Below, one piece after another: positions 1-64,000 of a DNA stretch of 64,000 bases. The stretch lies in contig JACPSE010000186.1 in assembly GCA_016193465.1 (NCBI GenBank), forward strand, positions 6,593-70,592. Reading direction: 5' to 3'. The position numbers and the translations under genes are program-made. Every line of letters starts with the position of its first letter. Position 1 is the first letter of the stretch. Origin of the DNA: Deltaproteobacteria bacterium (lineage in GTDB: Bacteria; Desulfobacterota; Binatia; UBA9968). The notes beneath the pieces were generated by a model. It ran no database searches. It was not told the origin of the DNA and saw only the letters and a list, made by a program, of their open reading frames with translations.

Positions 1-602
1 GGGATGGACAGCCGCCGCGTAATCTCCTGGGCAAGATCCATAGGAATCCCCTCCAAAACAACCGAGAAGGCTCCCGCCTCCTCCACCGCCAAGGCGTCCT
101 GCAGGATGATCCCCCGCTCTTCCTTCTCCTTGCCCTGGACCTTGTAGCCGCCGAAGCGGTGCACCGACTGCGGCGTCAGCCCCACATGTCCCATCACGGG
201 AATCCCCATCTGGACCAGCGCTTCGATCGTCTCAAGGAAATGGACTCCCCCCTCTATCTTAACCGCCTCCGCGCCGGCCTCCTGGAGGAACCTCCCCGCA
301 TTGCGCTTCGCCTCTTCCAGACTCACCTGGTAGGAAAGGAAAGGCATGTCCGCGACCACGAGCGCCCGCCGCCGGCCCCGGACCACCGCCTTGGTGTGAT
401 AGATCATCTCGTCCACAGTAACAGGCAGAGTGCTCTGCTGCCCCTGAATCACGGAACCAACGGAGTCCCCCACCAGCAAGATATCCACCCCCGCCTCATC
501 AAGGATACGGGCAAAGGAATAATCGTAGGCAGTCAGCACGGCGATCTTCTCGCCTCTCTGCTTCATCCTTTTGATTTCAGGCGCCGTAACTTTCTCCGCC
601 AT
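1..602 (-). CDS. panB: 3-methyl-2-oxobutanoate hydroxymethyltransferase (ketopantoate hydroxymethyltransferase); partial, C-terminus lies before window start
   Basis: Minus-strand translation [31 protein letters not shown]...ILLVGDSVG...[12 protein letters not shown] matches the PanB family. The ATG (complement of 600-602) is preceded by a GGGAGGTG SD. The six-frame ORF 159..755(+) is the antisense artefact. Confidence 0.9.
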
Positions 603-702
603 CTGGGTCACCTCCCGAAAGTCCGCAGGCTGCAGTCGGCTCCCGCCTACTGCCCGCTGCTAACCGCCGTCTTCTTCACCGTGGCGTCCGTCTCAGTCCA
701 GG

Positions 703-1344
703 CTACCTGGATCCAAGCGGTATATAGTGCTGCGTCCCCGAACCCATGTTGTTGATTTCCTTGATTAAGTCAGCCAGATCCTCGCTGCTCCCAACGAAAT
801 CGATCCCAGATGTATTAACCACCAACAGGGGGCCCTCCTCGTAGTGGAAGAAAAACTGGTTATAGGCCTGAGCCACCTCTTCCAGGTAATCGGGGGTTAT
901 GCTTTTCTCATAACTCTTATCTCTCTTTTTTATCCTCTTGTAAAGGACCTCAGGCCGGGCCTGGAGGTAGACTACCAAGTCGGGTTTTGGAACCCTGGTA
1001 TCCAAGAGCTGGTAGATCTGCTGGTAAAGATTGAGTTCCTCGCTGCTCAGCGTCAAGGTGGCAAAAATTTTGTCCTTGGCGAAGAGATAATCGGCCACGG
1101 TGTTCTGATTGAAGAGCTCCTGCTGGATTAACTCCTGTTGTTGCTGGTAGCGGCTGAGAAGAAAAAACAACTGGTTTTGGAAAGCGTAGGTCTCCCGATC
1201 CTCGTAGAATCTGGGTAGGAAGGGGTTATCATCCACTTTTTCAAAGACCGTACGCGCCTGAAACTCGGCGGCCAAAATCTTCGCCAGGCTCGTCTTCCCC
1301 ACCCCGATCGGCCCCTCCACCACGATGTACTTCTTCTTCGTCAT
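703..1344 (-). CDS. deoxynucleoside kinase (dAK/dGK/dCK family)
   Basis: 213 aa with P-loop GPIGVGKTS at the N-terminus and conserved dNK-family blocks (ERS-like region, arginine-rich lid). Confidence 0.8.
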   Translation of the reverse strand: MTKKKYIVVEGPIGVGKTSLAKILAAEFQARTVFEKVDDNPFLPRFYEDRETYAFQNQLFFLLSRYQQQQELIQQELFNQNTVADYLFAKDKIFATLTLSSEELNLYQQIYQLLDTRVPKPDLVVYLQARPEVLYKRIKKRDKSYEKSITPDYLEEVAQAYNQFFFHYEEGPLLVVNTSGIDFVGSSEDLADLIKEINNMGSGTQHYIPLGSR

Positions 1345-1374
1345 CCTGGCAGGCGAATTTACACAAACAACCGA
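1331..1374. repeat. direct repeat copy A (includes the dNK start codon and first ~4 codons)
   Basis: ttcttcttcgtcatcctggcaggcgaatttacacaaac; near-identical copy at 1555-1600. Confidence 0.6.
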
Positions 1375-1381
1375 AGCTTGT

Positions 1382-1585
1382 CTACCAATAAACGACCTTG
1401 AAGGATATCCACTTCCCGATCTCGGCGAAGTCCTCCCGATTGCACGTGATCAGCGTCGCCCCAACGTCTCCGGCAGATAGAGCAATCAGGACATCGAAAG
1501 CCAGGTCCCTTAATTTGTTGGCATCACAGCCTTTTTTCCCTCTGATACGAGAAAGAATTTCTTCTTGGTCACTCCGGCAGGTGAA
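1382..1585 (-). pseudogene. vapC (PIN-domain toxin) 3' fragment; the C-terminal ~65 codons only, no start codon
   Basis: Minus-strand frame reads ...SDQEEILSRIRGKKGCDANKLRDLAFDVLIALSAGDVGATLITCNREDFAEIGKWISFKVVYW*, a typical PIN/VapC C-terminal half. The frame is closed upstream by TAA with no ATG, GTG or TTG. Confidence 0.45.
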
Positions 1586-1600
1586 TTACACAAACCCCCA
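1555..1600. repeat. direct repeat copy B (degenerate copy of the dNK 5' end and upstream sequence)
   Basis: aatttcttcttggtcactccggcaggtgaattacacaaac; its reverse complement translates VTKKKFFLVSEGKK versus dNK MTKKKYIVVEGPIG. Confidence 0.55.
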
Positions 1601-1644
1601 AAAATTGTCCGGTTTATGGTATTATAGCTTGTCGGAACCTAGTT

Positions 1645-2469
1645 TTGGGAGTCGGCGTAAAGAAGATAAGAAAGCTACGAGGGGAAACCGGACTGTTGAA
1701 GCGGTCAAAACGAGACGCCAGCCTTCTTCGATGGGCGCGCGCAAAGTGGCTCTCCTGCGCTCTCCTTATCGTAAGCCTTGCAGGGAGCGGATGCACAACC
1801 GCCTGGGTCCAAGAGCGCCGATTAGCCCCTACCGGGCTGGCCCCTGCAGACACAATCGCCATCATCCTAACATTACCGCTCGACTATAAGCGTCTCGCAG
1901 AACTGGAGCAGACGGTGACAGGTTGTATACGGGACGCCCTAGGTGAGAGATATTCGGACCTTCGGATCATCCTGCCGGATGAGTTCCGTAAGTTGGCGTT
2001 TCCGGATCTAGACAAAGAGAAGTCGCCGCTCGGCGGTTTCTCGTGGGAGAGTTTCTTTCGAGATACGGCGTTTCGTGATCGGATCACTCCGCTCGGACTC
2101 CGCTATCTGGTTGCCGTAGATATCGAAGATAGAACCCGACTCACTGACGTCGAATGGGGCGCCGCCAATAAAATATTGGGAGGACCAGGACCCATAGTCC
2201 AGGGGTCGTGGGAACGCTCGGCTTTAATCCAGGCCGTCGTCGTGGACGCCAGACACCGTCGTGTCGCTGGGAGCGTTCAGGCATACGCCACCGGAAAGTC
2301 GAGCGCCGGGCTCACGTTTATAACCTTTCCGATGCCCCTTCCGGTCCCCTACGGCACAGCCTCTTTTCCCCTAAGCGTTGCGTGTCGAGGGCTGGGGGAA
2401 AGGCTGGCACAGTTCCTGGCAGGCGAGAATCCAGCGGAGGAGGAAGCGCCCAAGCAAACACAGGACTAG
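1645..2469 (+). CDS. hypothetical secreted protein or lipoprotein
   Basis: Long ORF with an N-terminal basic region followed by a hydrophobic stretch ending ...LIVSLAGSGC (lipobox-like). No family recognised and the start is uncertain. Confidence 0.45.
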   Translation: MGVGVKKIRKLRGETGLLKRSKRDASLLRWARAKWLSCALLIVSLAGSGCTTAWVQERRLAPTGLAPADTIAIILTLPLDYKRLAELEQTVTGCIRDALGERYSDLRIILPDEFRKLAFPDLDKEKSPLGGFSWESFFRDTAFRDRITPLGLRYLVAVDIEDRTRLTDVEWGAANKILGGPGPIVQGSWERSALIQAVVVDARHRRVAGSVQAYATGKSSAGLTFITFPMPLPVPYGTASFPLSVACRGLGERLAQFLAGENPAEEEAPKQTQD

Positions 2470-2475
2470 CGATCT

Positions 2476-2510
2476 TATTGACATCATTTGGCTTTGCAAG
2501 GATACTGCAA
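2476..2510 (+). promoter_or_regulatory. sigma70-like promoter candidate TTGACA-N17-GATACT
   Basis: ttgacatcatttggctttgcaaggatact sits upstream of the zinc-ribbon gene. The same TTGACATCAT...GGATACT architecture recurs at 7424 and 54920. Confidence 0.35.
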
Positions 2511-2686
2511 GCCATTTTCCGCCTATGGCCCGGAAAATAAGAAAAGTCGATGCCGCTGGCAGCAGGATTAGAGACTCCGCGTCAACCGTAAATCTGTTGC
2601 TTGTTATTGGGCATTTCCGACCGGTGGCTCTACGAAGAAACATGGATAGGGAGCAAAAATGACTCAATGCGTGAGGAGGTAAAACT

Positions 2687-3007
2687 ATGGCTAACAAATG
2701 GGATGTTAGAAGGCAGGCCGTCGAGGAAGAATACTTTGATGGGAAGGAGAGGAAGCTTATCGAAAAGCTCAAAACCCAATCAGAAAAGGAGAGGCAAGAA
2801 AAGTTCTTAGAGACGTGTCGCATGCGGTGTCCGAAATGCGGTGAGCCATTGAAGGAGCGAAGCTTCAAAAAAATCCAGATCGATCAGTGTGCTGGATGCG
2901 GCGGCATATGGCTTGATGCCGGGGAATTAGAGGAGGTTGCCGAGAGAGAGGAAGAGAGTTGGCTTGGCAAGCTATGGCAAAAACATAGGGCAAAGTCCAA
3001 CAACTGA
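2687..3007 (+). CDS. zinc-ribbon domain protein (zf-TFIIB-like CPxCG...C.GCGG.WLD.GEL motif)
   Basis: 106 aa with CPKCG...IDQCAGCGGIWLDAGELEEV. A strong SD (GAGGAGGT) lies 8 nt upstream of the ATG. Confidence 0.6.
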   Translation: MANKWDVRRQAVEEEYFDGKERKLIEKLKTQSEKERQEKFLETCRMRCPKCGEPLKERSFKKIQIDQCAGCGGIWLDAGELEEVAEREEESWLGKLWQKHRAKSNN

Positions 3008-3098
3008 GCCATTTGTGACAAAACAAAAGATCGGATTCCAATAGACGAGGCGAGCATAGAAGATTTCCCAATCTGGTTTAAGGCTGTAATCTATCTGA

Positions 3099-4211
3099 TT
3101 GTGGCGGGAGCAAGGGAAAAACACCTTGGCCACACTAAGGGAAAAGATCGGCCAGATGATGATGGTCGGCCTTCAGGGTGAAGAGCTCGCCCAGAAGGAG
3201 AAACGGCTCCTCGAGGATTACCCCTTTGGCGGGTTCATTCTTTTCACTCATAATCTCAAAGAGCCGAAGCAAATCCTTTCTCTCTGTCGCTCGCTTTGGG
3301 AAACAGCAAGAGAGACTCCTCCCTTTATCGCCATCGACCAGGAAGGGGGAAGGGTCCATCGTTTACCGGGACCATTTACCCACTTTCCCGCTGCGGCGCT
3401 TCTCGGAAGAACAGGCAATGCTGATCTCGCTTACCGGTTCGGCCTGGTTACGGCCCATGAACTATCAGCCGTCGGCATCAATCTCAACTTCGCGCCGGTC
3501 CTGGACGTTCGCTCGAATCCCAACAACCCAGTCATCGGCGACCGTGCCCTCAGTTCCGAGCCGAGACAAGTAGCCGCGCTCGGATGGGCCATTATTGAAG
3601 GGCTGAGAGACGGCGGCGTCATCGCCTGCGGCAAGCACTTTCCCGGACACGGAGATACCGCACAGGACTCCCATCTGGAGCTTCCTGTCGTAGAAAAGGA
3701 TCTGGCCGCGTTAAAAGAAGTCGAGCTTTCTCCCTTTATCCATTCCTGCCGCAACCAGATCGAATCTCTGATGACTGCCCACGTTCTTTATCCGTCGCTG
3801 GATTCCGTTTATCCGGCTACTCTCTCCGAAGCTATTATCGGCAATCTGCTGCGCGAAGAGTTGGGCTATGAGGGAGTAGTCTTTGGAGACGACCTGGAAA
3901 TGAAAGCGATCAGCAAAAATTACTCCGCTGAGGATGCCATCGCTCTCGCGGTTCGGGCTGGCGTGGACGTGCTCCTGTTCTGTCACGATAAGACGAGCGC
4001 CATCCGGTCCTTTGATTTTCTCTGCCAAAAGTCAGAGAAGGATGCGAAGCTCGAAGAAAGAATCGAGGAGAGCCATCAGAGAATCAAAAGGCTCAAGCAA
4101 CGGTATCTTAAATCCTTTAATGGGATAGGCCAAAATCTCCTAATGGAGCACATAGGAATAACTGGCCATCAGAAACTAGCAGAGGAGATTATCGAAGCGG
4201 GAGGACATTAA
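3099..4211 (+). CDS. nagZ: beta-N-acetylhexosaminidase NagZ (GH3)
   Basis: GGFILF, AIDQEGGRV and KHFPGHGDTAQDSH motifs. The start is ambiguous between TTG at 3099 and ATG at ~3159. Confidence 0.85.
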   Translation: MWREQGKNTLATLREKIGQMMMVGLQGEELAQKEKRLLEDYPFGGFILFTHNLKEPKQILSLCRSLWETARETPPFIAIDQEGGRVHRLPGPFTHFPAAALLGRTGNADLAYRFGLVTAHELSAVGINLNFAPVLDVRSNPNNPVIGDRALSSEPRQVAALGWAIIEGLRDGGVIACGKHFPGHGDTAQDSHLELPVVEKDLAALKEVELSPFIHSCRNQIESLMTAHVLYPSLDSVYPATLSEAIIGNLLREELGYEGVVFGDDLEMKAISKNYSAEDAIALAVRAGVDVLLFCHDKTSAIRSFDFLCQKSEKDAKLEERIEESHQRIKRLKQRYLKSFNGIGQNLLMEHIGITGHQKLAEEIIEAGGH

Positions 4212-4261
4212 CGGGAAGAGGGCCCGGCCTGCTTTCTTTAATAGCGGCTTCGACCTCTCGA

Positions 4262-4345
4262 ACGCACTGGCAAGGGGCTCGCTGGAGACAATTTTGAGTC
4301 CTCGGCAGTTGGCCTCAAAAGGAACTTTTTGCTATCATTTATTCC
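4262..4345. repeat. dispersed ~60-85 bp REP-like repeat, copy 1
   Basis: ctggcaaggggctcgctggagacaattttgagtcctcggcagttggcctcaaaagga is ~85% identical to 12530-12618. Confidence 0.6.
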
Positions 4346-4375
4346 GGCAGCTAACCAACCTCAAAGGAGTCGGAC

Positions 4376-5134
4376 ATGACGCATCATTCTTGCTCAAACG
4401 CGAGTCGTCTAGCTTTTCTCAGCATTGTTGGAATTGCTGCGCTGGCTCTTACGCTTGCGACTCTGCCCCGGGCCGTCTTCGGCCAGCCTTCAACCAACGC
4501 AGTTGGTATGAAGATCGGCATCATCGGCTCCGGCAATATAGGCGGCACGGTGGGAACGCTGTGGGTGAAAGCCGGCCATCAGGTGATGTTTTCCTCCCGG
4601 CATCCCGAGAACCTCAAATCGCTCGTCGACGGTCTCGGCCCTCTGGCTCGCGCCGGCACGGTACGGGAAGCCTTGACGTTTGGCGACGTCGTTCTCATTG
4701 CAGTTCCCTATGGTGCTTACCCGCAGATTGGCAAAGATTATGCGCGTGAGTTTACCGGCAAAGTTTTCCTCGATGCTGGAAACGCGGTTCTCAGGCGCGA
4801 TGGGGAGATCGCCAACGAAGCGCGTGAGAATGGCATCGGCATCACGTCGGCGAAGTATCTCGCGGGGGCGCGAATTGTCCGCGCGTTCAACACGATGAAC
4901 TTTCGCAGGCTCGCGAGCAACGCGAACCGGCCTGGAGCCCGCATGGCCATCCCCATTGCGGGCGATGACAAGGAGGCGCTCGCCGTGGCCCAGACGCTAG
5001 TCCGAAACGCCGGTTTCGATCCGGTCATCATCGGCGGGCTCGAAAGCGCCAAGTACTTTGCCCAAGGAGGGCCTTTGTACGGGCAAGATATCACGGCCCA
5101 GGAGATGCAGCTTCGTCTCCAGACGCTCCGGTGA
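4376..5134 (+). CDS. NADP oxidoreductase, coenzyme F420-dependent family (Rossmann MKIGIIGSGNIGG), with a possible N-terminal signal-like extension
   Basis: The MKIGIIGSGNIGGTVG dinucleotide-binding motif starts at 4508. The ORF opens at 4376 with an AAAGGAG SD and a hydrophobic leader, so the alternative start is 4508. Confidence 0.7.
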   Translation: MTHHSCSNASRLAFLSIVGIAALALTLATLPRAVFGQPSTNAVGMKIGIIGSGNIGGTVGTLWVKAGHQVMFSSRHPENLKSLVDGLGPLARAGTVREALTFGDVVLIAVPYGAYPQIGKDYAREFTGKVFLDAGNAVLRRDGEIANEARENGIGITSAKYLAGARIVRAFNTMNFRRLASNANRPGARMAIPIAGDDKEALAVAQTLVRNAGFDPVIIGGLESAKYFAQGGPLYGQDITAQEMQLRLQTLR

Positions 5135-5195
5135 CGCTGGAGAGGCAACGAGCCGCCGGTTAGAGTGGAAATGAATAGCCTATAAGACTAGAATC

Positions 5196-6521
5196 GTGGA
5201 GAAAGAAGGGAAACACGTGTTGAAAGAACTCAATCTTACGGAGGCCGCACTGTTGGTTGTGGATCTCCAAGAGGATTTCCTGGCGGCAAGAGGCGGACTT
5301 AAGGACTTAGGATTACAACCGATCCAGCAAGATGAACGCGCGACTTTGTTGATTAACTGCCAGCGGCTCCTGACTGAAGCGCGCAGGAACAAAAGACCGG
5401 TCATCTATGCGCAGACTGCTTTCAGAGCCGACCTTGGGGATTGTTTCTTACCGCCGAAGTGGCTGAGGCAGTTGAGGGTGTTATCTTCTGTCTTAATCGA
5501 GGGCACCTCTGGAACCGCAATTCCAAAGGAAATCGCGCCGCAGGCGGACGATTACGTCATTACGAAAAAAAGCCTTAGTGCCTTTCAGTTCACGCATCTC
5601 GACCGCCTGCTGTCAAATCTCGGCGTGGACACCTGCATTCTCGTCGGGTTCTGCGGTGTGCCAGGCAGCATCGATGATACGACCAGGATGGCCGGGCTTT
5701 TGGGTTACGACACGGTCATTGCAGCCGATGCGGTCTTTCCTATCCGCACGCCGCATCTGGCAACGTTTGTGAAGCGGGCTGCCGTTGGAGAAACTCACGA
5801 GATCGTTTCACGCCTGCAAGCGGCAGGTCCACGGCGGGAAAAGGTGGAAGCGCTTCGTCCCGCTATGATTATTGTGGCGATGAATAATGATGGCCATCAT
5901 CCACAGGGGTCGAAGCATCGTTACGGGATCGACTCATCGGGATCCGGACCTACCGACGAAGAACGTGAGCTATTCATTCGTAACAACAACCGTCTCATAG
6001 AAGTAATGACGGGAAAGGGATTCCCCGTAATCCATGCGCAAACCGCTGTTCGACTCGACCAGACGGATGACGCCCACTCCTTCCAGGCGTTTCGCGTTAC
6101 TGTGCCTGAATGGAAGAAAAAGTTTCCACCGGGAGTAGGATACATGATCGAGGATACCTGGGGCGCAGAAATTTTGGAGGGCGTCAGGCTTCCTGAAGGC
6201 TACTATCGCGTCTGCAAGAAGGGCAACAGCGCTTTTGGCCTCACACACATGCACCGGCTGCTGCGGAATCTCGGCGTTAACTTCTGCATCATCACCGGAG
6301 ACGCTACGACCGGATGCGTCTCCGACACCGTGCGCGAGGGTGTGGGGTTGGGCTATGAATCGATCGTGGTTTCAGACGCGACGAGCCGCGCCAACATACC
6401 CTACCACCAAGTCCTTGCCAATCGCGCCGAGGTGAAGAGTACTGATGAAGTGCTCGCTTGGTTGGAGAAGCTGCAGCCATCGAGTGGGACACTATTTACC
6501 TCACGGGGAACTACTACATAA
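5196..6521 (+). CDS. tandem (two-domain) isochorismatase-family cysteine hydrolase
   Basis: The N-terminal domain has LLVVDLQEDF...GFCGV. The C-terminal domain has MIIVAMNNDGH...ITGDATTGCVSDTVREGVGLGYESIVVSDA, a classic isochorismatase motif. Confidence 0.75.
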   Translation: MEKEGKHVLKELNLTEAALLVVDLQEDFLAARGGLKDLGLQPIQQDERATLLINCQRLLTEARRNKRPVIYAQTAFRADLGDCFLPPKWLRQLRVLSSVLIEGTSGTAIPKEIAPQADDYVITKKSLSAFQFTHLDRLLSNLGVDTCILVGFCGVPGSIDDTTRMAGLLGYDTVIAADAVFPIRTPHLATFVKRAAVGETHEIVSRLQAAGPRREKVEALRPAMIIVAMNNDGHHPQGSKHRYGIDSSGSGPTDEERELFIRNNNRLIEVMTGKGFPVIHAQTAVRLDQTDDAHSFQAFRVTVPEWKKKFPPGVGYMIEDTWGAEILEGVRLPEGYYRVCKKGNSAFGLTHMHRLLRNLGVNFCIITGDATTGCVSDTVREGVGLGYESIVVSDATSRANIPYHQVLANRAEVKSTDEVLAWLEKLQPSSGTLFTSRGTTT

Positions 6522-7262
6522 ACTACGTGCCGTTTGTAGCAAAATATGATGTTCTAGGCATGGCGGAAAAGGGAATCATTCAGATTCCCACTGCGATGGT
6601 AGATCCAGACAACCGCAACGTTATTGCCGCGGGCAGCGCGCTCGACGCGGTTGCTTATAATCCCAACCTGCTGCGCCCCGAGCTTGTGCCCAAAATCTGG
6701 GAAGACCTTCTCAAACCAGAACTGAAAGGGAAAAAAGTTTGTCATGGATGTTGCCCCCGCCGCTGTTTTTGCTTTGACCCCCGCATGGGGACTGGAGAAG
6801 GTTCTCAGCTTCGCCCGCAAGCTTAGGGAACAGAGTCCCGTGTGGGCACGGGGACATACAAGGATCCTAACCAGCATTGCAGCGGGCGAGTATGCCATGC
6901 ACGGCGCTACCAACTATCACTCGGCGATGCGCCTGAAGGAAAAGAATCCGGCTAATCTGGGGGTTGCACTTGTTGAACCTGTTCCGACGCGACTCCATGA
7001 AGCTCAGGCGGTTCTGGGGACGGCCACAAACCCCCACACAGTTTTGTTGTGGCTCGAGCACATGGCGAGCCCTGAAGTTCAAAGACATCTAGATGAGGTG
7101 GAGCCTTTAAAAAGCTCTATCTATGCTCATGTTTCAGCACTGAGGAAAGCCGTCGAAGGGAAGAAAGTTTCAGTCGCTGCATGGAAATGGTTTTACCAGC
7201 GCGAAGACATTGAAAAACAGATAGCAAGCGCCTACGGGTTCCCAACAGCAGACGTGAAATAG
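6480..7262 (+). pseudogene. decayed paralog of the downstream ABC substrate-binding protein (N-terminally truncated, frameshifted)
   Basis: Two overlapping frames (6458..6826 and 6744..7262) align to residues ~110-340 of the intact SBP at 8691..9746 (EDLLKPELKGKKV~EDLLDPKWKGRIAV; HTVLLWLEHMASPEVQRHLDE~ATKLLLAWLLSPEGAEAVDK). There is no signal peptide, and the first part overlaps the isochorismatase gene 3' end. Confidence 0.55.
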
Positions 7263-7423
7263 AATACACCACTGGTAAGAATAACCGGGGAAATGGCTAT
7301 TCATACGTTTGGCTTCCCAGACGGAATAATTTGACCCCTCTTACTCCCAGCTCGTTTGACCCTTTCATACTCTAGGCCGCTGGCAAATGTCCATCCCTAT
7401 CTGGAAACCTCCCGCTAGTTGAC

Positions 7424-7453
7424 ATCATGCTACCTCATTGGATACTCTGCGCC
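7424..7453 (+). promoter_or_regulatory. sigma70-like promoter candidate TTGACA-N16-GATACT upstream of the ComA-like operon
   Basis: ttgacatcatgctacctcattggatact, followed by a ~150-nt leader before the ATG at 7603. Confidence 0.35.
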
Positions 7454-7602
7454 CTAATACGGCGACCCGGGGCCGGTTCATAGCCCAGGGATGCTGCTTG
7501 GGTTTATAAAGGCTCTCTGCCGCTTGGTCGAGGAGGCCACTTTCGAGTTCTCAGGGGCCGGGCTTAAAAAGCAAATTCTTATAGAACAGAAAGGAGCTCA
7601 AT

Positions 7603-8556
7603 ATGGAGAGACGGTTTTTAGATTTCGTGGAGCTGGCTGCCCGCAGCCGAAAGCCCCGGACTCAAGGCATTACCATCTTTGCCGAATACGGCACGATCAG
7701 CTGGACTAAGGAGATGCTGGACACATGGGGAGAGTATGTCGATGTTGTCAAATATACTCCGGCTCATCTGCATGCGCCGTGGCGCATCATTGAAGAAAAA
7801 GTAAAATTGTACCGAGATTACCAGGTCGGCGTCGCAGCCGATGATCCTATGTTTTCGATTGCCTACTATCAGGGAAAGGCCGACCAATTCCTACGTACCA
7901 TTCGGGATGTGGGCTTTACGCACGCTCAAATCGATACTCAGCACATCAATCTGGGCGCGCGGGCCAATCTCAAAAAACTCCAGGAGGATTGGCAAAAGTA
8001 CATGACGTTGGCGCTTGAGTTAGGCCTTAAGATCGACGGCGAGGTGGGCCAAAAGACTCCCGACGGCGATCTCGCCCGCTCCGGCAAAGGTATGTTGAAC
8101 ATCGATGCGGTCGTCGGGGAAATGAAGCGGCTCCTTAAAGCCGGCTGCGAGCACGTTTATCTGGAAAGCCGCGTGATCCGCGAGGTCATCGGCAACTACG
8201 GGGAAATAGAATCCGGAGCGGCGCAGATTCGAAGGATCGTAGACGCGGTGGGACAAACCAATGTGATCATCGAGATCAGCGGCCAATTGCCGTTTGACAC
8301 CAGGATGTGCCACCGTTTTTGGGCGGTGCGAAATTTCGGGCCGGAAGTCAACATGTCAGGCGGCGGACCGATAGAAGACGCGCGTTACGTTGAGGCGATC
8401 CGTCGCGGGAACACTTTTGTCAATGGTCCGAGTCGGTCGACCAGCAAGCTATGGATAAAATCGTTAGCCAAAAACGGCGGCAAAGCTGCCTCGGAATGGT
8501 GGAAGGAGGAATATCCAATAGATCCCGCGGTAGTAGCGGGCAGAACTCTGAATTGA
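7603..8556 (+). CDS. (2R)-phospho-3-sulfolactate synthase (ComA) family protein, with a C-terminal extension
   Basis: TIFAEYGTISW...YVDVVKY...DQFLRTIRDVGFTHAQID...LALELGLKIDGEVGQK...KAGCEHVYLESRVI resembles the ComA/PF02679 aldolase-type TIM barrel. There is an AAAGGAG SD. Confidence 0.6.
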   Translation: MERRFLDFVELAARSRKPRTQGITIFAEYGTISWTKEMLDTWGEYVDVVKYTPAHLHAPWRIIEEKVKLYRDYQVGVAADDPMFSIAYYQGKADQFLRTIRDVGFTHAQIDTQHINLGARANLKKLQEDWQKYMTLALELGLKIDGEVGQKTPDGDLARSGKGMLNIDAVVGEMKRLLKAGCEHVYLESRVIREVIGNYGEIESGAAQIRRIVDAVGQTNVIIEISGQLPFDTRMCHRFWAVRNFGPEVNMSGGGPIEDARYVEAIRRGNTFVNGPSRSTSKLWIKSLAKNGGKAASEWWKEEYPIDPAVVAGRTLN

Positions 8557-8690
8557 GGCTGTGACGCCGGCTCGCGAAAACGTTTCGCTTTCTGCAAGCG
8601 CAGAGGCAGTAAACGCAAAATCAGAACAGAGAATGAGAACGCTCGCAGCAGAGGCTTGTTTTGAATTCGCCAACTAATAAGGAGTGAGCG

Positions 8691-9746
8691 ATGAAGGTTG
8701 GAAGGACACGGGTTATTTCTTGGCTCGGCCTCGGCGCCGCAATGCTTATGACGGCGCCAGCCTACGGCCAAAGGGTCGGCTGGGAACAAATTCTAGAAAG
8801 ACTTTACCCTGCCGCCAAAAAGGAGGGCGAGGTGGTCTTTAACGGGGGGTCGGGGGAGATGAATGTTGGCGGTAAAGAAGGGCTTGCAAAGTTCGCCAAG
8901 AGATTCCCCGGAGTCAAGCTCACGGTCAGCAACTTGGCCTCTTCCAAGGTCGGACCGCGGGTGATCACTGAAGCCAGGGCGGGAAAAATCACGTTAGACG
9001 CGTATCATGATGATCCTCCACCGGCCAAGGAAATGATTGACCGGGGATTAGTGGCGCAACTCGATCCTCAGGAGTTGACTGAGAAACCGGAAAGGCAGAC
9101 ATGGGTGTTCAGCAACAAGCTCCCTGCAGTGAGTCACACAACAACCCATCTGGCCTATAGTACGAATCTGGTGAAGAAAGCGGATGTGCCGAAGCGCTAC
9201 GAAGATCTCTTAGATCCCAAGTGGAAGGGGCGAATAGCCGTCGATGGGCGGGGGCCGTACGGTTTTACGCACTTACGTCTGGTCTGGGGCGAGGAACGTT
9301 TTTGGAAATTCATCAAGGTATTTCCGGATCAAAAGCCCATCTGGGACACTAGGTGCAGTGGTTCGACCGATCGGGTAGTTATCGGCGAGGTTTATATAGG
9401 TTGCGCTTCGTTCCCGAATGTCCAGGAATTAAAGGCAAAAGGTGCTCCAATCGAATTCCTGCCGCTGGATCCGGTTTATGCCCGCGTCAAACTCTTTATT
9501 GCTATAAAAGGTTCACCCCACCCCAACGCAACGAAACTCTTGCTCGCCTGGCTGCTCTCACCGGAAGGCGCCGAAGCAGTTGACAAAGCGGGCAGCGGGC
9601 CAGCGATTCCTGGAACCAGCTACTACGACGAGTTAATAAAGTCCGGCGCCAAGCTGTTTTACAACGACAAGCTAACCTATGAGCAAATGGTGCTGTTAGA
9701 TAGGACCCGAGACGAAATCGGCAAGTTATGGGGAGTCATGAAGTAA
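8691..9746 (+). CDS. ABC transporter periplasmic substrate-binding protein (Fe3+/thiamine/polyamine-type SBP family)
   Basis: Signal peptide MKVGRTRVISWLGLGAAMLMTAPAYG followed by the SBP fold. It is immediately followed by the fused permease. Confidence 0.8.
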   Translation: MKVGRTRVISWLGLGAAMLMTAPAYGQRVGWEQILERLYPAAKKEGEVVFNGGSGEMNVGGKEGLAKFAKRFPGVKLTVSNLASSKVGPRVITEARAGKITLDAYHDDPPPAKEMIDRGLVAQLDPQELTEKPERQTWVFSNKLPAVSHTTTHLAYSTNLVKKADVPKRYEDLLDPKWKGRIAVDGRGPYGFTHLRLVWGEERFWKFIKVFPDQKPIWDTRCSGSTDRVVIGEVYIGCASFPNVQELKAKGAPIEFLPLDPVYARVKLFIAIKGSPHPNATKLLLAWLLSPEGAEAVDKAGSGPAIPGTSYYDELIKSGAKLFYNDKLTYEQMVLLDRTRDEIGKLWGVMK

Positions 9747-9779
9747 TTGCCGACCATCGCCTGGAGACGGCGTGAGAAC

Positions 9780-11528
9780 ATGCGAATGGGGAGTTACTCC
9801 GTTCGTTCGTGGAGCCGGAAAACATTTACATCAGAGAAACTGCTTTTTGTCAGTGTCACGCTCGTCATCGTTTACCTGACGCTTCCGCCGCTAGCGATGC
9901 TCTTCCTTTCGAGCGTGAAGAGCACGGCCGATAAGCTGCCGATCGAACCCGCCCCGTGGACGCTGTCCAATTACCATCAGGTGCTCGCTGACAGCGAAAC
10001 TTACGTCCTCCTCCAGAACAGTCTGATCTACGCTTCTGGCGTAGTCGCGCTTTCTTTAGCCATAGCGATTGTACTGGTTTGGCTGATCGAAAGGACGGAT
10101 CTTCCGTATCGCAACTTGGTCTTCACATTAATTCTCATTCCGCTTGCCATCCCTGGATTGATCAAAGCCATCGGCTGGTCTTTGCTCGCGAACCCCCGCG
10201 TCGGCGTGCTGAACGTCGTGATGAGGACATGGCTTGGCATAACTGCGGACACGGGTCCGGTGAACATCTATTCGCTTGGCGGCATTATCTTCGTCAGCAC
10301 GCTTTCGATGGTGCCTTCAGTGGTTCTGATGATCTCCGGATGCTTCCGCAATTTCGATCCTGCCCTTGAGGAGGCCGGTGAAACGTGCGGCGTATCTCGG
10401 CTCAGAACTCAGGTGCTTGTGACCCTTCCATTGTTACGTCCGGCGCTATTGGGAGCGCTTATCTATTACTTTGCCAACGCACTCGATGATTTCCAGATTC
10501 CCGCCGTGCTAGGGTTGAGTGCCGGCATCCGTGTGTTCAGCACAAAGATCTTTCTTGCCACGACCCCTACTTACGGCTTACCCGACTACGGGCTTGCCAG
10601 CGCGTACGCCATGTTACTGTTCGTGCTCGCGGCTCTGTTAATCTTGTTTTATCGCAGGACCGTGAGGAAACCCGAGCAGTTTGCGGTTGTCACCGGGAGG
10701 GGATATCAGGCGCGGCCGATTGCGCTCGGCAAATGGAAGTACGCGGCGCTGGCGGGCATTGCGTTTTACTTGGTTCTGGCGGCGGTTTTCCCCCTGATGA
10801 TTCTATTATGGGTCAGTATGCAGCCGTTTCTTAGCGTTCCCTCATTGAGTGCGCTGGGCCGATCGACCGCCGCTGCGTACGTCGCGCTCTTAGAAATGGA
10901 AAAATTTAGAGCAGCGGCGCTCAACACCTTGATTGTTTCTGTTACGGTTGCAACCGGCGTCATGTTGCTCAGTACGGTGAGCGCCTGGATAAGCGTTCGC
11001 TCGCGGTTCTGGGGAAACTGGATACCGGATTTTCTCACTTTTGTTAACAGCGCCGTTCCAACCGTAGTATTCGGCCTGGCGCTTATGTTTGTCTACTTGA
11101 GTTTCCCGTTTCTTTCTCTTTACGGAACGATCTGGATCCTGGTGATTGCTCTCCTAACGCGCTACATCACCTACACGACGCGCTTGATGGGTGGTGCGGT
11201 GACGCAAATCCATCGAGAACTCGAAGAAGCTGCGCTCGCCAGTGGCGCGTCGAAAAGCAGTACCTTTCTGCGCGTCACCTTGCCGCTGTTATTGCCTTCT
11301 TTCGTCAATGGCTGGCTGTGGGTCATCATCCATGCTCTGCGCGAAGCCACGATTGCCATACTACTGATGACTCCGGGCAATGTTGTGCTCGCCGCTCTCA
11401 TCTGGGAGAAATACCAAGAAGCCGGCGACCATAGTTTGGTCGCCGCGATGAGTCTATTGTTGACGGCCGCTTCGCTGCTGCTCACATTTCTTGGCCGCCG
11501 GGCGTTGGCTCTATACGGTGTGCATTAA
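9780..11528 (+). CDS. ABC transporter permease, fused two-domain (FbpB/ThiP-like, two BPD_transp_1 repeats)
   Basis: 593-aa ORF with two repeats of six TM helices carrying EAA-like loops (ALDDFQIP...; EEAALASGAS). The ATG at 9780 is preferred over the upstream TTG. No ATPase gene is adjacent. Confidence 0.8.
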   Translation: MRMGSYSVRSWSRKTFTSEKLLFVSVTLVIVYLTLPPLAMLFLSSVKSTADKLPIEPAPWTLSNYHQVLADSETYVLLQNSLIYASGVVALSLAIAIVLVWLIERTDLPYRNLVFTLILIPLAIPGLIKAIGWSLLANPRVGVLNVVMRTWLGITADTGPVNIYSLGGIIFVSTLSMVPSVVLMISGCFRNFDPALEEAGETCGVSRLRTQVLVTLPLLRPALLGALIYYFANALDDFQIPAVLGLSAGIRVFSTKIFLATTPTYGLPDYGLASAYAMLLFVLAALLILFYRRTVRKPEQFAVVTGRGYQARPIALGKWKYAALAGIAFYLVLAAVFPLMILLWVSMQPFLSVPSLSALGRSTAAAYVALLEMEKFRAAALNTLIVSVTVATGVMLLSTVSAWISVRSRFWGNWIPDFLTFVNSAVPTVVFGLALMFVYLSFPFLSLYGTIWILVIALLTRYITYTTRLMGGAVTQIHRELEEAALASGASKSSTFLRVTLPLLLPSFVNGWLWVIIHALREATIAILLMTPGNVVLAALIWEKYQEAGDHSLVAAMSLLLTAASLLLTFLGRRALALYGVH

Positions 11529-11616
11529 GCTTCCGCGTCGAGCTCAATACATTGAGGGTATGACGCTGGCTGTCCGGCCGGCTCGGATCGCACCGAGAAC
11601 GACAACAGTGTCCTTG

Positions 11617-12517
11617 GGGTCAGGTCTTGCAATCCAATAGTGGATAAGATAGGCACAAGGCATGGCTCGGCCTCTGCGCTTGCAATATTCTGGGGCGCTC
11701 TATCATCTGACCTCCCGTGGCAATGCCCGCCAGAAGATCTTCTTAGATGACGATGACCGGGAGTTATTTATGAGCACCCTCTCTCATGTCATTTCCCGCC
11801 ACGGTTGGCTTTGTCATGCCTACTGCCTGATGGACAATCACTATCATTTGATAGTAGAGACCCCCCGGCCCAATCTATCTTTGGGGATGCGTCAGCTCAA
11901 CGGGATTTATACCCAGGCATTTAACCGTAGGCACCGTAGGGTGGGTCATCTGTTTCAGGGCAGGTATAAGGCCATCTTGGTGGAGAAGGAGGCCCATTTG
12001 TTAGAGCTTTGCCGCTACGTGGTGCTCAATCTGTCGCGGGTAGGGTCAAGGAGGGGGGTAGAGCAGTGGCGGTGGAGTAGTTATAGGGCCACGGCAGGTT
12101 TAGCCTCTGTGCCAGAGTTTTTAACTGTGGATTGGATCTTAGAGCAGTTTGGGCAGAAAAAGGGGCAGGCTCGGGCCCGCTACCGGGCCTTTGTCAGAGA
12201 GGGTTTGGAGAATCGGCTCTGGGAGAAGCTTAGGGGGCAGATCTATCTAGGGAGTGAGCAGTTTATAGAGAGGCATCAAAAGGCAGGGGAGGAGATAACG
12301 GAAGCACCGAAGGTGCAAAGGAGAGCGGTGAGGCCCGGCTTGAAGCATATCTTTAGCAGAGGCAGGGATAGAGGAATTGGGGTAGCGTACCTGGAGTATG
12401 GGTATCGGATGAGGGAGATTGCAGAATATCTTGGGGTTCACTATGCTACGGTGAGCCGCAGGCTGAGAGAGCTGGAGAAGAAGAGGAAAAGAAATGTATG
12501 ATTGCAAGACCTGACCC
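11617..12517 (+). mobile_element. compact element: IS200-like Y1 (HuH) transposase gene bounded by perfect 18-bp terminal inverted repeats
   Basis: GGGTCAGGTCTTGCAATC at 11617-11634 and its exact reverse complement at 12500-12517, the latter overlapping the transposase stop codon. Confidence 0.65.
11662..12501 (+). CDS. IS200-like Y1 tyrosine (HuH) transposase domain protein with a C-terminal HTH extension (RAYT-like)
   Basis: HuH motif NHYHLIVETP and catalytic Tyr in GHLFQGRYKAIL. The C-terminal REIAEYLGVHYATVSRRLRELE is an HTH. 279 aa. Confidence 0.75.
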   Translation: MARPLRLQYSGALYHLTSRGNARQKIFLDDDDRELFMSTLSHVISRHGWLCHAYCLMDNHYHLIVETPRPNLSLGMRQLNGIYTQAFNRRHRRVGHLFQGRYKAILVEKEAHLLELCRYVVLNLSRVGSRRGVEQWRWSSYRATAGLASVPEFLTVDWILEQFGQKKGQARARYRAFVREGLENRLWEKLRGQIYLGSEQFIERHQKAGEEITEAPKVQRRAVRPGLKHIFSRGRDRGIGVAYLEYGYRMREIAEYLGVHYATVSRRLRELEKKRKRNV

Positions 12518-12529
12518 TTTTATTGCCAC

Positions 12530-12618
12530 AAACTCGCTGGCAAAGGGCTCACTGAAGAAAATTTTGCGTCCTTGGCAGTTGGCCCCAAAAAGGAAATTCC
12601 TGTCACTGGTAAATTATC
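12530..12618. repeat. dispersed REP-like repeat, copy 2 (between the transposase element and the gshA 3' end)
   Basis: ctggcaaagggctcactgaagaaaattttgcgtccttggcagttggccccaaaaagga; see 4262-4345. Confidence 0.6.
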
Positions 12619-13962
12619 TCAGGGCAATTTGTAAGCGCTGTACTCGATGAGCTTCTCGATATCGCGCTCCATCTCCCCTTCCCACTTCTCCACGAGAATA
12701 TCGGCCGGACATTTTCCCTGAAACAGCAGATCCTTGAGCGGCTTCAGATAGATGGTCTCATCATCTCCGTTCTCGTCCAGCGCCCCTTGCCGCTTTAATC
12801 CTTCCCAGGCGATTTGAAAGAGTTCCTTGGCAAGATCGAGAAGCGAGAAACGGCGGATGCGCGCCCCCAGCGCCTGACGGTGCGAATCGTGATAAAGCCC
12901 CATTCTCTCGTCCCAAGACCATCCCTTGACTAAATCCCACGCGGCCTCAAGGCAGTCGGCATCGTAGAGGACTCCTTTAATGAGCGCGGGCAAGGCCGGC
13001 ATGAGTTCCGGGGACTGGCTGTCAGCAGAGCGGAACTCTATATAGCGCTTGATCCTCACTTCGGGAAACAGAGTTGTTAGGTGGAGTTCCCAATCCTCCA
13101 TCGTAGCGTAGTGACCTTTATATCCATGACTCAGAAAGTGGCGGAAAGGGATGCCGGAAAAATCGATGTAATTCCCATCCCGCATAATGAAATACATCGG
13201 GACATCCAGGGCGTACTCCACATAGTGGGCAAAAGAGACATCCGAAGAGAATGCGAAGGGCAGCAAACCGCAGCGATCCTTGTCCGTCCCGGTCCAGATA
13301 TGTCCCCGAAAGCTCCTGTAGCCGTTGAGACTGCCTTCGCAGATAGGAGAGTTGGCAAAAACGGCGGTAATCAGAGGAGAAAGCCCCATGGCCGCGCGGA
13401 ACTTTGCCATCGCATCTTTTTCATCGCTGTAGTCTACGTTGGCCTGAACGGTGGCGGTTTGCTTCATCATCCGGTGACCCATCGTACCCACTTTCTCCAT
13501 GTACGGGGCCATGATCCGGTAACGCCTTTTTGGCACCCACTCGATCTCTCCCAGGGAACTGACGGGCTGAATCCCCAAGCCCAGAAACACCACGTCCAAC
13601 CGCTCCGCCACCTCCAGCAACTCACGAATATGCTGAGTGAACTCTGCATGGCTACAGTGAATGCTCTCGCACTGTTCGCCGCTAAGCTCGATCTGGCCGC
13701 CAGGCTCCAAGTGGATTTGAGCCTTCCCTCGGATAAGGGCGATCACATGGCCATCGTCTTCTTGCGGTTCCCAGTTGTATTGCCCGACCAAGGCCCTAAG
13801 AATGGTCTCAACTCCTCGCGGTCCTGAGTAGGGAATCGCCTTGCCGCTTCGGCGCTCGATTGCTACTTTTTCGTACTCGGTCCCGACGCGCCATTGCCGA
13901 CGCGGCTTTCCCGAGCTATGAAAAAATTCCTCGAGCTCTTCCTTACTGCGGATGGGAGACAT
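12619..13962 (-). CDS. gshA: glutamate--cysteine ligase, plant/cyanobacterial type (GCS2 family)
   Basis: RVGTEYEK...IHLEPGGQIELSGEQCESIH matches plant-type GCL motifs. ~447 aa. Confidence 0.8.
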   Translation of the reverse strand: MSPIRSKEELEEFFHSSGKPRRQWRVGTEYEKVAIERRSGKAIPYSGPRGVETILRALVGQYNWEPQEDDGHVIALIRGKAQIHLEPGGQIELSGEQCESIHCSHAEFTQHIRELLEVAERLDVVFLGLGIQPVSSLGEIEWVPKRRYRIMAPYMEKVGTMGHRMMKQTATVQANVDYSDEKDAMAKFRAAMGLSPLITAVFANSPICEGSLNGYRSFRGHIWTGTDKDRCGLLPFAFSSDVSFAHYVEYALDVPMYFIMRDGNYIDFSGIPFRHFLSHGYKGHYATMEDWELHLTTLFPEVRIKRYIEFRSADSQSPELMPALPALIKGVLYDADCLEAAWDLVKGWSWDERMGLYHDSHRQALGARIRRFSLLDLAKELFQIAWEGLKRQGALDENGDDETIYLKPLKDLLFQGKCPADILVEKWEGEMERDIEKLIEYSAYKLP

Positions 13963-14980
13963 GGGCGCGGATGTTTTGCTGAAAGGGAGGTGTAATCACG
14001 CCTTTCTCCGTGATGATGGCCGACACCAGGTCGTGGGAGGTGATATCGAAAGCCGGGTTCACGATGCGCACACCCCTCGGCGTAACGGGACGGCCGAAGA
14101 TGTGGGATACCTCCCGAGGGTTCCTTTGCTCGATCGGGATCTCGCTCCCGGAGGAACATTTAGGATCGATGGACGAGGTGGGCCCAGCCACATAAAAAGG
14201 GATATTATGGCGCCGCGCCAGCACCGCGACACCGTAGGTTCCGATCTTATTGGCCACATCACCGTTCGCCGCTACCCGATCGCAACCCACAACGACCGCG
14301 TCCACCTTGCCACGCTGCATGAGGTAACCGGCCATGTTATCGGTGAGAAGCGTTACCGGAATCTTATCTTTTTTGAGCTCCCACGCCGTCAGCCGCGCGC
14401 CCTGGAGGAAAGGACGGGTCTCGTTGACCAGCACCTCCACATCCTTACCCGCTTCCTTCATCGCCCGAATCACCCCGAGGGCCGTTCCGTATCCGGCAGT
14501 GGCCAAGGCCCCCGCATTGCAGTACGTCATCACGCGGCGCGCATTTCCCAATAGCTTCGCGCCGAATTTTCCCAAAAGGCGGTTGGCCGCAATGTCTTCC
14601 GCGTAAATCTTCAGTGCTTCTTCCTTGAGAAGCCGCTTCACCGTCTCAACCCCCAGGCTTCTTTTCTCGATATAGATTCTGCGCATACGCTCGAGCGCCC
14701 AAAAAAGATTCACGGCAGTTGGCCGCGTCTTACCAAGTGTCCGAAAGATGCGCTCGATCTCGCGGTCAAAATTCTTGCCCTTAACCCACAGGGCTCCCAG
14801 AGCAACGCCCATCGCTGCCGCCACCCCAATGGCGGGCGCGCCACGGATCACCATATCCCGGATGGCCTGCGCCACCTCTGAGTAATCCCGATAGCTCCGG
14901 TAGACCTCCCTTTGCGGCAAAAACCGCTGATCCAGCATGACCACGTGATTGTTGTTCCATTGAATGGTCTTAACAGCCAT
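13943..14980 (-). CDS. mtnA: S-methyl-5-thioribose-1-phosphate isomerase (eIF-2B alpha/beta/delta-like)
   Basis: MAVKTIQWNNNHVVMLDQRFLP...GAPAIGVAAAMG...CDRVAANGDVANKIGTY. The start is taken at the internal Met (14980), not the 15079 ORF extension. It overlaps the gshA start by 20 bp. Confidence 0.85.
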   Translation of the reverse strand: MAVKTIQWNNNHVVMLDQRFLPQREVYRSYRDYSEVAQAIRDMVIRGAPAIGVAAAMGVALGALWVKGKNFDREIERIFRTLGKTRPTAVNLFWALERMRRIYIEKRSLGVETVKRLLKEEALKIYAEDIAANRLLGKFGAKLLGNARRVMTYCNAGALATAGYGTALGVIRAMKEAGKDVEVLVNETRPFLQGARLTAWELKKDKIPVTLLTDNMAGYLMQRGKVDAVVVGCDRVAANGDVANKIGTYGVAVLARRHNIPFYVAGPTSSIDPKCSSGSEIPIEQRNPREVSHIFGRPVTPRGVRIVNPAFDITSHDLVSAIITEKGVITPPFQQNIRAHVSHPQ

Positions 14981-15143
14981 CGACAGGTTTCCTATTTCTG
15001 CGGAGGTCGAGTATATTAGGGAGAAGAAGGGAGCGTCAAGGGCCGGAAGGCTCGTTATGAAAGACCTGTGCCGGGCCAAGAAACGAGCATAACAAGGGGC
15101 GATAAACGAAGTTAGGCAACGTTAATCGGACTGGCGCTCTGGT

Positions 15144-15533
15144 TCACTCGCCTTGGGCGATCACGTACGCCATGGCATAGCGCCCGGTGTGAGTGATCGA
15201 AAGGGACCAATGGTGGATTCCGCGCTGCCGGGCTAGCACGGCGGTCTTATTATGGAGATAGAGCTCGGGCTTTCCTCCCGGGGAGGGAAGCGCTTCAATA
15301 TCCAGCCAGCTTACCTTTGATCCCCAACCCCTTCCCAGAGCCTTCATGACCGCCTCTTTGGCGGCGAAGCGTCCGGCATAGCTCTCGTATTTGCCCCGTT
15401 CTTTTCCTTCGCAATACTCGATCTCTTTTTCCGTATAGACACGGTGCCGAAATCTCTGGCCGATCTTGGCGTCCTCCAAGGCACGCCTCACCCGCTCTAC
15501 CTCGATCAGATCCACGCCCACACTGACAATCAT
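15144..15533 (-). CDS. acpS: holo-[acyl-carrier-protein] synthase
   Basis: MIVSVGVDLIEVERV...FAAKEAVMKALG; 129 aa. Confidence 0.9.
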   Translation of the reverse strand: MIVSVGVDLIEVERVRRALEDAKIGQRFRHRVYTEKEIEYCEGKERGKYESYAGRFAAKEAVMKALGRGWGSKVSWLDIEALPSPGGKPELYLHNKTAVLARQRGIHHWSLSITHTGRYAMAYVIAQGE

Positions 15534-15641
15534 GCCAGGAAATTAGCCCTGCTCCCGCGTCAGTGTCAATGGCAGCCGATTTCAGGACTTAGGCCCCCTC
15601 CGCTTCTTTGGCGTTGACTGCGAGGATTTGTTAACGTAAGA

Positions 15642-16856
15642 ATGATGTCGACTGGGGGAATTCATACGGTGTTCAAGCGGCTCGCGTGGTTCCTGATTCT
15701 CTGCTTTTTCATGGGACCTTTTTTGATCTCTACCAAAGTCTGGGGTCAAAAAGGGGTGATCAAGATTGCCACCCAGACCCCTCTTTCGGGAGAGCAAGCA
15801 GCCGTAGGTGAACATATCAAGCTGGGCGCGCAGCTTGCGGCAGAAGAGGCGGCGAAAAGTTTTCGGGCCCTGGGCTTCGGGTTGATTTTTGTCCCCTACG
15901 ATGATCAGGCAAAGCCTGAGGTCGGCGTGGTGAACGCCAGAAATATCGTGGCGGACCCTGACGTCCTCCTCGTCGTCGGCCATTTCAACTCGGGTGTGGC
16001 CCTTCCCTCCTCGGAGATCTACAAGGACACCATGTTAGCGATGATCTCGCCTGCCAACACTGCGACTGAGATCACCGACCGCGGCTATCCGAATGTCAAT
16101 CGCGTCTGCGGCCGAGACGACGTTCAGGGACCCGCAGGGGCGAGATTCGCCGCCCAGGACCTCAAGCTCAAATCCGTCTATGTCGTTCACGACAAGACAC
16201 TGTACGGCCAGGGGGTGGCGGATACCTTCCGGGGCGAGGCGACCAGGCTCGGCCTGAAAATCCTCGGCTATGACGGCACCGAGGAACGCGCCAATTTCGC
16301 CCCGATGATCATCCCGATGAAGGCCAAGAACCCGGAGCTGGTTTACTTCGGCGGCATCTACCACCAGGGAGGCCTGCTCTTGAAACAGATGCGGGAGAAA
16401 GGAGTGAAGGCGATCTATATGGGGCCGGACGGTCTGGACTCCTCGGAAATGGTGAAAATCGCCGGAACCCAGGTCGCTGGCACGTACTATACCACTGTTG
16501 CCGGCCCTATGGACGCCTACCCGGAATCAGCCGCCTTTGCGAAAAGATTCAAGCAGCGCTTTGGCAAAGAGGTCGAGTCCTTCGGGATGTATGGCTATGA
16601 CGCGGCAATGGTGGGATTGAAAGCGATCGAGCAGGTCATCAAGGAGCTCGGAGGTAAAAAACCGACCCGGGCACAGGTTTCAGCCGCTGTCAGGAAGCTA
16701 AAAAACTACAAGGGAATTACCGGCTCCATCACCTTCGACGACAAAGGAGACCCGGTGAAGGCCAAGTACTTTGTCCTCAAGTTTGAAAAAATGCACTATC
16801 CCGGAAGGGTTGTTAAGGTGGTCGAGCAAGCGGCGCCGCAGAAAAAGAAGCTCTAG
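15642..16856 (+). CDS. branched-chain amino acid ABC transporter substrate-binding protein (LivJ/LivK, Peripla_BP_6)
   Basis: N-terminal signal peptide and the LIV-binding fold (IKIATQTPLSG...GYDAAMV). Confidence 0.85.
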   Translation: MMSTGGIHTVFKRLAWFLILCFFMGPFLISTKVWGQKGVIKIATQTPLSGEQAAVGEHIKLGAQLAAEEAAKSFRALGFGLIFVPYDDQAKPEVGVVNARNIVADPDVLLVVGHFNSGVALPSSEIYKDTMLAMISPANTATEITDRGYPNVNRVCGRDDVQGPAGARFAAQDLKLKSVYVVHDKTLYGQGVADTFRGEATRLGLKILGYDGTEERANFAPMIIPMKAKNPELVYFGGIYHQGGLLLKQMREKGVKAIYMGPDGLDSSEMVKIAGTQVAGTYYTTVAGPMDAYPESAAFAKRFKQRFGKEVESFGMYGYDAAMVGLKAIEQVIKELGGKKPTRAQVSAAVRKLKNYKGITGSITFDDKGDPVKAKYFVLKFEKMHYPGRVVKVVEQAAPQKKKL

Positions 16857-16913
16857 TGCTGGGCCCATCAACTTCGCCGCCATATTTCCTCAAACCTTAG
16901 GAACATTCAGAAC

Positions 16914-17996
16914 ATGAAGAGAAAACTCCGGGTAGCCATCCTTTGCGGCGGGAAATCGGCGGAGCATGAAATTTCGCTCCAGTCGGCCAAAAACATCGTC
17001 GAGGCCATAGATGAGAAAAAATATGAGGCGATCCTGGTCGGCATTAGCAAAAAAGGAGAGTGGACTGTAGTCGAGACGCCAACGAAGGGCTGGCCCAAGT
17101 CTATTCAAAAGGCAAGCAGAAGTCTCGCGTTGGCCCTTGGGAGAAAGACGGGGCCGTTGGTCGGGCCTTCAGGCCGCGAAGCCGTTGGACCGGTGGATGT
17201 GGTGTTCCCGGTTCTCCATGGGCCATTTGGCGAGGATGGCACAGTCCAGGGGCTGTTGAAGCTCGCCAATGTGCCGTTCGTGGGCGCCGGCGTCCTGGGT
17301 TCCGCTGTTGGCATGGATAAGGACGTCATGAAGCGCCTGCTCCGCGACGCCAGGATCCGAACCGCCAGCTTTGTCGTATTAGACCGCTCTTCGTCGGCTG
17401 AAGAAGATTTTGAAACCCTGCGCCAGCACTTAGGGCTTCCCTTCTTCGTCAAACCAGCCAACCTCGGCTCGTCCGTGGGAATCAGTAAAGTCAAGGCGAA
17501 AGGGCAATTCAAGGCCGCGCTCCAAGAGGCGTTTCGATACGACAGCAAGGTTTTGGTGGAAGAGCACATTCAAGGGAGAGAGATCGAATGTTCCGTCCTG
17601 GGAAACGACCACCCTATCGCGTCCGTGCCCGGAGAGATCATCACGCGGCATGAATTCTATTCCTACGAGGCCAAGTATCAGGACGAGAGGGGAGCGATCC
17701 TGGAGATCCCCGCAAGACTCCCTACCGAAATCACGAAGGAGATCCAGGAGATCTCGATCAAGACCTTCAAGGCGCTTTGCTGCGAAGGGATGGCGCGGGT
17801 GGACTTTTTTCTCAGAGATAACGGCGAGGCCATCGTAAACGAGCTCAACACCATACCGGGCTTTACCAAAATCAGCATGTACCCCAAACTCTGGGAGGCC
17901 AGCGGAATCTCCTACACGGAACTGATCGACAGACTGATCCAGCTTGCCCTGGAGAGATCGAAAAGGGAAAAAAAACTCAAAACTTCCTATCTGTAA
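16914..17996 (+). CDS. ddl: D-alanine--D-alanine ligase
   Basis: KLRVAILCGGKSAEHEISLQSA...FVKPANLGSSVGISKV...ELNTIPGFT. It lies outside the dcw cluster. Confidence 0.9.
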   Translation: MKRKLRVAILCGGKSAEHEISLQSAKNIVEAIDEKKYEAILVGISKKGEWTVVETPTKGWPKSIQKASRSLALALGRKTGPLVGPSGREAVGPVDVVFPVLHGPFGEDGTVQGLLKLANVPFVGAGVLGSAVGMDKDVMKRLLRDARIRTASFVVLDRSSSAEEDFETLRQHLGLPFFVKPANLGSSVGISKVKAKGQFKAALQEAFRYDSKVLVEEHIQGREIECSVLGNDHPIASVPGEIITRHEFYSYEAKYQDERGAILEIPARLPTEITKEIQEISIKTFKALCCEGMARVDFFLRDNGEAIVNELNTIPGFTKISMYPKLWEASGISYTELIDRLIQLALERSKREKKLKTSYL

Positions 17997-18045
17997 GCGC
18001 CCTGTAACGCTTCTTCGCTTAAGTTTCTCCCTTCAAGTTGAGATT

Positions 18046-18075
18046 TGACATAAGAGCTCTTTGAAATATAACCTT
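18046..18075 (+). promoter_or_regulatory. promoter candidate TTGACA-N16-TATAAC
   Basis: ttgacataagagctctttgaaatataac upstream of the 18143 ORF. Confidence 0.35.
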
Positions 18076-18142
18076 TAGGTCATCACGATCCTTGAGGGCG
18101 CTAGCGTCAAAACCCAAAAAGGTGTCAGGGTTTCAAGAGGGG

Positions 18143-18445
18143 ATGAGCGTCGTAGTTAATCTTCACAGCCCGCCCGAGAGGGTATGGGGACTCCTCACCC
18201 ATATTTCTCCAGCAGGGATTCAGATGCGCGGCATCAACGTCAAAACTTTCGATGACTGGGTATGCGCGATTCTTAAAAACGAACGCAACGTAGGGCCTAC
18301 CCATCTCTTCCTCCCTATGTGGCGAGTGGAACGGATGTCTATGGACGAGAGACTGGGGAATATTCTTTCGCTGGAGGAGCAGTTTCGCGCTCGAGTCGGC
18401 GTGACTCTACAGGAGTACCTGGGTTGGGGTGGACCGATCCGTTAG
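18143..18445 (+). CDS. hypothetical protein (~100 aa)
   Basis: ORF with a GAGGGG SD before the ATG at 18143. No family recognised. Convergent with ftsZ. Confidence 0.35.
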   Translation: MSVVVNLHSPPERVWGLLTHISPAGIQMRGINVKTFDDWVCAILKNERNVGPTHLFLPMWRVERMSMDERLGNILSLEEQFRARVGVTLQEYLGWGGPIR

Positions 18446-18488
18446 AAGCGGAATCCCTTGAATCGGATACTCTTGAGTCTGATCCAGC

Positions 18489-19685
18489 TCAATCCATCTG
18501 CTTCCTCAAAAACGTCGGGATGTCGAACTTATCCTCGTCGTCCTGACTGAACTGCATCCCTACCTTGTCGGTTGTCACGGTCTCCACTTCGCCAGTGTCT
18601 TGTCTTTTACGCTGCCAGGTAGGAGAGTCCAGGTCGTCCACGATGGTGCCAAGGTGGACCACCTTCTTCGCTTTAGTGTCCTTATTGCCGTTGTAAGTGA
18701 CGGCGCTAAGCACAGGCTTTCGCTCTTCCTTCTCGCCAAACCCGGTTGCAATAACGGTAATGCGGATCTCATCCTTCATCCGTTCATCGATCACTGCGCC
18801 GAAGATGATGTTGGCGTCCTCGTGGGCCTCCTCCTGGATCATCGTGGCCGCCTCGTTGACCTCATAGAGGCAAAGGTCCGGACCACCCGTAATGTTGATC
18901 AACACTCCCCTGGCGCCGTGGATCGAGATATCTTCCAGCAAGGGGCTTGATATCGCCTTCTGCGCCGCCTCCACGGCTCGATTCTCGCCAGAGGCACAGG
19001 CCGCGCCCATCAAGGCCAGTCCCATCTCGGCCATCACGGTGCGGACGTCGGCAAAATCGAGGTTGATCAGACCAGGAGTGATGATGAGATCAGAGATGCC
19101 GCGCACCGCCTGCAACAAGATATCATCTGCCTTCTGGAAGGCCTCGAGCATGGTGGTGGTTTTTGCCGCGATGCTGAGCAAGCGCTGATTGGGAATGACG
19201 ATCAGGGTATCCACGCTTTCTTTGAGCTCGCGAATCCCATCTTCGGCCTGCCGCATTCTCTTCTTGCCTTCAAAGACAAAAGGCTTCGTCACTACCCCGA
19301 CGGTGAGCGCTCCGATCTCGCGCGCAACCTTGGCGATAACCGGCGCCCCACCCGTGCCCGTTCCCCCGCCCATCCCAGCGGTGATGAAGATCATATCGGC
19401 GCTAGACAAAAACCCGCGGATCCTCTCCTGGTCCTCTAAGGCGGCACGCCTGCCGATCTCGGGGTTGGCCCCCGCGCCAAGTCCTTTCGTGATTTTCTCG
19501 CCGAGCTGGACCTTGACCGATGCCCGGTTTGCCTCGATGGCCTGGGCATCGGTATTAGCCGCGATGAAGTCCACGCCGGTGAGCTTGGCCGCAATCATGG
19601 TGTTGATGGCGTTGCATCCTCCCCCGCCGATTCCAATTACCTTGATCCGCGCTCCCAAATTAACGTGTTCTACGAGCTCAAACAT
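18489..19685 (-). CDS. ftsZ: cell division protein FtsZ
   Basis: GGGTGTG tubulin signature, [15 protein letters not shown]; an AAGGAGG SD. Confidence 0.97.
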
Positions 19686-19777
19686 ATGTTTTCCTCCTTT
19701 TTATTCGTGCTCGTGCTCGGATTTCGTGCTCGGTACGAACACGAGTCACGGACACGAGTAACGATAATTGTTCTCCG

Positions 19778-21010
19778 TTAGAAAAACTCATTGAACCAAT
19801 CGACCATGCGGGTTCTTACCTTGCCGAAGAGATTCTCCTCGCGTATGCGGAAAAAGTTTTTATCCTGCCGCTTCATGCCGTAAAGGACCAAGCCCACACC
19901 CGTAGCGTAAATCGGGCTGGAGACGACATCGATGAGCCCGCCTACCCGGGCCGGGACGCCGAGGCGAACCGGCATGCCAAAGACCCCTTCCGCCATCTCG
20001 ATCATACCGGGAAGCAGCGTCGAGCCACCGGTCATCACGATACCCGAGGCCAACGATCCTTCAAAACCTGACTTGGCAATTTCGCGACGAATGAGCTGAA
20101 AGATCTCTTCCAGACGAGGCTCGATAATTTCGCACAGGATCTGCCGCGAGATGGTCCGGGAATTTCTCCCGCCCACACTCGGCACTTCCACCCTCTCATC
20201 CTTTGTAACCATCGAGGTACGGGCATATCCATAGCGCTGCTTGATGCGCTCGGCCTCGCTGATCGGGGTGCGCAATCCCGCAGCGATGTCGGCGGTCAGG
20301 TGATTTCCCCCGATGGCCAGAACCGCGGTGTGCTTCACCGCCCCATCGTGGAACAGAGCAATATCGGTAGTGCCTCCACCCATGTCTATTAGGGCAACGC
20401 CCAGTTCTTGCTCCTCTGGAGTCAAAACCGCCTCAGCCGAGGCTAGCGGCTCCAACGCCATATCCGCGACATTGAGCCCCGTGCGATTGCAGCACTTGAT
20501 AATGTTCTGCGCTGAAGTAACTGCTCCAGTTACGATGTGCACCTTGGCCTCCAGCCGCACACCGGACATCCCCAAGGGCTCTTTAATGCCGTCCTGATCA
20601 TCGATGACGTACTCTTGGGGAAGGATGTGGAGCACCTCCCGATCCATGGGGATTGCAACCGCCTTGGCGGCGTCAATGACTCGCTCGATGTCTCGCTGCG
20701 TCACCTCCTTATTCTTCACCGCCACGATGCCGTGGCTGTTAAACCCCTTGATGTGCCCTCCGGCAATACCCGTAAAGACCGAGTTGATCTCACATCCGGC
20801 CATGAGCTCGGCCTCCTCCACGGCCTTCTTGATGGAATCCACCGTGCTCTCGATATTGATAACCACTCCCTTGCGCAATCCTTGTGAGGCATGGGAGCCC
20901 ACCCCGACGATCTCCATGCCGCGCTCGGTCATCTCCCCAACGACCGCACAGACCTTGGACGTCCCGATATCCAGTCCCACGATCAGACTATTTTTGTTCT
21001 TCTTGGCCAT
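19778..21010 (-). CDS. ftsA: cell division protein FtsA
   Basis: Actin-like ATPase: LIVGLDIGTSKVCAVVGE...; 410 aa. Confidence 0.95.
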   Translation of the reverse strand: MAKKNKNSLIVGLDIGTSKVCAVVGEMTERGMEIVGVGSHASQGLRKGVVINIESTVDSIKKAVEEAELMAGCEINSVFTGIAGGHIKGFNSHGIVAVKNKEVTQRDIERVIDAAKAVAIPMDREVLHILPQEYVIDDQDGIKEPLGMSGVRLEAKVHIVTGAVTSAQNIIKCCNRTGLNVADMALEPLASAEAVLTPEEQELGVALIDMGGGTTDIALFHDGAVKHTAVLAIGGNHLTADIAAGLRTPISEAERIKQRYGYARTSMVTKDERVEVPSVGGRNSRTISRQILCEIIEPRLEEIFQLIRREIAKSGFEGSLASGIVMTGGSTLLPGMIEMAEGVFGMPVRLGVPARVGGLIDVVSSPIYATGVGLVLYGMKRQDKNFFRIREENLFGKVRTRMVDWFNEFF

Positions 21011-21037
21011 AACTCCCGTTTTGAACCTTTGAACCCT

Positions 21038-21895
21038 TTAACCCTTCAACTTCCCGCTGTTTCGTATTTTTGCTACCACCTGATCACGGAAGCTTAAGTC
21101 CAGAGATGCGAGTTGGGCCTCCTTGCCCTTCCACATAGAAAGGACTCGCTCCGCCCGCTGCAGCTTCCCCTGCCAGTCTCCCCAACCCATCCGAAGGGCG
21201 ACGCGATAGCCTATCGGGTAAAGGATCACTCCACCCTGTGGAGGGAAATGAATTTCAGAAAGGGAAAGAGACCCTCTCGCCATCAGTTCGCCAAGCTTCA
21301 GCGCCTCGCGGATCTTCTGCCGCGTAGCGTGAGCGTGGGATGCCAGATCGGCTTGCTGCAATCCTGTGAGCAGCGGAAAGTCCGTCTTTTCCCCTTCCGC
21401 AACTTCTTTAAAGACGAATCCTTCTGGATCGACGTAATAGAGCTTTCCCAGCACGACAATTCCCTTAGCCTGCCGCTCCTCAACCTCGATCACTACCCGA
21501 CGGGGCAAGTCCCGTCTCACTAAGACTCGCTTGACCCAGGGATGTTTTCCTACCTTTCTCTCTATAGTTTCCGGATCGATCTTCCAGATGTTCATCCCGT
21601 AACTCATTCCCGCCATGCCTACGATCTCGCTTCCTCCTACCTTCTCTCCGCCTTTCACTTGGATCGCCTCCACAGAAAAATAGGCATTGTCGAGGAGCCG
21701 ATCGCGCAGATGACTTCCCTGGCGCATCAGATGAGGCCAGCCTAGATAGAAGGCCAAGGCCGCAGAGAAAAAAACCAAGACCGCGGCCCAGGGAAGAAAG
21801 TTCGGCGGACTACCGGCCCCTTCCTTTTTTTTGTTCCCCCTGAAGCGACGAAAAATACCCATACCCTCTAATGACCGGCGTCGCTCAACGGCCAC
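21038..21895 (-). CDS. ftsQ: cell division protein FtsQ (POTRA)
   Basis: TM segment followed by POTRA and FtsQ domains. Position is in the dcw cluster. The start may be the internal Met at ~21862. Confidence 0.75.
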   Translation of the reverse strand: MAVERRRSLEGMGIFRRFRGNKKKEGAGSPPNFLPWAAVLVFFSAALAFYLGWPHLMRQGSHLRDRLLDNAYFSVEAIQVKGGEKVGGSEIVGMAGMSYGMNIWKIDPETIERKVGKHPWVKRVLVRRDLPRRVVIEVEERQAKGIVVLGKLYYVDPEGFVFKEVAEGEKTDFPLLTGLQQADLASHAHATRQKIREALKLGELMARGSLSLSEIHFPPQGGVILYPIGYRVALRMGWGDWQGKLQRAERVLSMWKGKEAQLASLDLSFRDQVVAKIRNSGKLKG

Positions 21896-22830
21896 GCCCC
21901 TAACAATCGGACCTCGGGCTGCAGCTCGATGCTGAATCGTTTTTTAACTTCTGCCCGAGCCATCTCCATCAGGCGGCGGACATCCTCGGCCTTTGCCCCG
22001 CCGAGGTTCACAATAAAGTTCGCGTGGCGCTCAGAGATCTCGGCCCTGCCGATTCTTTTTCCCTTGAGCCCCGCTGCTTCGATCAACCGACCGGCAAAAT
22101 CGCCTGGCGGATTTCTAAACATCGACCCCGAGTTGGGATGTCCCGACGGCTGGCTTTTTTTTCTCCGGGTCACTAACTCACGCACCTTCAGTCCCACTTC
22201 TTCCGTCTTGTCCTTCAAAAGCCGCACGCACACCCGAGTCACCAGGGTCCCCGGCGGCAGGTGAGAGTCACGGTAGGAAAAAACCATTTTATCTCTGCTA
22301 AATTGCACTGGCTCTCCTCTTTGGGTAACACCTTCGACTCGAACCACTATCTTTTCTATCTCAGAGCCGTAGGCGCCCGCGTTCATCACCAGCGCCCCGC
22401 CGACGCTCCCCGGAATCCCCTCGGCGAATTCCAGCCCGCTGTACCCCTTGCGCATTGCCTCACGTACTAACTGCGTTACCGGGTAAGCGGCGCCCGCCGT
22501 CACCAGCGCCTCCCCGCCTTTTTCCAGCCACTCGATTTGCTTGAACTCGATTCCTAAACGGATCACAGCCCCCCGCGCTCCCAAATCGCTCACCAAGATA
22601 TTGCTCCCTTTGCCCAGGATGCAGAACGGAATCTCATAGCGGTCAAGAAGCTTTAATACCCGGGGCAAAGCGGCGCAACGTTCCACTTCGAGAAAATAGT
22701 CGGCTGGACCGCCAATCTTGATCGAGGTGTGGCGCGCGAGCGGCTCCCCAACTCGGACCTTCAAGCCCGGGATCTGCTTCAGCTCTTGGACAAACGGCGT
22801 GTCGCCCTCCTCTTTTCTCATCGGAACCAT
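21868..22830 (-). CDS. murB: UDP-N-acetylenolpyruvoylglucosamine reductase
   Basis: LKVRVGEPLARHTSIKIGGPADYF...ILGKGSNILV. The start is uncertain (22821/22830/22896). The leader carries CGAGCACGAA motifs. Confidence 0.85.
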   Translation of the reverse strand: MVPMRKEEGDTPFVQELKQIPGLKVRVGEPLARHTSIKIGGPADYFLEVERCAALPRVLKLLDRYEIPFCILGKGSNILVSDLGARGAVIRLGIEFKQIEWLEKGGEALVTAGAAYPVTQLVREAMRKGYSGLEFAEGIPGSVGGALVMNAGAYGSEIEKIVVRVEGVTQRGEPVQFSRDKMVFSYRDSHLPPGTLVTRVCVRLLKDKTEEVGLKVRELVTRRKKSQPSGHPNSGSMFRNPPGDFAGRLIEAAGLKGKRIGRAEISERHANFIVNLGGAKAEDVRRLMEMARAEVKKRFSIELQPEVRLLGAWPLSDAGH

Positions 22831-22921
22831 CAGTTTCGTGCTCGCGGCTCGTGTTCGTGCTCGCTGAAGCTCAGAGAAACAGGAATTTCCGAGCACGAGA
22901 GACGAACACGATCACGTCCTT

Positions 22922-24295
22922 TCATTTCCCCAGCGCCTCCACCAGCTCTTCTCCCACTTTGTATACGTCCCCCGCCCCGAGAGTGAGAACGATATCTCCG
23001 GGCCTGAGTTTGGAAAGGAGCTGTTTTACGACCTCGCTCCGCTCCGCGATAAACTCGGCCTCCAGATGGCCCCGGCGCTTGACCGCCTGATAGAGCGCCT
23101 CTCCGGTGATGCCCGGCATAGGCTCCTCTCCCGCCGGGTAGATCTCCGTGAGCACCAGCCGATCCGCGCCGTCAAAGGCGGCGAGAAAGTCGTCGAACAG
23201 ATCCCTGGTGCGGCTGTAACGGTGCGGTTGGAAAACAACGGTAAGGGACCGTCTCCAGCCATCACGGATCGCTTGGATGGTCGCCTGGATCTCCACAGGA
23301 TGATGCCCGTAATCGTCAATCACCATGATTCCTTTTGCCTCGCCCTTAAGCTCGAATCGGCGGTGAATACCGCTAAAGGACTCCAACGCCTCCGCCACAA
23401 GGGCGAAGGGGATCTCCAGCTCTTGGGCCACGGCCACTGCAGCCAGGGCGTTCGTGGCGCTGTGGCGACCGGGCAGGTGAAGCCTGAGTTTCCCCATGTG
23501 CGTCGAGCGATGCATCACGGAAAATTGAACCCCCATAGCCTCGGTTTGCAGATCCCGGGCGCAAAAATCGGCCTCCGGCGACAAACCGTAGGTAACGAAA
23601 CGCTTTTTGACTTTCGGGATGAGACCCCGCACGTTCGAATGATCCAGACACAAGACCGCCAGACCATAGAAGGGCACTTTGTTGATGAACGTGAGAAAAC
23701 TCTCGTTCAGGCGATCCATCGTCTGATAGAAATCCATATGCTCGCGGTCGATGTTGGTAACCACGGCGATCGTGGGCGAAAGCAGTAAAAAGGTGCCGTC
23801 GCTCTCATCGGCCTCAGCCACAAGAATCTGCCCCTGGCCCAATTTCGCGTTGCTTTCCAGCGACCTCACCCGACCGCCGATCACCATCGTGGGATCCCGT
23901 CCAGCAGCGCTCAGAACAGCGGCGACCATCGACGTGGTTGTAGTCTTGCCGTGACTGCCCGCGACGGCCACGCCGTACTTCATGCGCATCAGCTCCGCGA
24001 GCATCTCCGCCCGCGGGATCACAGGGATATTGCGCCTGCGGGCTTCCAATACTTCGGGGTTGGAAAACTTTACCGCCGTCGAGATCACTACCACCGAGGG
24101 GTCGCCGGAGAGATTCGCTTCTTTATGACCCATAAAAATCTGCGCCCCTAAGGATTGAAGCCTTTGGATGACCTCGCTCTCCCGCAGATCGGACCCGGTA
24201 ACCGAGTAGCCCAAGTTCAACAGCACCTCCGCGATTCCGCTCATGCCGATTCCACCGACCCCGACAAAGTGGACCCGGTGTTTTTTCTCAAGCAT
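22922..24295 (-). CDS. murC: UDP-N-acetylmuramate--L-alanine ligase
   Basis: [18 protein letters not shown]...[11 protein letters not shown]. Confidence 0.95.
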
Positions 24296-24341
24296 GGTTC
24301 AAAACAATAGGCAGCAGGCAATAGAAAATTCGTTTATCGCC

Positions 24342-25430
24342 TCACGCCTCTCGCCTTCCGCCTTCCGCCTTCAAAAGGGCATAACACTCATCAACGATTC
24401 TTTTTGCCGCCTCCGGTTTCCCCAGTTTTCGGGCCGCCATGCCTATGGCCTCAAGCCGCTTGCGATCCAGATAGAGGGCCCGAATCCGTTCAGCCAGTTT
24501 TTCCCCAGTTAATTCCCGGTCGAGAATCATCTCTGCCGCCCCTTGATCTTGGAGCACCTGGGCATGGAAGCGCTGGTGGTCATAGGCGGCGTAAGGATAG
24601 GGGACCAAAATCGCGGCTTTCCCAAAAACCGTCAGCTCCGAGACGGTGCCTGCGCCGGCGCGGCAAAGCACAAGGTCCGCCCGCGCATAGGCCTCATCCA
24701 TCCGCTCCACGAATGGCAGGACATCCGCCTCGAACGGAAGCGAGCCATAGGCTTCCTTGATCGCGGCAAAATCCGCCTGTCCAGTCTGGTGCATCACGCG
24801 CAGCCCTGTCGTCAAGTCTCTAAGGCTTTGCAGGGCCTCGATTACGCAGAGGTTGATTTTGTGCGCGCCCGCGCTGCCGCCGAAGACGAGCAGGGTGAAC
24901 TTTTCACTCTTCGCGATCTCGGGAAGGGCCTGCCAGCGCACTGGATTTCCCGCAGTTATGACCCTGGCGCGAGGAAAATAGGGAGCGCTTTCTTCATAAG
25001 AGGTGAAGACACGATCCGCCAGACAGCTCAAGATCCGATTGGTGAAACCGGGACGCAGATTCTGCTCCATAATGGCGCAGCGAATCCCCTTCGATTTGCC
25101 CGCAAGGAGAAAGGGGCCGGACGCATAACCTCCTAAACCGATGATGCAATCGGGCCGAAAGCGGGCGATGATCCCAAGGGAACGGAAAAAGCTAACGGGA
25201 ATACCGTAGAGGGCCTGCAGGGAACCACGCAGCCCTCTTCCCTTGAGGCCCCGGATCGGGATGGTCGCCAAGGGAAACCCTTCCCGGGGAAGGATCCGGC
25301 TTTCGATTCCCAGTTCGGTGCCGACGAACAGTATCTCCGTCATTCGATCTCTTCTCCGAAACTCACGCGCCACAGCCAGCCCGGGGAAGAGGTGGCCGCC
25401 TGTTCCCCCGCCGGCCATGATCAGCCGCAT
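24342..25430 (-). CDS. murG: UDP-GlcNAc--MurNAc-pentapeptide GlcNAc transferase
   Basis: MRLIMAGGGTGGHLFPGLAVA. The start is set at the internal Met (25430), 2 nt after the ftsW stop; the 25622 ORF extension is spurious. Confidence 0.9.
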   Translation of the reverse strand: MRLIMAGGGTGGHLFPGLAVAREFRRRDRMTEILFVGTELGIESRILPREGFPLATIPIRGLKGRGLRGSLQALYGIPVSFFRSLGIIARFRPDCIIGLGGYASGPFLLAGKSKGIRCAIMEQNLRPGFTNRILSCLADRVFTSYEESAPYFPRARVITAGNPVRWQALPEIAKSEKFTLLVFGGSAGAHKINLCVIEALQSLRDLTTGLRVMHQTGQADFAAIKEAYGSLPFEADVLPFVERMDEAYARADLVLCRAGAGTVSELTVFGKAAILVPYPYAAYDHQRFHAQVLQDQGAAEMILDRELTGEKLAERIRALYLDRKRLEAIGMAARKLGKPEAAKRIVDECYALLKAEGGRREA

Positions 25431-25432
25431 TT

Positions 25433-26527
25433 TTACATTCTCCCGCGCGACAGGCTGAGCAGTATCCCCGCGCATGTCAGGTTCATCACCATGGCTGAAC
25501 CTCCATAGCTGATAAACGGGAGCACCAGCCCCTTGGTGGGCATCAAGCCCATGACCACCCCCATATGGATCAGTGCTTGAAGTCCCAGCAGGATCGTCAA
25601 TCCAAAGGCCAGGTATTGACAAAAGGGTTCATCGATTCTCGATACCAGACGGAATCCCCGCACGACGACCACGCCGAAAAGCGCTAACACGGCAACGGCT
25701 CCCAACAGACCCAACTCTTCGCCGATAACAGAGAAGATAAAATCCGTGTGGGCCTCCGGCAGGTAAAAAAGCTTCTGGCGGCTCTCCCCCAGACCGCGAC
25801 CCCATAGTTGGCCGGAGCCGAACGCGATATAAGACTGGATAATCTGGAAGCCCGTACTCGAGGCATCCCGCCAGGGGTCCAGAAAAATAAGCAGGCGCCG
25901 CAGACGGTACTCGGCGCCGACCACCGCAAGCGCCACAGCCGGCAGGGCCATCAGACCGATCACAGCCAGGTGGGAGAACTTGGCGCCGCCGACGAAGAGC
26001 ATGAGAACGAGAAGCATGCCGAGAATGAGAGTTGTCCCCAGATCGGGCTCCAGCATGACGAGTCCCAAAAAGAGGCCGCCGATAATCAGGTGCGGCAGGA
26101 GTCCCATGGCGAAGGTTTGGACCTTTTCCCCTTTCTTCGCCAGAGAGTGGGCCAGGTAGAGCACAAGAGAGATCTTTGCGAGCTCCGCGGGCTGAAAGGC
26201 GAACCCTCCCAAGGGCAACCAACGTCTGGCGCCGCCGCGCGACAAACCAATCCCAGGAACTAGAACCAGTATCAACACAAAAAGAGTCAGGGCCAGAAGG
26301 GGATAGGCAAAGCGACGGTAAGAGGCAGGGGGGAGCAGCGCGGCAACGACGAGAGTGGCCAGTCCCGCCCCTGCTGCGGTGAGCTGTTTACGGAAAAAAT
26401 AGGTCCCATCGGAGAAGCGCTCCTGCGAATAAAGATAACTGGTGCTAAGCACCATCGTGATCCCCACCGCCAACAGCGCGGCCACGGCGAAGAAGAGCCA
26501 TCCATCTACCGCAATACCTTCTCTCAT
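25433..26527 (-). CDS. ftsW: peptidoglycan glycosyltransferase FtsW (SEDS family)
   Basis: Ten-TM SEDS protein with a PxxE...FGSGQ-type conserved block (AFGSGQLWGRGLGES). Confidence 0.9.
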   Translation of the reverse strand: MREGIAVDGWLFFAVAALLAVGITMVLSTSYLYSQERFSDGTYFFRKQLTAAGAGLATLVVAALLPPASYRRFAYPLLALTLFVLILVLVPGIGLSRGGARRWLPLGGFAFQPAELAKISLVLYLAHSLAKKGEKVQTFAMGLLPHLIIGGLFLGLVMLEPDLGTTLILGMLLVLMLFVGGAKFSHLAVIGLMALPAVALAVVGAEYRLRRLLIFLDPWRDASSTGFQIIQSYIAFGSGQLWGRGLGESRQKLFYLPEAHTDFIFSVIGEELGLLGAVAVLALFGVVVVRGFRLVSRIDEPFCQYLAFGLTILLGLQALIHMGVVMGLMPTKGLVLPFISYGGSAMVMNLTCAGILLSLSRGRM

Positions 26528-27858
26528 AAACCTTGAACCAGCGTCTTAAAGACCTTTCCCCTTTCCGCGTAGTTCTGAAACATGTCAAAGCTCGAACAGG
26601 CGGGAGACAGAAGGACAACTTCTCCCGGGCGAGCGGTGCGATAGGCCTCTTGGACCGCGGCCTCGAGACTCTCCACCACTGCGGTATCGCTCAGGTGGCC
26701 CAATGCCGTTCGAATCTTTTCCTTCGCCATGCCAAAGAGAACGAGCTTCTTGACTTTACGCTTCACTTCGTCTTCCAATATCCGGTAATCCCCTCCCTTA
26801 TCGATCCCCCCAGCAATCAGAACTACTGGCGCGGAAAAGCTGGCCAGAGATTTTACCACCGCTCCCACATTGGTTCCTTTGGAGTCGTTATAAAATCGGA
26901 TGCCATCCTTTTCGCGCACGAATTCAAGACGGTGCTCAAGCCCGGGAAACTCTTCCATGACTCTTTGAATAACCTCTGCCGATACGTGGGCTGACTTCGC
27001 CGCTGCTATCGCGGCCATTAGGTTCTCCACATTGTGGACCCCTTGGATCTTAACCCGGGCAAGAGAGAAGCTCTCTTCCCGATTCTTCCCGCGCCAGATA
27101 ATCTCGCTGGATGTCGCATAGACCCCCTCGGGCACCTCCGCCCATCCAAAGGAGACCGGTCGCGAGCGGATCCGCTTCCTGATGGGCCACACCAAGGGAT
27201 CATCTCGATTAAGAACCGCGACGTCCGCGCCGGTCTGGGCATGAAAAATCCTCTCCTTGGCCTCGCAGTACGAGGCAAAGTCCGGATATCGATCCAGGTG
27301 ATCCTCGGTTAAGTTCAGCAGCACCGCGATCCCGGGACGGAACTGCTCGACCCACTCGAGCTGAAAACTGCTCACCTCCACCACCCCCCAGTTCCACTGG
27401 TCGCCAACAAAGCCAATCAACGGCGCGCCGATGTTTCCGCCCACAAAGACCTTGAGACCACTCGCTTCGAGCATCTCGCCCACGAGCGTGCTGGTCGTGC
27501 TCTTGCCGTTGGTCCCGGTAATGGCCACCAGAGGAGCCGTGAGAAACCGACAGGCTAACTCGATTTCACTGATAACCCCAATCCCTCTCTGCCGTGCGCC
27601 CCGAAGCAGAGGATTTCCTGCCGGGACACCCGGGCTAGCAACCAGCAGTTCCACCCCCTCTAGCCAGGCAGCCTCTTCTCCGCCTAGCAAGAAACGTACA
27701 GGAAGACCGGAGAGGGCTTCTGTCTCTCGTTTCAGTTCCGCTTCACTTCTACAATCACTCACCAAGACTTCCGCTCCTTTACGGACGAGAAACCGGGCCG
27801 TTTCGCTTCCCGTGCGTGCCAGGCCCAAAACCATGACCTTTTTTCCCTGTAGCTCCAT
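26524..27858 (-). CDS. murD: UDP-N-acetylmuramoylalanine--D-glutamate ligase
   Basis: MELQGKKVMVLGLARTG...ITGTNGKSTT. The start is taken at the Met matching the E. coli MurD N-terminus (27858). Confidence 0.9.
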   Translation of the reverse strand: MELQGKKVMVLGLARTGSETARFLVRKGAEVLVSDCRSEAELKRETEALSGLPVRFLLGGEEAAWLEGVELLVASPGVPAGNPLLRGARQRGIGVISEIELACRFLTAPLVAITGTNGKSTTSTLVGEMLEASGLKVFVGGNIGAPLIGFVGDQWNWGVVEVSSFQLEWVEQFRPGIAVLLNLTEDHLDRYPDFASYCEAKERIFHAQTGADVAVLNRDDPLVWPIRKRIRSRPVSFGWAEVPEGVYATSSEIIWRGKNREESFSLARVKIQGVHNVENLMAAIAAAKSAHVSAEVIQRVMEEFPGLEHRLEFVREKDGIRFYNDSKGTNVGAVVKSLASFSAPVVLIAGGIDKGGDYRILEDEVKRKVKKLVLFGMAKEKIRTALGHLSDTAVVESLEAAVQEAYRTARPGEVVLLSPACSSFDMFQNYAERGKVFKTLVQGL

Positions 27859-27972
27859 CTTTCCGGTCGGCAACTCAGAAAAAAAGTTCAAGTCGTTAAC
27901 CCTTTGAACGGCTTGAACGTTTTGAACATCTCTTGCTGCCTCCTGCATACTGCTTTCTGCCTTCTCTCCGTT

Positions 27973-29049
27973 TCATCTCAGCTTCAGCGTGCTCAGTGCG
28001 AGCAGCGAGCAAATAATCGAAATGATCCAAAAACGAACGATGATCTGAGGCTCCGGCCATCCTTTGAGCTCGTAGTGGTGGTGGATCGGGGCCATGAGAA
28101 AGACCCTCTTGCGCCTGAGCTTGTAAGAGGCGACCTGAAAAATCACTGAGAGCGCTTCCAGGACAAAGACCCCGCCGACGATAACCAGGAGAATCTCATT
28201 CTTGGTCATGACCGCTACGACGCCCAAGGCCGCGCCTAGCGCTAAAGAGCCGACATCCCCCATGAACATCTGAGCCGGGTAGGTGTTGAACCAGAGAAAT
28301 CCCAGACCCGAGGCAACGATGGCCGCACAGAACACCGTCAGCTCGCCCACGCCCGCGACATAAGGGATCTGGAGATAATCGGCGAACTTGAGATGGCCGG
28401 TCACATAGGTCACAAAGGCGTAAGTCCCGGCGGCGGTCATTACCGGCCCGATCGCGAGACCGTCAAGGCCGTCAGTCAAGTTGACGGCATTCGACGCGCC
28501 CACGATCACCAGCATGGCGAACGGGATATACCAGAGGCCCAGGTCGGGACGGATGTTCTTGAAGAAGGGGAATCCGAGGACACCACTGAAACCGGGTTGT
28601 TTATAAAGGATAAGAAGCGCCACCAAAGAAACGGCCATCTGGGAAAGGAACTTGGCCCGGGCGGTAAGCCCGCGGCTAGTCTTGCGCCTGAGCTTTAAGG
28701 AATCGTCAATGAAGCCTATGACGGCGAAACCCGCGGTCACAAAAAGAGCGATCGTGATATAGAGGTTCATGATGTCAGCGAGGAGCACAGTCGAGAGAAC
28801 GAGGGCGAGAATAATGAGCGTGCCTCCCATCGTCGGAGTGCCAGCCTTGGCCGCATGGCTAGCCGGACCATCTTCGCGGATGGGCTGGCCCATCTGCGTG
28901 GCTGCCAGGGAGCGAATCAGGTAGGGGCCCAAAAGGAAAGAGATCAGCAGCGCCATCAGCGCGGCCAACGCCGCGCGAAAGGTAATGTAGCGGAAGACGT
29001 TAAAGGCCGAGTAGGTCGTGTGCAGGGGATAAAGTATATAGTAAAGCAA
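27973..29049 (-). CDS. mraY: phospho-N-acetylmuramoyl-pentapeptide-transferase
   Basis: 358-aa polytopic membrane protein with MraY signature blocks (DDxxD-like, [13 protein letters not shown]). Confidence 0.95.
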
Positions 29050-29052
29050 GGG

Positions 29053-30456
29053 TTACTCTCCCGTCTCCTTGAGCGCCTCTACGACCTTCTCCATTTTCAT
29101 GCCACGGGAGCCTTTGCAGAGAAGCCAGTCTCCCCGCCTTACCTGTCTTTGAACTATCCGGGCGATTTGTCGGTGATTTTTTCCGATAACCACTCGCCCT
29201 TTTTCCATCCCTGCGAGCAGGGCCGCTTGTTGAACCCGGCGCGCCTGCTCCCCGAGAAGATAGAGGCGATCAATGCCGTAGCGCGCCACCTGTTTTCCCA
29301 GCTCCCGGTGGCTTTCGCCGCTCTCTCTGCCCAACTCGAGCATATCCCCCAGAATCGCAATTTTTTCTCCTGTGGTTCCGATCTCGACCAGTGTTTTGAG
29401 CGCGGCTTCCATAGAAGCCGGATTGGCATTGTAGGCATCATTGATGATCCCGATCCCTCTCCACGTCTCCAACGACATCCGCATCAGAAAGGGCCGCACC
29501 GCTTCCAGTCCCCTGCCTATTGTCTCCAGGTCCACTCCAAGTCCGTAGGCCATCGCCGCGGCTCCCACCGCATTGGAAAAATTGTGCTCGCCGCAGAATT
29601 TGAGCCGGATGCGCTGCCGACCGCTACCCGCGCGCAGTGTAAACTCCGCCCCCTGTGTCCCCAAGGATACCCGCGATTCCCCTCTCACCTCGCCGCTTGT
29701 CCCGTAGGTAATCTTGTCACCTTTAAAGCTTCCTGCCAGACGGCGCACCCACGGATCGTCCATATTCACTACAGCGAGGCCGCCGGGATTCATCCCGCGA
29801 AAGAGTTCCCCCTTCTCCCGCGCGATGCCTGCAAGGTTGCGAAGTCCGGTCAAGTGGGCCGGCGCGACCGATGTGATAAGACCGATATCAGGGTCGGCGA
29901 TTTCGGTCAGGCGCCGGATCTCTCCCGGCCGACTTGTTCCCAATTCCAGCACGGCTACCCTCTCTCTGCCCTTCAGACGAAGCAGCGTTAAAGGTAACCC
30001 CACGAGGTTGTTAAAGTTCCCTTCGGTTTTTAGAACCCTGCCCCGAAGCGATTTTCCGTGAATCGCAGCCCGGTCTAGAATCGCCGCCACCATTTCCTTC
30101 GTCGTCGTCTTCCCGTTTGATCCTGTAATAGCCAAAACCTTAGGCGCCACCATGTTGCGGCGATGGCGGGCCAGATCTCCCAGGGCCTTGAGCGTGTCCC
30201 GAACCCGAATCACAGCCGCACCCTTCAAATGGAAAACCCCTGGCCGCTTGTGAACCACCAAGCAGGCCGCCCCGCGGCGAGCCGCCTCCCTCAGAAAGTC
30301 ATGGCCGTCAAACCTCTCTCCTTTCAGCGCGACAAACACGGACCCCTTCACGACCTTTCCAGAATCGGTAACGACCTCGCCGAAGACTACCTCCCTTCCC
30401 TCGCGCAGGATCTTCCCGCCGGTCGCCAAGAGGATCTCTTGCTTGCTCCATGACAT
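29053..30456 (-). CDS. murF: UDP-MurNAc-tripeptide--D-alanyl-D-alanine ligase
   Basis: Mur ligase with ITGSNGKTTTKEM and cluster position. Confidence 0.9.
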   Translation of the reverse strand: MSWSKQEILLATGGKILREGREVVFGEVVTDSGKVVKGSVFVALKGERFDGHDFLREAARRGAACLVVHKRPGVFHLKGAAVIRVRDTLKALGDLARHRRNMVAPKVLAITGSNGKTTTKEMVAAILDRAAIHGKSLRGRVLKTEGNFNNLVGLPLTLLRLKGRERVAVLELGTSRPGEIRRLTEIADPDIGLITSVAPAHLTGLRNLAGIAREKGELFRGMNPGGLAVVNMDDPWVRRLAGSFKGDKITYGTSGEVRGESRVSLGTQGAEFTLRAGSGRQRIRLKFCGEHNFSNAVGAAAMAYGLGVDLETIGRGLEAVRPFLMRMSLETWRGIGIINDAYNANPASMEAALKTLVEIGTTGEKIAILGDMLELGRESGESHRELGKQVARYGIDRLYLLGEQARRVQQAALLAGMEKGRVVIGKNHRQIARIVQRQVRRGDWLLCKGSRGMKMEKVVEALKETGE

Positions 30457-30541
30457 TACTTTAGCTCATAGACCGCCAAAAAGAACTGTCGGCTCATTGC
30501 AAAATGAAAGTGCAAAATACAAAAGTCAAATTTTTCATTTT

Positions 30542-32110
30542 TCACTTTGCATTTTGAATTGAGTCCAGCTCTTCTCTCGCCACTTCCCGGTCATCGAAGT
30601 GGATGCGCCTGGGTCCCAGGATTTGATAATCCTCATGTCCTTTTCCTGCTATCAGCACCAGGTCACCGGCGTGTGCCAGCCGCAGAGCTAAACGGATAGC
30701 GGCGCGACGATCCGGCTCGACATAATAACCTTTCTCAGTTTTTAGTTTTGAGTTTTTAGTTTTGAGTTCCGAGTATTGAGATCTGAGATCTGAAATCTGA
30801 AATTTTTTTATGCCGGTCTTTCGCACTCCCGCTTCGACCTCTTCCAGGATCCCGAGCGGCTCCTCGGTGCGCGGATTATCTGAGGTCAGGACTGCCAGGT
30901 CGCCGAGACGCCCCGCGATCTCGCCCATGAGGGCTCTTTTTCCTCGATCGCGATCTCCGCCGCAGCCAAAAAGCACAATCAGCTTCCTCCGGGTCAAGGG
31001 CCGTACGGCGCCAATCACCCTCTCCAAGGCATCGGGGGTATGGGCGTAATCGACCAAAACCGAGACGCCGAGGTCGTTCTTGATCCTTTCCAACCTGCCG
31101 GGAACCGATTGGAGCCGGGCGATCCCGGTCGAAATAGCGCTCCCCGGCAAGCCCAAGGCGAAACCAACGCCGACGGCGCCCAAGATATTTTCCAGATTAG
31201 CCACGCCTATCAGTCGAGAGGAGAAATCGATCTCTTCACCCTTCACCCGGATCTTTCCTGTAAGCCCGTCAATGCCCCCTTCAAACTCCGCCGGGTGAAC
31301 ATCCCACTCTCTCCCCCGGCCGTAGCTCCAAACCTCAAACCCCAGATTGCGGATTTTTTCCAAAAGTTCTTTGCCCCTGGAGTCCCCGCCATGAATGACC
31401 GCGAACTTTTTCTCCTTAGAGCTCGCTCCAAGGTAATCCGTAAAAAGCTTGGTCTTGGCGGAAAAATAACCCTCCATATCCCGGTGGAAATCGAGATGGT
31501 CGCGCGTGAGATTGGTAAACAGAGCCCCATCAAATTCGATTCCCCGCACCCGTTCCATCTCCAATGCGTGCGAGGAAACTTCCATGGCCACGGAGTTAAC
31601 TCCGGCATCAGCCATCTCGGCCAGAAGCCCCTGGAGATCCACCGACTCCGGAGTCGTGTACGGCGCGGGCAATGCCCGATCCTGATACCTGTAATTGATC
31701 GTGCCAACCACTCCCGGCGCCATCCCCGCCGCCGAAAAGATCGATTCCAAGAGATACGTGACCGTGGTCTTGCCGTTGGTGCCGGTGACTCCGATCAACG
31801 CTATTCGACTACTCGGGCGCGCGAAATATAAGGCTGACCACATTCCCATAGTCCGCCTTACGCTGCGCACTCGGACCGAGGTGGCGCCTTGAGGCAGTGG
31901 TATCCTCTGCTCCACAACTACAGCGGCAGCGCCTCGCTCGAGGGCCTCGGCAGTAAACTGATGCCCATCCGCCCGCGTCCCGGAAACCGCAAAGAAGAGA
32001 TCACCTTTTTTTACTCGCCGCGAATCGTAGGCAAGACCCGTGATAGTCTGATTCATATCTCCCTCGGCCTCTTCTACTTGCCCCGCCTCCACGAGTTCCT
32101 TGAGCCTCAT
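30542..32110 (-). CDS. murE: UDP-MurNAc-L-Ala-D-Glu--2,6-diaminopimelate ligase; carries an in-frame AT-rich repeat-derived insertion near the C-terminus
   Basis: GVTGTNGKTT...DNPRTEEP...AGKGHEDYQI. The start is taken at MRLKELVE (about 32110, +/-1-2 bp), 5 nt after the ftsI stop. Confidence 0.9.
   Translation of the reverse strand: MRLKELVEAGQVEEAEGDMNQTITGLAYDSRRVKKGDLFFAVSGTRADGHQFTAEALERGAAAVVVEQRIPLPQGATSVRVRSVRRTMGMWSALYFARPSSRIALIGVTGTNGKTTVTYLLESIFSAAGMAPGVVGTINYRYQDRALPAPYTTPESVDLQGLLAEMADAGVNSVAMEVSSHALEMERVRGIEFDGALFTNLTRDHLDFHRDMEGYFSAKTKLFTDYLGASSKEKKFAVIHGGDSRGKELLEKIRNLGFEVWSYGRGREWDVHPAEFEGGIDGLTGKIRVKGEEIDFSSRLIGVANLENILGAVGVGFALGLPGSAISTGIARLQSVPGRLERIKNDLGVSVLVDYAHTPDALERVIGAVRPLTRRKLIVLFGCGGDRDRGKRALMGEIAGRLGDLAVLTSDNPRTEEPLGILEEVEAGVRKTGIKKFQISDLRSQYSELKTKNSKLKTEKGYYVEPDRRAAIRLALRLAHAGDLVLIAGKGHEDYQILGPRRIHFDDREVAREELDSIQNAK
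30735..30808. repeat. AT-rich tandem repeats inside the murE coding sequence (2.x copies of a 14-mer, then a 7-mer array)
   Basis: tttttagttttgag x2, ttccgagtattgag, atctgag x2, atctgaa x2. On the coding strand this encodes ...KKFQISDLRSQYSELKTKNSKLKTEKGYY..., absent from E. coli MurE. Confidence 0.7.
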
Positions 32111-32115
32111 CCTGG

Positions 32116-34071
32116 TCAACCCTGCAGGTTCAGAGTCAGCGGTTCTCCCTTCCCCCAAACTGCGCCAGGAGCGGGCGACTGTTTTACAACGTACCCGTTG
32201 CCGCGCAACTCTACCTTGAGCTTCAGGGTCCTTGCCTTCTCGACCGCCTCGCGCAGGCTGAGACCAACAAAGTCCGGAACCTCCAGAACGCCGTCTCCCT
32301 TCTCCGCCTCATTCCCACTCTTTCGCTCCACGCGCACCGAAGTTCCCTCTTTAGCCGCCGGCAAGGGCAGCGGCTGAGGCTTGTCTGGCACGATGCCCAA
32401 ATAGCGCAAGGCGCCGCTTGCGATATTGCGAAAGGCCGGTGCGGCAACGACGCCGCCATAAACGCTACCTTCCGGTTCATCCACGATGACGAGCAAAACT
32501 AGCCGGGGATCATCCGCCGGCACAAATCCGATAAAGGAAGCAACTCTCTTCCTGCCCGAATATCCGCCATGGACCAGATCCGGCTTCTCGGCAGTCCCAG
32601 TTTTGCCGGCAACTTCGAACCCTTCCACACTGGCCATGAGACCGGTCCCACCATCGCTTACAACTCCCTTGAGAATTGCCGTAAGCAAGCGGGCGCTCTT
32701 TTCCGAAACTACGCGACGCACCACATGGGGCTGGTTGGCTACCAACACCTCGCCGTCAGGGGCAACCACGCGACGCACGACGAAAGGCCGCATGAGGATA
32801 CCCCCATTGGCAACCGCTCCATACGCCATAACGAGCTGAATCGGGGTCACTGCAATTCCCTGCCCGAACGCGTGAGTGGCCAAATCAATGGGAGACCAAC
32901 TATCCGGGCGTCGCGCCATGCCGGCCGCCTCTCCGGGCATGTCGATCCCTGTCAGATGACCAAAGCCAAATCTCTCGATGTATTTGAAATACCTCTCCTT
33001 CTTAAGTTTCTCCGCCACTTTGGTTACGCCAATGTTGCTGGAGTATTGGATGATCTTGTAGAAGGGCAGCCACCCGTACTCATGGGTGTCGTGAATAGTC
33101 CTGCCTGCATAAGAATATTTGCCAAATTCACAATAGAAGAGGTCTTCTTTGCCGACTACGCCTTCCTCCAAGACAGCGGCGGCTAAAATCGTTTTGAATG
33201 TGGAACCGGGCTCGAAACTGTCTGTCACTGCCCGATTGCGCCACTGCCGGGATGACTGCCGGGCAAAGTTGTTGGGATTAAAAAACGGATAGTTTGCAAG
33301 CGCCAGGACCTCGCCGGTAAACGGCTCCACTACGACGGCGATACCCGCTCTGGCGCGATATTTGGCAACCGTCGCTTCTAGCTGTTTTTCCGCGAGATGT
33401 TGGATAGAGGTATCTACGGTCAGGTGGATATCCGCTCCGGGCGGTATCTGAATCTCTTCCACGCCTCGGGCGAGGACCCTGCGCCCCAAGGCATCGCGCT
33501 CGATTACCGGCGAGCCGCTCTCGCCGCGGATATAACTGTCGTAATATAGTTCAATGCCTTCCAACCCTTGGGAATCCCTGCCCACAAAACCCACTACCTG
33601 TCCCGCAAGCTGGCCTTGCGGATAGTAGCGATTGGGTTCGGAGGACATTCCTACCCCTTCCAGGTTGAGTGCTCTTATTGTCTCCGCCTCTTTGGGGGTT
33701 ATCTGCCGTTTGAGCCAGACAAAAGGTTTCTCTGTCTTGAGCTTCTGCTGCAGCTCAGCCTGGTCCAGACCCAAAGCCTGGGCCAAACTCTGCGCCACCC
33801 TCTCCGGTTCTTTAATACGCCTGGGACGGGCATAAACCGACTGGACCTCGAGGCTTAGCGCCAATGGCTCGCCGGCACGGTCCAGAATGGTTCCCCGCTT
33901 CGGCAACACAATCCATTCCTTCAGGTGTTGCCGCTCTCCAAGTCGTTTGAGCTTTTCTCCTTGGAGGATCTGAAGCTGAAATGCGCGCACCAGCACCGCC
34001 AAAAACATCACCAGGAAAAAGAGCCCGGCGATGGCCAAGCGGAACCTGATCCCTTGGAAGGATCTTCTCAT
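32116..34071 (-). CDS. ftsI: peptidoglycan D,D-transpeptidase FtsI (class B PBP) with a C-terminal PASTA domain
   Basis: TM anchor, transpeptidase motifs (STFK, SSN-like, KTGT), and a C-terminal PASTA-like ~60 aa. Confidence 0.9.
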   Translation of the reverse strand: MRRSFQGIRFRLAIAGLFFLVMFLAVLVRAFQLQILQGEKLKRLGERQHLKEWIVLPKRGTILDRAGEPLALSLEVQSVYARPRRIKEPERVAQSLAQALGLDQAELQQKLKTEKPFVWLKRQITPKEAETIRALNLEGVGMSSEPNRYYPQGQLAGQVVGFVGRDSQGLEGIELYYDSYIRGESGSPVIERDALGRRVLARGVEEIQIPPGADIHLTVDTSIQHLAEKQLEATVAKYRARAGIAVVVEPFTGEVLALANYPFFNPNNFARQSSRQWRNRAVTDSFEPGSTFKTILAAAVLEEGVVGKEDLFYCEFGKYSYAGRTIHDTHEYGWLPFYKIIQYSSNIGVTKVAEKLKKERYFKYIERFGFGHLTGIDMPGEAAGMARRPDSWSPIDLATHAFGQGIAVTPIQLVMAYGAVANGGILMRPFVVRRVVAPDGEVLVANQPHVVRRVVSEKSARLLTAILKGVVSDGGTGLMASVEGFEVAGKTGTAEKPDLVHGGYSGRKRVASFIGFVPADDPRLVLLVIVDEPEGSVYGGVVAAPAFRNIASGALRYLGIVPDKPQPLPLPAAKEGTSVRVERKSGNEAEKGDGVLEVPDFVGLSLREAVEKARTLKLKVELRGNGYVVKQSPAPGAVWGKGEPLTLNLQG

Positions 34072-34415
34072 GGCAGGAGCACCACCTGACCTTTCTGCGG
34101 CTCCACCAGCCCTAGCCGCGTACGGGCCATTGCCTCCAGACGGTCCGGAGAGGTCAGGGTAGCCAGTTCTACTTTCAGTTCCCGGTTCTCCTGCTCCAGT
34201 TGATTGTGCAACTTACTGGTAGTAGAAAGCACATAACCCAAATCGACCACCTGCAACCGCAGCCACACGTGCAGCAGGGCAAGCCCGACCAGGCATAATC
34301 CCAACAGGAGAAAAGAGAAAAAGAAGTGACGTTGCCTGTGCGGATAAAATCGATCCATCCGCTGCCTCTTCAGGAAGCCTAGCCCCCATACCTGTCTGCT
34401 TAGGGCTGTGGCCAC
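34068..34415 (-). CDS. ftsL: cell division protein FtsL-like
   Basis: Small single-TM protein with a leucine-rich coiled-coil, between rsmH and ftsI. Confidence 0.6.
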   Translation of the reverse strand: MATALSRQVWGLGFLKRQRMDRFYPHRQRHFFFSFLLLGLCLVGLALLHVWLRLQVVDLGYVLSTTSKLHNQLEQENRELKVELATLTSPDRLEAMARTRLGLVEPQKGQVVLLP

Positions 34416-34426
34416 GATCGATCTCC

Positions 34427-35332
34427 CTAAACTCGTTCCGCCGCCCGCAGCTTGGCAGAGCGGGCACGCGGGTTGATCCGAGTCTCCATCTCGGAGGGAA
34501 GAAGAGGTCTGGAGGTGAGAAGCCTGGCCTTTTGACTCCAGCCACAGTAGCAGAAAAGAGTCTTAGGCGGGCAGATGCAGTCCCGGCTCCATTTACGAAA
34601 GGCCTTCTTAACCAGCCGATCTTCCAACGAATGGAAAGAGATCACCACCATGCGTCCTTTCAAGAGCAACAGTTCATAGGCGTTTTCAAGAAAGCCTGCG
34701 AGCTGGTCTAGCTCGCGATTCACCGCTATCCTTAACGCCTGAAATGTCCTGGTAGCGGGATGGATATGGCTCCGTCCGCCCCCAAGCGCCCGCGTCACCA
34801 GCTCCGCTAACTCTCCGGTGGTTCCGATCTTTTTTCTCTTGCGTTGCGCATCGATAGCCAAGGCGATACGACGCGCACGGCGTTCTTCACCATACTCCCG
34901 AAATATCCGCTCCAATTTCGAAACGGGATAGGTGTTGACAACCTGATAAGCATCTATAGATTGTCGCCGATCCATGCGCATGTCGAGCCTGCTGTCGAAT
35001 TGGAAACTGAAGCCCCGTCCCCGAGACTCCAGGTGATGGGAGGATAATCCGAGATCCAAAAGGATCCCATCCACTTTGTGCCAGCCGACTTCTCTCAATA
35101 TCTCACTTGCTTCCGTAAAATTGGCGCGCCGAATCAACAGACGCTCCGCGAATCTCTTGAGCCGTTCCCGAGTCGCAGCGATCGCCTCGTCATCCCAGTC
35201 CAGACCGAGGACCAAGCCATCCGGGCTGCTGAGCGTCAAAATCTGTTCGCTATGACCTCCGCCTCCCAAGGTTCCGTCAAGGTACCTTCTATGCGCCTGG
35301 GGTTGCAGGAGTTCCATCACCTCCCGCACCAT
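34427..35332 (-). CDS. rsmH: 16S rRNA (cytosine1402-N4)-methyltransferase RsmH (MraW)
   Basis: YLDGTLGGGGHSEQIL SAM motif; 301 aa. Confidence 0.9.
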   Translation of the reverse strand: MVREVMELLQPQAHRRYLDGTLGGGGHSEQILTLSSPDGLVLGLDWDDEAIAATRERLKRFAERLLIRRANFTEASEILREVGWHKVDGILLDLGLSSHHLESRGRGFSFQFDSRLDMRMDRRQSIDAYQVVNTYPVSKLERIFREYGEERRARRIALAIDAQRKRKKIGTTGELAELVTRALGGGRSHIHPATRTFQALRIAVNRELDQLAGFLENAYELLLLKGRMVVISFHSLEDRLVKKAFRKWSRDCICPPKTLFCYCGWSQKARLLTSRPLLPSEMETRINPRARSAKLRAAERV

Positions 35333-35355
35333 GACAGGCGCATGCGTGTAAGCCG

Positions 35356-35718
35356 TTAATGGTATGTTCCGTCTCCCTCCCAGTCTTCGTCAAAACTCTC
35401 GATGGCATCCTCCAATGAGGTATACTCCTCGAAGAACTGATCCATGCCGACGACTCTGAAGATATCCCGCAGATAGGAGCTCATACCCGCCAGTTTTAGA
35501 TCGCCATTCAGATTCCTCAGAATCCTCAGTCTCTCAACCAACACTCCGATGCTCAGGTAGTTGATGTGGTCCACGGCTTTGAGATTCAAGACGACCTTGA
35601 TTCGGTCCTTCTCGATTAAGGATCCGATGACATCCTTAATCCTTATCATCTCGCGAAAATCAATGTCGCCGGTGATATCAATCACCGAAATATCCTGGAT
35701 CACTTTACGCTGCAGCAT
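35356..35718 (-). CDS. STAS-domain anti-sigma-factor antagonist (SpoIIAA-like), inserted between mraZ and rsmH
   Basis: VIDITGDIDF...KVVLNLKAVDHINYLSIGVLVERLR...GDLKLAGM...RDIFRVVGMDQ; 120 aa. Confidence 0.7.
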   Translation of the reverse strand: MLQRKVIQDISVIDITGDIDFREMIRIKDVIGSLIEKDRIKVVLNLKAVDHINYLSIGVLVERLRILRNLNGDLKLAGMSSYLRDIFRVVGMDQFFEEYTSLEDAIESFDEDWEGDGTYH

Positions 35719-35744
35719 TCGTTATCCTCCTTTCACCTACCGGG

Positions 35745-36197
35745 CTAGAGTCCCAAATCGCCGAGAGAATCGGGGTCCTGCATCAATTTTTCCTCGGCCT
35801 CTGCGAAGACTTTCTTCCAGGCTTCCTTATCCCACACCCGAAACTTATCCAGCGCTGACACCAAAACCACTTCCCGTTTGAGGTTGGCATAGTGGCGGAG
35901 CAGCGGCGGAATCAGGATCCGTCCGTGCTTATCCACTACACACTCACAGGCGCCCCCTAGATAATAGTTCTGAAAAAGAACCATACGGCGATCGAACTTT
36001 GGCTTTTTTCTGATCTCTTCTTCGAAACGAAGCCACTCGTCGAGGGGATAAACATCCAGGCACCGTGCGGCGTCGACGACAAAGTTAGTGATGACGATGC
36101 GCTCGTCCCCTTTGCCCAAAAGGACCTCACGAAATCTCGAAGGGATACTCAGTCGCCCTTTGGCGTCCAGGGTATGCTCAAAGCTTCCACGAAACAT
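35745..36197 (-). CDS. mraZ: transcriptional regulator MraZ
   Basis: MFRGSFEHTLDAKGRLSIPSRFR... and the duplicated MraZ fold; 150 aa. Confidence 0.9.
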   Translation of the reverse strand: MFRGSFEHTLDAKGRLSIPSRFREVLLGKGDERIVITNFVVDAARCLDVYPLDEWLRFEEEIRKKPKFDRRMVLFQNYYLGGACECVVDKHGRILIPPLLRHYANLKREVVLVSALDKFRVWDKEAWKKVFAEAEEKLMQDPDSLGDLGL

Positions 36198-36290
36198 GTT
36201 CTTATTGGGATGCTATGGGAAGTTATCCCACTTTTTCCCACCTGGGCCTGATTTATAACCCCCTACAACCTATATGTCAATAAAAAAATT
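36198..36290 (-). promoter_or_regulatory. mraZ promoter (TTGACA-N17-TATAAA) with an MraZ operator (GTGGGA x2 direct plus TCCCA x2 inverted, ~10-11 bp phasing)
   Basis: The minus strand reads TTGACAtataggttgtagggggtTATAAAtcaggcccagGTGGGAaaaaGTGGGAtaactTCCCAtagcaTCCCAataagaacATG. Confidence 0.6.
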
Positions 36291-36485
36291 CGCTGTTTTA
36301 AGACGATTCTTGTGCCGGGACTGGAGATACCACAATATATTGGTGCTTTTTGTAAATCCCCTCGGGCTTAGCCACAAGATATTGACAGTCAATAGTGAAA
36401 TTTTATGAGGGAGGTAACAACTGCCGGCTGATCTGGGGCCGCTGGTATTATTTCAGACAAAGTTGGGGGGAAATGATTCCGATCT

Positions 36486-36875
36486 TAGAAGGGCTAAAGT
36501 GGATCGATAAGCCGGATTCTGTGGTGGCTCCTAGGAGAAGCCACAGCGATCATTCATCTTGCCCCATGATTGCTCACGGGGTCTAGCGACCTTACCCGAG
36601 GGCTAAGGGCGGACCACCCAACCCTCCTATTTGGTCTTGCTCCAGGTGGGGTTTGCCTAGCATCTACCATCACTGGCAGACCGGTGAGCTCTTACCTCGC
36701 CTTTTCACCCTTACCCACCATCAAAATTGGCGGGCGGTATTTTTTCTGTGGCACTTTCCCCCGATCGCTCGGGGCCGCCGTTAACGGCCACCCTGTCCTG
36801 TGGAGTCCGGACTTTCCTCTCCCGGCCATGCTTGTGGCAGAGCAGAGAGCGACCGCTTGATCCACTTTAGCCCGG
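36486..36875 (-). ncRNA. rnpB: RNase P RNA (bacterial type A)
   Basis: The minus strand contains GGAAAGTCCGGACTCCACAGGACAGGGTG, AGGGTGAAAAGGCGAGGTAAGAGCTCACC, ACCCCACCTGGAGCAAGACCAAATAGG and ACAGAATCCGGCTTATCG, which match E. coli M1 RNA conserved regions. P1 is formed by GGGCTAAAGTGGATC pairing with GATCCACTTTAGCCC as a perfect 15-bp stem. Confidence 0.9.
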
Positions 36876-36904
36876 AATTTAGTAATTCATTACTCGTATA
36901 TCGG

Positions 36905-37336
36905 TTAGTCGAATAACGGGCGCCGCGCGTCGTCAATGGCGCGATTGGCCAGTCGGTCAGCCAACCGGTTGTGCTCCCGGCCTACATGAATGATATGATA
37001 AGCCTCAAGCTGGCGCAATAACCCCAATGCCCGCTGATGAAGGCGCTTGAGCTTTTCGTCCTTGACCCGATAAAGACCGTTTAATTGACGCACCAAGAGC
37101 TGGGAATCGCTCTGGACCCGGAGTCTTTTTCCGCCCAGTCGAAGAACCCGTTCAAGCCCCATGAGAAGCCCTTCGTATTCGGCGACGTTGTTCGTTGCGT
37201 GACCGAGGTAGCGGCAGAGCTCATCCAGCAACTTGCCACTCTCGTCAAAGATGGCGGCGCCACACCCCGCATTCCCTGGATTTCCCCTGGCCGCCCCGTC
37301 CACCATGAGCAGCCACTCTCCACCGGGGGCTGACAT
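36905..37336 (-). CDS. rnhA: ribonuclease H (RNase HI-like)
   Basis: WLLMVDGAARGNPGNAGCGAAIFD...NNVAEYEGLLMGL...VQSDSQLLV...REHNRLADRLAN. The start is set at the internal Met, 5 nt after the upstream gene stop. Confidence 0.75.
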   Translation of the reverse strand: MSAPGGEWLLMVDGAARGNPGNAGCGAAIFDESGKLLDELCRYLGHATNNVAEYEGLLMGLERVLRLGGKRLRVQSDSQLLVRQLNGLYRVKDEKLKRLHQRALGLLRQLEAYHIIHVGREHNRLADRLANRAIDDARRPLFD

Positions 37337-37341
37337 GGACG

Positions 37342-38070
37342 CTAGAGTTGCCTGTCGCTTGGGACAGGCGGTTTGTAGTAGAGGATCCGGTGGCAACTAG
37401 GGCAGAGAATCAGCTTTTCACTTTTGATAATTTCATTCCAGAGCTGAGGCGGGATATTCATAAAACAACCCTGGCAAATTCCCTCTGAGACCGCGACCAC
37501 GGCCATGCCGCCGCGTCGGGAAAAAATCAGCTCATACCGCCCGATCAGCTCTCCATTGAGCTGGGTGGCGATCGACTGACGGACCGCCGACGCATCGGCG
37601 ACAGCCCGGTCGATCCCGGCAACCTGCGCTTCTATCTCGCCCCGTCTTTCCCTCCAAGCGTCCTCCAATTTCTTCAACTCCTCCTCTTTCGCCCCGAGGG
37701 ATGCGGCGCATGCCTCCAGCTCCTCCATGAGTTTAATCAGCTCCTCCTCCAACTGGGCATTGCCCAGTTTGGTCTGATCGATTTCTCGCTGCAGGGCCTG
37801 CAGTTCTTTAATGCTTTTGATGCGGTTCATACGCATCCGCTTGTCCGTCACCTTCCTACTTTCTTCCTGCAACAACTGCTCCTTTTCCTGCCGCAGCTTA
37901 TCTTTCTCGGCCCATTCGGCTCTAACCGTCGCCAACTCTGCATTCTTCGCCTGGACCTCTTCTTCCCTCTTTTCGATTTCAGCTAAGAGCTCTCCCTTGG
38001 CCCCGCTTTTTTCCTTGATCTCGCGGTCCGCGTTCTGGAGCGAAGCCAAAATCTCTATCTGCTCCCGCAA
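37342..38070 (-). CDS. COG1579-type zinc-ribbon and coiled-coil protein (zf-RING_7, C4 zinc ribbon at the C-terminus)
   Basis: Long coiled-coil followed by CQGC...CPSCHRILY; TTG start with GGAGGG upstream. Confidence 0.75.
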   Translation of the reverse strand: MREQIEILASLQNADREIKEKSGAKGELLAEIEKREEEVQAKNAELATVRAEWAEKDKLRQEKEQLLQEESRKVTDKRMRMNRIKSIKELQALQREIDQTKLGNAQLEEELIKLMEELEACAASLGAKEEELKKLEDAWRERRGEIEAQVAGIDRAVADASAVRQSIATQLNGELIGRYELIFSRRGGMAVVAVSEGICQGCFMNIPPQLWNEIIKSEKLILCPSCHRILYYKPPVPSDRQL

Positions 38071-38085
38071 GTTCTACCCTCCAAC

Positions 38086-38122
38086 CGTCCAAAAAAAGAA
38101 ATGCACCCTCGAGGGTGCATTT
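38086..38122 (-). terminator. intrinsic-terminator-like structure (perfect 10-bp stem, 4-nt loop, 9-nt U-tract) in the 5' leader of the COG1579 gene
   Basis: The minus strand reads GAAATGCACCCTCGAGGGTGCATTTCTTTTTTTGG, directly upstream of the GGAGGG SD. Confidence 0.55.
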
Positions 38123-38307
38123 CTCCGTCCGTAATCCCAATCCAGTGTTGGTATTTGACTCTTGTGCTTCTCACTCCTCTATCAAGGCTCCAAAAAAGAC
38201 ACTTATCTGGATTTTTGCTTGTTGTCAAAGGCGTCAGAGCTCTTGACAAACCCAGGGCCATGATGAAAAGGATAGCAAAATCACAAAAATAGTTTTGAGG
38301 AGGCATC

Positions 38308-39225
38308 ATGGATAAAATCAAATTTCCTTACCGCTCGGATGGCCACTTGGCCTTTCTGCACGTTGTCCATGAATCGGGAAGCTGGGAGAAACACGGCCTT
38401 CAGGTGGACTATGACTTTTTCATAAGCGCCGACGACGCCCATCAGGCAGTGACTAAGGGAGAAGTAGAATTTGTCAGCGGCAATCACCTTTCCCCTTATG
38501 CAGCAAGACTCAAAGGAGATCCCTGGGTCTATGTGGGCCAAACCGTCAATCTGAATTACCACCGGCTGGTAGCGCAGCCAAACTCAGGCATTAACAAGAT
38601 CGGGGACCTCAAGGGAAAAGTTGTAGCCCACAAAGGGCAGCACCCGGGGCTCAACAATTGGCTTTTTCTTAGAGATAACGGGCTTGATCTGGACCGGGGT
38701 GATGTGGCGATGAAAAAATGGCGCAGCGAAGATAAAGGATCATGGGAAGGAGTCAGGATAGGAGAATTTGACGCGGCCCTGGTAACCCCGCCGGAGGATA
38801 TCCTGGCAAAGAGGGCCGGTCTGAAAGTTATTGAGATTCCTTTTCAGCCGATGATCTGGTTTACCACGATCTCCACCAGTTGGACCTTCGTCCAAAAACA
38901 CAGCGATATTGTGGAAAGAGTCTTAAAAGGAATCGCCGAGGGGACTCACTTTTACAAGACGCAGAAGGCAAAGACCATTGCCATCTTAGAAGAAAAATAC
39001 CGCTCGGAAGGCTGGGATCGAGAAATCGTAGAGCACGTTTATACTCAGATAGCGGCGATCTTGGAGAAAAAGCCCTATCCCGCGCTGGCCGCGATCCATA
39101 ATGTTTTTGAGCTGGCAAAGAGGCAGGACCCGGAGTCCGCTAAAGTCAACCCTTTGTCCCTCTGGGATATGCACTATCTCAGGCAGATAGACGACAGCGG
39201 CTTTATTGACAAGCTGTACGCTTAG
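38308..39225 (+). CDS. NMT1/THI5-like (SsuA/TauA-fold) substrate-binding domain protein without a signal peptide
   Basis: Periplasmic-binding-protein type 2 fold signature. No N-terminal hydrophobic segment. GAGGAGG SD. Confidence 0.55.
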   Translation: MDKIKFPYRSDGHLAFLHVVHESGSWEKHGLQVDYDFFISADDAHQAVTKGEVEFVSGNHLSPYAARLKGDPWVYVGQTVNLNYHRLVAQPNSGINKIGDLKGKVVAHKGQHPGLNNWLFLRDNGLDLDRGDVAMKKWRSEDKGSWEGVRIGEFDAALVTPPEDILAKRAGLKVIEIPFQPMIWFTTISTSWTFVQKHSDIVERVLKGIAEGTHFYKTQKAKTIAILEEKYRSEGWDREIVEHVYTQIAAILEKKPYPALAAIHNVFELAKRQDPESAKVNPLSLWDMHYLRQIDDSGFIDKLYA

Positions 39226-39274
39226 ACCAAGGACGAAGGTGGAAGGCGAAAGGATAAAATTTCATCCTTCATCC

Positions 39275-40465
39275 TTATCGGAGTCGGCGGGGAGCAGCAG
39301 GCTGGCTGCGCAGTTGGCTTTGGATGGACGCGGCCGTGCGCCGGAGATCGCCCATCCAGGAGATCAAGTCTGTCAGGCGTGCCCCATGCATCTCGCTAAG
39401 CTCCGACCAAGAGAGCCCGTTCTGGTAATCGCTCACGACACGGCGTAAGGAGCTCCTTCCAAAGGAAGAGAGGGCCCGTAAGGCGCCATACTCTCCGTAG
39501 CTCAGGCGTAGTTGCTGCCTCTCCCGGTAGACAACGTTAGGATCCATTCGTAGACCGTAACCCAAGGCTTCCACAACGGCCCGCTCACCGCGAGGATCCC
39601 CTGCGTCTCTATTGATCGCCTGGATTCTTTTAAGCAGCTCTCTTTCCGTTCTCGCCTTTGGAGAGTCGAGGCTTTGCAGCGGAGGCAAAAACTCTGCGGC
39701 TTTATCCTGGGGCTGATAAAATTTCATCGCTTCAGGGATCCACGATTTAAGCTGCTGTGTCCGGGTCTCGTAACCAGGATGAGTCGAGAGGTATTCGGGC
39801 GGCCCCCCGTGCTCTTTACGTTCCATTCGTTCCCAGACTTCCAGCGATACCCGGGGATCATAACCTGCTTTCGCCATCAGGATCAGACCCACGTGGTCCG
39901 CTTCCGATTCTTGCGAGCGGCTGAAAGGCAGGATGTATCCAAGTCCCGCGGTTATTCCATAAGCCTGCATCACCGTGTTAGCAAGCTGGGGATTGCTGCC
40001 TAAGCCGGCCGAAAGGAGTACTCCAAGGCCCTGAACGAGCTGACCCTGGCTCAGCCTCTCGCCGGCATGGCGCAGCAAGGCGTGAGCCACCTCATGGCCG
40101 AGCACAACGGCTAAACCTGCTTCATCCCGAGCGACAGGAAAGAGCCCAGTATAAACTGCCACTTTGCCTCCGGGAATAGCAAAGGCGTTGACCATTTCAG
40201 GGTCATTGATGACACGGAATTCCCACCGGTAATCAGGTTTATCCGCTGCCCGGGCGATCCGCTCCCCTACCTTGCGCACTATCCGAAGCGCTTCGAGATT
40301 ATTGGAGAGAACGCTGCTCCGCAGCTCATGGCGGTAAGCCTCCTCGCCCATACTTATTTCCTGGCCCTCGGAGACAAGCATGAGCTGGCTCCTTCCCGTA
40401 AAAGGCGCTGTGACGCAGGCGACGAGCCAGATAAAGAGAAGAGCTGGGAGCAAAGACGGACGCAT
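39275..40465 (-). CDS. M48-family zinc metallopeptidase, lipoprotein (BepA/LoiP-like)
   Basis: HEXXH as GHEVAHALLRH with a downstream E. Lipobox LVAC. C-terminal TPR-like helical region. Confidence 0.8.
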   Translation of the reverse strand: MRPSLLPALLFIWLVACVTAPFTGRSQLMLVSEGQEISMGEEAYRHELRSSVLSNNLEALRIVRKVGERIARAADKPDYRWEFRVINDPEMVNAFAIPGGKVAVYTGLFPVARDEAGLAVVLGHEVAHALLRHAGERLSQGQLVQGLGVLLSAGLGSNPQLANTVMQAYGITAGLGYILPFSRSQESEADHVGLILMAKAGYDPRVSLEVWERMERKEHGGPPEYLSTHPGYETRTQQLKSWIPEAMKFYQPQDKAAEFLPPLQSLDSPKARTERELLKRIQAINRDAGDPRGERAVVEALGYGLRMDPNVVYRERQQLRLSYGEYGALRALSSFGRSSLRRVVSDYQNGLSWSELSEMHGARLTDLISWMGDLRRTAASIQSQLRSQPAAPRRLR

Positions 40466-40612
40466 AATGATACCGACCTAAAGCGTATCTATTTCCTTAG
40501 ACGTTGGCAACAATCGGGTGTTCAAACCGTTCGAGTCGTTCAAAAGGTTAATCCGGTGAAAGAGCGATTTGCCTGAACGATTTGAAGGTTTCAAACTTTT
40601 TGAACAACTGAT

Positions 40613-42013
40613 TTAAAGTCCGAGTTTCCCCGGATTCATGATATTGTTTGGATCGAGCACCTGCTTAATCCGGCGCATAACCTCAATCCCATAACCGTGC
40701 TCTTCGGCCATGAGCGACGCCAGCTTCACGCCTACGCCGTGCGTGTACTCCATTGATCCCCCCATCTTTTGGACCAGACGGAGCAACTCATCCACGGTCT
40801 CTTCCAGGGCCAGTTGAGCATTGTTCGCGCCCTCATCTTCGATCCCCAAGCGCATGGAAAAAAGCTCCGGCTGAATCCAGAGGCCGCTCTCCTGAAGTTG
40901 AACTCTACGCCTCTTAATGATCTCTATTGCTGACTTTCTAAAAGGCAAGACCTTGGATGCCGGCAACGCCACGTGGATCCAATCCCAGTAAACCCCATCC
41001 ATGCCACGCTCTCTCCTTTGCCGCCGGTTCTGGATAAACCGGCGCGCAATGATGTGGCGGTTACGCCAAAACCTTTCCGCCTTCTCCTGCGGCAACCTCC
41101 TACCGCCGGCCTGATCACAGATGGACGATGCGAGTTTCTCCTGCGCCTCAACCACCTGCCTGTTCCCCTCAAAAGCCAGATAGAGAACCGCTCCGCCCTG
41201 AAACTCGTCATCGCCATCGCCAAAATCCACCAAAGCGGGCCTCAGGCCACGAGCGAAAATTGCCTGAATCGCTTTGTAGCCCTTTTCAAAAGACTCAAAG
41301 AGAACCGCATGGAGGGCGCGCTGTTCAGGCTGCGGAAATGTTCTGATCGTAGCCTCTGTGATGATTCCAAAACAGCCCTCGCCGCCGATAAGAAGAAATT
41401 TGAGATCGATTCCCGCGGAAGACTTCGGTACGGCCCGAGTGCGCAGAAGCTCGCCATTAGGCAAAACGGCTTCTAGGCCCATGACCTGCTCCCCCATCGA
41501 GCCGTAGATCCCAGCGCGATAACCCATGCTGTTGGTTGAGATCGCACCGCCGACGGTCGCCACAGGCAGAGTCCAGGGATCATGGCCGAGAATAAACCCT
41601 TTCTTGTTTAACTCCTTCTCCAGCGCCTCGAGCACGACCCCGGCTTGAGCCGTGGCGGTGCGCGCCTCGCTATCTATCTCCAGAACCTTATCCATTCTTC
41701 TCAGGTCCACGACGATTCCCGGCTTGATGCTCAGCGCCCCACCCATGAGCCCCGAGCCGCCCCCATAGGGCACGATGGGGACCTTCTCTTCGTTCGCCAG
41801 CAGGACGATCTCGCGCACCTCACGCGTCGAAACCGGCAACACGACGCACAGAGGAACAGCTACATCCGGCTTCCGTAACGGGTGGAGCCTGCCCTTACTC
41901 AGGGCGTCCCATGAGAGCATGTCCAGCTGTTCGGGGTCCGTAACGATCTGATCAGGGCCAAGAAAGCGCGAGAACCTGCCGAGAATCTTTTGATCGAAGC
42001 TCAAAGTAAACAC
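40613..42013 (-). CDS. FAD-binding oxidoreductase (FAD-linked oxidase, GlcD/D-lactate dehydrogenase-like)
   Basis: FAD_binding_4 N-terminal domain (PIVPYGGGSGL) and a C-terminal FAD-oxidase domain. Confidence 0.8.
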   Translation of the reverse strand: MFTLSFDQKILGRFSRFLGPDQIVTDPEQLDMLSWDALSKGRLHPLRKPDVAVPLCVVLPVSTREVREIVLLANEEKVPIVPYGGGSGLMGGALSIKPGIVVDLRRMDKVLEIDSEARTATAQAGVVLEALEKELNKKGFILGHDPWTLPVATVGGAISTNSMGYRAGIYGSMGEQVMGLEAVLPNGELLRTRAVPKSSAGIDLKFLLIGGEGCFGIITEATIRTFPQPEQRALHAVLFESFEKGYKAIQAIFARGLRPALVDFGDGDDEFQGGAVLYLAFEGNRQVVEAQEKLASSICDQAGGRRLPQEKAERFWRNRHIIARRFIQNRRQRRERGMDGVYWDWIHVALPASKVLPFRKSAIEIIKRRRVQLQESGLWIQPELFSMRLGIEDEGANNAQLALEETVDELLRLVQKMGGSMEYTHGVGVKLASLMAEEHGYGIEVMRRIKQVLDPNNIMNPGKLGL

Positions 42014-42081
42014 CTTTCAAGAAAAGAAATTTCGCTGGAAAAAAGCCTAAGCTGGGCTAAAATATAGCCCAAAGGCCGAAA

Positions 42082-42654
42082 ATGAGAAAGCCAGCAAAGA
42101 GCGCCCGGCTCGCTTTTTCCCTTCTTTTCCTCTTTCTCCTCGGATCGCAAGGCGCTTTCGCACAGGAGGAGTCCAGGGAGAAGAGGGCCGAGCAGCTTTA
42201 CAATACGGGGTACCTCCTTACCCTTTTAGGCCGCTACGAAGAAGCGATCCGGCTGTATGATAAGTCCCTCGAGACCCTCCCTACGGCAGAGGCTTACACT
42301 TACAAGGGCTGGACTTACGGCCACATGGGAGAGATCAAGCACGCCATCGAAGAGGCGGAGAAGGCGATCCGCCTCGATCCCGAATTCGGCAATCCCTACA
42401 ACGATATTGGGGTTTATCTGATCGAGCTTGGACGAGAGGAGGAGGCGATCCCCTATCTTGAGAAGGCCAAAAAGGCCAAGCGCTACTGCTGCTACCAGTT
42501 TCCCTATTTCAACTTGGGAAGGATCTATGTGAAAAAGAAGATGTACGAAAAGGCGCGAGAAGAGTTCAAAAAATCCCTCGAGATCGATCCGACCTACGCC
42601 CCGGCCCTCGAGGGCTTAGAACTATTGAAACAAACCGGCATGGAGGAGACGTAG
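42082..42654 (+). CDS. secreted TPR-repeat protein
   Basis: Signal peptide followed by ~4 TPR motifs. Confidence 0.7.
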   Translation: MRKPAKSARLAFSLLFLFLLGSQGAFAQEESREKRAEQLYNTGYLLTLLGRYEEAIRLYDKSLETLPTAEAYTYKGWTYGHMGEIKHAIEEAEKAIRLDPEFGNPYNDIGVYLIELGREEEAIPYLEKAKKAKRYCCYQFPYFNLGRIYVKKKMYEKAREEFKKSLEIDPTYAPALEGLELLKQTGMEET

Positions 42655-42675
42655 CCCTTAGGGATAGAGCTCGTT

Positions 42676-43581
42676 ATGCGCGGAACAACACCGAGACGTG
42701 AGCAGGGAATGGCCGACCCCGCGCTGGCCTCGATGGTCCGTGCAATGGGGTTGGAGAACGCGCGCCACTACACGGCCGCGACGCCCAAAATAAAGGCATA
42801 CCGCGATCGTTGGGCGGAGCTGGCGAAATATCGCGACGGTCCGGTCAACCCACGGCGGGTCGAAGTAACGGCTCCGGCGGAGATGGCAACGCAGATCAAA
42901 GCCAAGGCCTTCGAACTTGGAGCCGATATGGTGGGCATCTGCCGGTTAAAACCTCATATGATCGACCTCGGAGAAGATCTACCCCACGAGTACGTCATCG
43001 CCGCCTGCGTGGCGGAGGATTACGAGAAGGTGCTTCTCGGCGCCAACGCGGTGGAGGAAGAAGCGATGCGGGTCTACGCCACCTGCTCGGACATCGCCAC
43101 CGAGCTAGCAGCCCACATTCGCGACCTCGGCTACCCGGCGCTGGCTCATCACAACGGTGGCAGCGCCGTCCAGGCCATTCCGATTTTTTACCAGGTGGGC
43201 TTCGGGGAACTCGGGCGCCACGGCAGCCTGATCCACGAAAGATACGGCGCCAGTTTTCGCCCCGGCTTCGTCACCACGGATCTGCCCCTCGCCGAGGACC
43301 AGCCCCGCGAGTTCGGTGTCCAGGACTTCTGCATGCACTGCAACGCTTGCATGCGCAACTGCCCCGGCGACGCCATCCCAAAAGACCCCGTCATCACGGA
43401 CGGCATCAAGCGCTGGCTCATCGACCTGGAGAAATGCTACCCCTATTCGCGCCTGCGCGATGAATACTGCCACCTATGCGTCGACGTCTGCCCGTACAAC
43501 GTGAGGTCCCACCCGAAGACTTACAAGAGCTTTATGAAGCAGCGAAAGCAGTCCGGCTACAAAACGCCGAAATCCTGGTAA
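42676..43581 (+). CDS. 4Fe-4S dicluster iron-sulfur protein (reductive-dehalogenase/QueG-like C-terminal ferredoxin motifs)
   Basis: CMHCNACMRNCP and C..C..VCPY motifs. The start is possibly at M12. Confidence 0.55.
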   Translation: MRGTTPRREQGMADPALASMVRAMGLENARHYTAATPKIKAYRDRWAELAKYRDGPVNPRRVEVTAPAEMATQIKAKAFELGADMVGICRLKPHMIDLGEDLPHEYVIAACVAEDYEKVLLGANAVEEEAMRVYATCSDIATELAAHIRDLGYPALAHHNGGSAVQAIPIFYQVGFGELGRHGSLIHERYGASFRPGFVTTDLPLAEDQPREFGVQDFCMHCNACMRNCPGDAIPKDPVITDGIKRWLIDLEKCYPYSRLRDEYCHLCVDVCPYNVRSHPKTYKSFMKQRKQSGYKTPKSW

Positions 43582-43588
43582 CGATACG

Positions 43589-43789
43589 GTGGAAAAAATT
43601 TACGTCAACGAAATTCGCCCGAATGGCGAAGTCAGCACCGTGGGCCTCTTTTACTCTCGCGGGGAAGCGGAAGCGGTCGTGAAAAAGCTCCAGGATCTCC
43701 CGGAAAAGAGAGGGTGCAAATACGAAATCACCGCGACCGCGCCTGCGGCCCCAACAGCTCCGAGAGGATATAAATTTCCCCGGCAGTGA
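43589..43789 (+). CDS. hypothetical small protein (66 aa)
   Basis: Short ORF with a GTG start. No family recognised. Lies at the island edge. Confidence 0.25.
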   Translation: MEKIYVNEIRPNGEVSTVGLFYSRGEAEAVVKKLQDLPEKRGCKYEITATAPAAPTAPRGYKFPRQ

Positions 43790-43796
43790 AAAACGA

Positions 43797-43991
43797 GTGG
43801 CCACCGAAGGAGACGTTGAGGGCACCGCCCGCACGGGACGCAATCTGGGTTATTACATGGTCGTGTTAAAGGACTGTGCTGGCTCCAAAAATCCCGATCT
43901 GCACGACCTCGCTTTAAAATTAATGGAAAAGAGCCATTTCGATGTGGCGACCTCCAAAGAGGTCGCAGATATCTGGCAGCAGAAGGGTTAG
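43797..43991 (+). CDS. hypothetical small protein (64 aa)
   Basis: Short ORF immediately before the IS. No family recognised. Confidence 0.25.
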   Translation: MATEGDVEGTARTGRNLGYYMVVLKDCAGSKNPDLHDLALKLMEKSHFDVATSKEVADIWQQKG

Positions 43992-43994
43992 CCC

Positions 43995-45460
43995 TAATCC
44001 GACAATAATTTACCCATTCAGGCAGCCATTTTGAGCTTTTGGTCGATCATTCGAATCAGCGCTTGGGCAGGTTTAGCCACCGAAAAACGTAGAACGGAAT
44101 AGCCTTGAGGTCGTAGGAGCCGAGCCGGTTGATGGATTAGCTTGAAGCGAAGGGTCTTCAGACTCTGCAGGAGAAAACGGAAGGTCCTTTTACGCGACCT
44201 GGGCTTTTGGGTAGCTGTGGTCTGAATCTGAAAGCTCCTCAGGAGGTTATGTCCCAACACGGAGATTTGCTGCCAAGCCGAGTTGGCGCCGTAGTGATGG
44301 GTGGGCACGACATCGAAAGCCCATTCCCCCTTGAGCTCGGCGAAGGTCTTCTCCTGCGCTCCCCGTCCAGCCATGAAGTCCCACAAAGCGGCGGCAGAAA
44401 GATCCCTGTTGGTGGTCGCAGCCGAGTACTCAAAGTAGCCGTCATCGGGGTCAAACAGATCAAGCTGGTAGTTCTTCCTGCTTTTATGATGCACGGGTTT
44501 TCGGTAGATGACCACTCGCAAGATCTTTTCCCAAGCGGGAACCGTCAGAGACAGCTCGAAGAAGCCCATCCCTTCTGGGAGAGGATGCCAGCGGCTGCGC
44601 TCTCGGATCAAAGGCACCAGACCCAACCACTTGAAGAAGGGGACCTTGATCGCATAAGAAGCTCCTCTTCTCTCCAACAGACCGATCACCTCCCTCTGGA
44701 AGAAAGCCCCGTCCATGCGAAATTCCAAAGGCAAATGTCTTCCCAGGCGGATTCTCAAATCTTCGATCAGATCACGCAGGAAGGCCACCGCGCCTTTGGA
44801 GTCATGGACATTGCCGGGCCGATTCTTGACTCTCAGGATGTGTCCGGTCTGAGCCAGATGGGCGAGGATGGGATAGTAGGAGGAATCTTTGCGATGATGG
44901 GGATTGAACCCCCGAAAGGCCCAAGAGACACTGGCGCCTGTGGTGATGACGCTGCCGTCGATATCCAGGGTCAAACGAGCAAGCCCCTCTTTTTCAATGG
45001 CCTCACAAACCATTTGACTGTTAATCTCGACCAGGGCCTGAAGCGACTTAAGCGTGAAGCGCTTGAGCCAGCGGGCAACACTGCGATCCCGGGGCAGACG
45101 CATCAGACCGCAGAACCGCTTCACCAGAGGATCTTCACAGACATAGCCCAGATGTTCCAGCCTTCGGCCACCTACAAGAACAAGGACCAAGATCACCAAA
45201 ATCATGTCGATCGCCCGGTAGTCTCCTCCCAGACCATGAGCGGCAAACACCGACTGGACACGGCGATGAAGCTCGATGATCCGAAAGTATCGCCGGATCA
45301 ACTCCAGCCCTCCATAAGCTGTGATATCCTGGGAAGCAAATTCGATCTTGAGAAAGCTCTTGCACGGAGAGTAAAAATCGGCTCTACTGAGTCTCACTTG
45401 GAGTGGCCTCCTTGTAGGGTGATTGGGTCGGTGTTGCAACTGCTTTATCTCCTATAATGG
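43995..45460 (-). mobile_element. IS1380-family insertion sequence (approximate ends)
   Basis: Contains the 473-aa IS1380-like DDE transposase. Exact IRs not resolved. A ~30-bp segment matching the transposase 3' end recurs immediately upstream at 45455-45485. Confidence 0.6.
44018..45439 (-). CDS. IS1380-family DDE transposase
   Basis: ITAYGGLELIRRYF...DIDGSVITTGAS...RGFNPHHRKDSSYYPILAHLAQTGHILRVKNRPGNVHDSKG; ~470 aa. Confidence 0.75.
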   Translation of the reverse strand: MQHRPNHPTRRPLQVRLSRADFYSPCKSFLKIEFASQDITAYGGLELIRRYFRIIELHRRVQSVFAAHGLGGDYRAIDMILVILVLVLVGGRRLEHLGYVCEDPLVKRFCGLMRLPRDRSVARWLKRFTLKSLQALVEINSQMVCEAIEKEGLARLTLDIDGSVITTGASVSWAFRGFNPHHRKDSSYYPILAHLAQTGHILRVKNRPGNVHDSKGAVAFLRDLIEDLRIRLGRHLPLEFRMDGAFFQREVIGLLERRGASYAIKVPFFKWLGLVPLIRERSRWHPLPEGMGFFELSLTVPAWEKILRVVIYRKPVHHKSRKNYQLDLFDPDDGYFEYSAATTNRDLSAAALWDFMAGRGAQEKTFAELKGEWAFDVVPTHHYGANSAWQQISVLGHNLLRSFQIQTTATQKPRSRKRTFRFLLQSLKTLRFKLIHQPARLLRPQGYSVLRFSVAKPAQALIRMIDQKLKMAA

Positions 45461-45606
45461 CAGGCCATTTCAAGTTTTAAGGTCATCTGTAAAGAAAGTG
45501 GTGACGTGCTAAATTTCCTGTAAAAGTGAAGAGGCGTTGAGTATCCTCTCGGGTGAAACAAACCAAAGAGGCTCCGTGATAGCGGAGCCGGGAGGAGGTC
45601 AACGCC

Positions 45607-45885
45607 ATGAAGAGAATACCACCGAGTGTACAGATGAAGGAAGAGGTCACAGCGCTGCTTCGAGGGGAGCCGCCAGCAGGCGATGGTGGCCAGGGACCGA
45701 TGGAGGGTTTTGTGCGGGGCACGGCGCGCTACATGCTGCAAGTGGCTATTGAGGCGGAAGCCACCGCGTTTTTGGGCCGGGGGCACTACCGCCGAGGGGA
45801 TCGCATGCGCCTGGGCTGGCGCAACGGCTATGAGCCCAAAGGCTTGCAGACGGATGGGAGCGGGGGGGCGCATCTTTACCTTTGA
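45607..45885 (+). pseudogene. IS256-family (mutator-type) transposase, N-terminal ~90-aa fragment
   Basis: EEVTALLRGEP...MLQVAIEAEATAFLGRGHYRRGDRMRLGWRNGYEPKGLQTDGSG matches the IS256 Tnp N-terminus (FLGR..YER...GYRNGY). Truncated. A GGAGGAGG SD and an upstream hairpin are present. Confidence 0.6.
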
Positions 45886-45956
45886 CATTCGCTAAGGTGC
45901 CAATGAGAGAAAGCGTCAATGTCACAGTGAAAGATTTGACCCTCAAACCCTAGTTT

Positions 45957-46883
45957 TCAAGGATACTTAGTCTTTGCCTCAAGCGGAGTCAAAATTTCTC
46001 TCACGGAATGATCATCAGCGATAACAGTCACTTGTTGCGTATGAGTACTGTCATGAGCCAAATTTTTAATTTGGATCGCAGGATGTACAGACCTCCAGAA
46101 ATAATGGACGAATTCTTTGATCTGCTCACTGCTCATTCCTTTTCCTTGTGCCCGCAATATCTCTTCGGCTTGATCCCTCCATTTAAGTGAAACCTGATAG
46201 TGCGGCACGAACAAAACGTTCATAAATTCAATCATATCCCACAAAGGCTCATAATCAGAAAGTTTTTCATTGATATCCTTGGCAAACTGGATATGCTCCG
46301 GTGTGTCCAAAGCCGGTAAGCCAACTTCAAATATAGACTTATCTAAAACTCTCCTTGCCCCAAGCATCCAACCGTCATAAAAAATAAAATCAGGCTTTTT
46401 TGTAATAACCTTCCAACCTACTCTGTCTCCATCTCCATGCTCTGCTCCCTTATCGTATATTGGCACCTCAACTTCCATGCCGTCTTTCATAGTTCTTAGA
46501 TCAGTCAAGTTTTTCATTGCCAGAGGTATGTCATGGGTTACCCCCCTTCTTATAAACCTTGGGCCTTTTTCTCTTAATTTATTAAGTTCTTCGTGTGTAA
46601 CGTAATGGTCATCAATTGAGAGAGAAACACAAGTGTAACCTGAAAATTTAAGTAAGATTTCTAAAACCTCTCCTTGAGTTGTTTTGCCTGCGCCTTGGAT
46701 CGCTGAAATTCCAACAATCAAACCATCCAAATTTTTCTTCTGCTTTTTTTTATCAATTAATTTTTGTATGTATGGAAGGTAGTAATTCCTCAGGTCTTGT
46801 TTTAAATTGTCTTTTGATATTTCAGGACGCTTTTCAAATATTGGATTAAATATTGTTATATTTTTCTCTATATCAAAATTCAT
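45957..46883 (-). CDS. P-loop kinase of the D-glycerate 3-kinase (plant GLYK / yeast Tda10) family
   Basis: LIVGISAIQGAGKTTQ...SLSIDDHYVTHEE...YDKGAEHGDGDR...FYDGWMLG...SSEQIKEFVHYFWRSVHP parallels the GLYK family. The gene lies in a markedly AT-rich segment. Confidence 0.65.
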   Translation of the reverse strand: MNFDIEKNITIFNPIFEKRPEISKDNLKQDLRNYYLPYIQKLIDKKKQKKNLDGLIVGISAIQGAGKTTQGEVLEILLKFSGYTCVSLSIDDHYVTHEELNKLREKGPRFIRRGVTHDIPLAMKNLTDLRTMKDGMEVEVPIYDKGAEHGDGDRVGWKVITKKPDFIFYDGWMLGARRVLDKSIFEVGLPALDTPEHIQFAKDINEKLSDYEPLWDMIEFMNVLFVPHYQVSLKWRDQAEEILRAQGKGMSSEQIKEFVHYFWRSVHPAIQIKNLAHDSTHTQQVTVIADDHSVREILTPLEAKTKYP

Positions 46884-47003
46884 GATACATTAGATTGTAA
46901 CGCAACGGATTACCTATTCAATAACCCTCTGTTTTCAACAAACCTAATAACAGGTTTCGTCCTTGCCCTCGTGCCTGAGCAAAGGCTACCTTCCGAGAAA
47001 ACT

Positions 47004-47060
47004 CTAAAGAGAAAGATTGGTTGGATTAGCCAGAGGCGGACAGAGGGGACATTGGGAAGC
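47004..47060. repeat. 55-bp direct repeat R1a
   Basis: tctaaagagaaagattggttggattagccagaggcggacagaggggacattgggaagc; partner at 47967-48022. Confidence 0.6.
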
Positions 47061-47064
47061 TCGA

Positions 47065-47310
47065 CTACGCGGCCGCGAAATCGGGTGTGTCATGGAGAAC
47101 CATCAATTGATCGGGCCGAAGGAGTAAGATGGCAAACGCGCGGCCGGAGCGGTCGGCGAACTCAACCTCGCACGCGCCATCCTGGTAGGTCATCACAACA
47201 GTGCCGATCTGGCCACGGCGCAGAAGCAAAGTCTGACCGCCCTCGAAGTGCTTCGTTCGCACATCTTGCAGCAAGGCAACCACGTCATGCATTTTGAGTT
47301 CGGCGACCAT
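47065..47310 (-). CDS. DUF4926-like small protein
   Basis: 81 aa, MHDVVALLQDV...VEFAD motif pattern. Confidence 0.45.
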   Translation of the reverse strand: MVAELKMHDVVALLQDVRTKHFEGGQTLLLRRGQIGTVVMTYQDGACEVEFADRSGRAFAILLLRPDQLMVLHDTPDFAAA

Positions 47311-47360
47311 GGTCTAGAGTAAATAGCAAGTTAAAGAGCCAGGAGTCGATTACTCTTACT

Positions 47361-47510
47361 CAGTCCAGCACCCAAATTCCGCGTTCTCGAATCGCATCAT
47401 ACATCGCATCCGGAGCGAGGTCGGCGCCATTCGGCCACTGAATCGCGCCCAGCACGACTCGGACTTGAGCGAGGTCACACGCCAGGGAACGGCATGCCGT
47501 ATCGCCGGCT
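47361..47510 (-). pseudogene. DUF2442-like C-terminal remnant (no start codon), the expected partner of DUF4160
   Basis: The frame reads ...VRVVLGAIQWPNGADLAPDAMYDAIRERGIW*, resembling the DUF2442 C-terminus. No ATG, and the upstream frame is closed by TGA. Confidence 0.35.
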
Positions 47511-47771
47511 CTACTTCAGCGGTTCGATCGGTTTCGGGCTTTGCATTCGGCTGCATAGGTTCCAATCCTCCATCAGTTCATCGCGACGTTCCGCGGCCCA
47601 CTCCAATACTAACACCATTGCCCGGCCGGGCAAAGAGCCGCGGATTACCTGGAAGTCTCGCAGGTCAATCAGTGCTTCGTGCTCGGCGTACAGAGCATGG
47701 AAGTGCGGAGGCGCATGATCCCGCCAAAACATTTGGATCACGATGCCGTAAAAGACGCTGATCGTCGGCAT
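47511..47771 (-). CDS. DUF4160-family protein
   Basis: MPTISVFYGIVIQMFWRDHAPPHFHALYAEHEALIDL matches DUF4160. Confidence 0.65.
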   Translation of the reverse strand: MPTISVFYGIVIQMFWRDHAPPHFHALYAEHEALIDLRDFQVIRGSLPGRAMVLVLEWAAERRDELMEDWNLCSRMQSPKPIEPLK

Positions 47772-47966
47772 AAGAGTTCAAAACAAAACACCTGCTTGAC
47801 AGGATCTTTTTCAGGATACTACGCAGGGACTAAATTCGCCAACCCCGTTTAGACCCAGAATCCGCGGACACATAACGTAGGCCCGTCTCGGTTCGCTTCA
47901 TCCCTCACCTTTCGCCTATATCCTTTAACTCTGACGCCTCACGGCTCACGCCTTTCGCCTAATTTT

Positions 47967-48022
47967 ATAGAGAAAGATTGGTTGGATTAGCCCGAAGCGA
48001 AGGAGGGGATGTTCTGGGCTGC
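47967..48022. repeat. 55-bp direct repeat R1b
   Basis: tatagagaaagattggttggattagcccgaagcgaaggaggggatgttctgggctgc. Confidence 0.6.
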
Positions 48023-48092
48023 CGCTGATTTACCGGCCTAACGGCCGGAGCATCCTGCACTTGAGAGCCGGCTAAGCCGGTGCGATCCACGA

Positions 48093-48665
48093 ATGCCAAA
48101 ATCCAAGACTTGCCCCCGGATCCCCAAGATGTGTAACCCTACTTACCTACTACCCCCACAGGTATTACGGACAGGGGAAGGCTGTCGTGCACGGACTCCT
48201 GCCGAATCAGATGTATGGTTGCAGCAGCTAGCAGTAAGAGAGTGCTTAGAGAAAGCCAGGCACGCCGTATCGGAGGTAGTTCCTCCGGCTGATGAATTCG
48301 AAGCATGGCTACAGCGAAAGAAGTATGCATTTCCAGTCTGGAATCTAGGCGGCCTTAGGGACGCCGTATCAGAAGCGGTTACGCCGGCTGCTGAGCAGTT
48401 TGCGAAAGCGCTCGGAATTTACGGCGCCTTAGTCCTCACCAAAGAAATCGTCCGTGAACAGATGGGTTCTGCTATGACTGCATTTCATGTGGACCGGAGA
48501 GATGACCCTGACGAGAGTGAGTTTTCTACTATCTGCTTCACAATCACCACTCATGAGTCAGTAGACTCAATGCTGCGAAGAGACAATGATTTGCAAGATG
48601 TGCTCATTAGTCAAGTTCCACCAAATGCCTGTCTACACTTCTCATTTGCTTATCAATTCGAATAA
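48093..48665 (+). CDS. hypothetical protein with an internal ~19-aa tandem repeat
   Basis: 190-aa ORF. Internal repeat ARHAVSEVVPPADEFEAW / LRDAVSEAVTPAAEQFAKA. No family recognised. The start is uncertain (M1 or M13). Confidence 0.4.
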   Translation: MPKSKTCPRIPKMCNPTYLLPPQVLRTGEGCRARTPAESDVWLQQLAVRECLEKARHAVSEVVPPADEFEAWLQRKKYAFPVWNLGGLRDAVSEAVTPAAEQFAKALGIYGALVLTKEIVREQMGSAMTAFHVDRRDDPDESEFSTICFTITTHESVDSMLRRDNDLQDVLISQVPPNACLHFSFAYQFE

Positions 48666-48668
48666 CTA

Positions 48669-49085
48669 GTGGACCCAACCGACTTTCTTGTTGTCGCACA
48701 GAATCTCCATCCATCTGCGTCAGAAGCGGAAAGGCGCACGTCTATCAGCCGTTTGTACTATGCCTTATACAATCTGATCCACGAAGCGCTATCAAGCGTG
48801 GGCGTGTCGCTTAGCAGGAACGCCGAAGACCATAGGTTGCTTGTTTACTACCTTACACATTGCCGTCCTCCTGCGCCGGCGGCTGGTGTTGGGCTAGCAC
48901 TCAATAGTCTTCGAACAGCTCGCAATATTGCGGATTATGATATGAGAGTAACTGTTGATCCTAAGCAATCAGAATTCGCGTACAAACGGGCACTCGATGA
49001 CTTCGGAAAATTCAAAGCCTTGGATCAAAGGGCATTAGACAATCTTGCCAGATGCATCCAACATCTACCGCCGCTGAAGATTTAG
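48669..49085 (+). CDS. hypothetical alpha-helical protein (possible HEPN-like)
   Basis: 138 aa, 4 nt after the previous gene, so likely an operon. ISRLYYALYNLIHEAL and LRTARNIADYD are reminiscent of HEPN-domain helices but the match is not diagnostic. Confidence 0.4.
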   Translation: MDPTDFLVVAQNLHPSASEAERRTSISRLYYALYNLIHEALSSVGVSLSRNAEDHRLLVYYLTHCRPPAPAAGVGLALNSLRTARNIADYDMRVTVDPKQSEFAYKRALDDFGKFKALDQRALDNLARCIQHLPPLKI

Positions 49086-49173
49086 GGTCATGCCTGAGTA
49101 TTGATTTATTCTTCTCGCCGATTCGATTTCACCTGCAACGTGGGTCCAAAGCCGTTTGCCAACCGAACCACCT

Positions 49174-49220
49174 CAGCTTTGGAACGACAAGCCGTACCGT
49201 CATTCCAAGAAATCATTCAA
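49174..49220. repeat. ~48-bp direct repeat R2a
   Basis: cagctttggaacgacaagccgtaccgtcattccaagaaatcattcaa; partner at 50050-50098, ~90% identity. Confidence 0.6.
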
Positions 49221-49234
49221 CGGTTTGTAGTATT

Positions 49235-49561
49235 CTACTTTGGTTCCTTTTTGGTTTTTGAACGGGCAGCGGTCTTCGGTTCGACCGCCAATCGGAAACC
49301 GATGGCGTCGAGAACAGTGGACAAACTAAAAAACTCCGGATTCCCCTTCGTTGAGAGCATCCTGTAGAGATTTTCTCTGTTAAGGGAAGTAGACGCCGCG
49401 AGCTTGCCCATTCCACCATACGAATCGACGACATCCCTCAAGGCCAGAAGAAAGACCTCAGGCTCCCCGTCTTCCAGAGCCGCGTTTAAATACCCTACAG
49501 CTTCGGTCGGATCTTTGAGCGCCTCCAAAAGATTTCTTTGATAACTCCTACTTTTAGCCAT
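49235..49561 (-). CDS. addiction-module antidote protein (HigA-like HTH antitoxin, TIGR02684-type)
   Basis: NLLEALKDPTEAVGYLNAALEDGEPEVFLLALRDVVDSYGGMGKLA...ENLYRMLSTKGNPEFFSLSTVLDAIGFRL. Confidence 0.7.
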   Translation of the reverse strand: MAKSRSYQRNLLEALKDPTEAVGYLNAALEDGEPEVFLLALRDVVDSYGGMGKLAASTSLNRENLYRMLSTKGNPEFFSLSTVLDAIGFRLAVEPKTAARSKTKKEPK

Positions 49562-49570
49562 TGTGAACTC

Positions 49571-49897
49571 CTACTTTTTATAGTCCTCCCAATAGTCGAT
49601 AGCTCTCCTTATATCCTCAGCTTGTGAACTTTTATCTCCGCCGCAAAGCAAAATAACCAACTTCATCCCCACCTCGCCGAAATAAACACGATAACCGGGT
49701 CCGTAATCGATTTTGAGTTCCAGGACGCCACCACCGACCGGCTCACAGTTGCCCAAGTTTCCCAATCGGATGCGAGCGATCCTCGCACGAACTATATCTC
49801 TGGCTCGTTGGTCCCGGAGCGAATCCATCCAATCGTCAAAAGGACAACTGCCATCAGAGCGAACGTAGTTCTCAACCTGTTTCGCTGAAACTTCCAT
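49571..49897 (-). CDS. addiction-module killer protein (RelE/ParE-superfamily toxin, TIGR02683-type)
   Basis: 108 aa, 9 nt upstream of the antidote gene on the same strand. VRARIARIRLGNLGNCEPVGGGVLELKIDYGPGYRVYF matches the killer-protein family. Confidence 0.7.
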   Translation of the reverse strand: MEVSAKQVENYVRSDGSCPFDDWMDSLRDQRARDIVRARIARIRLGNLGNCEPVGGGVLELKIDYGPGYRVYFGEVGMKLVILLCGGDKSSQAEDIRRAIDYWEDYKK

Positions 49898-50049
49898 TGG
49901 CCGTATTGTAGTTTAAAAGCTACAGGTTGTCAAGGGCAAAATCATGCGCAAAACGATGTAGCGAAACGGAGAGAAATCCTGGCGGGAGTCGTGGAGTCTT
50001 TGAATTTTGCGCTACGTCGATAGGGAAAATCAGCCTGCCCTTACCAGCT

Positions 50050-50098
50050 CAAGCTTTGGGACGACAAGCCCTACGGTCATTCCGGGAAATCATTCAAA
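50050..50098. repeat. ~48-bp direct repeat R2b
   Basis: caagctttgggacgacaagccctacggtcattccgggaaatcattcaaag. Confidence 0.6.
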
Positions 50099-50219
50099 GA
50101 GAACCAGGAGCACTCCGTATCACCGGGATTTACAAGAGGAGCGTTTTCGAGTTATCTTCGTCTGGCTTCGCGAAGTCGGTAGAATAGTGTTCACGTCGTC
50201 ACGCCTTTACGGGGGCGGA

Positions 50220-50474
50220 ATGCGCCTAACGAGAGAAACCTACGGCGGCTATGTGATCCAGGCAGCGTCCTTTGATGGAGCGCTGCGCCATCCTACGCGG
50301 AACAAAAAGTGGGGAGAATGGTATCCCGCCTACCGGATCTATAGAGAAGGGAGACCCGGTAAGCTGGTTCATCAAGAAACGCTGGACCATCCTTATCAGA
50401 GCCAAGATGAAGCAAATAGAAGCGCTTTCAGAGCCGCTAAATCGTGGATTGATAACCGAAACAAAGGAGCGTAA
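50220..50474 (+). CDS. hypothetical small protein (~85 aa)
   Basis: ATG preceded by a GGGGGCGGA SD-like sequence. It is the tail of the longer 50007 ORF, whose 5' part is repeat-derived. Confidence 0.3.
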   Translation: MRLTRETYGGYVIQAASFDGALRHPTRNKKWGEWYPAYRIYREGRPGKLVHQETLDHPYQSQDEANRSAFRAAKSWIDNRNKGA

Positions 50475-50495
50475 TCGGTAAGGCCGTCTATGTGC

Positions 50496-50531
50496 CACAT
50501 TTCCGGAATTCCGGAAACGCGGAAATGTCGG
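50496..50531. promoter_or_regulatory. compound palindrome containing a perfect 16-bp TTCCGGAATTCCGGAA
   Basis: cacatttccggaattccggaaacgcggaaatgtcg lies ~45 bp upstream of arfB; candidate operator. Confidence 0.3.
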
Positions 50532-50573
50532 TATTCCTCGTTCCGGAGGTGTAGTTATGCTAAACTTTAAGCC

Positions 50574-50999
50574 ATGGCTCTCAACATAGTTTCACCTAAA
50601 AAAGAGAAATTCCTTTTAGAGCGTATGCAGGCCTTGGGTGTTCGGGAGCAGGACATCGAGGAACAATTTGTCCGCTCTTCGGGAGCCGGCGGTCAGAAGG
50701 TCAACAAGGCGTCTACCTGTGTTGTGCTCCGCCATCGGCCCACGGGCATTCGAGTGAAGTGCCAAAGAGAACGCTCGCAGGCCCTCAATCGTTTTTTGGC
50801 GCGAAGAATCCTGCTGGACAAAATCGAGGCGAAGCTCAGAGGAGCCGAGTCCGCGGAACAGCAAGAGATTGCCAGGATTCGACGGCAGAAAAGAAAGCGC
50901 TCACGGCGCGCCAAGCTTAAGCTCCTCGCGGATAAGCGCCACCAGGGGAAAAAGAAATCCCTCCGAAACGCCGTGCGACCTGACCATTACGACGACTGA
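50574..50999 (+). CDS. arfB: alternative ribosome-rescue factor / peptidyl-tRNA hydrolase ArfB (GGQ protein)
   Basis: [14 protein letters not shown] motif and a basic C-terminal tail; 141 aa. Confidence 0.85.
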
Positions 51000-51046
51000 G
51001 CAGCGGTTGGGACCGGCAGACGCTTCGATCCACGATCACTGTAACT

Positions 51047-51748
51047 CTACCCTCCCAGATAAGCTTGCCGCACCAGATCGTTATGGATTAGATCAGCGGA
51101 CCGCCCCTCCAGGATGGTGCAGCCGGTTTCCAACACATAGCCCCGGTGCGAGACCGCCAGGGCGATCGCCGCATTTTGCTCCACCAGCAGGATCGTGACC
51201 CCCTCTCGATTGATGCTTTGGATCGTCTCGAAAATCTGCTCCACGACAATCGGCGCTAATCCCATAGAGGGCTCATCTAGCAGAAGCAGCTTGGGTCGGG
51301 CCATAAGGCCGCGGCCGATTGCCAGCATCTGCTGCTCGCCTCCGGAAAGGGTTCCGGCCATCTGGCGGCTTCGTTCTTTAAGCCGGGGAAAAAGAACAAA
51401 GACATGGTCCATGTCCTCGCCGATGGAGCCGGAGCGGCGCGAGTATGCCCCCGTTTTCAAATTTTCAAGAACGGTGAGCCGGGGAAAAATCTTCCGTCCC
51501 TCCGGCACATGCGCCACTCCCAGCCGCACGATCTCATGGGGTTCCAATCCCTCTAAGGCCTGGCCTGCCAGACCGACGCTTCCGCGGCGCGGCCGCAACA
51601 ATCCCGAAACGGTCTTCAGGGTCGTTGTCTTGCCGGCGCCGTTCGCGCCAAGGAGCGTGACGATCTCACCCCGGGCGACGGAGAACGATATGCCCTTCAG
51701 GGCATGGATGGCGTCGTAGTAAACATGCAGATCCTGAACCTCAAGCAT
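51047..51748 (-). CDS. livF: branched-chain amino acid ABC transporter ATP-binding protein LivF
   Basis: Walker A GANGAGKTT, signature LSGGEQQML, Walker B LLLLDEPS. Confidence 0.9.
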   Translation of the reverse strand: MLEVQDLHVYYDAIHALKGISFSVARGEIVTLLGANGAGKTTTLKTVSGLLRPRRGSVGLAGQALEGLEPHEIVRLGVAHVPEGRKIFPRLTVLENLKTGAYSRRSGSIGEDMDHVFVLFPRLKERSRQMAGTLSGGEQQMLAIGRGLMARPKLLLLDEPSMGLAPIVVEQIFETIQSINREGVTILLVEQNAAIALAVSHRGYVLETGCTILEGRSADLIHNDLVRQAYLGG

Positions 51749-52520
51749 GGGCGCCCCATTGCCCGCGGCCCAGATAGGCCTCGATCACGCGCGGATCCTG
51801 CCGCACCTCTGCCGGGCTTCCCTCCGCGATCTTCTCCCCGTAATCGAGCACCGTCACCCGATCCGAGATCCCCATAACCACACGCATATTGTGCTCGATC
51901 AGCAGAATGCTCTGAACATATTTTCCCAGGAGTCCCTTGAGTAGCATCATGAGCGACCGGGCCTCGGAGGTGTTCATTCCAGCAGTCGGTTCATCAAGGA
52001 GAAGAAGCTCCGGCGCCGAGGCCAGCGCGCGCGCGATCTCCAGTCGTCTCTGGTCCCCGTAGGAGAGCTGTTGGGCCCATTCCCACGCCTTGTTCTCAAG
52101 CCCAACAAGTTTTAGGAGCTCCATGGCCCGAGTCTCGGCCTCTTTCTCGCGCGCGCGCAAGCGTTTGGTACGAAACAGAATATCCGAGAAACTTGATTCG
52201 ACGCGCGAGTGCATCCCCACCAGCACGTTCTCGAGCGCCGGCATCTGGGCAAAGACTCGGATGTTCTGAAAGGTGCGGCACATTCCTATTTTTGTGATCC
52301 GGTCGGGGCTCAGTCCAACAAGCGAACGATCCTGGAAGCGTATCTCCCCATAATCCGGCTGATAGATCCCCGTCAGGATATGAAAGAGCGTGGTTTTTCC
52401 TGCGCCGTTGGGCCCTATGAGCGAGGCGATCATCCCCTCCTCCAGGCTGAGGTCCACCCGATCCAGGGCGAGCAGCCCTCCAAACCGCTTGGTAACGCCC
52501 CGAATCTCAAGCAGCGCCAT
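51741..52520 (-). CDS. livG: branched-chain amino acid ABC transporter ATP-binding protein LivG
   Basis: GPNGAGKTT, LSYGDQRRLEIARAL, LLLLDEPTAG. Confidence 0.9.
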   Translation of the reverse strand: MALLEIRGVTKRFGGLLALDRVDLSLEEGMIASLIGPNGAGKTTLFHILTGIYQPDYGEIRFQDRSLVGLSPDRITKIGMCRTFQNIRVFAQMPALENVLVGMHSRVESSFSDILFRTKRLRAREKEAETRAMELLKLVGLENKAWEWAQQLSYGDQRRLEIARALASAPELLLLDEPTAGMNTSEARSLMMLLKGLLGKYVQSILLIEHNMRVVMGISDRVTVLDYGEKIAEGSPAEVRQDPRVIEAYLGRGQWGAHA

Positions 52521-53787
52521 CGGATTTCACCTCGCTTCGGCGCGGCGGCAAAATGCCCTGCGGTCTAAAGATCATCATGAGAATCAAAATGAGGCCAAAG
52601 ACCATGCGCTCGTATTTGGCCGGCTCAAATTGTGCCGGGATCTGGCTCAGGTCAAAACTCCCAAGCAGGGGAAGCGCAAGGATGATCCCGGACTGGCGCA
52701 GCGTGTTGAGCCAGAGAGAGAGCCCTTTGAGGAGCTGGAGGTTCAAAATCGTCACCGCGGTCGCCCCCAAAATCGCGCCTGGAATGGAGCCCATTCCTCC
52801 CAGGATCACCATGGCGAGAACCCCGATCGACTCCATAAACGTAAAACTTTCCGGATTGATAAATACCTGCTTGGCAGCGAAGAGAACTCCGATCGCCGCG
52901 GCGAAAGAGGCGCCGACCGCAAAGGCGAGGAGCTTCATCCTCACGACCGGGATACCCATTACAGCCGCAGCAATCTCATCTTCGCGGATCGCTTTCCATG
53001 CCCTGCCGACAGGCGAGCCTTCCAGCCTGCGGGCAACCAAAATAACAAGCAGCACCATCAGGAGCACAAGAAAGTAAAAGTAGAGCGGATAAAGAACTGC
53101 CGCATCCAACTTGAGGCCGAGCAATTCCAATATCGGTTGGAAGAAAAGCGGCGGTCTTCGAATAGGGCTAATTCCCTTGGGGCCGTTGGTTAAGTTAATC
53201 GGCTTATCGAGATTGTTCACCAGCGCGCGGACCACCTCGGCAAAGCCCAGGGTCACAATGGCGAGATAGTCGCCGCGCAGACGGAGGACCGGCAGGCCGA
53301 GAAGAACGCCCGTGAGAGCCCCGACGAGAACACTCAGAAAGAGAAAGACAAAGAACCAAGAGGGCGCGAGCGGAAAATGCGCGCCCGGTAGAAACTCGTT
53401 GGCGTGGGCAGAGCCAAAGATCGCCCAGAGATAGGCCCCGATCGCGTAAAATGCGACAAACCCGAGGTTCAGCAGACCAACGAAGCCCACAACGATATTC
53501 AAGCCGAGGGCAAGGGCAACGAATATTCCAACCTGAATCGCCACTTCGAGATAGTAACCGTTGACAATGCCCAAAAGTGGCATGAGCAAAACCAGCGCCA
53601 CGGCGGCAAAAAAGAGCTTCGTTGTGCGTGGCAGAGCCGCATAGTAAATGAGCAGGAGAGAGGCCTCAAAAAGAAGAAAGGCCAAAACGGATTGGGGAAA
53701 GTAAAAGACCAGAGCGCACGTCAGGCCGATATAACCGATTAGACCAATATGAACAAACCATCTCTTCATCCTTTCGCCTTTCTTCAC
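52507..53787 (-). CDS. livM: branched-chain amino acid ABC transporter permease LivM
   Basis: Long N-terminal TM extension plus the LivM-type permease core. Confidence 0.85.
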   Translation of the reverse strand: MKKGERMKRWFVHIGLIGYIGLTCALVFYFPQSVLAFLLFEASLLLIYYAALPRTTKLFFAAVALVLLMPLLGIVNGYYLEVAIQVGIFVALALGLNIVVGFVGLLNLGFVAFYAIGAYLWAIFGSAHANEFLPGAHFPLAPSWFFVFLFLSVLVGALTGVLLGLPVLRLRGDYLAIVTLGFAEVVRALVNNLDKPINLTNGPKGISPIRRPPLFFQPILELLGLKLDAAVLYPLYFYFLVLLMVLLVILVARRLEGSPVGRAWKAIREDEIAAAVMGIPVVRMKLLAFAVGASFAAAIGVLFAAKQVFINPESFTFMESIGVLAMVILGGMGSIPGAILGATAVTILNLQLLKGLSLWLNTLRQSGIILALPLLGSFDLSQIPAQFEPAKYERMVFGLILILMMIFRPQGILPPRRSEVKSDGAA

Positions 53788-54752
53788 ACCCCTTCCTCCC
53801 GCACTTTTTCACCCAAAAGTCCCTTAGGCCGAAAAATCAGAATAAGAATCAGGATCGCGAAGGCGAAGACATCTTTATATTCCGCGCCAAAGGCCCCATT
53901 CGTGAGAATAGAGAGATAGGAAGCGGCAAACGCCTCCACCAGGCCCAAAACGATCCCTCCCAGGACAGCGCCGGGGATGTTGCCGATTCCCCCGAGGACG
54001 GCAGCGGTAAATGCCTTGAGCCCTGGAACAAAGCCGCTGTAGGGGTTGATCAGGCTGTAGTGGAGCCCGAACAGGACTCCAGCCACACCGCCCATCGCCC
54101 CACCGACAAAGAAGGTGAGAGCAATAATTCGGTCCACGGGAATGCCCATCAAAGAGGCAGTTTCAGGATCTTGGGCCACAGCGCGAATGGCGATGCCGAC
54201 CCTGGTGCGATTGACAAAGAGGTGCAGAGCCAGGAGCATCACCAGAGCGGTGGCGATGACCAGGACCGATTTGATCGGCACTTCCACGGCCGATCCGATC
54301 TTGAGACTTTTTTCGAGACTGGGCAGCGTCGGATAACTCAGATAAAACGAGTTGCGCCAAAGGCTCTCAACGAGACGGATAAAATCCTGCAAGAAAAAGG
54401 ACGCCCCGATAGCTGAAATCAGGGGAACGAGGCGGGGCGCCCCACGCAAAGGGCGATAAGCGACACGCTCCAGCGCCATCGCTGCCAGGCCGCTAATCAC
54501 CATCCCGGCGAAGAGCACCACCAGGAGAACAAACGCAGGATGGAGCATCGCGAGACTCCCGGAAGCCTCAAACCCCAACAAGATCTCCACCCCAACGAAA
54601 GCGCCAATCACAAAGATCTCGCTGTGGGCAAAATTGATGAACTCCAAAACGCCGTATACCATGGTATAGCCCAGGGCGATGAGCGCGTACATAAACCCCA
54701 GGACAATCCCATCTACGAGCACTTGGAAAAATATGCTGAGCGCTAGATCCAA
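53784..54752 (-). CDS. livH: branched-chain amino acid ABC transporter permease LivH
   Basis: LivH-type permease, 322 aa; it overlaps the livM start by 4 nt. Confidence 0.9.
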   Translation of the reverse strand: MDLALSIFFQVLVDGIVLGFMYALIALGYTMVYGVLEFINFAHSEIFVIGAFVGVEILLGFEASGSLAMLHPAFVLLVVLFAGMVISGLAAMALERVAYRPLRGAPRLVPLISAIGASFFLQDFIRLVESLWRNSFYLSYPTLPSLEKSLKIGSAVEVPIKSVLVIATALVMLLALHLFVNRTRVGIAIRAVAQDPETASLMGIPVDRIIALTFFVGGAMGGVAGVLFGLHYSLINPYSGFVPGLKAFTAAVLGGIGNIPGAVLGGIVLGLVEAFAASYLSILTNGAFGAEYKDVFAFAILILILIFRPKGLLGEKVREEGV

Positions 54753-54919
54753 AACAGCGATGCCCTTTGAAAGTCGCTATGCTAACAAATCCTTTTCACC
54801 GCCGCCACCCTACACGCAATGTCGTTCAAATCGTTCAAAATAGTTTGATTTGTTCAAGTCGTTGGAATACCGCTGCGAACGGTTTTTGACGCTTTGAACA
54901 GTTTGAACGGCTTGAACGG

Positions 54920-54947
54920 TTGACACACGCGGGGGCTAGCAGATACT
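54920..54947 (+). promoter_or_regulatory. promoter candidate TTGACA-N16-GATACT for the asmA-family gene
   Basis: ttgacacacgcgggggctagcagatact, embedded at the end of the GTTCAA repeat array. Confidence 0.35.
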
Positions 54948-54966
54948 CTCCTAAAAGCGGCCTCCA

Positions 54967-56448
54967 ATGAAAAAGCTATTGCTGATCGGTCTTGCGCTAG
55001 GTGCGCTCGTCATCGTAGCGGTCCTGGTCGTCCCGCCATTTATCGATTTGGGCGCTTATAAGGCGCGGTTCCTCCCTCTTGTAGAAGAAAGCCTTCAGCG
55101 CAAGGTGGATGTCGGAGAGGTCCGTTTCCGTATCCTTCCCGCGCCTGCCATTCGGATAACCGCCTTAAACGTTTCCGATAATCCCGCGTTCTCCAAAGAT
55201 CCCTTCTTTACCGCTCAGCAGATTAAGCTCCAGCTAAAGTTCTGGCCTCTTCTCAGGGGAGAATTCCGGGTGGACGAGTTCATTCTTGAGAAGCCCGCGA
55301 TCAGCCTGCGCAAGCAGCCAGACGGGACCTTCAATTTTGCTGACTTGGCTAAAAAAAAGGATGCGGTCAAAAAGAAGGAGGTTTCGCCCAAGAAGCAAGG
55401 GCCTGCCAAATTTTCCGAGCTGATCCCTGCTCGGCTTCGCATCCAGGGAGGAGAAGTCACTCTCCAAACCAAGGGGCAGAAGGCGCTCGCGATTGGCGGT
55501 GTCGATGTCTTGCTGGAAGATTTCTCCGCGGAGCGGCCTTTTCTGTATCGGATTTCATTGAACCCACCCGGCCTCAAGACCATCACCCTGGGAGGGCGCC
55601 TGAGTTACGAAGAATCCCAGACAACCCTGAAGCTGATGGAGAGCCACCTTAAAGCCCAAGATCTGGACTTTGCGGTGAATGGCGCCGTCACTGAGTTGAG
55701 CGGCGTCCCAAAGGTGAATTTGACCCTTGCCAACGAGGGATTTGAGACCAAGCCGATCTTTCAGCTTTTTTCCGCCGCGGGTTTTACGCCGAAGGAGCTG
55801 GAGGTGTCCGGCCAGATGGGATTACAGGTCGCCTTGATAGGCCCCTCCCATAGCCTGGCGGCCGCGGTGGCCGCTCATTTGAAGGAGCTCAAAGTCAACG
55901 ATAGGCGCGCCTTCGACGGGACGCTGGTTGGAGAAATCCTGTTGTCCTTGCCCTTGGGTGGTGAAGCGCCGATAACTCACACCCTCAGCGGAAACGGAAA
56001 GCTCGTTGCCAAGGATGGAAAACTGACCAGCGTGGACCTTATCTCCAAGATCCAACTGCTGACAGGCCTTATCGGGTTGCCTAAGGAACAGACGAGCGGC
56101 GCAACGACTTTTAAAACGCTAGAGGCCCAGTTCGGATTGGGAGGCGGCATAGCCGAGATCCAGCGGCTATTCCTGTCAAACCCGCTCATGGAGGCCTTGG
56201 GCGGCGGCAAGATAGGCCTGGCGTCGCTCTCGTCGGACGTGGGACTCGAAGTGGCCTTAGCGCCGGAGGTTTCCGGCCGGGCTGGCAGCGGCAGAGCCGC
56301 CACCTTCTTCAAGGACAGCCAGGGTCGGATCGTGGTGCCTCTCAAAATTACCGGGCCGGTGGGTAATCCGTCCGTCTCCCTCGATGCCAGTAAGGTGGTG
56401 AAAAAAGGCATCGGCCAGTTGTTCGAGCGCTTCTTCAAGGCCAGGTAA
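54967..56448 (+). CDS. AsmA-family outer-membrane assembly protein
   Basis: N-terminal TM anchor and an AsmA-like repeat architecture; 493 aa. Confidence 0.7.
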   Translation: MKKLLLIGLALGALVIVAVLVVPPFIDLGAYKARFLPLVEESLQRKVDVGEVRFRILPAPAIRITALNVSDNPAFSKDPFFTAQQIKLQLKFWPLLRGEFRVDEFILEKPAISLRKQPDGTFNFADLAKKKDAVKKKEVSPKKQGPAKFSELIPARLRIQGGEVTLQTKGQKALAIGGVDVLLEDFSAERPFLYRISLNPPGLKTITLGGRLSYEESQTTLKLMESHLKAQDLDFAVNGAVTELSGVPKVNLTLANEGFETKPIFQLFSAAGFTPKELEVSGQMGLQVALIGPSHSLAAAVAAHLKELKVNDRRAFDGTLVGEILLSLPLGGEAPITHTLSGNGKLVAKDGKLTSVDLISKIQLLTGLIGLPKEQTSGATTFKTLEAQFGLGGGIAEIQRLFLSNPLMEALGGGKIGLASLSSDVGLEVALAPEVSGRAGSGRAATFFKDSQGRIVVPLKITGPVGNPSVSLDASKVVKKGIGQLFERFFKAR

Positions 56449-56495
56449 GAAAGTCAAGCTGCGAAACCGCGGGAGACAAACCGGGAGAGAGTCTC

Positions 56496-57842
56496 TTATT
56501 CTAAGCCAGCCGGAGATTGGCTCTGGCCAAGGACGAGAGTCTTCAGGCTTTTCCCCTTGAGAGCGGCAAAAACCGCGTCGTCGATCTCTCGGATCACCCC
56601 GGCGGCTGTACCGTGTCGCTCTCTGGCCACGGCGAGGTCGCCGTAGCTTCTGATCGCGTCCAGAATCTGCTTGATGCCGATCTGATCGAGATCACGCGAC
56701 GGAACGTATCCCTGCCCGTCGGACGTCTGGATGAGCAATGCCTGCCGGTTCAGGATCAACAGCATCTCTTTGACCTGCCGATCGGAAACATTCAACTGTT
56801 CTCCTAGCTCCTTGACGCTCCACGGCCTCTTCCCCAAATGAAAGCTCATTCCTATCAGGGTCATAATCTCCAGGACTAGCCTTTCCCGTCCCGCGGGACT
56901 GATCACGCGCGGTTTGCTTTCCACCTGACGGACGGGCGCGCTCTGGTGGACAAATGCCACCTCCGCCCCAAACAACAAAATCAACCACCCCACGTAGAGC
57001 CAGAGGAGGAACAGCAGCAGAATAGCGAAGCTCGAGTAGACCGCATAGTACCTGGCGGAAGAGGCCACAAATGCGGCAAACCCCCAGCCCACAGTTTCCC
57101 AAAGCACGGCTGCCACCAGGCCGCCCACCAGGGCGGATCTCAGGCTGACCTTGGTGTTGGGTATGAAAATGTACAGAAAGGCAAATGCCCCCCAGATAGT
57201 CACATAGGGGACAACCCTGAGCAGGGCGATGACCATCGTGCCGAAGGGCTCGAGAGAGATGAGCTGCCGAACGAGATAGTGGCTCTGCATCGAGGCCGTA
57301 ATCCCCAGCGCCGAAAAAGCCAGGACCGGGCCGACCAAGAGAACACTGAGGTAATCGCTGAATCTGCGCGAGAGCCTGCGCGGCGTCTTGACTTGCCAAA
57401 TCTGATTGAAGGCGCGCTCGATGTCTCCCATCAGCGACAACACCGTGATAAACAGAGCGACCAGACCCAGGGCGCCCAGGGTTCTGATATTGATGTTGTT
57501 AACAAACTGGATCAGTCGGTTGGTGATCTCCTCGCCCAGCGGGCCAAGGGGATCAAAGACTTCTGCCAGGGTTGGCCTGAGCCGATTGTGTACGCCGAAC
57601 GCCTTCAGCACCGAAAAGGTCACGGCCAGAAACGGCGCAATGGAGAGAAGGGTCTTGAAGGCCAAGGCCATGGCGTGAAGTCTGGATGAATTTCCAATAA
57701 ACATCCTGCCGGCGACATAGCCAAGCCTAAGCTGCCGATGCAGGAATCCCCGAAACCGGCTGCCCTGGAAAGGCGCAACCTCCCAGATCTCCTCGACCGC
57801 CTCGTTCTTGAGTTGATCCTGGTACTGTCCGCTTGCTTGCAT
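56496..57842 (-). CDS. YihY/BrkB-family inner-membrane protein with a C-terminal cytoplasmic extension
   Basis: Six-TM YihY core (RLSRRFSDYLSVLLVGP...) plus a ~120-aa C-terminal domain. Confidence 0.8.
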   Translation of the reverse strand: MQASGQYQDQLKNEAVEEIWEVAPFQGSRFRGFLHRQLRLGYVAGRMFIGNSSRLHAMALAFKTLLSIAPFLAVTFSVLKAFGVHNRLRPTLAEVFDPLGPLGEEITNRLIQFVNNINIRTLGALGLVALFITVLSLMGDIERAFNQIWQVKTPRRLSRRFSDYLSVLLVGPVLAFSALGITASMQSHYLVRQLISLEPFGTMVIALLRVVPYVTIWGAFAFLYIFIPNTKVSLRSALVGGLVAAVLWETVGWGFAAFVASSARYYAVYSSFAILLLFLLWLYVGWLILLFGAEVAFVHQSAPVRQVESKPRVISPAGRERLVLEIMTLIGMSFHLGKRPWSVKELGEQLNVSDRQVKEMLLILNRQALLIQTSDGQGYVPSRDLDQIGIKQILDAIRSYGDLAVARERHGTAAGVIREIDDAVFAALKGKSLKTLVLGQSQSPAGLE

Positions 57843-57917
57843 ATATTTTGCAGTCTACCAGCTTGGGCTTGCTTGCACAAAAGGGGGGGAAAGTAATAGT
57901 CTCCTGAGTCTGCCAAG

Positions 57918-59210
57918 ATGCATCCCCGAAGGACACTGGGTATTCCCGGCCTTGTCGCCCTGGCTTTTTTTTGCGTGGCCGGAGGCGCTTACGGTCTGGA
58001 GGACGCCGTTGGGAGCGGGGGCCCGATGCTCGCCCTGCTGGCAATTCTTATTGTGCCCTGGCTCTGGAGTTTTCCCACGGCGCTGATGACGGCGGAGCTG
58101 TCAGCCGCCATGCCGGAAGACGGTGGTTACGTCGTCTGGGTAGAACGGGCCTTTGGCAGGCTCTGGGGGTTTCAGGAAGGCTGGCTCAGTTGGCTTTCCG
58201 CTTTTGCGGACAACGCCCTCTATCCCGTTATGTTTGTGGACTATCTCGCCTATCTCCGCGGAGATATGGCGCCGATGGAGCGCTGGCTTATCGGATTCGT
58301 CTTAATCAGCGTTACCACCTGGCTGAATATTCATGGCACACGGCTCGTCGGTATCAGCTCCGTGATCTTCACTTTCCTCGTCCTCGCGCCCTTCGCCGCC
58401 ATGGTCATCATAGGCGGCCCGCACATAGAACCGGCATCCTGGTTAACCACAACCGCCAACGTTGATTGGGCGCTGCTCTTGAGCACTATTCTCTGGAACA
58501 CCAACGGCTGGGACAATGCAGGATGCTGCGCAGGCGAGGTCGAGAATCCAAGCCGAACTTACCCGCGTGCGATGGCTGCGGCGGTGCTTTTGGTTATGGT
58601 TGCCTACCTATTGCCTGTTGCCGTCGGGGTCGGGGTGGACAGCAACTGGGGTGATTGGACGGAGGGCTACTTCCCCAAGGTAGCCGCCAAAATCGGCGGA
58701 GAATGGCTAGGGACATGGCTCACGGTTGCAGGATTAGTGAGTGCCGTGGGGTTATTCAACGCGCTGCTGTGCACTTCCTCGCGAGTTCCCTACGCAATGG
58801 CAGTGCGGCACACCCTGCCGGTACCTCTTGCAAGGCTTCATCCGCGCTACGGGACACCCTGGGTTGCTATTCTCGTGAACAGCGCCGGCGTCGCTGCGCT
58901 CATCCCTTTCTCTTTTCAAGAACTCGTGCAACTAGACATGTTTCTTTACGCGCTGTCTCTTGTCCTTGAGTTCGGCGCGCTGGTGTGGCTGCGCCTTAAG
59001 GAGCCGGAGATGACGCGCCCCTATCGCATTCCATTCGGCACAGCGGGCGTCATCGCCATGAGTCTCCCGCCGGTGACGCTCTGCGTCATCAGCATGGCAG
59101 CGGCTAATAATCCCACAAAGGCAGTCAGCATCGCTGGGATCTGCTTGGGCCTGATCGCCTATCGCCTCCGGCCAAGGCAAGAACGGAACGCCGTGCCTGT
59201 CTTAAAATAG
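57918..59210 (+). CDS. APC-superfamily amino acid permease
   Basis: 12-TM amino-acid/polyamine/organocation transporter signature (FCVAGGAYGLEDAV...). Confidence 0.8.
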   Translation: MHPRRTLGIPGLVALAFFCVAGGAYGLEDAVGSGGPMLALLAILIVPWLWSFPTALMTAELSAAMPEDGGYVVWVERAFGRLWGFQEGWLSWLSAFADNALYPVMFVDYLAYLRGDMAPMERWLIGFVLISVTTWLNIHGTRLVGISSVIFTFLVLAPFAAMVIIGGPHIEPASWLTTTANVDWALLLSTILWNTNGWDNAGCCAGEVENPSRTYPRAMAAAVLLVMVAYLLPVAVGVGVDSNWGDWTEGYFPKVAAKIGGEWLGTWLTVAGLVSAVGLFNALLCTSSRVPYAMAVRHTLPVPLARLHPRYGTPWVAILVNSAGVAALIPFSFQELVQLDMFLYALSLVLEFGALVWLRLKEPEMTRPYRIPFGTAGVIAMSLPPVTLCVISMAAANNPTKAVSIAGICLGLIAYRLRPRQERNAVPVLK

Positions 59211-59304
59211 TTACTTGACACTCAACTCCCTCATTCGATAGTCTCCGCGAAAAAGCAATCAGTCATCAGGTGAACGCTGAGCGCTGAAGGCTGAGTGCTC
59301 GTTT

Positions 59305-60864
59305 ATGGCGAAAAGAATGCAGCGAGAGAAATGGGCGTCCAAGATCGGGCTTATCTTGGCCCTGGCCGGAAACGCCATCGGCCTGGGGAATTTTCTCCGC
59401 TTCCCGGTCCAGGCCGCCGAAAACGGCGGCGGCGCCTTCATGATCCCCTATTTCGTGGCGCTGATCGTCATCGGGATTCCCCTCATGTGGGCCGAGTGCG
59501 CTATCGGTCGAATGGGCGGGCGCCACGGTCATGGCCACACCGCCGGGATGTTCGAGGTCATGTGGCGGCACCCGCTTTCCAAGTATCTCGGCATGCTTGG
59601 CGTTGTCATCCCTTTCGCGGTGGCGCTCTATTATATTTACATCACCGCGTGGACTCTAGCCTACAGTTATTTCTCACTCACGGGTAACTACTTCGGCATC
59701 ACGACCCGTGAGGCCATGGGGGCTTACCTGAGAGGTTTTCAGGGCGTCGAGCCGAACCAGTTCTTCTCCAGCATCGGCCCGGCATATCTTTCTTTTCTTA
59801 TCACTCTGGGACTGAGCTTCTACATTGTTTATCGCGGAATCCCCGGCGGTATCGAAAGACTGGGCAAGATTGCCATGCCCCTTCTTTTTCTGATCGGAGT
59901 TGCGCTTGCCGTCCGGGTCCTCACTCTGGGCACTCCCGATCCGAACTACCCGGAGAACAACGTGTTGAACGGCCTCGGGTTTGTGTGGAACCCCCAGCCA
60001 GAGCGGCTGACGGACGCCACCATCTGGCTGGCCGCAGCCGGACAGATTTTTTTCACCTTAAGCGTCGCCACAGGGGCCATCCCGACCTATGCCAGCTACA
60101 TGCGCGAAGAGGACGACGTGGCCCTCACCGGGCTCTCCACCGCCAGTCTCAACGAACTCGCAGAGGTGGTTTTAGGAGGAACCATCGCCATTACCGCCGC
60201 GGTCGCCTTTTTTGGTCTCGCCGAAACCGAGGAGATCGCCAGGAAAGGGGCCTTCAACCTCGGCTTCCAGGCTCTGCCGATGATCTTTCAGCGCATTCCT
60301 TTGGGCCAGCTGTTCGGCGGCCTGTGGTTCTTGCTGCTCTTTTTCGCCGGCATCAGCTCTGTGGTCGCCCTCACACAACCGGCGATGGCGCTCTTTCAGG
60401 ACGGATTTGGCTGGAGCAGGGGAAAGACAACCGCCGTGGTTCTTGCCGCCCTCTTCCTCCTATGCCAGCCTGTTATCTTTTTCCTTAAGCACGGTTTTCT
60501 CGATGAACTTGACTTCTGGGTGGGGACCTTTGGTCTGTCATTGTTCGCCCTGATCGAGACGATCCAATTCGCCTGGGTTTTTGGCATGGAGAGAGGTTGG
60601 GAGGAGATCACAAAGGGCGCGGCTATTACCGTGCCCCGCATATTTTATTACGTTATCAAATATATAACTCCTCTTTTCCTCCTCTTTATCCTTGCTGCCT
60701 GGGCTATTCAGGACGTTCCAGAAAAGCTTCTTATGGCAGGGGTCAGGCCGGAGGATGTGCCATATGTATGGGGCGCGCGGGTTCTTATGATCGCGATTCT
60801 TCTTGGATTCGGGGTACTGGTAAAAATCGCTTCAAGCAAAAAGGAGAAGGGAATCAGGCCGTGA
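59305..60864 (+). CDS. sodium-dependent transporter, NSS (SNF) family
   Basis: GNAIGLGNFLRFP...NGGGAFMIPY... the canonical NSS N-terminus; 519 aa. Confidence 0.85.
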   Translation: MAKRMQREKWASKIGLILALAGNAIGLGNFLRFPVQAAENGGGAFMIPYFVALIVIGIPLMWAECAIGRMGGRHGHGHTAGMFEVMWRHPLSKYLGMLGVVIPFAVALYYIYITAWTLAYSYFSLTGNYFGITTREAMGAYLRGFQGVEPNQFFSSIGPAYLSFLITLGLSFYIVYRGIPGGIERLGKIAMPLLFLIGVALAVRVLTLGTPDPNYPENNVLNGLGFVWNPQPERLTDATIWLAAAGQIFFTLSVATGAIPTYASYMREEDDVALTGLSTASLNELAEVVLGGTIAITAAVAFFGLAETEEIARKGAFNLGFQALPMIFQRIPLGQLFGGLWFLLLFFAGISSVVALTQPAMALFQDGFGWSRGKTTAVVLAALFLLCQPVIFFLKHGFLDELDFWVGTFGLSLFALIETIQFAWVFGMERGWEEITKGAAITVPRIFYYVIKYITPLFLLFILAAWAIQDVPEKLLMAGVRPEDVPYVWGARVLMIAILLGFGVLVKIASSKKEKGIRP

Positions 60865-60965
60865 CCACCGGAGGCTGGATCTTATTTGTCCTTTCCTGGA
60901 GCGGCATCATCGTCGCCGCCGCTTATTGCATGACCAAAGTGCTCAAGAGCAAGGGAAAACCGTGA
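60861..60965 (+). CDS. small hydrophobic protein (34 aa) overlapping the NSS stop codon; candidate NSS small subunit
   Basis: GTG at 60861 overlaps TGA at 60862-60864 (GTGA). It encodes VTTGGWILFVLSWSGIIVAAAYCMTKVLKSKGKP, a single TM segment. This resembles the MetS-type small partners of NSS transporters. Confidence 0.4.
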   Translation: MTTGGWILFVLSWSGIIVAAAYCMTKVLKSKGKP

Positions 60966-60986
60966 CGCCAAAGTCGGCACCGTGAC

Positions 60987-61062
60987 CTTACTCTCCTCTG
61001 CGGACAGCGATTCCGTCACCGGACAGACGATCAACGTCGACGGCGGACAGCACATGTACTAA
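60987..61062 (+). pseudogene. short-chain dehydrogenase (SDR) C-terminal remnant
   Basis: The frame reads ...AKVGTVTLLSSADSDSVTGQTINVDGGQHMY*, the stereotyped SDR C-terminus (..ITGQ.I.VDGG..). No upstream SDR body is present. Confidence 0.3.
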
Positions 61063-61063
61063 C

Positions 61064-62164
61064 CTACGGTCCCAGAAGCTCCTTGATGCGCTGGATAACC
61101 TCGGGTGGCTGCTCGATTACCTCCTTCGCCAATGACTCCAGCTCCTTTGCACTGATGTGCTCTAATTGCCAATTTCTCTTTTTTGCCTCTTCTAAAAGAT
61201 CAGGCTCTTTAAGTGCTTTGGCGTATGCCTCGCGCAGGATCTTGACTTGATCCGCTGGGATCCCCGGAGAAGCTGCCGTAGGAAAATTTCCGAGGCTGTC
61301 GTTGCGCAGTATCACCAACGCGACGCGTCGATTTTTTTCCGCTACGCGATACCGGTCCAACAATTCATAGATGGTAGGGACCTCCGGCAGTCTGGGATTA
61401 CGCTTTTGCGCCGTTTGAACGAGGACCCGGATGAACCCCTTCTTCTGCCAGGTGTGAAAAGGCTCGCGAGCGAGGAAGGCAGCCGTGCTGACGGCCCGGC
61501 ACTGGACTTCTCCCTTTTCGATGGCAAGGTCTTGCTCGTTTCCTCCTTTATAGCCGCTGACGATTCTAAACTTCAGTCCGAGCCCTTCTTCCAAGACCTT
61601 GAGGTTTATGTGACTTTCTGCCCCAGGAGCGGTGGTGGAACATTTCGGCGGCTCGCTAGCCGCGCGGATGTCCTCAATCGACTTATAAGGAGCGTCAGCG
61701 CGCATAATCAGTAAAGCGCTGCGCTGCCAGGTGGAGCCTATCCAGGTAAATTTCGCCCAATCAAACTGAGCCTCTTTACGCCCAATGAGCTGGTGAAAGG
61801 AGAGACCCGGAGACACGGAGCCAAGGGTCAACCCATCCGGTCTGGCCACGCTGTATAGGTAGTTTGCGGCAATCATAGTGCCCGCACCGGGCATGTTTTG
61901 TACGATGATGTTTGGGTTTCCTGGAATATGCTTTACCGTGTTGCGGGCAAGAGCGCGCGCCCAAAGATCGGTAGAATCTCCCGCGGGCAAACCCACTATG
62001 TACGTGATCGTTTTTCCCTGATAGAAATCGGTCTGGGCCGACGCAGGATCAAGAGTCAAGGAGACGAAGGGGCAAAGGAACAGGAAAAGAAACCCTTTAA
62101 TCCTTAGACCTGTAAAGCTCTTCGACCTTTTTCCCTCGATGTTTTCAGACATAACAATCTCCAT
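61064..62164 (-). CDS. tctC: tripartite tricarboxylate transporter substrate-binding protein (TctC/Bug family); orphan, no tctAB nearby
   Basis: Signal peptide plus a Bug/TctC fold (DFYQGKTITYIVGLPAGDSTD...). Confidence 0.8.
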   Translation of the reverse strand: MEIVMSENIEGKRSKSFTGLRIKGFLFLFLCPFVSLTLDPASAQTDFYQGKTITYIVGLPAGDSTDLWARALARNTVKHIPGNPNIIVQNMPGAGTMIAANYLYSVARPDGLTLGSVSPGLSFHQLIGRKEAQFDWAKFTWIGSTWQRSALLIMRADAPYKSIEDIRAASEPPKCSTTAPGAESHINLKVLEEGLGLKFRIVSGYKGGNEQDLAIEKGEVQCRAVSTAAFLAREPFHTWQKKGFIRVLVQTAQKRNPRLPEVPTIYELLDRYRVAEKNRRVALVILRNDSLGNFPTAASPGIPADQVKILREAYAKALKEPDLLEEAKKRNWQLEHISAKELESLAKEVIEQPPEVIQRIKELLGP

Positions 62165-62327
62165 TATAGCTATAGCCTAAAGCTTTTCGCGAGTAGGGCC
62201 GGACATTTGCTCCACCTTTTGCACGCCTGGCCTCCTATGTTAATGTGTGCCAGCGAGCACGGATAGGTGACTGACGATAGTCTAAAGAGACTCAACGGTC
62301 AATAAGATAATAAGGGAGGAACGCGCC

Positions 62328-63095
62328 ATGAAGATCATGAATCTGGGCAAGAAACCGAGGAAGGCGACCGACTACGACATCGCGGAAGTGGAAAAGCTCC
62401 TGAACCGTTACGCGTCGCCAGGCACGCGCGTGGAGGTCGTTTTTCCCGACGACTTCGAGGGGTCCCAGGTCGAGCAGGCCCTCGGCCGGCAGAAAATGCT
62501 GAATGGCCTCGATCACATCCTGGAGGCTCCCGCCATCATCAGGAAGATCGTGTGGGCCGCGGAGAACGGCTACGATGCGGTCATCCAGAGCAACACGTTC
62601 GATCCAGGCATCGACGGCGGGCGGCTGGCCGTTCCCATCCCCGTCATCGGCCCTTTCCGGACGACTATCCACATGGCCGCCAATCTAGCAGATCGGATCG
62701 GCGTCGTGGTTCCGCTCCCGTCCCACGTTCCCTACACGTGGCGCCTTCTACGCACCATGGGCATGGACGGGTTCGTCACGGGCATCCGGAGCCTCGGCAT
62801 CTACGGCTCAGACCTCAACGAACGGAAGCAGGAAATCACCCAGAAAACGGCCGACCTGATTCGCGGCCTCGTCGACGAAACCGGCGCGCAGTGCGTGATA
62901 CCGCTGGGCGGCGCGCTCATCCCCTACGTGGTTGATCCCGCGGATCTTCAGGCGATGACCGGCGTGCCAGTCTACAACACCAAGGCCATCTCGATCCGGG
63001 TTGCTGAGATGTGCGTGGCCTTGGGGATGACCCACAGCCCCCTCACCTACCCGCGCGCCAAGCTGACGTATCAGGATTTCGTCGGCACGGTGTGA
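62328..63095 (+). CDS. Asp/Glu/hydantoin racemase-family protein
   Basis: Two-lobed Asp/Glu racemase-like fold (COG4126-like); 255 aa. Confidence 0.65.
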   Translation: MKIMNLGKKPRKATDYDIAEVEKLLNRYASPGTRVEVVFPDDFEGSQVEQALGRQKMLNGLDHILEAPAIIRKIVWAAENGYDAVIQSNTFDPGIDGGRLAVPIPVIGPFRTTIHMAANLADRIGVVVPLPSHVPYTWRLLRTMGMDGFVTGIRSLGIYGSDLNERKQEITQKTADLIRGLVDETGAQCVIPLGGALIPYVVDPADLQAMTGVPVYNTKAISIRVAEMCVALGMTHSPLTYPRAKLTYQDFVGTV

Positions 63096-63345
63096 CGACC
63101 GGCGAGTTGTTGAGCCTCATCTCAACGCGTCCCCGAGGGCCTAACGGCGAAATGAAGAAGAATTTTAGCCTCCAACCGAATTCCTCTAGCTCAGGATCTG
63201 GTTCTACAACGACCTTGTCTATCAGCTCCCGCACCCTGGGATCTCGCAGCTTCTCCTCTGTGAACTGATCGGGTCCTACTGCCCGCTCCAGAATAGCAAC
63301 CGCCGTACAGTAATAAGAACTGTGGTCCGCCGTAATGGTAGAATC
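63043..63345 (-). pseudogene. MmgE/PrpD-family C-terminal remnant
   Basis: The minus frame reads ...TITADHSSYYCTAVAILERAVGPDQFTEEKLRDPRVRELIDKVVVEPDPELEE..., the conserved C-terminal block of 2-methylcitrate dehydratase-family proteins. The frame is closed upstream by a stop right after the ComA-like gene. Confidence 0.35.
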
Positions 63346-63420
63346 TAATGTTGGAAGCTACGAAATGATATTACTTCTACGTTTCCCGATGGAGTGCCCC
63401 CTGTGATGTCACCAACCACG

Positions 63421-64000
63421 TCAGTGCGGGGAGGACCGTTTTCCCAGTGCGCAGATCGCGCTAAAATTGTGGCGTAGTTTTTCTATCCCCATGACATGAC
63501 CTGGGCTTACATTGCCAAGATTCACGTTTGGACCAAAATGGTCAATAAACAGAACCAGATAACGCGAAAGCTCCTCCCATGTGCCCACCGCCGGCACCTC
63601 AAGCATGATATTATCCTTTCCAACTGTACCGACCACTTCCGACAGCCTTTCAAGTCCTCTATTTTCTTTTAGCAACGATACAGTCTCGGTGAACTCATAT
63701 ATAACCTTAAACGCCCCTGCATTTAGGAGGGTTTGCATCTCCCGGATCACGTCATCCGGAGACATGTGGTTTTTCGGCCCCCCTTCCCAACCAATATGCT
63801 TCTGCCCTACTTCGGCAAATACCGTAAGTCCCCGGTCTTTCCCCTTCTGTATGACCTCCAACATTTGTGGCATAGTCAGCACAACACTCGACGCTTCGAC
63901 CACGCTGATTCCCAACTGCACGAGTTCATCCAAGCACACGTCTATGCAATCTTGCTTAGCAGCTTTTCCGGCGACACCTCCCGGAGCATACGGCTCAATC
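63421..64000 (-). CDS. (2R)-phospho-3-sulfolactate synthase (ComA) family protein, second paralog; partial, N-terminus beyond window end
   Basis: ...CLDELVQLGISVVEASSVVLTMPQMLEVIQKGKDRGLTVFAEVGQK...AGAFKVIYEF... aligns with the ComA core. The ORF stays open to position 64000. Confidence 0.6.
   Translation of the reverse strand, partial: IEPYAPGGVAGKAAKQDCIDVCLDELVQLGISVVEASSVVLTMPQMLEVIQKGKDRGLTVFAEVGQKHIGWEGGPKNHMSPDDVIREMQTLLNAGAFKVIYEFTETVSLLKENRGLERLSEVVGTVGKDNIMLEVPAVGTWEELSRYLVLFIDHFGPNVNLGNVSPGHVMGIEKLRHNFSAICALGKRSSPH

Follow-up and report, generated by a model that had tools for sequence, protein, structure and literature searches.

We conclude, with a probability of roughly 0.7, that positions 11616 to 12517 of the window (the whole 64,000-nt stretch of DNA analysed here) hold an apparently intact TIRtron. 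This is a unit of ~0.9 kb with a single TIRYT gene (subclass 2.1), whose terminal inverted repeats (TIRs) are the ends of the unit. The copy is described as apparently intact because it combines a full-length ORF with perfect 18-nt arms. It is RAYT-like and probably mobile, but neither REP-flanked nor novel; the arrangement is already published and the window element adds a member. The features of the unit are as follows.

11616..11634, + strand: TIR-L, G-GGGTCAGGTCTTGCAATC; 11617-11634 pair perfectly with TIR-R, and G 11616 completes GGGGWSAS.
11635..11661, + strand: spacer from TIR-L to the ATG, 27 nt, presumed 5′ leader.
11662..12501, + strand: transposase gene, 279 aa, Y1/HUH with a C-terminal helix-turn-helix (HTH), probably of TIRYT type; the sole long ORF inside the unit.
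11839..11847, + strand: codons of the HUH motif H60-Y61-H62 (cac tat cat).
12016..12018, + strand: codon of the predicted catalytic Y119 (RY-VVLN), from alignments with relatives and the profile alignment to 4er8.
12385..12483, + strand: predicted C-terminal HTH, aa ~242-274, with recognition helix H260-Y-A-T-V-S-R266.
12500..12517, - strand: TIR-R; the + strand reads GATTGCAAGACCTGACCC; overlaps the TGA by 2 nt.

The original prediction had described perfect 18-bp inverted repeats bracketing a 901-bp unit with one 279-aa gene, the right repeat overlapping the stop codon. Inspection of the sequence, together with pattern and repeat searches, bore this out. TIR-L (GGGTCAGGTCTTGCAATC) lies at 11617-11634 and its exact reverse complement, TIR-R, at 12500-12517, giving a unit of 901 bp, or of 902 bp (11616-12517) if the G at 11616 is counted. 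The stop codon (TGA, 12499-12501) shares 2 nt with TIR-R. A pattern search of the 64 kb found only these two matches to the 18-mer, even with up to 3 mismatches, against a chance expectation of 0.05 matches; two or more matches arose in 1 of 100 dinucleotide-preserving shuffles. A separate repeat search of the window also recovered this pair, as 18 nt with 100% complementarity and a separation of 865 nt. No further arms, element copies or miniatures were found within the 64-kb window.

Pairing of the arms in the window copy ends at 18 nt in both directions, the outer neighbours being g and t and the inner ones c and a. The left tip (11616-11623) reads GGGGTCAG and fits the published GGGGWSAS, whilst the right tip, read on its own strand as (a)GGGTCAG, agrees at 7/8 positions. 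A single arm is not self-complementary, carries no GTAG/CGTC tag and contains no internal hairpin, which contradicts the suggestion that the locus is a RAYT flanked by inverted REPs. The ATG lies 45 nt from the first G of TIR-L, compared with a family median of 47 nt. No sigma-70-like promoter was predicted at TIR-L or in the leader (scan of 11600-11662). Furthermore, no Rfam family matched the TIRs, and a full-text literature search for the TIR sequence returned irrelevant matches only.

The 279-aa protein is 100% identical to NCBI MBI2988759.1, labelled ‘transposase [Deltaproteobacteria bacterium]’. Pfam Y1_Tnp (PF01797) matched aa 11-120 well above its cutoff (47.6 bits vs 23, E = 2.3e-12), and there was no DDE family among the Pfam matches of the protein. 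HTH_23 matched aa 242-274 (E = 2.3e-4) along with other HTH families, all below their gathering scores, and PF13384 is precomputed on many close relatives. An AlphaFold model of moderate confidence overall (mean pLDDT 66; 70-85 in the N-terminal domain and 75-89 in the HTH) placed helices at 235-245, 250-257 and 261-277 in the HTH region. The earlier assignment as a Y1 transposase with an HTH therefore holds, the first part on a Pfam match above cutoff and the second on sub-threshold HTH families and the AlphaFold helices. The proposed comparison of RAYT with IS200 came down on the RAYT side: amongst NCBIfam models REP_Tyr_transpos was the top match by far (71.5 bits, below its cutoff of 80), whereas transpos_IS200 reached 13.7 bits against a cutoff of 55.

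A PDB search by single sequence gave no match, and a search by profile gave 4er8 as a weak top match (E = 0.045); the Y1 fold was therefore settled by a Foldseek search with the AF2 model. This retrieved ISDra2, IS608, IS200 TnpA and E. coli TnpA-REP (4er8), all at a probability of 1.00 and with E values of 1.4e-5 to 2e-4. Of these Y1/HUH transposase matches, 4er8 gave the longest structural alignment (139 columns). In the profile alignment to 4er8, Y119 is set on the YIYINPV motif of TnpA-REP. At 279 aa the protein is longer than the 165-aa E. coli TnpA-REP, with a C-terminal extension of ~140 aa.

Residues N59, H60, Y61, H62 and Y119 are invariant in alignments of ~17-18 diverse and 49 close relatives, as are the HTH residues H260, T263, S265 and R266. 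The HYH motif is present in 118/120 close relatives. Just after Y119 the window protein reads NLSRVG, a P124L difference from the proline 124 carried by 118/120 relatives (NP[VLIM]R...). Judged from profiles and the structural model, the protein combines the Y1/HUH transposase fold with a C-terminal HTH and is closer to RAYT than to IS200 TnpA.

The names TIRYT and TIRtron were introduced by Di Nocera, De Gregorio and Rocco (2013, BMC Genomics 14:522, PMC3733652), who applied them to RAYT-like genes with long TIRs instead of REPs. According to the same paper, many TIRYT TIRs share GGGGWSAS (the main TIR type), a TIR can extend over the 3′ part of its gene, and some genomes contain TIR copies singly, as dimers or in groups. 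Quentin, Siguier, Chandler and Fichant (2018, BMC Genomics 19:475, PMC6006769) placed 20/26 TIRYTs in TnpA-Y1 subclass 2.1; they regard subclass and TIRYTs as equivalent and describe subgroup 2.1.2 as having Bac_DnaA_C, HTH_23 or HTH_28 tails and no REPs nearby. The original prediction had offered a novel compact IS as one reading of the unit, but a type that was named in 2013 and assigned to subclass 2.1 in 2018 is not new.

The window element resembles the TIRtrons of Di Nocera et al. in its RAYT-like Y1 gene, its long non-REP TIRs, its tip (GGGGTCAG), the TIR lying over the 3′ end of the gene and a protein longer than RAYTs. It departs from the published TIRYT alignment (PMC3733652), which shows mostly HVH with GRPRK-like tails; here we find HYH with an HY[AS]T[VI]SR HTH. 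The long Y1 protein with a C-terminal HTH, HTH_23 being among the best HTH matches, is like TnpA-Y1 subgroup 2.1.2, a placement made by described features. In the literature searched, the names TIRYT and TIRtron were found only in PMC3733652 and PMC6006769, and no experiments on any TIRYT were found. A cross-phyla 11-12-nt core, co-variation of the inner half and junction duplications, all reported below, were not found in the available passages of these two papers.

Two better-known groups are related to the element. With IS200/IS605 (IS608, ISDra2) it has in common the Y1/HUH fold and the lack of target-site duplication, and probably a single-strand mechanism. It differs from them in the size of the protein (279 aa, compared with ~130-150 aa for TnpA), in its perfect TIR pair and in having no hairpin within an arm. 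IS200/IS605 ends have separate subterminal hairpins and no TIRs, and thus the TIR arrangement is unusual relative to IS200/IS605 only. With REPtrons (Bertels & Rainey 2011, PMC3116915; Ton-Hoang 2012, PMC3333891; Messing 2012, PDB 4er8) the element shares the enzyme class and a gene bracketed by an inverted short repeat that is also found as hairpin doublets elsewhere. However, REPs are individually palindromic (20-40 nt) with a GTAG (or similar) tag, whereas here the hairpin needs both arms; RAYTs are ~150-200 aa without an HTH, unlike the 279-aa protein with its HTH; and here the gene appears to move with its repeats.

The limits of the unit were delineated with its closest relatives, which have 92% and 83% aa identity and come from three Logan contigs. 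The stretch that aligns with these three copies runs from (T)G-GGGTCAGG... through ...CCTGACCC. Beyond the TIR tips homology is lost abruptly, and the three contexts are unrelated. On the left side the flanks of the three closest copies read TTG, ATG and TTG. These sharp limits in the alignments are the strongest evidence that gene and TIRs form one discrete, transposed unit. The original prediction had also proposed a search for target-site duplications, and this was negative: no consistent direct repeats were found at 61 full-size elements (the window copy and 60 others).

The window element sits in an intergenic spot downstream of a glutamate-cysteine ligase gene, and most homologues of the gene next to it bear the label Binatia or Deltaproteobacteria. 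Two contigs of host relatives with a homologue of the GCS2 neighbour (L200 and L201, GCS2 at 90% and 86% aa identity) do not contain the element, and downstream of GCS2 they have toxin-antitoxin genes instead of an ABC permease. By this comparison of contigs the insertion spot is variable, since toxin-antitoxin genes take the place of the element. No clean empty (pre-insertion) site was recovered among the host-relative contigs with GCS2.

Junctions of relatives give a hint of where the element may be cut. An extra GGGTCA was found within 45 nt outside the element at 23% of 343 arms, compared with 2% in a control window. At 41 arms there is a tandem duplication of 6-14 nt of flank plus the start of the TIR, and in 27/41 of these junction duplications the TIR sequence that was copied is precisely GGGTCA. 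No junction duplication is present at the window copy. The GGGTCA breakpoint is a candidate cleavage site; it could come either from enzymatic cleavage at GGGTCA^GG or from replication stalling at the stem.

Loci picked with the 18-mer are biased, and metagenome loci were therefore chosen by protein motifs alone (47-67% aa identity). The core GGGTCAGGTCTT (up to 1 mismatch) was present on at least one flank in 56/62 of the protein-chosen relatives with enough flanking sequence: 43 carried it on both flanks, 13 on one and 6 on neither. Amongst 47 non-redundant full elements chosen in this way, conservation at TIR positions 1-11 is 94% or higher. Over positions 12-23, the two arms of one element are identical at 51-100%, compared with 27-74% after shuffling arms between elements. 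The family TIR is thus ~23 nt long and in two parts, with a fixed tip (the outer 11-12 nt, GGGTCAGGTCTT) and a variable inner 12 nt in which the arms change together. Such co-variation would also be expected if both arms simply must match one protein. Chance is excluded as the source of the inverted repeats by the shuffles of the window and the family-wide conservation of the TIR; they form the ends of elements of a widespread family, and they are not REPs either.

The protein search scored at least 8000 relatives, and many homologues lie on ~1 kb contigs. A plasmid of Legionella adelaidensis carries a 43.6%-identical homologue with GGGTCAGGCCTT on both arms. In the plasmid database a relative was present in 9 records only and full-length in one, and plasmids therefore do not stand out as a vehicle. 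The occurrence of the same TIR core with 44-67% identical proteins across phyla fits horizontal spread.

Searching elsewhere for the 18-mer had also been proposed, and it does recur on a large scale, whereas the window holds no copy beyond its two arms; the refuting condition named with the prediction was thus not borne out. In a scan of one genome per species, at least 119 stretches contained the exact 18-mer, and more than a dozen phyla are represented. Among the taxa are Nitrospirota, Methylomirabilota/Rokubacteria, Beta-, Gamma-, Delta- and Zetaproteobacteria, Acidobacteriota, Actinomycetota, Bipolaricaulota, Elusimicrobia, Planctomycetota, Gemmatimonadota, Omnitrophota, Thermotogae, Clostridia and Binatia, with Andreprevotia lacus, Thiococcus pfennigii and Methylomonas subterranea as cultured strains. 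Among the matches listed there are 150 exact copies of the 18-mer and 246 at up to 4 mismatches, which fall into four classes. The first comprises full units of 0.87-1.0 kb with a protein homologue between the arms. A homologue was found at 28 of the 119 loci listed, with 29-73% aa identity in the best segment and 50-62% where the match is full-length. The second consists of two-arm miniatures of 44-120 nt, with 38 pairs among the matches listed; at least three per genome, with different flanks, were found in L040 and L089. The remaining two classes are solo arms and tandem arrays of arms with a period of 34-35 nt. The two-arm hairpins of other genomes are sometimes found without a nearby gene, and several genomes contain multiple or fragmentary gene copies (L038, L060, L068, L096, L105). 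These miniature derivatives in other genomes uphold the idea that the repeats are the ends of a unit. The flanks of some miniatures prolong the palindrome by 3-9 nt, which is not general.

The main alternative to a mobile TIRtron is a domesticated RAYT, that is a vertical, single-copy host gene which disperses repeats across the genome as a REPIN population and no longer moves itself. A RAYT model as the best NCBIfam match, the single copy in the window and the REPIN-like hairpins of other genomes, at times without a nearby gene, would all suit such a gene, as would TIR repeat families that occur as singles, dimers and groups according to Di Nocera et al. (PMC3733652). We nevertheless consider it unlikely. 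The arms are not self-palindromic REPs and have no GTAG/CGTC, and no additional arms lie in the 64 kb. Moreover, gene and arms travel together, with the closest relatives in unrelated contexts and homology ending at the tips, and host-relative contigs with the GCS2 neighbour are without the element. A TIR core kept with 44-67% identical proteins across phyla fits horizontal spread, and the five genomes with multiple or fragmentary gene copies likewise speak against a single-copy host gene.

Two further readings deny that the repeats are ends of a mobile Y1 unit of the TIRtron kind. The repeats could instead be operator half-sites through which the HTH regulates its own gene, or could pair the 5′ and 3′ parts of the mRNA. 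A recognition helix and an 11-12 bp core that are both near-invariant, with TIR-L ending 27 nt short of the ATG and TIR-R at the stop codon, would be in keeping with such a role. Yet the homology between related copies stops at the outer tips, gene-less miniatures and solo arms scattered in other genomes are unexpected of a pure operator, and there is no promoter-like site at TIR-L; we hold this reading to be very improbable, whilst a regulatory role could exist alongside the end function of the TIRs. The least credible reading, which we give hardly any weight, takes the unit for a new type of classical IS that moves by double-strand cut-and-paste, or the inverted repeat for a product of chance beside an ordinary IS200-like gene. 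The TIR-bounded layout of ~0.9 kb does resemble small DDE insertion sequences, but the Y1/HUH fold, the absence of a DDE domain and the lack of a target-site duplication in the 61 full-size elements exclude a DDE-type IS, and chance is excluded by the shuffles and the family-wide conservation.

Several observations count against the preferred reading, a mobile TIRtron: a single copy and no miniature in the 64 kb, the failure to recover a true empty site, a leucine at the near-invariant P124, a RAYT score below its cutoff and the moderate confidence of the AlphaFold model. The window copy itself, alone in 64 kb and with P124L beside the catalytic tyrosine, may no longer be active. For this preferred reading, the steps of movement can be modelled on the biochemistry of IS608/ISDra2 and TnpA-REP (single-strand nicking and joining, hairpin recognition). 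The substrate of the enzyme would be single-stranded DNA, such as that exposed at replication forks, as for IS200/IS605 and TnpA-REP. The two arms would pair to give a single stem whose loop is the gene or, in miniatures, a short spacer, and the HTH would read the conserved base of the stem. The HUH/Tyr centre might then nick and rejoin at or near the tips, so that the unit moves without target duplication. Quentin et al. (2018, PMC6006769) doubted that the HTH reads the TIR; the co-conservation of HTH and TIR in our alignments suggests that it may.

More speculatively, and as a possibility that we would not yet favour, TIRtrons that combine HYH, an HTH and a GGGTCAGGTCTT tip may be an active, horizontally spreading single-strand transposon of a dozen-plus phyla. 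Its body would be the loop of a TIR hairpin, the invariant base of the stem would be recognised by the HTH, Y1 would cut at GGGTCA^GG, and the 44-120-nt hairpins would be non-autonomous, MITE/REPIN-like offspring. If true, a TIR-bounded HUH transposon would for the first time have its ends, cleavage site and recognition logic defined. The TIRYT class is very large, and the invariant tip, paired inner half, miniatures, lack of target duplication and GGGTCA breakpoint make its biochemistry testable. Work of this kind could shed light on the relationship between REP/RAYT systems and autonomous Y1 transposons. For the window itself the gain is mainly one of annotation, in that a gene labelled ‘transposase’ becomes a probable TIRtron with precise ends at 11616-12517.

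Lastly, the original prediction had noted a REP-like repeat immediately following the unit. There is indeed a hairpin-forming intergenic repeat of ~75 nt 3′ of the element, at 12530-12605, but it is unrelated to the element. Its sequence shows no similarity to that of the TIR, and it is missing both from the left flank and from the flanks of the element’s closest relatives. It was rejected as a cognate REP and regarded as a host intergenic repeat because it is one-sided, unlike the TIR and missing beside these relatives. No Rfam family matched it. A second copy lies at 4255-4330 of the window (87% over 54 nt), and a third in the related MAG contig L200 at 6699-6780.

Downstream of the glutamate-cysteine ligase gene, the host lineage has a variable region (approximately 11529-12618 of the window, against 5968-7334 of L200 and 6344-7577 of L201, contigs of host relatives whose glutamate-cysteine ligases share 90% and 86% amino acid identity). 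Its content differs in each case:

Window: the TIRtron, the Y1 transposase gene with its terminal inverted repeats (TIRs)
L200: a HEPN/nucleotidyltransferase pair
L201: a PIN-domain gene

A protein search revealed that, among the matches listed, a large proportion of the transposase's close homologues lie on contigs of only ~0.9-1.4 kb, approximately the size of the element itself. Element-sized contigs are the usual assembler output for sequence that is repeated within or between genomes of one sample.

A closer inspection of related loci in other genomes revealed tandem duplications spanning the junction directly outside the TIR, in which 6-14 nt of flank together with GGGTCA, from the TIR tip, is repeated 1-3 times and then followed by a full arm. 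An additional GGGTCA was found within 45 nt outside the element for 79 of 343 arms, compared with 7/343 in a control window, and in 27 of 41 clear duplication cases the duplicated portion of the TIR was exactly 6 nt. The breakpoint of these duplications is a candidate for the cleavage or joining site in the relatives. The window copy of the TIRtron contains no junction-spanning duplication. Whole TIR arms were also found in tandem arrays with a period of 34-35 nt, the L066 array comprising 11 degenerate arms in a row upstream of a full element. Moreover, in several two-arm miniatures (hairpins that carry no gene) the palindrome continues 3-9 nt past the TIR tips into the flanks, suggesting that these miniatures either inserted into the middle of palindromes already present or arose by fold-back. 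No such extension was seen at the window copy.

TIR-associated structures in related loci
Junction-spanning duplications, examples: L105 1090 (-); L045 1025; L067 1384; L096 3847 (-); L123; L137; L202; L203/L204
Tandem arm arrays: L002 9-94; L032 1797-1849; L049 7858-7910; L064 4888-4940; L066 425-1161
Miniatures with palindrome-extending flanks: L039 6034-6112; L076 4866-4933; L005 118-165; L019 5240-5283; L007 1451-1499

In the window transposase, codon 124 (12031-12033) encodes leucine where the Y-x-x-x-N-P motif has a near-invariant proline (Pro124), directly past the predicted catalytic tyrosine. The motif reads NLSRVG here; the proline (NP[VLIM]R...) is present in 118 of 120 relatives. 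This substitution may mark lowered transposase activity.

Lastly, a hairpin-forming intergenic repeat of ~75 nt has one of its copies near the element:

Window 12530-12605 and 4255-4330; L200 6699-6780: intergenic repeat, core CTGGCAAGGGGCTCGCTGGAGACAATTTTGAGTCCTTGGCAGTTGGCC

The two window copies share 87% identity across 54 nt, and the third is on the contig of a related MAG. The repeat matched no Rfam family and is not similar in sequence to the TIR. Its candidate identities are a REP-like element specific to the lineage, a terminator or a small RNA. Elsewhere, the window carries a bacterial RNase P RNA of class A (36492-36868, -, 309 bits), an ordinary housekeeping gene.

Follow-up and report, generated by a model that had tools for sequence, protein, structure and literature searches.

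A heptanucleotide microsatellite inside murE, probably old and tolerated in a long surface loop of a Binatia-like clade

We analyzed a stretch of 64,000 nucleotides from a Deltaproteobacteria bacterium (hereafter the window, with positions counted from its first letter) and found within murE an AT-rich tract built of ten 7-nt units. Altogether our results make it likely that this tract is an old and tolerated coding heptanucleotide microsatellite, seated in an already long surface loop, whose origin lies in the ancestor of a Binatia-like clade, where turnover still goes on. No novel mechanism is revealed; the tract is a coding SSR of the known heptanucleotide class. Its position is unusual, within a domain that is conserved and an enzyme that is essential. 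What deserves attention is how long a repeat of non-triplet unit has lasted in such a gene, together with a very clear three-unit filter on its length.

Results

The tract lies in a single gene on the minus strand:

30542..32158, minus strand: murE coding sequence, the longest open reading frame from a TTG (538 codons), running through both repeat arrays uninterrupted

The deposited MAG protein P0001 is identical and takes its start at the ATG at 32110. The window protein scores 522.3 bits against the NCBIfam equivalog NF001126 (cut-off 373) and 504 bits against NF001124 (cut-off 476), and the Pfam domains PF01225, PF08245 and PF02875, detected on P0001, point to the three-domain Mur ligase fold. 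An AlphaFold2 model of the window protein, computed with a 118-sequence alignment, has a mean pLDDT of 90.9 and in Foldseek matches the solved MurE structures 1e8c, 2wtz and 4c13 with TM scores of 0.84-0.86. The protein carries DNPRTEEP, in which 118 relatives show no variation at D411, N412 and R414 and almost none at P413; we take the DNPR motif to be a mark of DAP-specific MurE enzymes. Judged by its sequence, on all three grounds of membership (family score, domain content and motif), the reading frame is assigned to MurE, the meso-DAP-adding UDP-MurNAc-tripeptide synthetase. MurE is essential for peptidoglycan synthesis in studied bacteria, and no second murE was seen within the 64-kb window.

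TRF reports two arrays in this gene, one of period 14 at 30737-30768 (2.3 copies, 100% match) and one of period 7 at 30777-30803 (3.9 copies, 95% match). Phasing by 7-mers joins them into one tract at 30734-30803, whose ten 7-nt units all keep the same phase, with the 14-mer consisting of two 7-mer variants in alternation. Read along the coding strand, the ten units are, in order:

30776..30803, minus strand: array part 1, ATTTCAG ATTTCAG ATCTCAG ATCTCAA, encoding FQISDLRSQ (TRF period 7, phasing)
30769..30775, minus strand: degenerate unit TACTCGG, linking both array parts in the same 7-nt phase (phasing)
30734..30768, minus strand: array part 2, AACTCAA AACTAAA AACTCAA AACTAAA AACTGAG, encoding LKTKNSKLKTE (TRF period 14, phasing)

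The 14-mer is matched three times at up to two mismatches where 0.43 matches are expected, a count reached by 1 of 100 shuffles, and the 25-nt array of 7-mers was matched in none of the shuffles. Autocorrelation of the window tract at lag 7 is 0.55, compared with 0.1-0.3 at neighbouring lags in the window and its relatives. Perfect repetition extends over short distances: no perfect tract of the window exceeds 32 nt (the 14-mer, 2.3 times), and at most two identical 7-mers are consecutive. GC content falls to 0.284 at 30735-30808, against 0.617 in the right flank and 0.58 in the rest of murE (28% for the tract versus 60-62% for the flanks), and is 0.60 between the tract and a second AT-rich island 170 nt away. 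Since a 7-nt unit does not fill whole codons, each unit is read in a different frame from the one before it; three units (21 nt) specify seven residues and the encoded peptide is heptad-like, in the window ISDLRSQ, YSELKTK and NSKLKTE. The unit AACTAAA holds a stop codon in one of its three frames, which makes three consecutive copies impossible, and it is found only in alternation, here with AACTCAA.

In the protein, the expansion falls in the C-terminal domain, between the helix that follows DNPR and the succeeding strand of the model. The span from DNPR to GKGHE measures 83 aa in the window protein and 56 aa in E. coli, a net gain of 27. Two stretches of codons delimit it:

30713..30802, minus strand: 30 codons, FQISDLRSQYSELKTKNSKLKTEKGYYVEP, replacing E. 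coli MurE residues 439-441, where the HMMER alignment to 1e8c/7b53 breaks
30740..30784, minus strand: codons of residues 443-457 (522-aa numbering), RSQYSELKTKNSKLK, delimited from the AlphaFold2 model

A preliminary description of this DNA had reported tandem repeats lying in frame within the murE reading frame, about 26 added residues (27 net in our HMMER alignment to 1e8c) and a local GC below 30% against flanks near 60%, and these observations hold. It had also proposed that the addition is tolerated in a surface loop, and the model agrees: pLDDT below 50 is limited to the repeat-encoded residues 443-457, the sole such segment in the model, and the repeat-encoded part of the loop is predicted to be flexible. 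The first part of the loop, KKFQISDL, has a pLDDT of about 86, and a short helix of 10 residues is modelled at 439-448. Among the 118 relatives, array part 1 corresponds to the better-conserved half of the loop (residues 437-442 are 42-69% conserved) and array part 2 to its variable half, with 31-40% gaps in its alignment columns. The hydrophobic pattern changes with the lineage's unit (h..h..., ...h..., ...h.h. and h......). A coiled-coil heptad domain was considered and rejected, as hydrophobics at a and d positions are not conserved among lineages and no confident extended helix is modelled. Just upstream of the tract, an A7 run at 30804-30810 was considered as a site of programmed frameshifting and dropped; the run is 5-7 A in relatives and nothing further supported it.

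The history of the tract was read from its nearest homologues, 120 in number, of which 118 were aligned. The 118 share 61-81% identity with the window protein, and by BLASTP the 120 lie at 61-79%; they come from MAGs labelled "Deltaproteobacteria" or Candidatus Binatia, source labels that are truncated or inconsistent among themselves ("Deltaproteobacteria", "Candidatus Binatia", "Candidatus Acid..."), and we refer to them as a Binatia-like clade. An extended loop is present at the murE site in all 118, as in the full set of 120. Their DNPR-GKGHE span ranges from 69 to 116 aa with modes at 83, 76, 74 and 80; the 83-aa class contains 39 of the 118 sequences, the window included, and some clade members, with spans of 69-74 aa, are without the expansion. 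DNA of close relatives was fetched by exact-protein look-up, and in five of them the repeat has the same design, with a lag-7 autocorrelation of 0.43-0.64. The units themselves are particular to lineages (ATCTCAA/ATCCAAA; AACTCGA four times over; AATCTGA/AATCTTA; AATTCGA/AATTCGC) and can be locally perfect, as in AACTCGA x4, ATCCAAA x3 and the 14-mer x2.3, with at most four identical units in a row. In the window and in L161, L163, L164 and L165, units resemble one another within a genome more than they do between orthologues. Locally perfect, lineage-specific units in proteins that have diverged by 20-35% indicate that the tracts are continually renewed, a case of concerted evolution. In L163, where the unit is AACTCGA, the loop is 50% GC, and the AT-richness of the window tract is a matter of the composition of the unit that was amplified.

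Loop length varies even among close relatives. Inside 90%-identity clusters, loops of 40 and 33, 49 and 42, and 63 and 42 residues occur together, and the differences within such clusters are 7, 7, 21 or 10 residues. L165 and L166 are 96.6% identical in nucleotide sequence, and their sole indel is a clean one of 21 nt, or three units. On a 118-taxon tree from the protein core, loop length changed at least 51 times, and 7 and 14 aa are the most frequent differences between sister pairs that differ; a recurrent 10-aa indel and steps of 1-4 aa are also seen. The loops of the 120 nearest homologues and of the ten 90% clusters are in frame except in one relative, P0214, in a survey of protein databases that are biased against detecting out-of-frame (OFF) alleles. 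The frameshift of P0214 falls within the array, and this sequence is represented by one 1.4-kb contig only, so that it may be an error. Units are thus tandem beyond chance, polymorphic by whole units and homogenized within genomes, which places the tract in the heptanucleotide class of SSRs. This polymorphism agrees with the proposal of the preliminary description that the expansion is of low complexity and prone to slippage.

Several contigs of one population end at the tract or just before it. The same loop is found in the NCBI MAG protein P0001 and in an independent Logan assembly, P0121, and its identity in two independent assemblies argues that it is not an assembly artefact.

More distant relatives suggest that the loop was long before it became repetitive. 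As an outgroup we used metagenome relatives of 35-54% identity, taken from among the matches listed to generic Mur-ligase peptide patterns. Their DNPR-GKGHE span, scorable in 156 of 160 loci among the matches listed, is bimodal, with an E. coli-like class of 54-63 aa and a longer class of 67-77 aa that includes, again among the matches listed, Desulfobacterota, Nitrospirota, Myxococcota and others. The long loops of these listed matches have normal GC and a lag-7 autocorrelation of 0.14-0.41 and are without 7-nt periodicity, which indicates that the array was set into a long loop of earlier date. KKFQISDL aligns with this older loop, for example with KTQYQPSEILNGF in L091, and plant MurE-like PAP11 chains align through the long loop of the window protein with a gap of only 7 residues. 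On this evidence about 12-15 of the 27 extra residues predate the repeat and belong to an earlier long loop, not repetitive, that several other phyla share, and the microsatellite would have added 7, 14 or more residues in the Binatia-like clade only.

The murE tract is one of several arrays of its period in the window. A lag-7 scan of the 64 kb found seven period-7 islands where 0.2-0.6 are expected, with 0-4 islands at other lags, and at a strict threshold lag-7 islands are absent from simulated sequence. Apart from that in murE there are six arrays, each placed at a gene end or junction, and three of the six belong to the dcw operon that includes murE:

24338..24373, minus strand: GAAGGCG GAAGGCG GAAGGCG AGAGGCG TGAGGCG across the murG stop (TRF, lag-7 scan)
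27930..27970, minus strand: AAGGCAG-like array at the mraY-murD junction (TRF period 7, 4.3 copies; lag-7 scan)
30496..30559, minus strand: AT-rich hairpin with 7-nt-periodic arms, over the stop codon of murE and the spacer to murF (inverted repeat, TRF period 7)
39223..39260, plus strand: GACGAAG GTGGAAG GCGAAAG between two convergent genes (lag-7 scan, gene map)
47925..47961, plus strand: CGCCTCA CGGCTCA CGCCTTT, intergenic (TRF, lag-7 scan)
59267..59303, plus strand: CTGAGCG CTGAAGG CTGAGTG, intergenic, just 5' of a transporter gene (TRF, lag-7 scan)

The murE-murF hairpin has 29-nt arms that are 72% complementary and an RNA fold z of -3.9, and it is common to the relative L164; hairpins at this junction occur in four lineages with differing sequences (z = -2.3 to -5.0). 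Across the 1.07 Mb of outgroup loci from among the matches listed, lag 7 is the commonest non-triplet period, often at murE junctions. At the murE tract itself, no RNA structure shared by five lineages was found (z = +0.44, -1.2, -1.1, -2.2 and +0.3), no promoter-like or terminator-like sites were found in 30300-31000, and an Rfam search placed no family on the tract; on the junction element Rfam returned two weak miRNA-like hairpin matches that fell well short of gathering scores (E = 0.11 and 0.27).

Discussion

Our findings are best explained by a microsatellite that an essential gene has carried and filtered for a long time, and we hold this to be the probable history. We envision a scenario in which the ancestor of the Binatia-like clade had a loop that was already long in the C-terminal domain of MurE, and the array was born inside it. 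The units of the array would be read in rotation through all three frames, such that 21 nt yield one 7-residue repeat, and since murE is essential, the changes that survive would be multiples of 21 nt or conversions of units that leave length unaltered. Such a reading-frame filter would account for a loop that varies by 7-residue steps, for units that are uniform within lineages and distinct between them, and for the persistence only in alternation of units with a stop in one frame. The array would be maintained by slippage and intra-array conversion, and the encoded peptide, predicted to be hydrophilic, flexible and placed at the surface, would be tolerated and need have no specific function. 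We infer from this pattern that replication slippage is the mechanism, that out-of-frame alleles are lethal and that the repeat is nearly neutral.

There are considerations that weigh against this model. A repeat that is neutral and whose unit is no multiple of three would be a liability to an essential gene, with two-thirds of unit slippages lethal, and decay by point mutation would be expected. Its persistence across a deep clade may reflect undetected selection, and the conserved KKFQISDL, with its confident model, may mean that part of the tract is structurally constrained. A strict three-unit filter is also at odds with the length differences of 10 aa and 1-4 aa, which are not multiples of 7.

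One alternative is that the heptad peptide is functional and under selection, with an amphipathic helix or a coiled coil docking MurE to a partner (MurF or the divisome), or with repeat number tuning activity. Tuning of activity with repeat number has been reported for the repeat region of NeuO (PMC13001214). Any 7-nt repeat gives a 7-residue repeat, and the commonest version in the clade, ISDLKSQ ISNLKSK IQNLKSE, places I and L at a/d-like positions, AlphaFold predicts the short helix at 439-448, a third of the sequences share the modal span (39 of 118) and the tract persists across deep divergence. Yet the hydrophobic pattern differs among lineages, and the repeat-encoded residues are modelled with a pLDDT below 50. 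Clade members with spans of 69-74 aa do without the expansion, and the DNA signal is stronger at lag 7 than at lag 21, which fits a process at the level of DNA and not selection on the peptide. We therefore regard a selected peptide as unlikely, while giving it some weight. A role for the nucleic acid is less probable still, and we would put little trust in it: the tract would act as A-rich unstructured dcw mRNA or as a DNA array, recognized by a putative heptamer-binding protein (cold-shock or S1-like) or serving as an RNase entry site. It would form one system with the junction arrays and affect expression of murF and downstream genes. The placement of every sibling array at a gene end or junction, with three in the dcw operon, and the murE-murF hairpins of four lineages speak for such a role, and intergenic heptamer repeats have been proposed as binding sites for post-transcriptional regulators (PMC4679880). 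Against this, the unit sequence inside murE differs among lineages, RNA folding of the tract gives nothing consistent over five lineages (z from +0.44 to -2.2), promoter-like sites, terminator-like sites and Rfam families are lacking at the tract, and some clade members are without the expansion. We know of no protein that binds the murE heptamer tract. It is similarly doubtful, if by a shade less so, that the murE tract and the dcw junction arrays constitute one system in which a heptamer-binding factor or the heptad peptide tunes the synthesis of cell-wall precursors; were it so, 21-nt slippage would provide an evolvable "dial" on an essential enzyme, NeuO-like and free of an OFF state.

Most of the remaining alternatives were raised by the preliminary description, which took the tract for a possibly phase-variable or recently acquired MITE-like insertion. 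A contingency locus, in which slippage toggles murE off and on in a subpopulation, could draw on the non-triplet coding repeat, of the kind present in neuO (PMC13001214), on the frameshift in P0214 and on the contigs of one population that stop at or near the tract. OFF cells would, however, lyse for want of an essential enzyme, perfect tracts are short (up to four identical units, or in the window the 14-mer 2.3 times), most length differences are multiples of 7 aa, and P0214, the one out-of-frame loop among the full-length loops examined, is from a 1.4-kb contig and possibly an error; phase variation is thus highly improbable. We give even less credence to a recent insertion, MITE-like or horizontally acquired, or to an assembly artefact. 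The sharp drop in GC (0.28 versus about 0.60) and the second AT-rich island 170 nt off may suggest foreign DNA, but an extended loop is found at the orthologous site in every aligned relative with no presence/absence polymorphism, a survey that refutes recent acquisition, and the identical loop in two assemblies speaks against an artefact. No terminal inverted repeats or target-site duplication were found bounding the tract, the only long-range pair (30470-30490 with 30799-30819, 76%) does not bracket it, and no other copy of either array was found in the 64-kb window at up to 2-3 mismatches. The insertion is lineage-specific relative to E. coli, and within the clade it is ancestral: orthologues with loops of similar length and composition occur there, as expected of ancestral low complexity. 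Of that earlier reading, then, an in-frame, slippage-prone and tolerated loop stands, and recency, MITE-like origin and phase variation do not.

An old and tolerated microsatellite, if that is what the murE tract is, offers a natural example of a non-triplet repeat that has lived long in an essential gene, of use for studies of microsatellite evolution and of loop tolerance; the MurE site tolerates 13 to 60 extra residues. The tract also bears on the annotation and assembly of Binatia-like MAGs, where contigs appear to break at it, and is a candidate strain-typing marker for an uncultured lineage.

Lineage-specific loops of Mur ligases are found elsewhere. Plant PAP11 has one at the same site of the C-terminal domain, of similar extra length and with the core fold unchanged (TM 0.84 to 8r6s_Q), and loops of the PAP11 type differ from that of the Binatia-like clade in being without DNA-level repeats. 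At the level of DNA, the natural comparison is with the heptanucleotide SSRs of prokaryotes. These are reported to be the most abundant class of long SSR in most prokaryotic genomes and to be mostly intergenic or to overlap the ends of open reading frames (PMC4679880, which cites Mrazek et al. 2007). The same paper lists a repeat at the extreme C-terminus of a MurG, and TAACTGA intergenic repeats in Beggiatoaceae and cyanobacteria. The window shares with these SSRs its tandem 7-nt units and the predominance of period 7 over other non-triplet periods, a repeat at the end of MurG (24338-24373) and the placement of the six sibling arrays. It differs from these SSRs in that its units are diverse, with no one favoured heptamer, and in that the position of the murE tract is conserved clade-wide.

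The closest analogue, at the level of DNA and of translation, is the heptanucleotide VNTR of neuO, an O-acetyltransferase gene of the CUS-3 prophage in E. coli K1 (PMC13001214). Its unit is AAGACTC and its repeat, at the 5' end, runs to 3-53 perfect copies; only copy numbers divisible by 3 yield the protein, copy number varies among strains through slippage, and some two-thirds of the alleles that have been sequenced are out of frame (PMC13001214). Both repeats are coding and tandem with a 7-nt unit, are read in three frames, specify a 7-residue peptide repeat and need a frame-compatible copy number. Even the units are alike, AAAACTC in the window lying one base from AAGACTC, with peptides NSKLKTQ in the window and KTQDSRL in NeuO, a resemblance that is convergence and not homology. 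The two genes differ in what slippage can do to them. neuO is accessory, with a 5' repeat that switches it on and off, whereas murE is essential and carries some ten imperfect units in an internal loop, and its alleles differ mostly by in-frame steps and not by the ON/OFF switching of neuO. The murE tract would thus stand beside neuO in its repeat and its reading through three frames, and apart from the phase-variable class to which neuO belongs.

Length variation at the murE array

Five partial MurE proteins from one population, all in the cluster of P0009 (P0137, P0140, P0141, P0142 and P0145), end either at the array or a little ahead of it. This looks as though the contigs of this population broke at the repeat, and such breaks would fit strain-level heterogeneity in array length. 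A frameshift within the array in P0214, a MurE protein from a 1.4-kb contig, is a rare out-of-frame allele or else an error. Within murE, the array is immediately preceded by a run of seven A (window 30804-30810; AUA AAA AAA UUU, read as IKKF), a homopolymer that could itself be prone to slippage; in relatives, this run is 5-7 A long.

In one subgroup a GC-rich insert (ENRST-VLDP...EAHDRSPKS) is nested in the AT-rich array. It is found at about 1678-1756 of the related murE locus L162 (P0007), and also in P0004, P0005, P0009, P0013 and P0015. The insert comes in three sizes, 10 and 14 residues apart, and varies within clusters of 90% identity. Its sequence includes GAGCTC palindromes as well as a motif, GGCTC, that repeats every ~14 nt.

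A hairpin at the murE-murF junction

A long hairpin with arms that are themselves 7-nt-periodic spans the murE stop codon and the murE-murF spacer, and hairpins at the same junction were identified in three related loci.

Junction hairpins in the window and in relatives, with RNA fold z-scores
Window 30496-30559, minus strand: z = -3.9
L164 4544-4616: z = -2.3
L162 about 1994-2082: z = -5.0
L161 4461-4520: z = -3.8

The window and L164 have the hairpin sequence in common, and L161 and L162 have hairpins of the same design in sequences wholly unlike that of the window. The murE-murF spacer of L163 and L165 is just 12 nt long and lacks the hairpin. We envision that this structure could be an element that directs processing of the dcw transcript or stabilises it.

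Heptamer arrays in unrelated lineages

Heptamer arrays are also present in unrelated lineages, among them Selenomonadales, Elusimicrobia and Firmicutes, and in five of the eight outgroup loci listed here the array lies beside the 3' end of murE.

Heptamer arrays in outgroup loci
L132 4394-4453: adjoins murE 3' end
L134 4410-4458: adjoins murE 3' end
L077 (Selenomonadales) 4399-4458: adjoins murE 3' end
L143 4460-4504: adjoins murE 3' end
L109 1873-1919: adjoins murE 3' end
L032 (Elusimicrobia) 716-815: heptamer array
L151 3048-3188: two adjacent arrays with differing units
L028 (Firmicutes) 6871-6962: inverted pair of arrays

The units of several of these arrays have purine-rich, Shine-Dalgarno-like cores (GGAATTA, GGAGGCT and GAGGGTA, the last repeated 12 times).

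Other arrays in the window

Period-7 arrays elsewhere in the window
24338-24373, minus strand: three GAAGGCG units, then AGAGGCG and TGAGGCG; crosses the murG stop codon
27930-27970: intergenic or gene junction (mraY-murD)
39223-39260: intergenic or gene junction
47925-47961: intergenic or gene junction
59267-59303: intergenic or gene junction

Several of these arrays share a GGCG-type unit (GAAGGCG, TGAGGCG, AGGCGAA), which suggests that the heptamer arrays of this genome form a loose family. The longest ORFs of murD (26524-27948) and murG (24342-25622) start 36 and 63 codons, respectively, ahead of where their family profiles begin. The real starts of both genes probably lie further in, and with an inner murD start the mraY-murD array is likely intergenic.

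The sole array of another non-triplet period above the strict threshold has period 8 (TTTGAACC TTTGAACC CTTTAACC; 21020-21050) and lies just downstream of the Mur genes, at the junction where the minus-strand ORFs 19778-21010 and 21038-21895 meet. GC is lowest over the longest span at 46207-46935 (about 0.29-0.33 versus 0.55 overall); this largest low-GC region in the window spans most of the minus-strand ORF 45957-46883 and may be foreign DNA.

The array at the end of murG encodes the final residues KAEGGRREA. A heptamer repeat at the extreme end of a MurG has also been listed for a Beggiatoaceae genome (MacGregor 2015, PMC4679880).

Follow-up and report, generated by a model that had tools for sequence, protein, structure and literature searches.

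STAS proteins such as SpoIIAA and RsbV typically act by sequestering a regulator. Their family-defining switch is a phosphorylatable serine or threonine at the N-terminus of helix alpha-2, within the motif D-S-[ST]-G. Phosphorylation is not the only means of control: mycobacterial RsfA/RsfB-type antagonists include redox-regulated, non-phosphorylated ones, and a regulatory cysteine pair defines the redox-switched RsfA-like proteins. Ligand binding, of nucleotides for example, is known for some STAS domains.

The dcw cluster is among the most conserved bacterial gene arrays, and how mraZ and rsmH, the two genes that open it, contribute to division is poorly understood. The locus described here contains a third gene, fixed between these two and encoding a STAS protein; it is better conserved than either neighbor and lacks the family-defining switch. 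A literature search found no paper linking STAS with mraZ, rsmH, or dcw.

The mraZ-STAS-rsmH locus

The window, the whole 64-kb stretch of DNA that was analyzed, encodes the following features:

36492-36868, minus strand: RNase P RNA gene, rnpB (RF00010, 309 bits)
36252-36280, minus strand: Pmra, a promoter-like site (-35 TTGACA at 36280-36275; 17-nt spacer; -10 TATAAA at 36257-36252)
36216-36241, minus strand: MraZ-box-like repeats (GTGGGA at 36241-36236; 4-nt spacer; GTGGGA at 36231-36226)
35745-36197, minus strand: mraZ, 150 aa (PF02381, 108.9 bits; TIGR00242, 122.9 bits, cut-off 98.35)
35731-35726, minus strand: Shine-Dalgarno sequence AGGAGG of the STAS gene, read from the sequence, with the ATG 7 nt downstream
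35356-35718, minus strand: serine-less STAS gene, 120 aa, ATG start
34427-35356, minus strand: rsmH (PF01795, 357 bits; TIGR00006, 321 bits)
34068-34415, minus strand: ftsL (PF04999, PF04977)
18489-34071, minus strand: remainder of the dcw cluster, ftsI to ftsZ (Pfam matches)
16914-17996, plus strand: ddl (PF07478, 249.8 bits; PF01820, 124.8 bits)

Past ftsL the genes are ordered ftsI (whose product contains a PASTA domain), murE, murF, mraY, murD, ftsW, murG, murC, murB, ftsQ, ftsA, and ftsZ. The rnpB gene lies directly upstream of Pmra and outside the operon.

The reading frame between mraZ and rsmH, previously noted as a SpoIIAA-like STAS gene, bears out that assignment. It matches the STAS profile PF01740 with 58.8 bits (gathering threshold 22.6) over residues 3-105, corresponding to profile positions 3-106 of 106, and the anti-sigma factor antagonist profile TIGR00377 with 58.5 bits (cut-off 53.45); its score of 47.2 bits against the SpoIIAA equivalog TIGR02886 falls below the cut-off of 114.75. 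The AlphaFold2 model (pLDDT 88.9, pTM 0.81) adopts the SpoIIAA/RsbV/RsbS fold. Foldseek assigns probability 1.00 to matches with SpoIIAA, RsbS, RsbV, and SLC26 STAS domains, and the best-matching structures are 4hyl, SpoIIAA, RsbS, and RsbV. Comparison with Binatia orthologues gives dN of about 0.1 with dS mostly saturated, and dN/dS of about 0.03 where measurable, so this is not a chance reading frame. The protein ends in a helix and tail, S108-F-D-E-D-W113-E-G-D-G-T-Y-H120. The product is a stand-alone SpoIIAA-fold protein that represents a distinct STAS subfamily, with no match to a model of its own in Pfam, NCBIfam, or PHROG.

The gap between mraZ and the STAS gene is 26 nt (35719-35744). 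On the other side, the first canonical rsmH start is an ATG at 35332, 23 nt from the STAS gene, and the conserved RsmH N-terminus Y-T-H-A-P-V is encoded upstream of it (35350-35333). Indeed, RsmH homology (the PF01795 match covers residues 4-309 of the extended translation) reaches approximately 35350-35356, abutting the STAS stop codon with a gap of at most 5 nt. The rsmH frame is open back to 35392, and upstream of the ATG the possible starts are only CTG (35383), ATA (35365), or ACG (35356). The junction reads TAACG in the window, and TAATG or TAA-ATG in most relatives. (Programmed frameshifting or readthrough yielding a STAS-RsmH fusion was considered and dismissed, since the sequence lacks a slippery site and rsmH begins with a normal ATG or GTG at this junction in the relatives.)

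Tight spacing is general. Among relatives, the mraZ-STAS gap has a median of 47 nt and measures 17-62 nt in 69 of 70 loci, whereas the STAS-rsmH distance has a median of 6 nt (70-77 relatives), and the first conserved RsmH residue lies no more than 8 nt past the STAS stop codon in 61 of 77. Most Binatia, along with the more distant loci L084, L086, and L090, show either overlapping STAS stop and rsmH start codons (TAATG, TAA-ATG, or TGAnnnGTG) or overlapping genes. Physical coupling of the STAS gene therefore is tighter to rsmH than to mraZ.

Pmra, a sigma-70-like site with a predicted transcription start near 36245, was read directly from the sequence; a simple promoter scanner, which accepts only T as the sixth base of the -10 element, missed it. 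Nearly all Binatia loci have the -10 element, similarly placed with respect to the GTGG boxes, and about 75 relatives keep GTGGGATAAAGTGGGATAA.TTCCCATA upstream of mraZ. An inverted TCCCA (36220-36216) follows the boxes. Published MraZ targets are described as GTGG[A/T]G repeats with a 4-nt spacer (bioRxiv 10.1101/2022.02.09.479790) or as GTG(G/T) boxes 6 nt apart (PMC12957436), and the GTGG repeats upstream of mraZ match them. No terminator-like site was found between mraZ, the STAS gene, and rsmH. The STAS gene thus has the marks of a dcw/mra operon member: same strand; short or overlapping distances; no intervening terminator; and conserved position. Co-expression is supported by the conserved promoter with its GTGG boxes, the tight spacing, and the stop/start overlaps. 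The earlier note had proposed co-transcription from an MraZ-controlled promoter; these sequence features make the proposal plausible, and MraZ autoregulation probably governs production of the STAS protein along with that of MraZ and RsmH.

The ddl gene is absent from the interval between murB (21868-22896) and ftsQ (21038-21895), as had been noted. It lies 492 nt beyond the end of ftsZ, on the opposite strand and convergent with it, and therefore is a neighbor of the operon rather than a part of it. Among dcw genes, ddl is one of those most often found outside the cluster (PMC8871954), so its location, once thought worth remarking, is ordinary variation without special significance.

Tyrosine or phenylalanine at the phospho-site

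Alignment places SpoIIAA residue Ser58 opposite Tyr54 of the STAS protein, within the local sequence VDHINYLSIG. The signature accordingly reads V49-D-H51-I-N53-Y54-L-S-I-G58; N-Y-L-S stands where D-S-[ST]-G is expected, and the phosphorylatable serine or threonine at the N-terminus of helix alpha-2 is missing. Tyr54 is invariant in 121 family sequences, and His51 and Asn53 are invariant as well; an alignment of 18 sequences has 53 invariant positions. Helix alpha-2 has Tyr54 at its N-cap in the AlphaFold2 model, and the H-x-N-Y cluster at the N-terminal end of the helix corresponds to the phosphate site in phospho-SpoIIAA.

Substitution at this site extends beyond the Binatia. Fourteen distant members share the invariant His and have Phe or Tyr at the Ser position, defining a family signature, H-x-x-[Y/F], in which His stands three residues ahead of the former Ser position. 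Among 191 STAS domains (from the 150 best library representatives), 112 have Ser or Thr at the phospho-position and 33 have H-x-x-[Y/F]. In this subfamily, then, the phosphorylatable serine at the helix alpha-2 N-cap is replaced by Tyr or Phe. Ser56, two residues past the canonical phospho-site, is invariant in Binatia and could be phosphorylated by a kinase encoded elsewhere.

The search for partner-switching components covered 64 kb of this genome together with the 4-6 kb flanks of relatives. Neither an HATPase_c kinase, nor a SpoIIE/PP2C phosphatase, nor a sigma factor was found in the roughly 75 Pfam-scanned reading frames of the window, and the called genes of loci L001, L084-L093, and L143 likewise include no kinase, phosphatase, or sigma factor. 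Because the serine is replaced by tyrosine, and because the window reading frames include no kinase, phosphatase, or sigma factor, canonical phospho-dependent switching is unlikely. The suggestion that the gene couples a partner-switching module to dcw expression accordingly is not supported.

Distribution, and copies in Mu-like phages

Every one of the 81 related loci in Binatia (at least 81 genomes at species level) has the order mraZ-STAS-rsmH-ftsL, a result that does not amount to universality, since the relatives were retrieved through the STAS protein itself and Binatia without it would go unseen. Distant members, 29-36% identical to the STAS protein of the window, occupy the same slot in seven of seven cases (P0171, P0280, P0278, P0282, P0273, P0350, and P0360). 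At the five of these loci that were compared (L084, L085, L087, L089, and L090), MraZ, RsmH, FtsI, and MurE are 37-47% identical to their counterparts in the window. By contrast, both mraZ and rsmH flank none of 48 control loci, which are generic STAS loci drawn from a metagenome scan with a degenerate pattern and are not family members. The earlier note had viewed the gene as an insertion peculiar to this genome; the synteny survey that it called for overturned this view, an outcome that the note itself had listed as refuting, and the idea carries no special significance.

Within Binatia, the STAS gene is the best conserved of the proximal operon, with mean protein identity of 84.5%, compared with 78.8% for MraZ, 68.9% for FtsI, 64.2% for RsmH, and 63.2% for FtsL. 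At four loci MraZ identity falls to 44-49% while that of the STAS protein stays at 82-85%, so co-evolution of the two is not obvious. As a member of the mra/dcw operon, the STAS gene has been inherited vertically in Binatia and in several further deep lineages that are poorly named. Neighbor-joining (NJ) bootstrap support for monophyly of the dcw-linked family as a whole is below 50%, however, and repeated recruitment into the same slot therefore is possible.

Homologues 39-68% identical to the STAS protein are carried in the early regions of Mu-like phages and prophages. The closest, 68% identical to the window protein, is on L094, an IMG/VR contig with transposase, MuB, Gam, and endolysin genes that was found by a viral scan with the phage-type STAS alignment. 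Three others (P0126, P0148, and P0271) lie between the MuB and Gam genes of Mu-like prophages; P0128 adjoins RusA and a terminase. One metagenome-assembled genome contains both a prophage copy (L082) and a dcw copy (L075); apart from this case, assignment of the phages to hosts is inferred. In the NJ tree, L094, P0126, and P0148 fall with the Binatia clade at a node with 72% bootstrap support, and P0271 and P0128 diverge immediately outside it. The MuB proteins of the four Mu-like contexts are 42-48% identical, marking related phages, so few independent captures are represented. Divergent phage copies keep the C-terminal motif and have lost H-x-N-Y. No comparable small phage STAS was found in PHROGs, BFVD, or GenBank phages.

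Together, the fixed dcw position across lineages and the phage copies indicate that the STAS protein probably is an undescribed division-linked regulator rather than a one-off insertion. For an uncultured phylum of global distribution, as for other deep lineages, a serine-less STAS in this position points to a layer of division control not previously described. Copies borne by phages are independent evidence that what the protein controls is worth hijacking; moreover, those that retain the tail but lack H-x-N-Y are natural variants usable for mapping function.

Candidate roles and relation to known systems

The best reading, held at a little under an even chance, is that the STAS protein is a phosphorylation-independent adaptor of the mra operon. 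It would act by protein binding, through the alpha-2 face, through the C-terminal helix and tail (conserved, acidic, and Trp-containing), or through both. Its partner would belong to the division or mra circuit, with MraZ, RsmH, and divisome proteins as the candidates. The gene presumably was captured by Mu-like phages infecting these hosts, and the phage copies, expressed from the early host-takeover region, might mimic or compete with the host protein; loss of H-x-N-Y with retention of the C-terminal motif is what a decoy might look like. A bolder and distinctly more tentative version makes the protein an unrecognized core division regulator of Binatia and several further uncultured lineages, the third player in an MraZ-RsmH module, which binds MraZ or a divisome protein through its C-terminal helix and tail, and against which Mu-like phages evolved decoys that arrest or re-program host division.

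A specific sub-case of the adaptor reading has the STAS protein bind MraZ as an anti-repressor or co-repressor, tuning Pmra, with the phage copies re-programming dcw transcription. The gene always directly follows mraZ, at the short distances given above, and sits behind conserved MraZ boxes; regulator sequestration, moreover, is typical of STAS proteins. Nevertheless, the tighter physical coupling is to rsmH, and this role is unlikely. That coupling might instead suggest that the protein regulates the 16S rRNA m4C1402 methyltransferase or is one of its subunits, kept stoichiometric by translational coupling, as the stop/start and gene overlaps with rsmH would allow. But RsmH works alone in organisms where it has been studied, its conservation is far below that of the STAS protein (64% vs 84.5%), and an rRNA methyltransferase subunit has no evident use to a phage. 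A role as RsmH accessory is, accordingly, quite unlikely.

Canonical partner switching would make the protein an anti-sigma-factor antagonist whose RsbW/SpoIIAB-like kinase and PP2C phosphatase are encoded elsewhere, tying a sigma factor to dcw expression. The TIGR00377 score above cut-off, the closest solved structures (SpoIIAA, RsbV, and RsbS), and the invariant Ser56 are consistent with such a role. It is made improbable by Tyr or Phe at the phospho-Ser position of every aligned family member and N-Y-L-S in place of D-S-[ST]-G; by the SpoIIAA equivalog score of 47 bits against 114.75; and by the lack of HATPase_c, SpoIIE/PP2C, and sigma factor genes among the annotated reading frames of the window and among the called genes around ten non-Binatia or phage loci. 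The phage copies likewise come without any kinase.

Still less probable is a small-ligand sensor, in which the H-x-N-Y cluster might bind an anionic ligand (a nucleotide or a peptidoglycan precursor) and report precursor supply to the division machinery. Invariance of the three residues, the placement of Tyr54 at the helix N-cap, and ligand binding by some STAS domains are compatible with this idea, which derives purely from structural considerations; divergent phage copies, however, are retained without the motif. Finally, a recent strain-specific insertion or a spurious reading frame, suggested only by the first impression that mraZ and rsmH normally adjoin, is refuted by shared synteny (81 of 81 relatives plus other lineages), a strong Shine-Dalgarno sequence, conservation with strong purifying selection (dN/dS), and a confident fold, and retains virtually no probability.

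How, then, does the adaptor reading relate to described systems? Like SpoIIAA and RsbV (TIGR00377; PDB 1auz, 1th8, and 6m36), the protein is a single STAS-fold domain (TM-score 0.66-0.78; sequence E-values 2e-6 to 1.5e-3) some 115-120 aa in length, and presumably it also acts by protein-protein binding. It differs in three respects: Ser58 of SpoIIAA is Tyr54, and D-S-S-G-L-G becomes N-Y-L-S-I-G; the gene lies inside the dcw operon rather than beside a kinase or sigma factor gene; and the C-terminus carries a conserved extension that is acidic, contains Trp, and terminates in His. The top solved structure by both sequence (E 6.5e-7) and structure (E 2.2e-7) is the Haliangium ochraceum antagonist 4hyl, which retains Ser at the phospho-site ('vsymssaglrvl') and is only 25% identical. 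This is a structural-genomics entry, and we know of no functional study of it.

The RsfA/RsfB-type antagonists, whose fold is matched through 8ih8, set a precedent for STAS antagonists without serine-phosphorylation control. Their genomic context is different, and the 120-aa STAS protein contains no cysteine; a disulfide switch therefore is impossible, and a redox-switched, RsfA-like antagonist was rejected. MlaB, of the MlaFEDB lipid transporter (PDB 6z5u and 7d06), likewise is a small, stand-alone, phosphorylation-free STAS accessory subunit. Similarity to MlaB chains is marginal, however (E 0.3-0.4 over residues 14-68), and the locus contains no mlaFED or other Mla genes, so an MlaB-type subunit was also set aside. 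A SulP/SLC26 transporter STAS domain was rejected as well: the reading frame stands alone, with its own Shine-Dalgarno sequence and stop codon, and is not fused to a transporter.

The phage copies have a parallel of their own. The early semi-essential region of Mu carries kil and other host-directed genes, and the STAS copies, lying between MuB and Gam, occupy the same kind of region as Mu and lambda kil. They have no sequence relationship with kil; rather, the phage STAS is a homologue of a gene from the host dcw operon.

The STAS gene of the dcw cluster

A complete dcw cluster lies on the minus strand of the window (18489-36197), with ddl nearby:

35745-36197, minus: mraZ, first gene of the cluster
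35356-35718, minus: STAS open reading frame (ORF), 120 amino acids, second in order, after mraZ
34427 to about 35350, minus: rsmH, third in order, after the STAS ORF
Following rsmH, minus, in order: ftsL, ftsI, murE, murF, mraY, murD, ftsW, murG, murC, murB, ftsQ, ftsA, ftsZ
16914-17996, plus: ddl, convergent with ftsZ, 492 nt away

The ATG of the second gene follows an AGGAGG Shine-Dalgarno sequence 7 nt upstream. Sequence and fold both make its product a STAS superfamily member: the Pfam STAS score is 58.8 bits (cut-off 22.6), that for TIGR00377 (anti-sigma factor antagonist) is 58.5 bits (cut-off 53.45), and a confident AlphaFold2 model (pLDDT 88.9) superposes on SpoIIAA, RsbS, RsbV, and Haliangium 4hyl with TM-scores of 0.66-0.78. 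These scores, the fold, and the gene order bear out the earlier note, which described a SpoIIAA-like gene between mraZ and rsmH. That note also placed ddl outside the cluster; indeed, ddl is on the opposite strand and missing from the murB-ftsQ junction. This part of the finding is ordinary, because ddlB, murB, and murC often lie outside the cluster in a dcw synteny study that has no STAS gene among the dcw genes (PMC8871954).

FtsI (32116-34071, minus) carries a C-terminal PASTA domain (44.8 bits), and a PASTA match, mostly weak, is present in FtsI of 6/7 other STAS-bearing loci (the remaining one, L089, ends before ftsI). The longest murG ORF (24342-25622, minus) has a TTG start and overlaps ftsW (25433-26527) by 190 nt. 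Its Pfam match starts at residue 68; the real start is probably further downstream. Immediately upstream of the mraZ promoter is rnpB (RNase P RNA; 36492-36868, minus); further upstream are genes for an RNase H-like protein (36905-37396) and a CT398-like coiled-coil/zinc-ribbon protein (37342-38070, minus). Wherever a locus extends far enough upstream of mraZ, the CT398-like gene is there too; the RNase H-like gene is in most such loci. Elsewhere, there is an IS200-like Y1 transposase gene (11662-12501, plus), and the interval 44018-50000 looks like an accessory or mobile patch; the interval holds a DDE transposase gene (44018-45439), then about 5 kb of ORFs without Pfam matches and a HigA-like antidote gene (49235-49561). 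The window also has two genes resembling phosphosulfolactate synthase (ComA) (7603-8556, plus; 63421-63939, minus), the latter matching the C-terminal part of the profile only.

Conservation and predicted expression of the arrangement

The closest proteins, 80-97% identical, belong to metagenome-assembled genomes (MAGs) that carry the label Candidatus Binatia or 'Deltaproteobacteria bacterium RIFCSP...', which places the window in Binatia (Binatota). With one genome per GTDB species scanned, 106 encoded a relative. The order mraZ-STAS-rsmH-ftsL is present in 80/80 fetched loci (the best 80 of 106, located through the STAS protein itself, so that Binatia lacking the gene would escape the survey) and in a 3.36-Mb Binatia contig. 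With the arrangement present throughout this STAS-anchored sample, the idea of an insertion peculiar to this genome fails by the refuting condition that the earlier note had set, universality of the arrangement in the phylum. A recent insertion or spurious ORF is scarcely credible. Against the window's own copies, mean identities across Binatia loci are highest for STAS, 84.5% (lowest value 74.8%), followed by MraZ, 78.8%; FtsI, 68.9%; RsmH, 64.2%; and FtsL, 63.2%. The STAS gene is under strong purifying selection, with dN about 0.1, synonymous sites saturated in most comparisons, and dN/dS about 0.03 where measurable.

The arrangement reaches beyond Binatia. An exhaustive HMMER search of 1.84 billion representatives returned 6569 STAS matches, only three of them below 1e-30 and then a graded series of small STAS proteins. 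Seven distant members (P0171, P0280, P0278, P0282, P0273, P0350, and P0360; 29-36% identity to the window protein) were placed on contigs, and in all seven the gene has mraZ before it and rsmH after it, with ftsL and ftsI next in line (L089 ends before ftsI). In the five loci compared (L084, L085, L087, L089, and L090), MraZ, RsmH, FtsI, and MurE are 37-47% identical to those of the window, and GC content ranges from 42 to 55%; these are different deep lineages. A profile built from these members recovered 49 clusters at 112 bits or more, with the next matches at 75 bits. Of 48 generic STAS loci taken from a metagenome scan to serve as a control, not one was flanked by both mraZ and rsmH.

Upstream of mraZ are promoter-like elements:

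36280-36275, minus: -35 element TTGACA
36257-36252, minus: -10 element TATAAA, 17 nt after TTGACA
36241-36226, minus: GTGGGA-AAAA-GTGGGA, then inverted TCCCA

Nearly every Binatia locus has the layout TATAAG... GTGGGATAAAGTGGGATAA.TTCCCATA ahead of mraZ, and it agrees with the MraZ binding repeats described in B. subtilis, GTGG[A/T]G with a 4-nt spacer (bioRxiv 10.1101/2022.02.09.479790). A sequence scan found no terminator-like site between mraZ, STAS, and rsmH. The mraZ-STAS gap is 26 nt in the window (median 47 nt in relatives). The distance from the STAS stop to the first conserved RsmH residue is at most 8 nt in 61 of 77 relatives, with junctions such as TAATG, TAA-ATG, or TGAnnnGTG; genes of the distant lineages overlap or almost abut. 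The promoter-like site, the lack of a terminator-like site, and the tight junctions together give good in silico support for predicted co-transcription from a MraZ-controlled promoter, as previously proposed, and for translational coupling to rsmH.

Two direct repeats, CAATAT(C/A)TTGTGG(C/T)TA, about 50 nt apart and each with a GTGG core (36325-36395, minus), lie between rnpB and the -35 element, beside the palindrome TTGACTGTCAA; they could be additional MraZ boxes or a second promoter. In four Binatia loci (L044, L053, L056, and L062), MraZ (gene at about 3506-3961) is only 44-49% identical to that of the window, the neighbouring STAS protein is 82-85% identical, and the GTGG boxes are rearranged (TATAAAGTGGGCC...TTGTGGGAG).

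No ATG, GTG, or TTG precedes the conserved RsmH N-terminus Y-T-H-A-P-V in the window (35330-35392, minus). Relatives have a TAATG stop/start overlap of STAS and rsmH; its ATG is ACG (35356-35354) in the window and in L002 and L003, and a canonical start is missing also from the close relatives L008, L010, L039, and L048. Upstream, the frame stays open as far as TGA at 35392, and its only table-11 starts are CTG (35383) and ATA (35365); initiation at the first ATG (35332) would remove the H-x-P-V motif.

Phosphorylation site and partner genes

HMMER aligns the phosphorylated Ser58 of SpoIIAA (D-S-S-G-L-G) with Tyr54 of the window protein (N-Y-L-S-I-G), a residue that caps the N-terminus of helix α2 (54-69) in the model, the structural position of the phospho-serine. 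The motif VDHINYLSIG is invariant or almost so across 121 Binatia sequences; 14 distant dcw-linked members all keep His51 and have Phe or Tyr at the serine position. As aligned, therefore, this STAS family lacks the phosphorylation site whose conservation the earlier note had proposed to check. The 150 best library representatives contain 191 STAS domains; of these, 112 carry Ser/Thr at that position, mostly as [Y/F]-x-x-S, versus 33 with H-x-x-[Y/F], which marks the latter as a distinct subfamily. The Binatia type also has a signature of its own, the C-terminal helix and tail S-F-D-[DE]-D-W-E-G-D-G-T-x-H, in which Trp113 and the terminal His120 are invariant. The helix is modelled with confidence; the last five residues are not.

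Pfam scans of the approximately 75 window ORFs revealed no HATPase_c kinase, PP2C/SpoIIE phosphatase, or sigma factor, and the called genes of the other loci include no kinase, phosphatase, or sigma factor. With the serine replaced and partner genes not found in the loci scanned, canonical phospho-dependent partner switching is unsupported. The earlier note holds as observation (STAS position and ddl), and its interpretation in part: predicted co-transcription from a MraZ-controlled promoter is well supported in silico, a genome-specific insertion or a partner-switching module at dcw is not.

Other readings were tried and rejected: MlaB-like (E 0.3-0.4, no mla genes), transporter STAS (the window protein is stand-alone), and cysteine-switched antagonist (it contains no Cys).

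Phage copies and a possible adaptor

Library matches that combine the Binatia-type C-terminal motif with another α2 motif are phage genes. P0126, P0148, and P0271 lie between a MuB-like ATPase and Gam in Mu-like prophages that also carry a Mu transposase C-terminal domain, GemA, and SSB; P0128 adjoins RusA in a region with ParB, HNH, and GpA terminase. An IMG/VR scan added L094, a Mu-like viral contig of 32.8 kb whose genes match PHROGs for transposase, DNA transposition protein B, Gam, and endolysin amidase. Its STAS protein (127 amino acids, 68% identical to the window protein) contains VDHINYMSLG and SFDDDWRGGGTYH. The copies occupy early regions of Mu-like phages or prophages and one RusA/terminase-type region:

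L094, 5289-5672: STAS
L082, 6001-6357: STAS
L083, 4491-4847: STAS
L091, 5001-5348: STAS
L092, 5001-5375: STAS
L093, 5001-5357: STAS

A conserved ORF of about 135-175 amino acids, of no known family, lies beside STAS in Mu-like elements (L082, 5480-6004; L094, 4813-5256; L093, 5354-5698).

Identity between the phage copies and the Binatia protein is 39-68%, higher than for the dcw-linked proteins of other lineages. In a neighbor-joining tree, a node with 72% bootstrap support joins L094, P0126, and P0148 to the Binatia clade; P0271 and P0128 diverge immediately outside it. One MAG holds both a prophage copy (L082) and a dcw copy (L075). Sequence proximity, tree, and co-occurrence make host-to-phage transfer the simplest reading, and since the four Mu-like elements are themselves related, few capture events would be needed. 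No comparable phage STAS was found in PHROGs, BFVD, or 50,697 GenBank phage records.

This suggests a general model, tentative and a little short of an even chance, in which the STAS protein, co-produced with MraZ and RsmH, would be a phosphorylation-independent adaptor binding a partner in the division or mra circuit. Candidate partners are MraZ, RsmH, or a divisome protein. Phages would express STAS mimics or decoys from the early host-takeover region. The C-terminal tail may serve as docking element and the H-x-N-Y face as effector or sensor element, a pattern that fits the divergent phage copies, which retain S-F-D-x-x-W without H-x-N-Y. Two sub-cases specify the partner: a modulator of MraZ is unlikely, and an RsmH accessory slightly more so. 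A canonical partner-switching component, despite the TIGR00377 score, is improbable given Tyr or Phe in place of the phospho-serine, and a ligand sensor is more doubtful still.

In the paper library searched, nothing relevant connected STAS to mraZ, rsmH, or dcw. The arrangement is a real feature, of ancient standing in the lineages that have it, and apparently new to the literature. SpoIIAA/RsbV-type antagonists are defined by a phosphorylatable serine, where the window protein has Tyr54, and their genomic partners were not found at the window locus. For these two reasons the gene is not filed as an anti-sigma antagonist, but as a member of a new, serine-less, dcw-embedded STAS subfamily.
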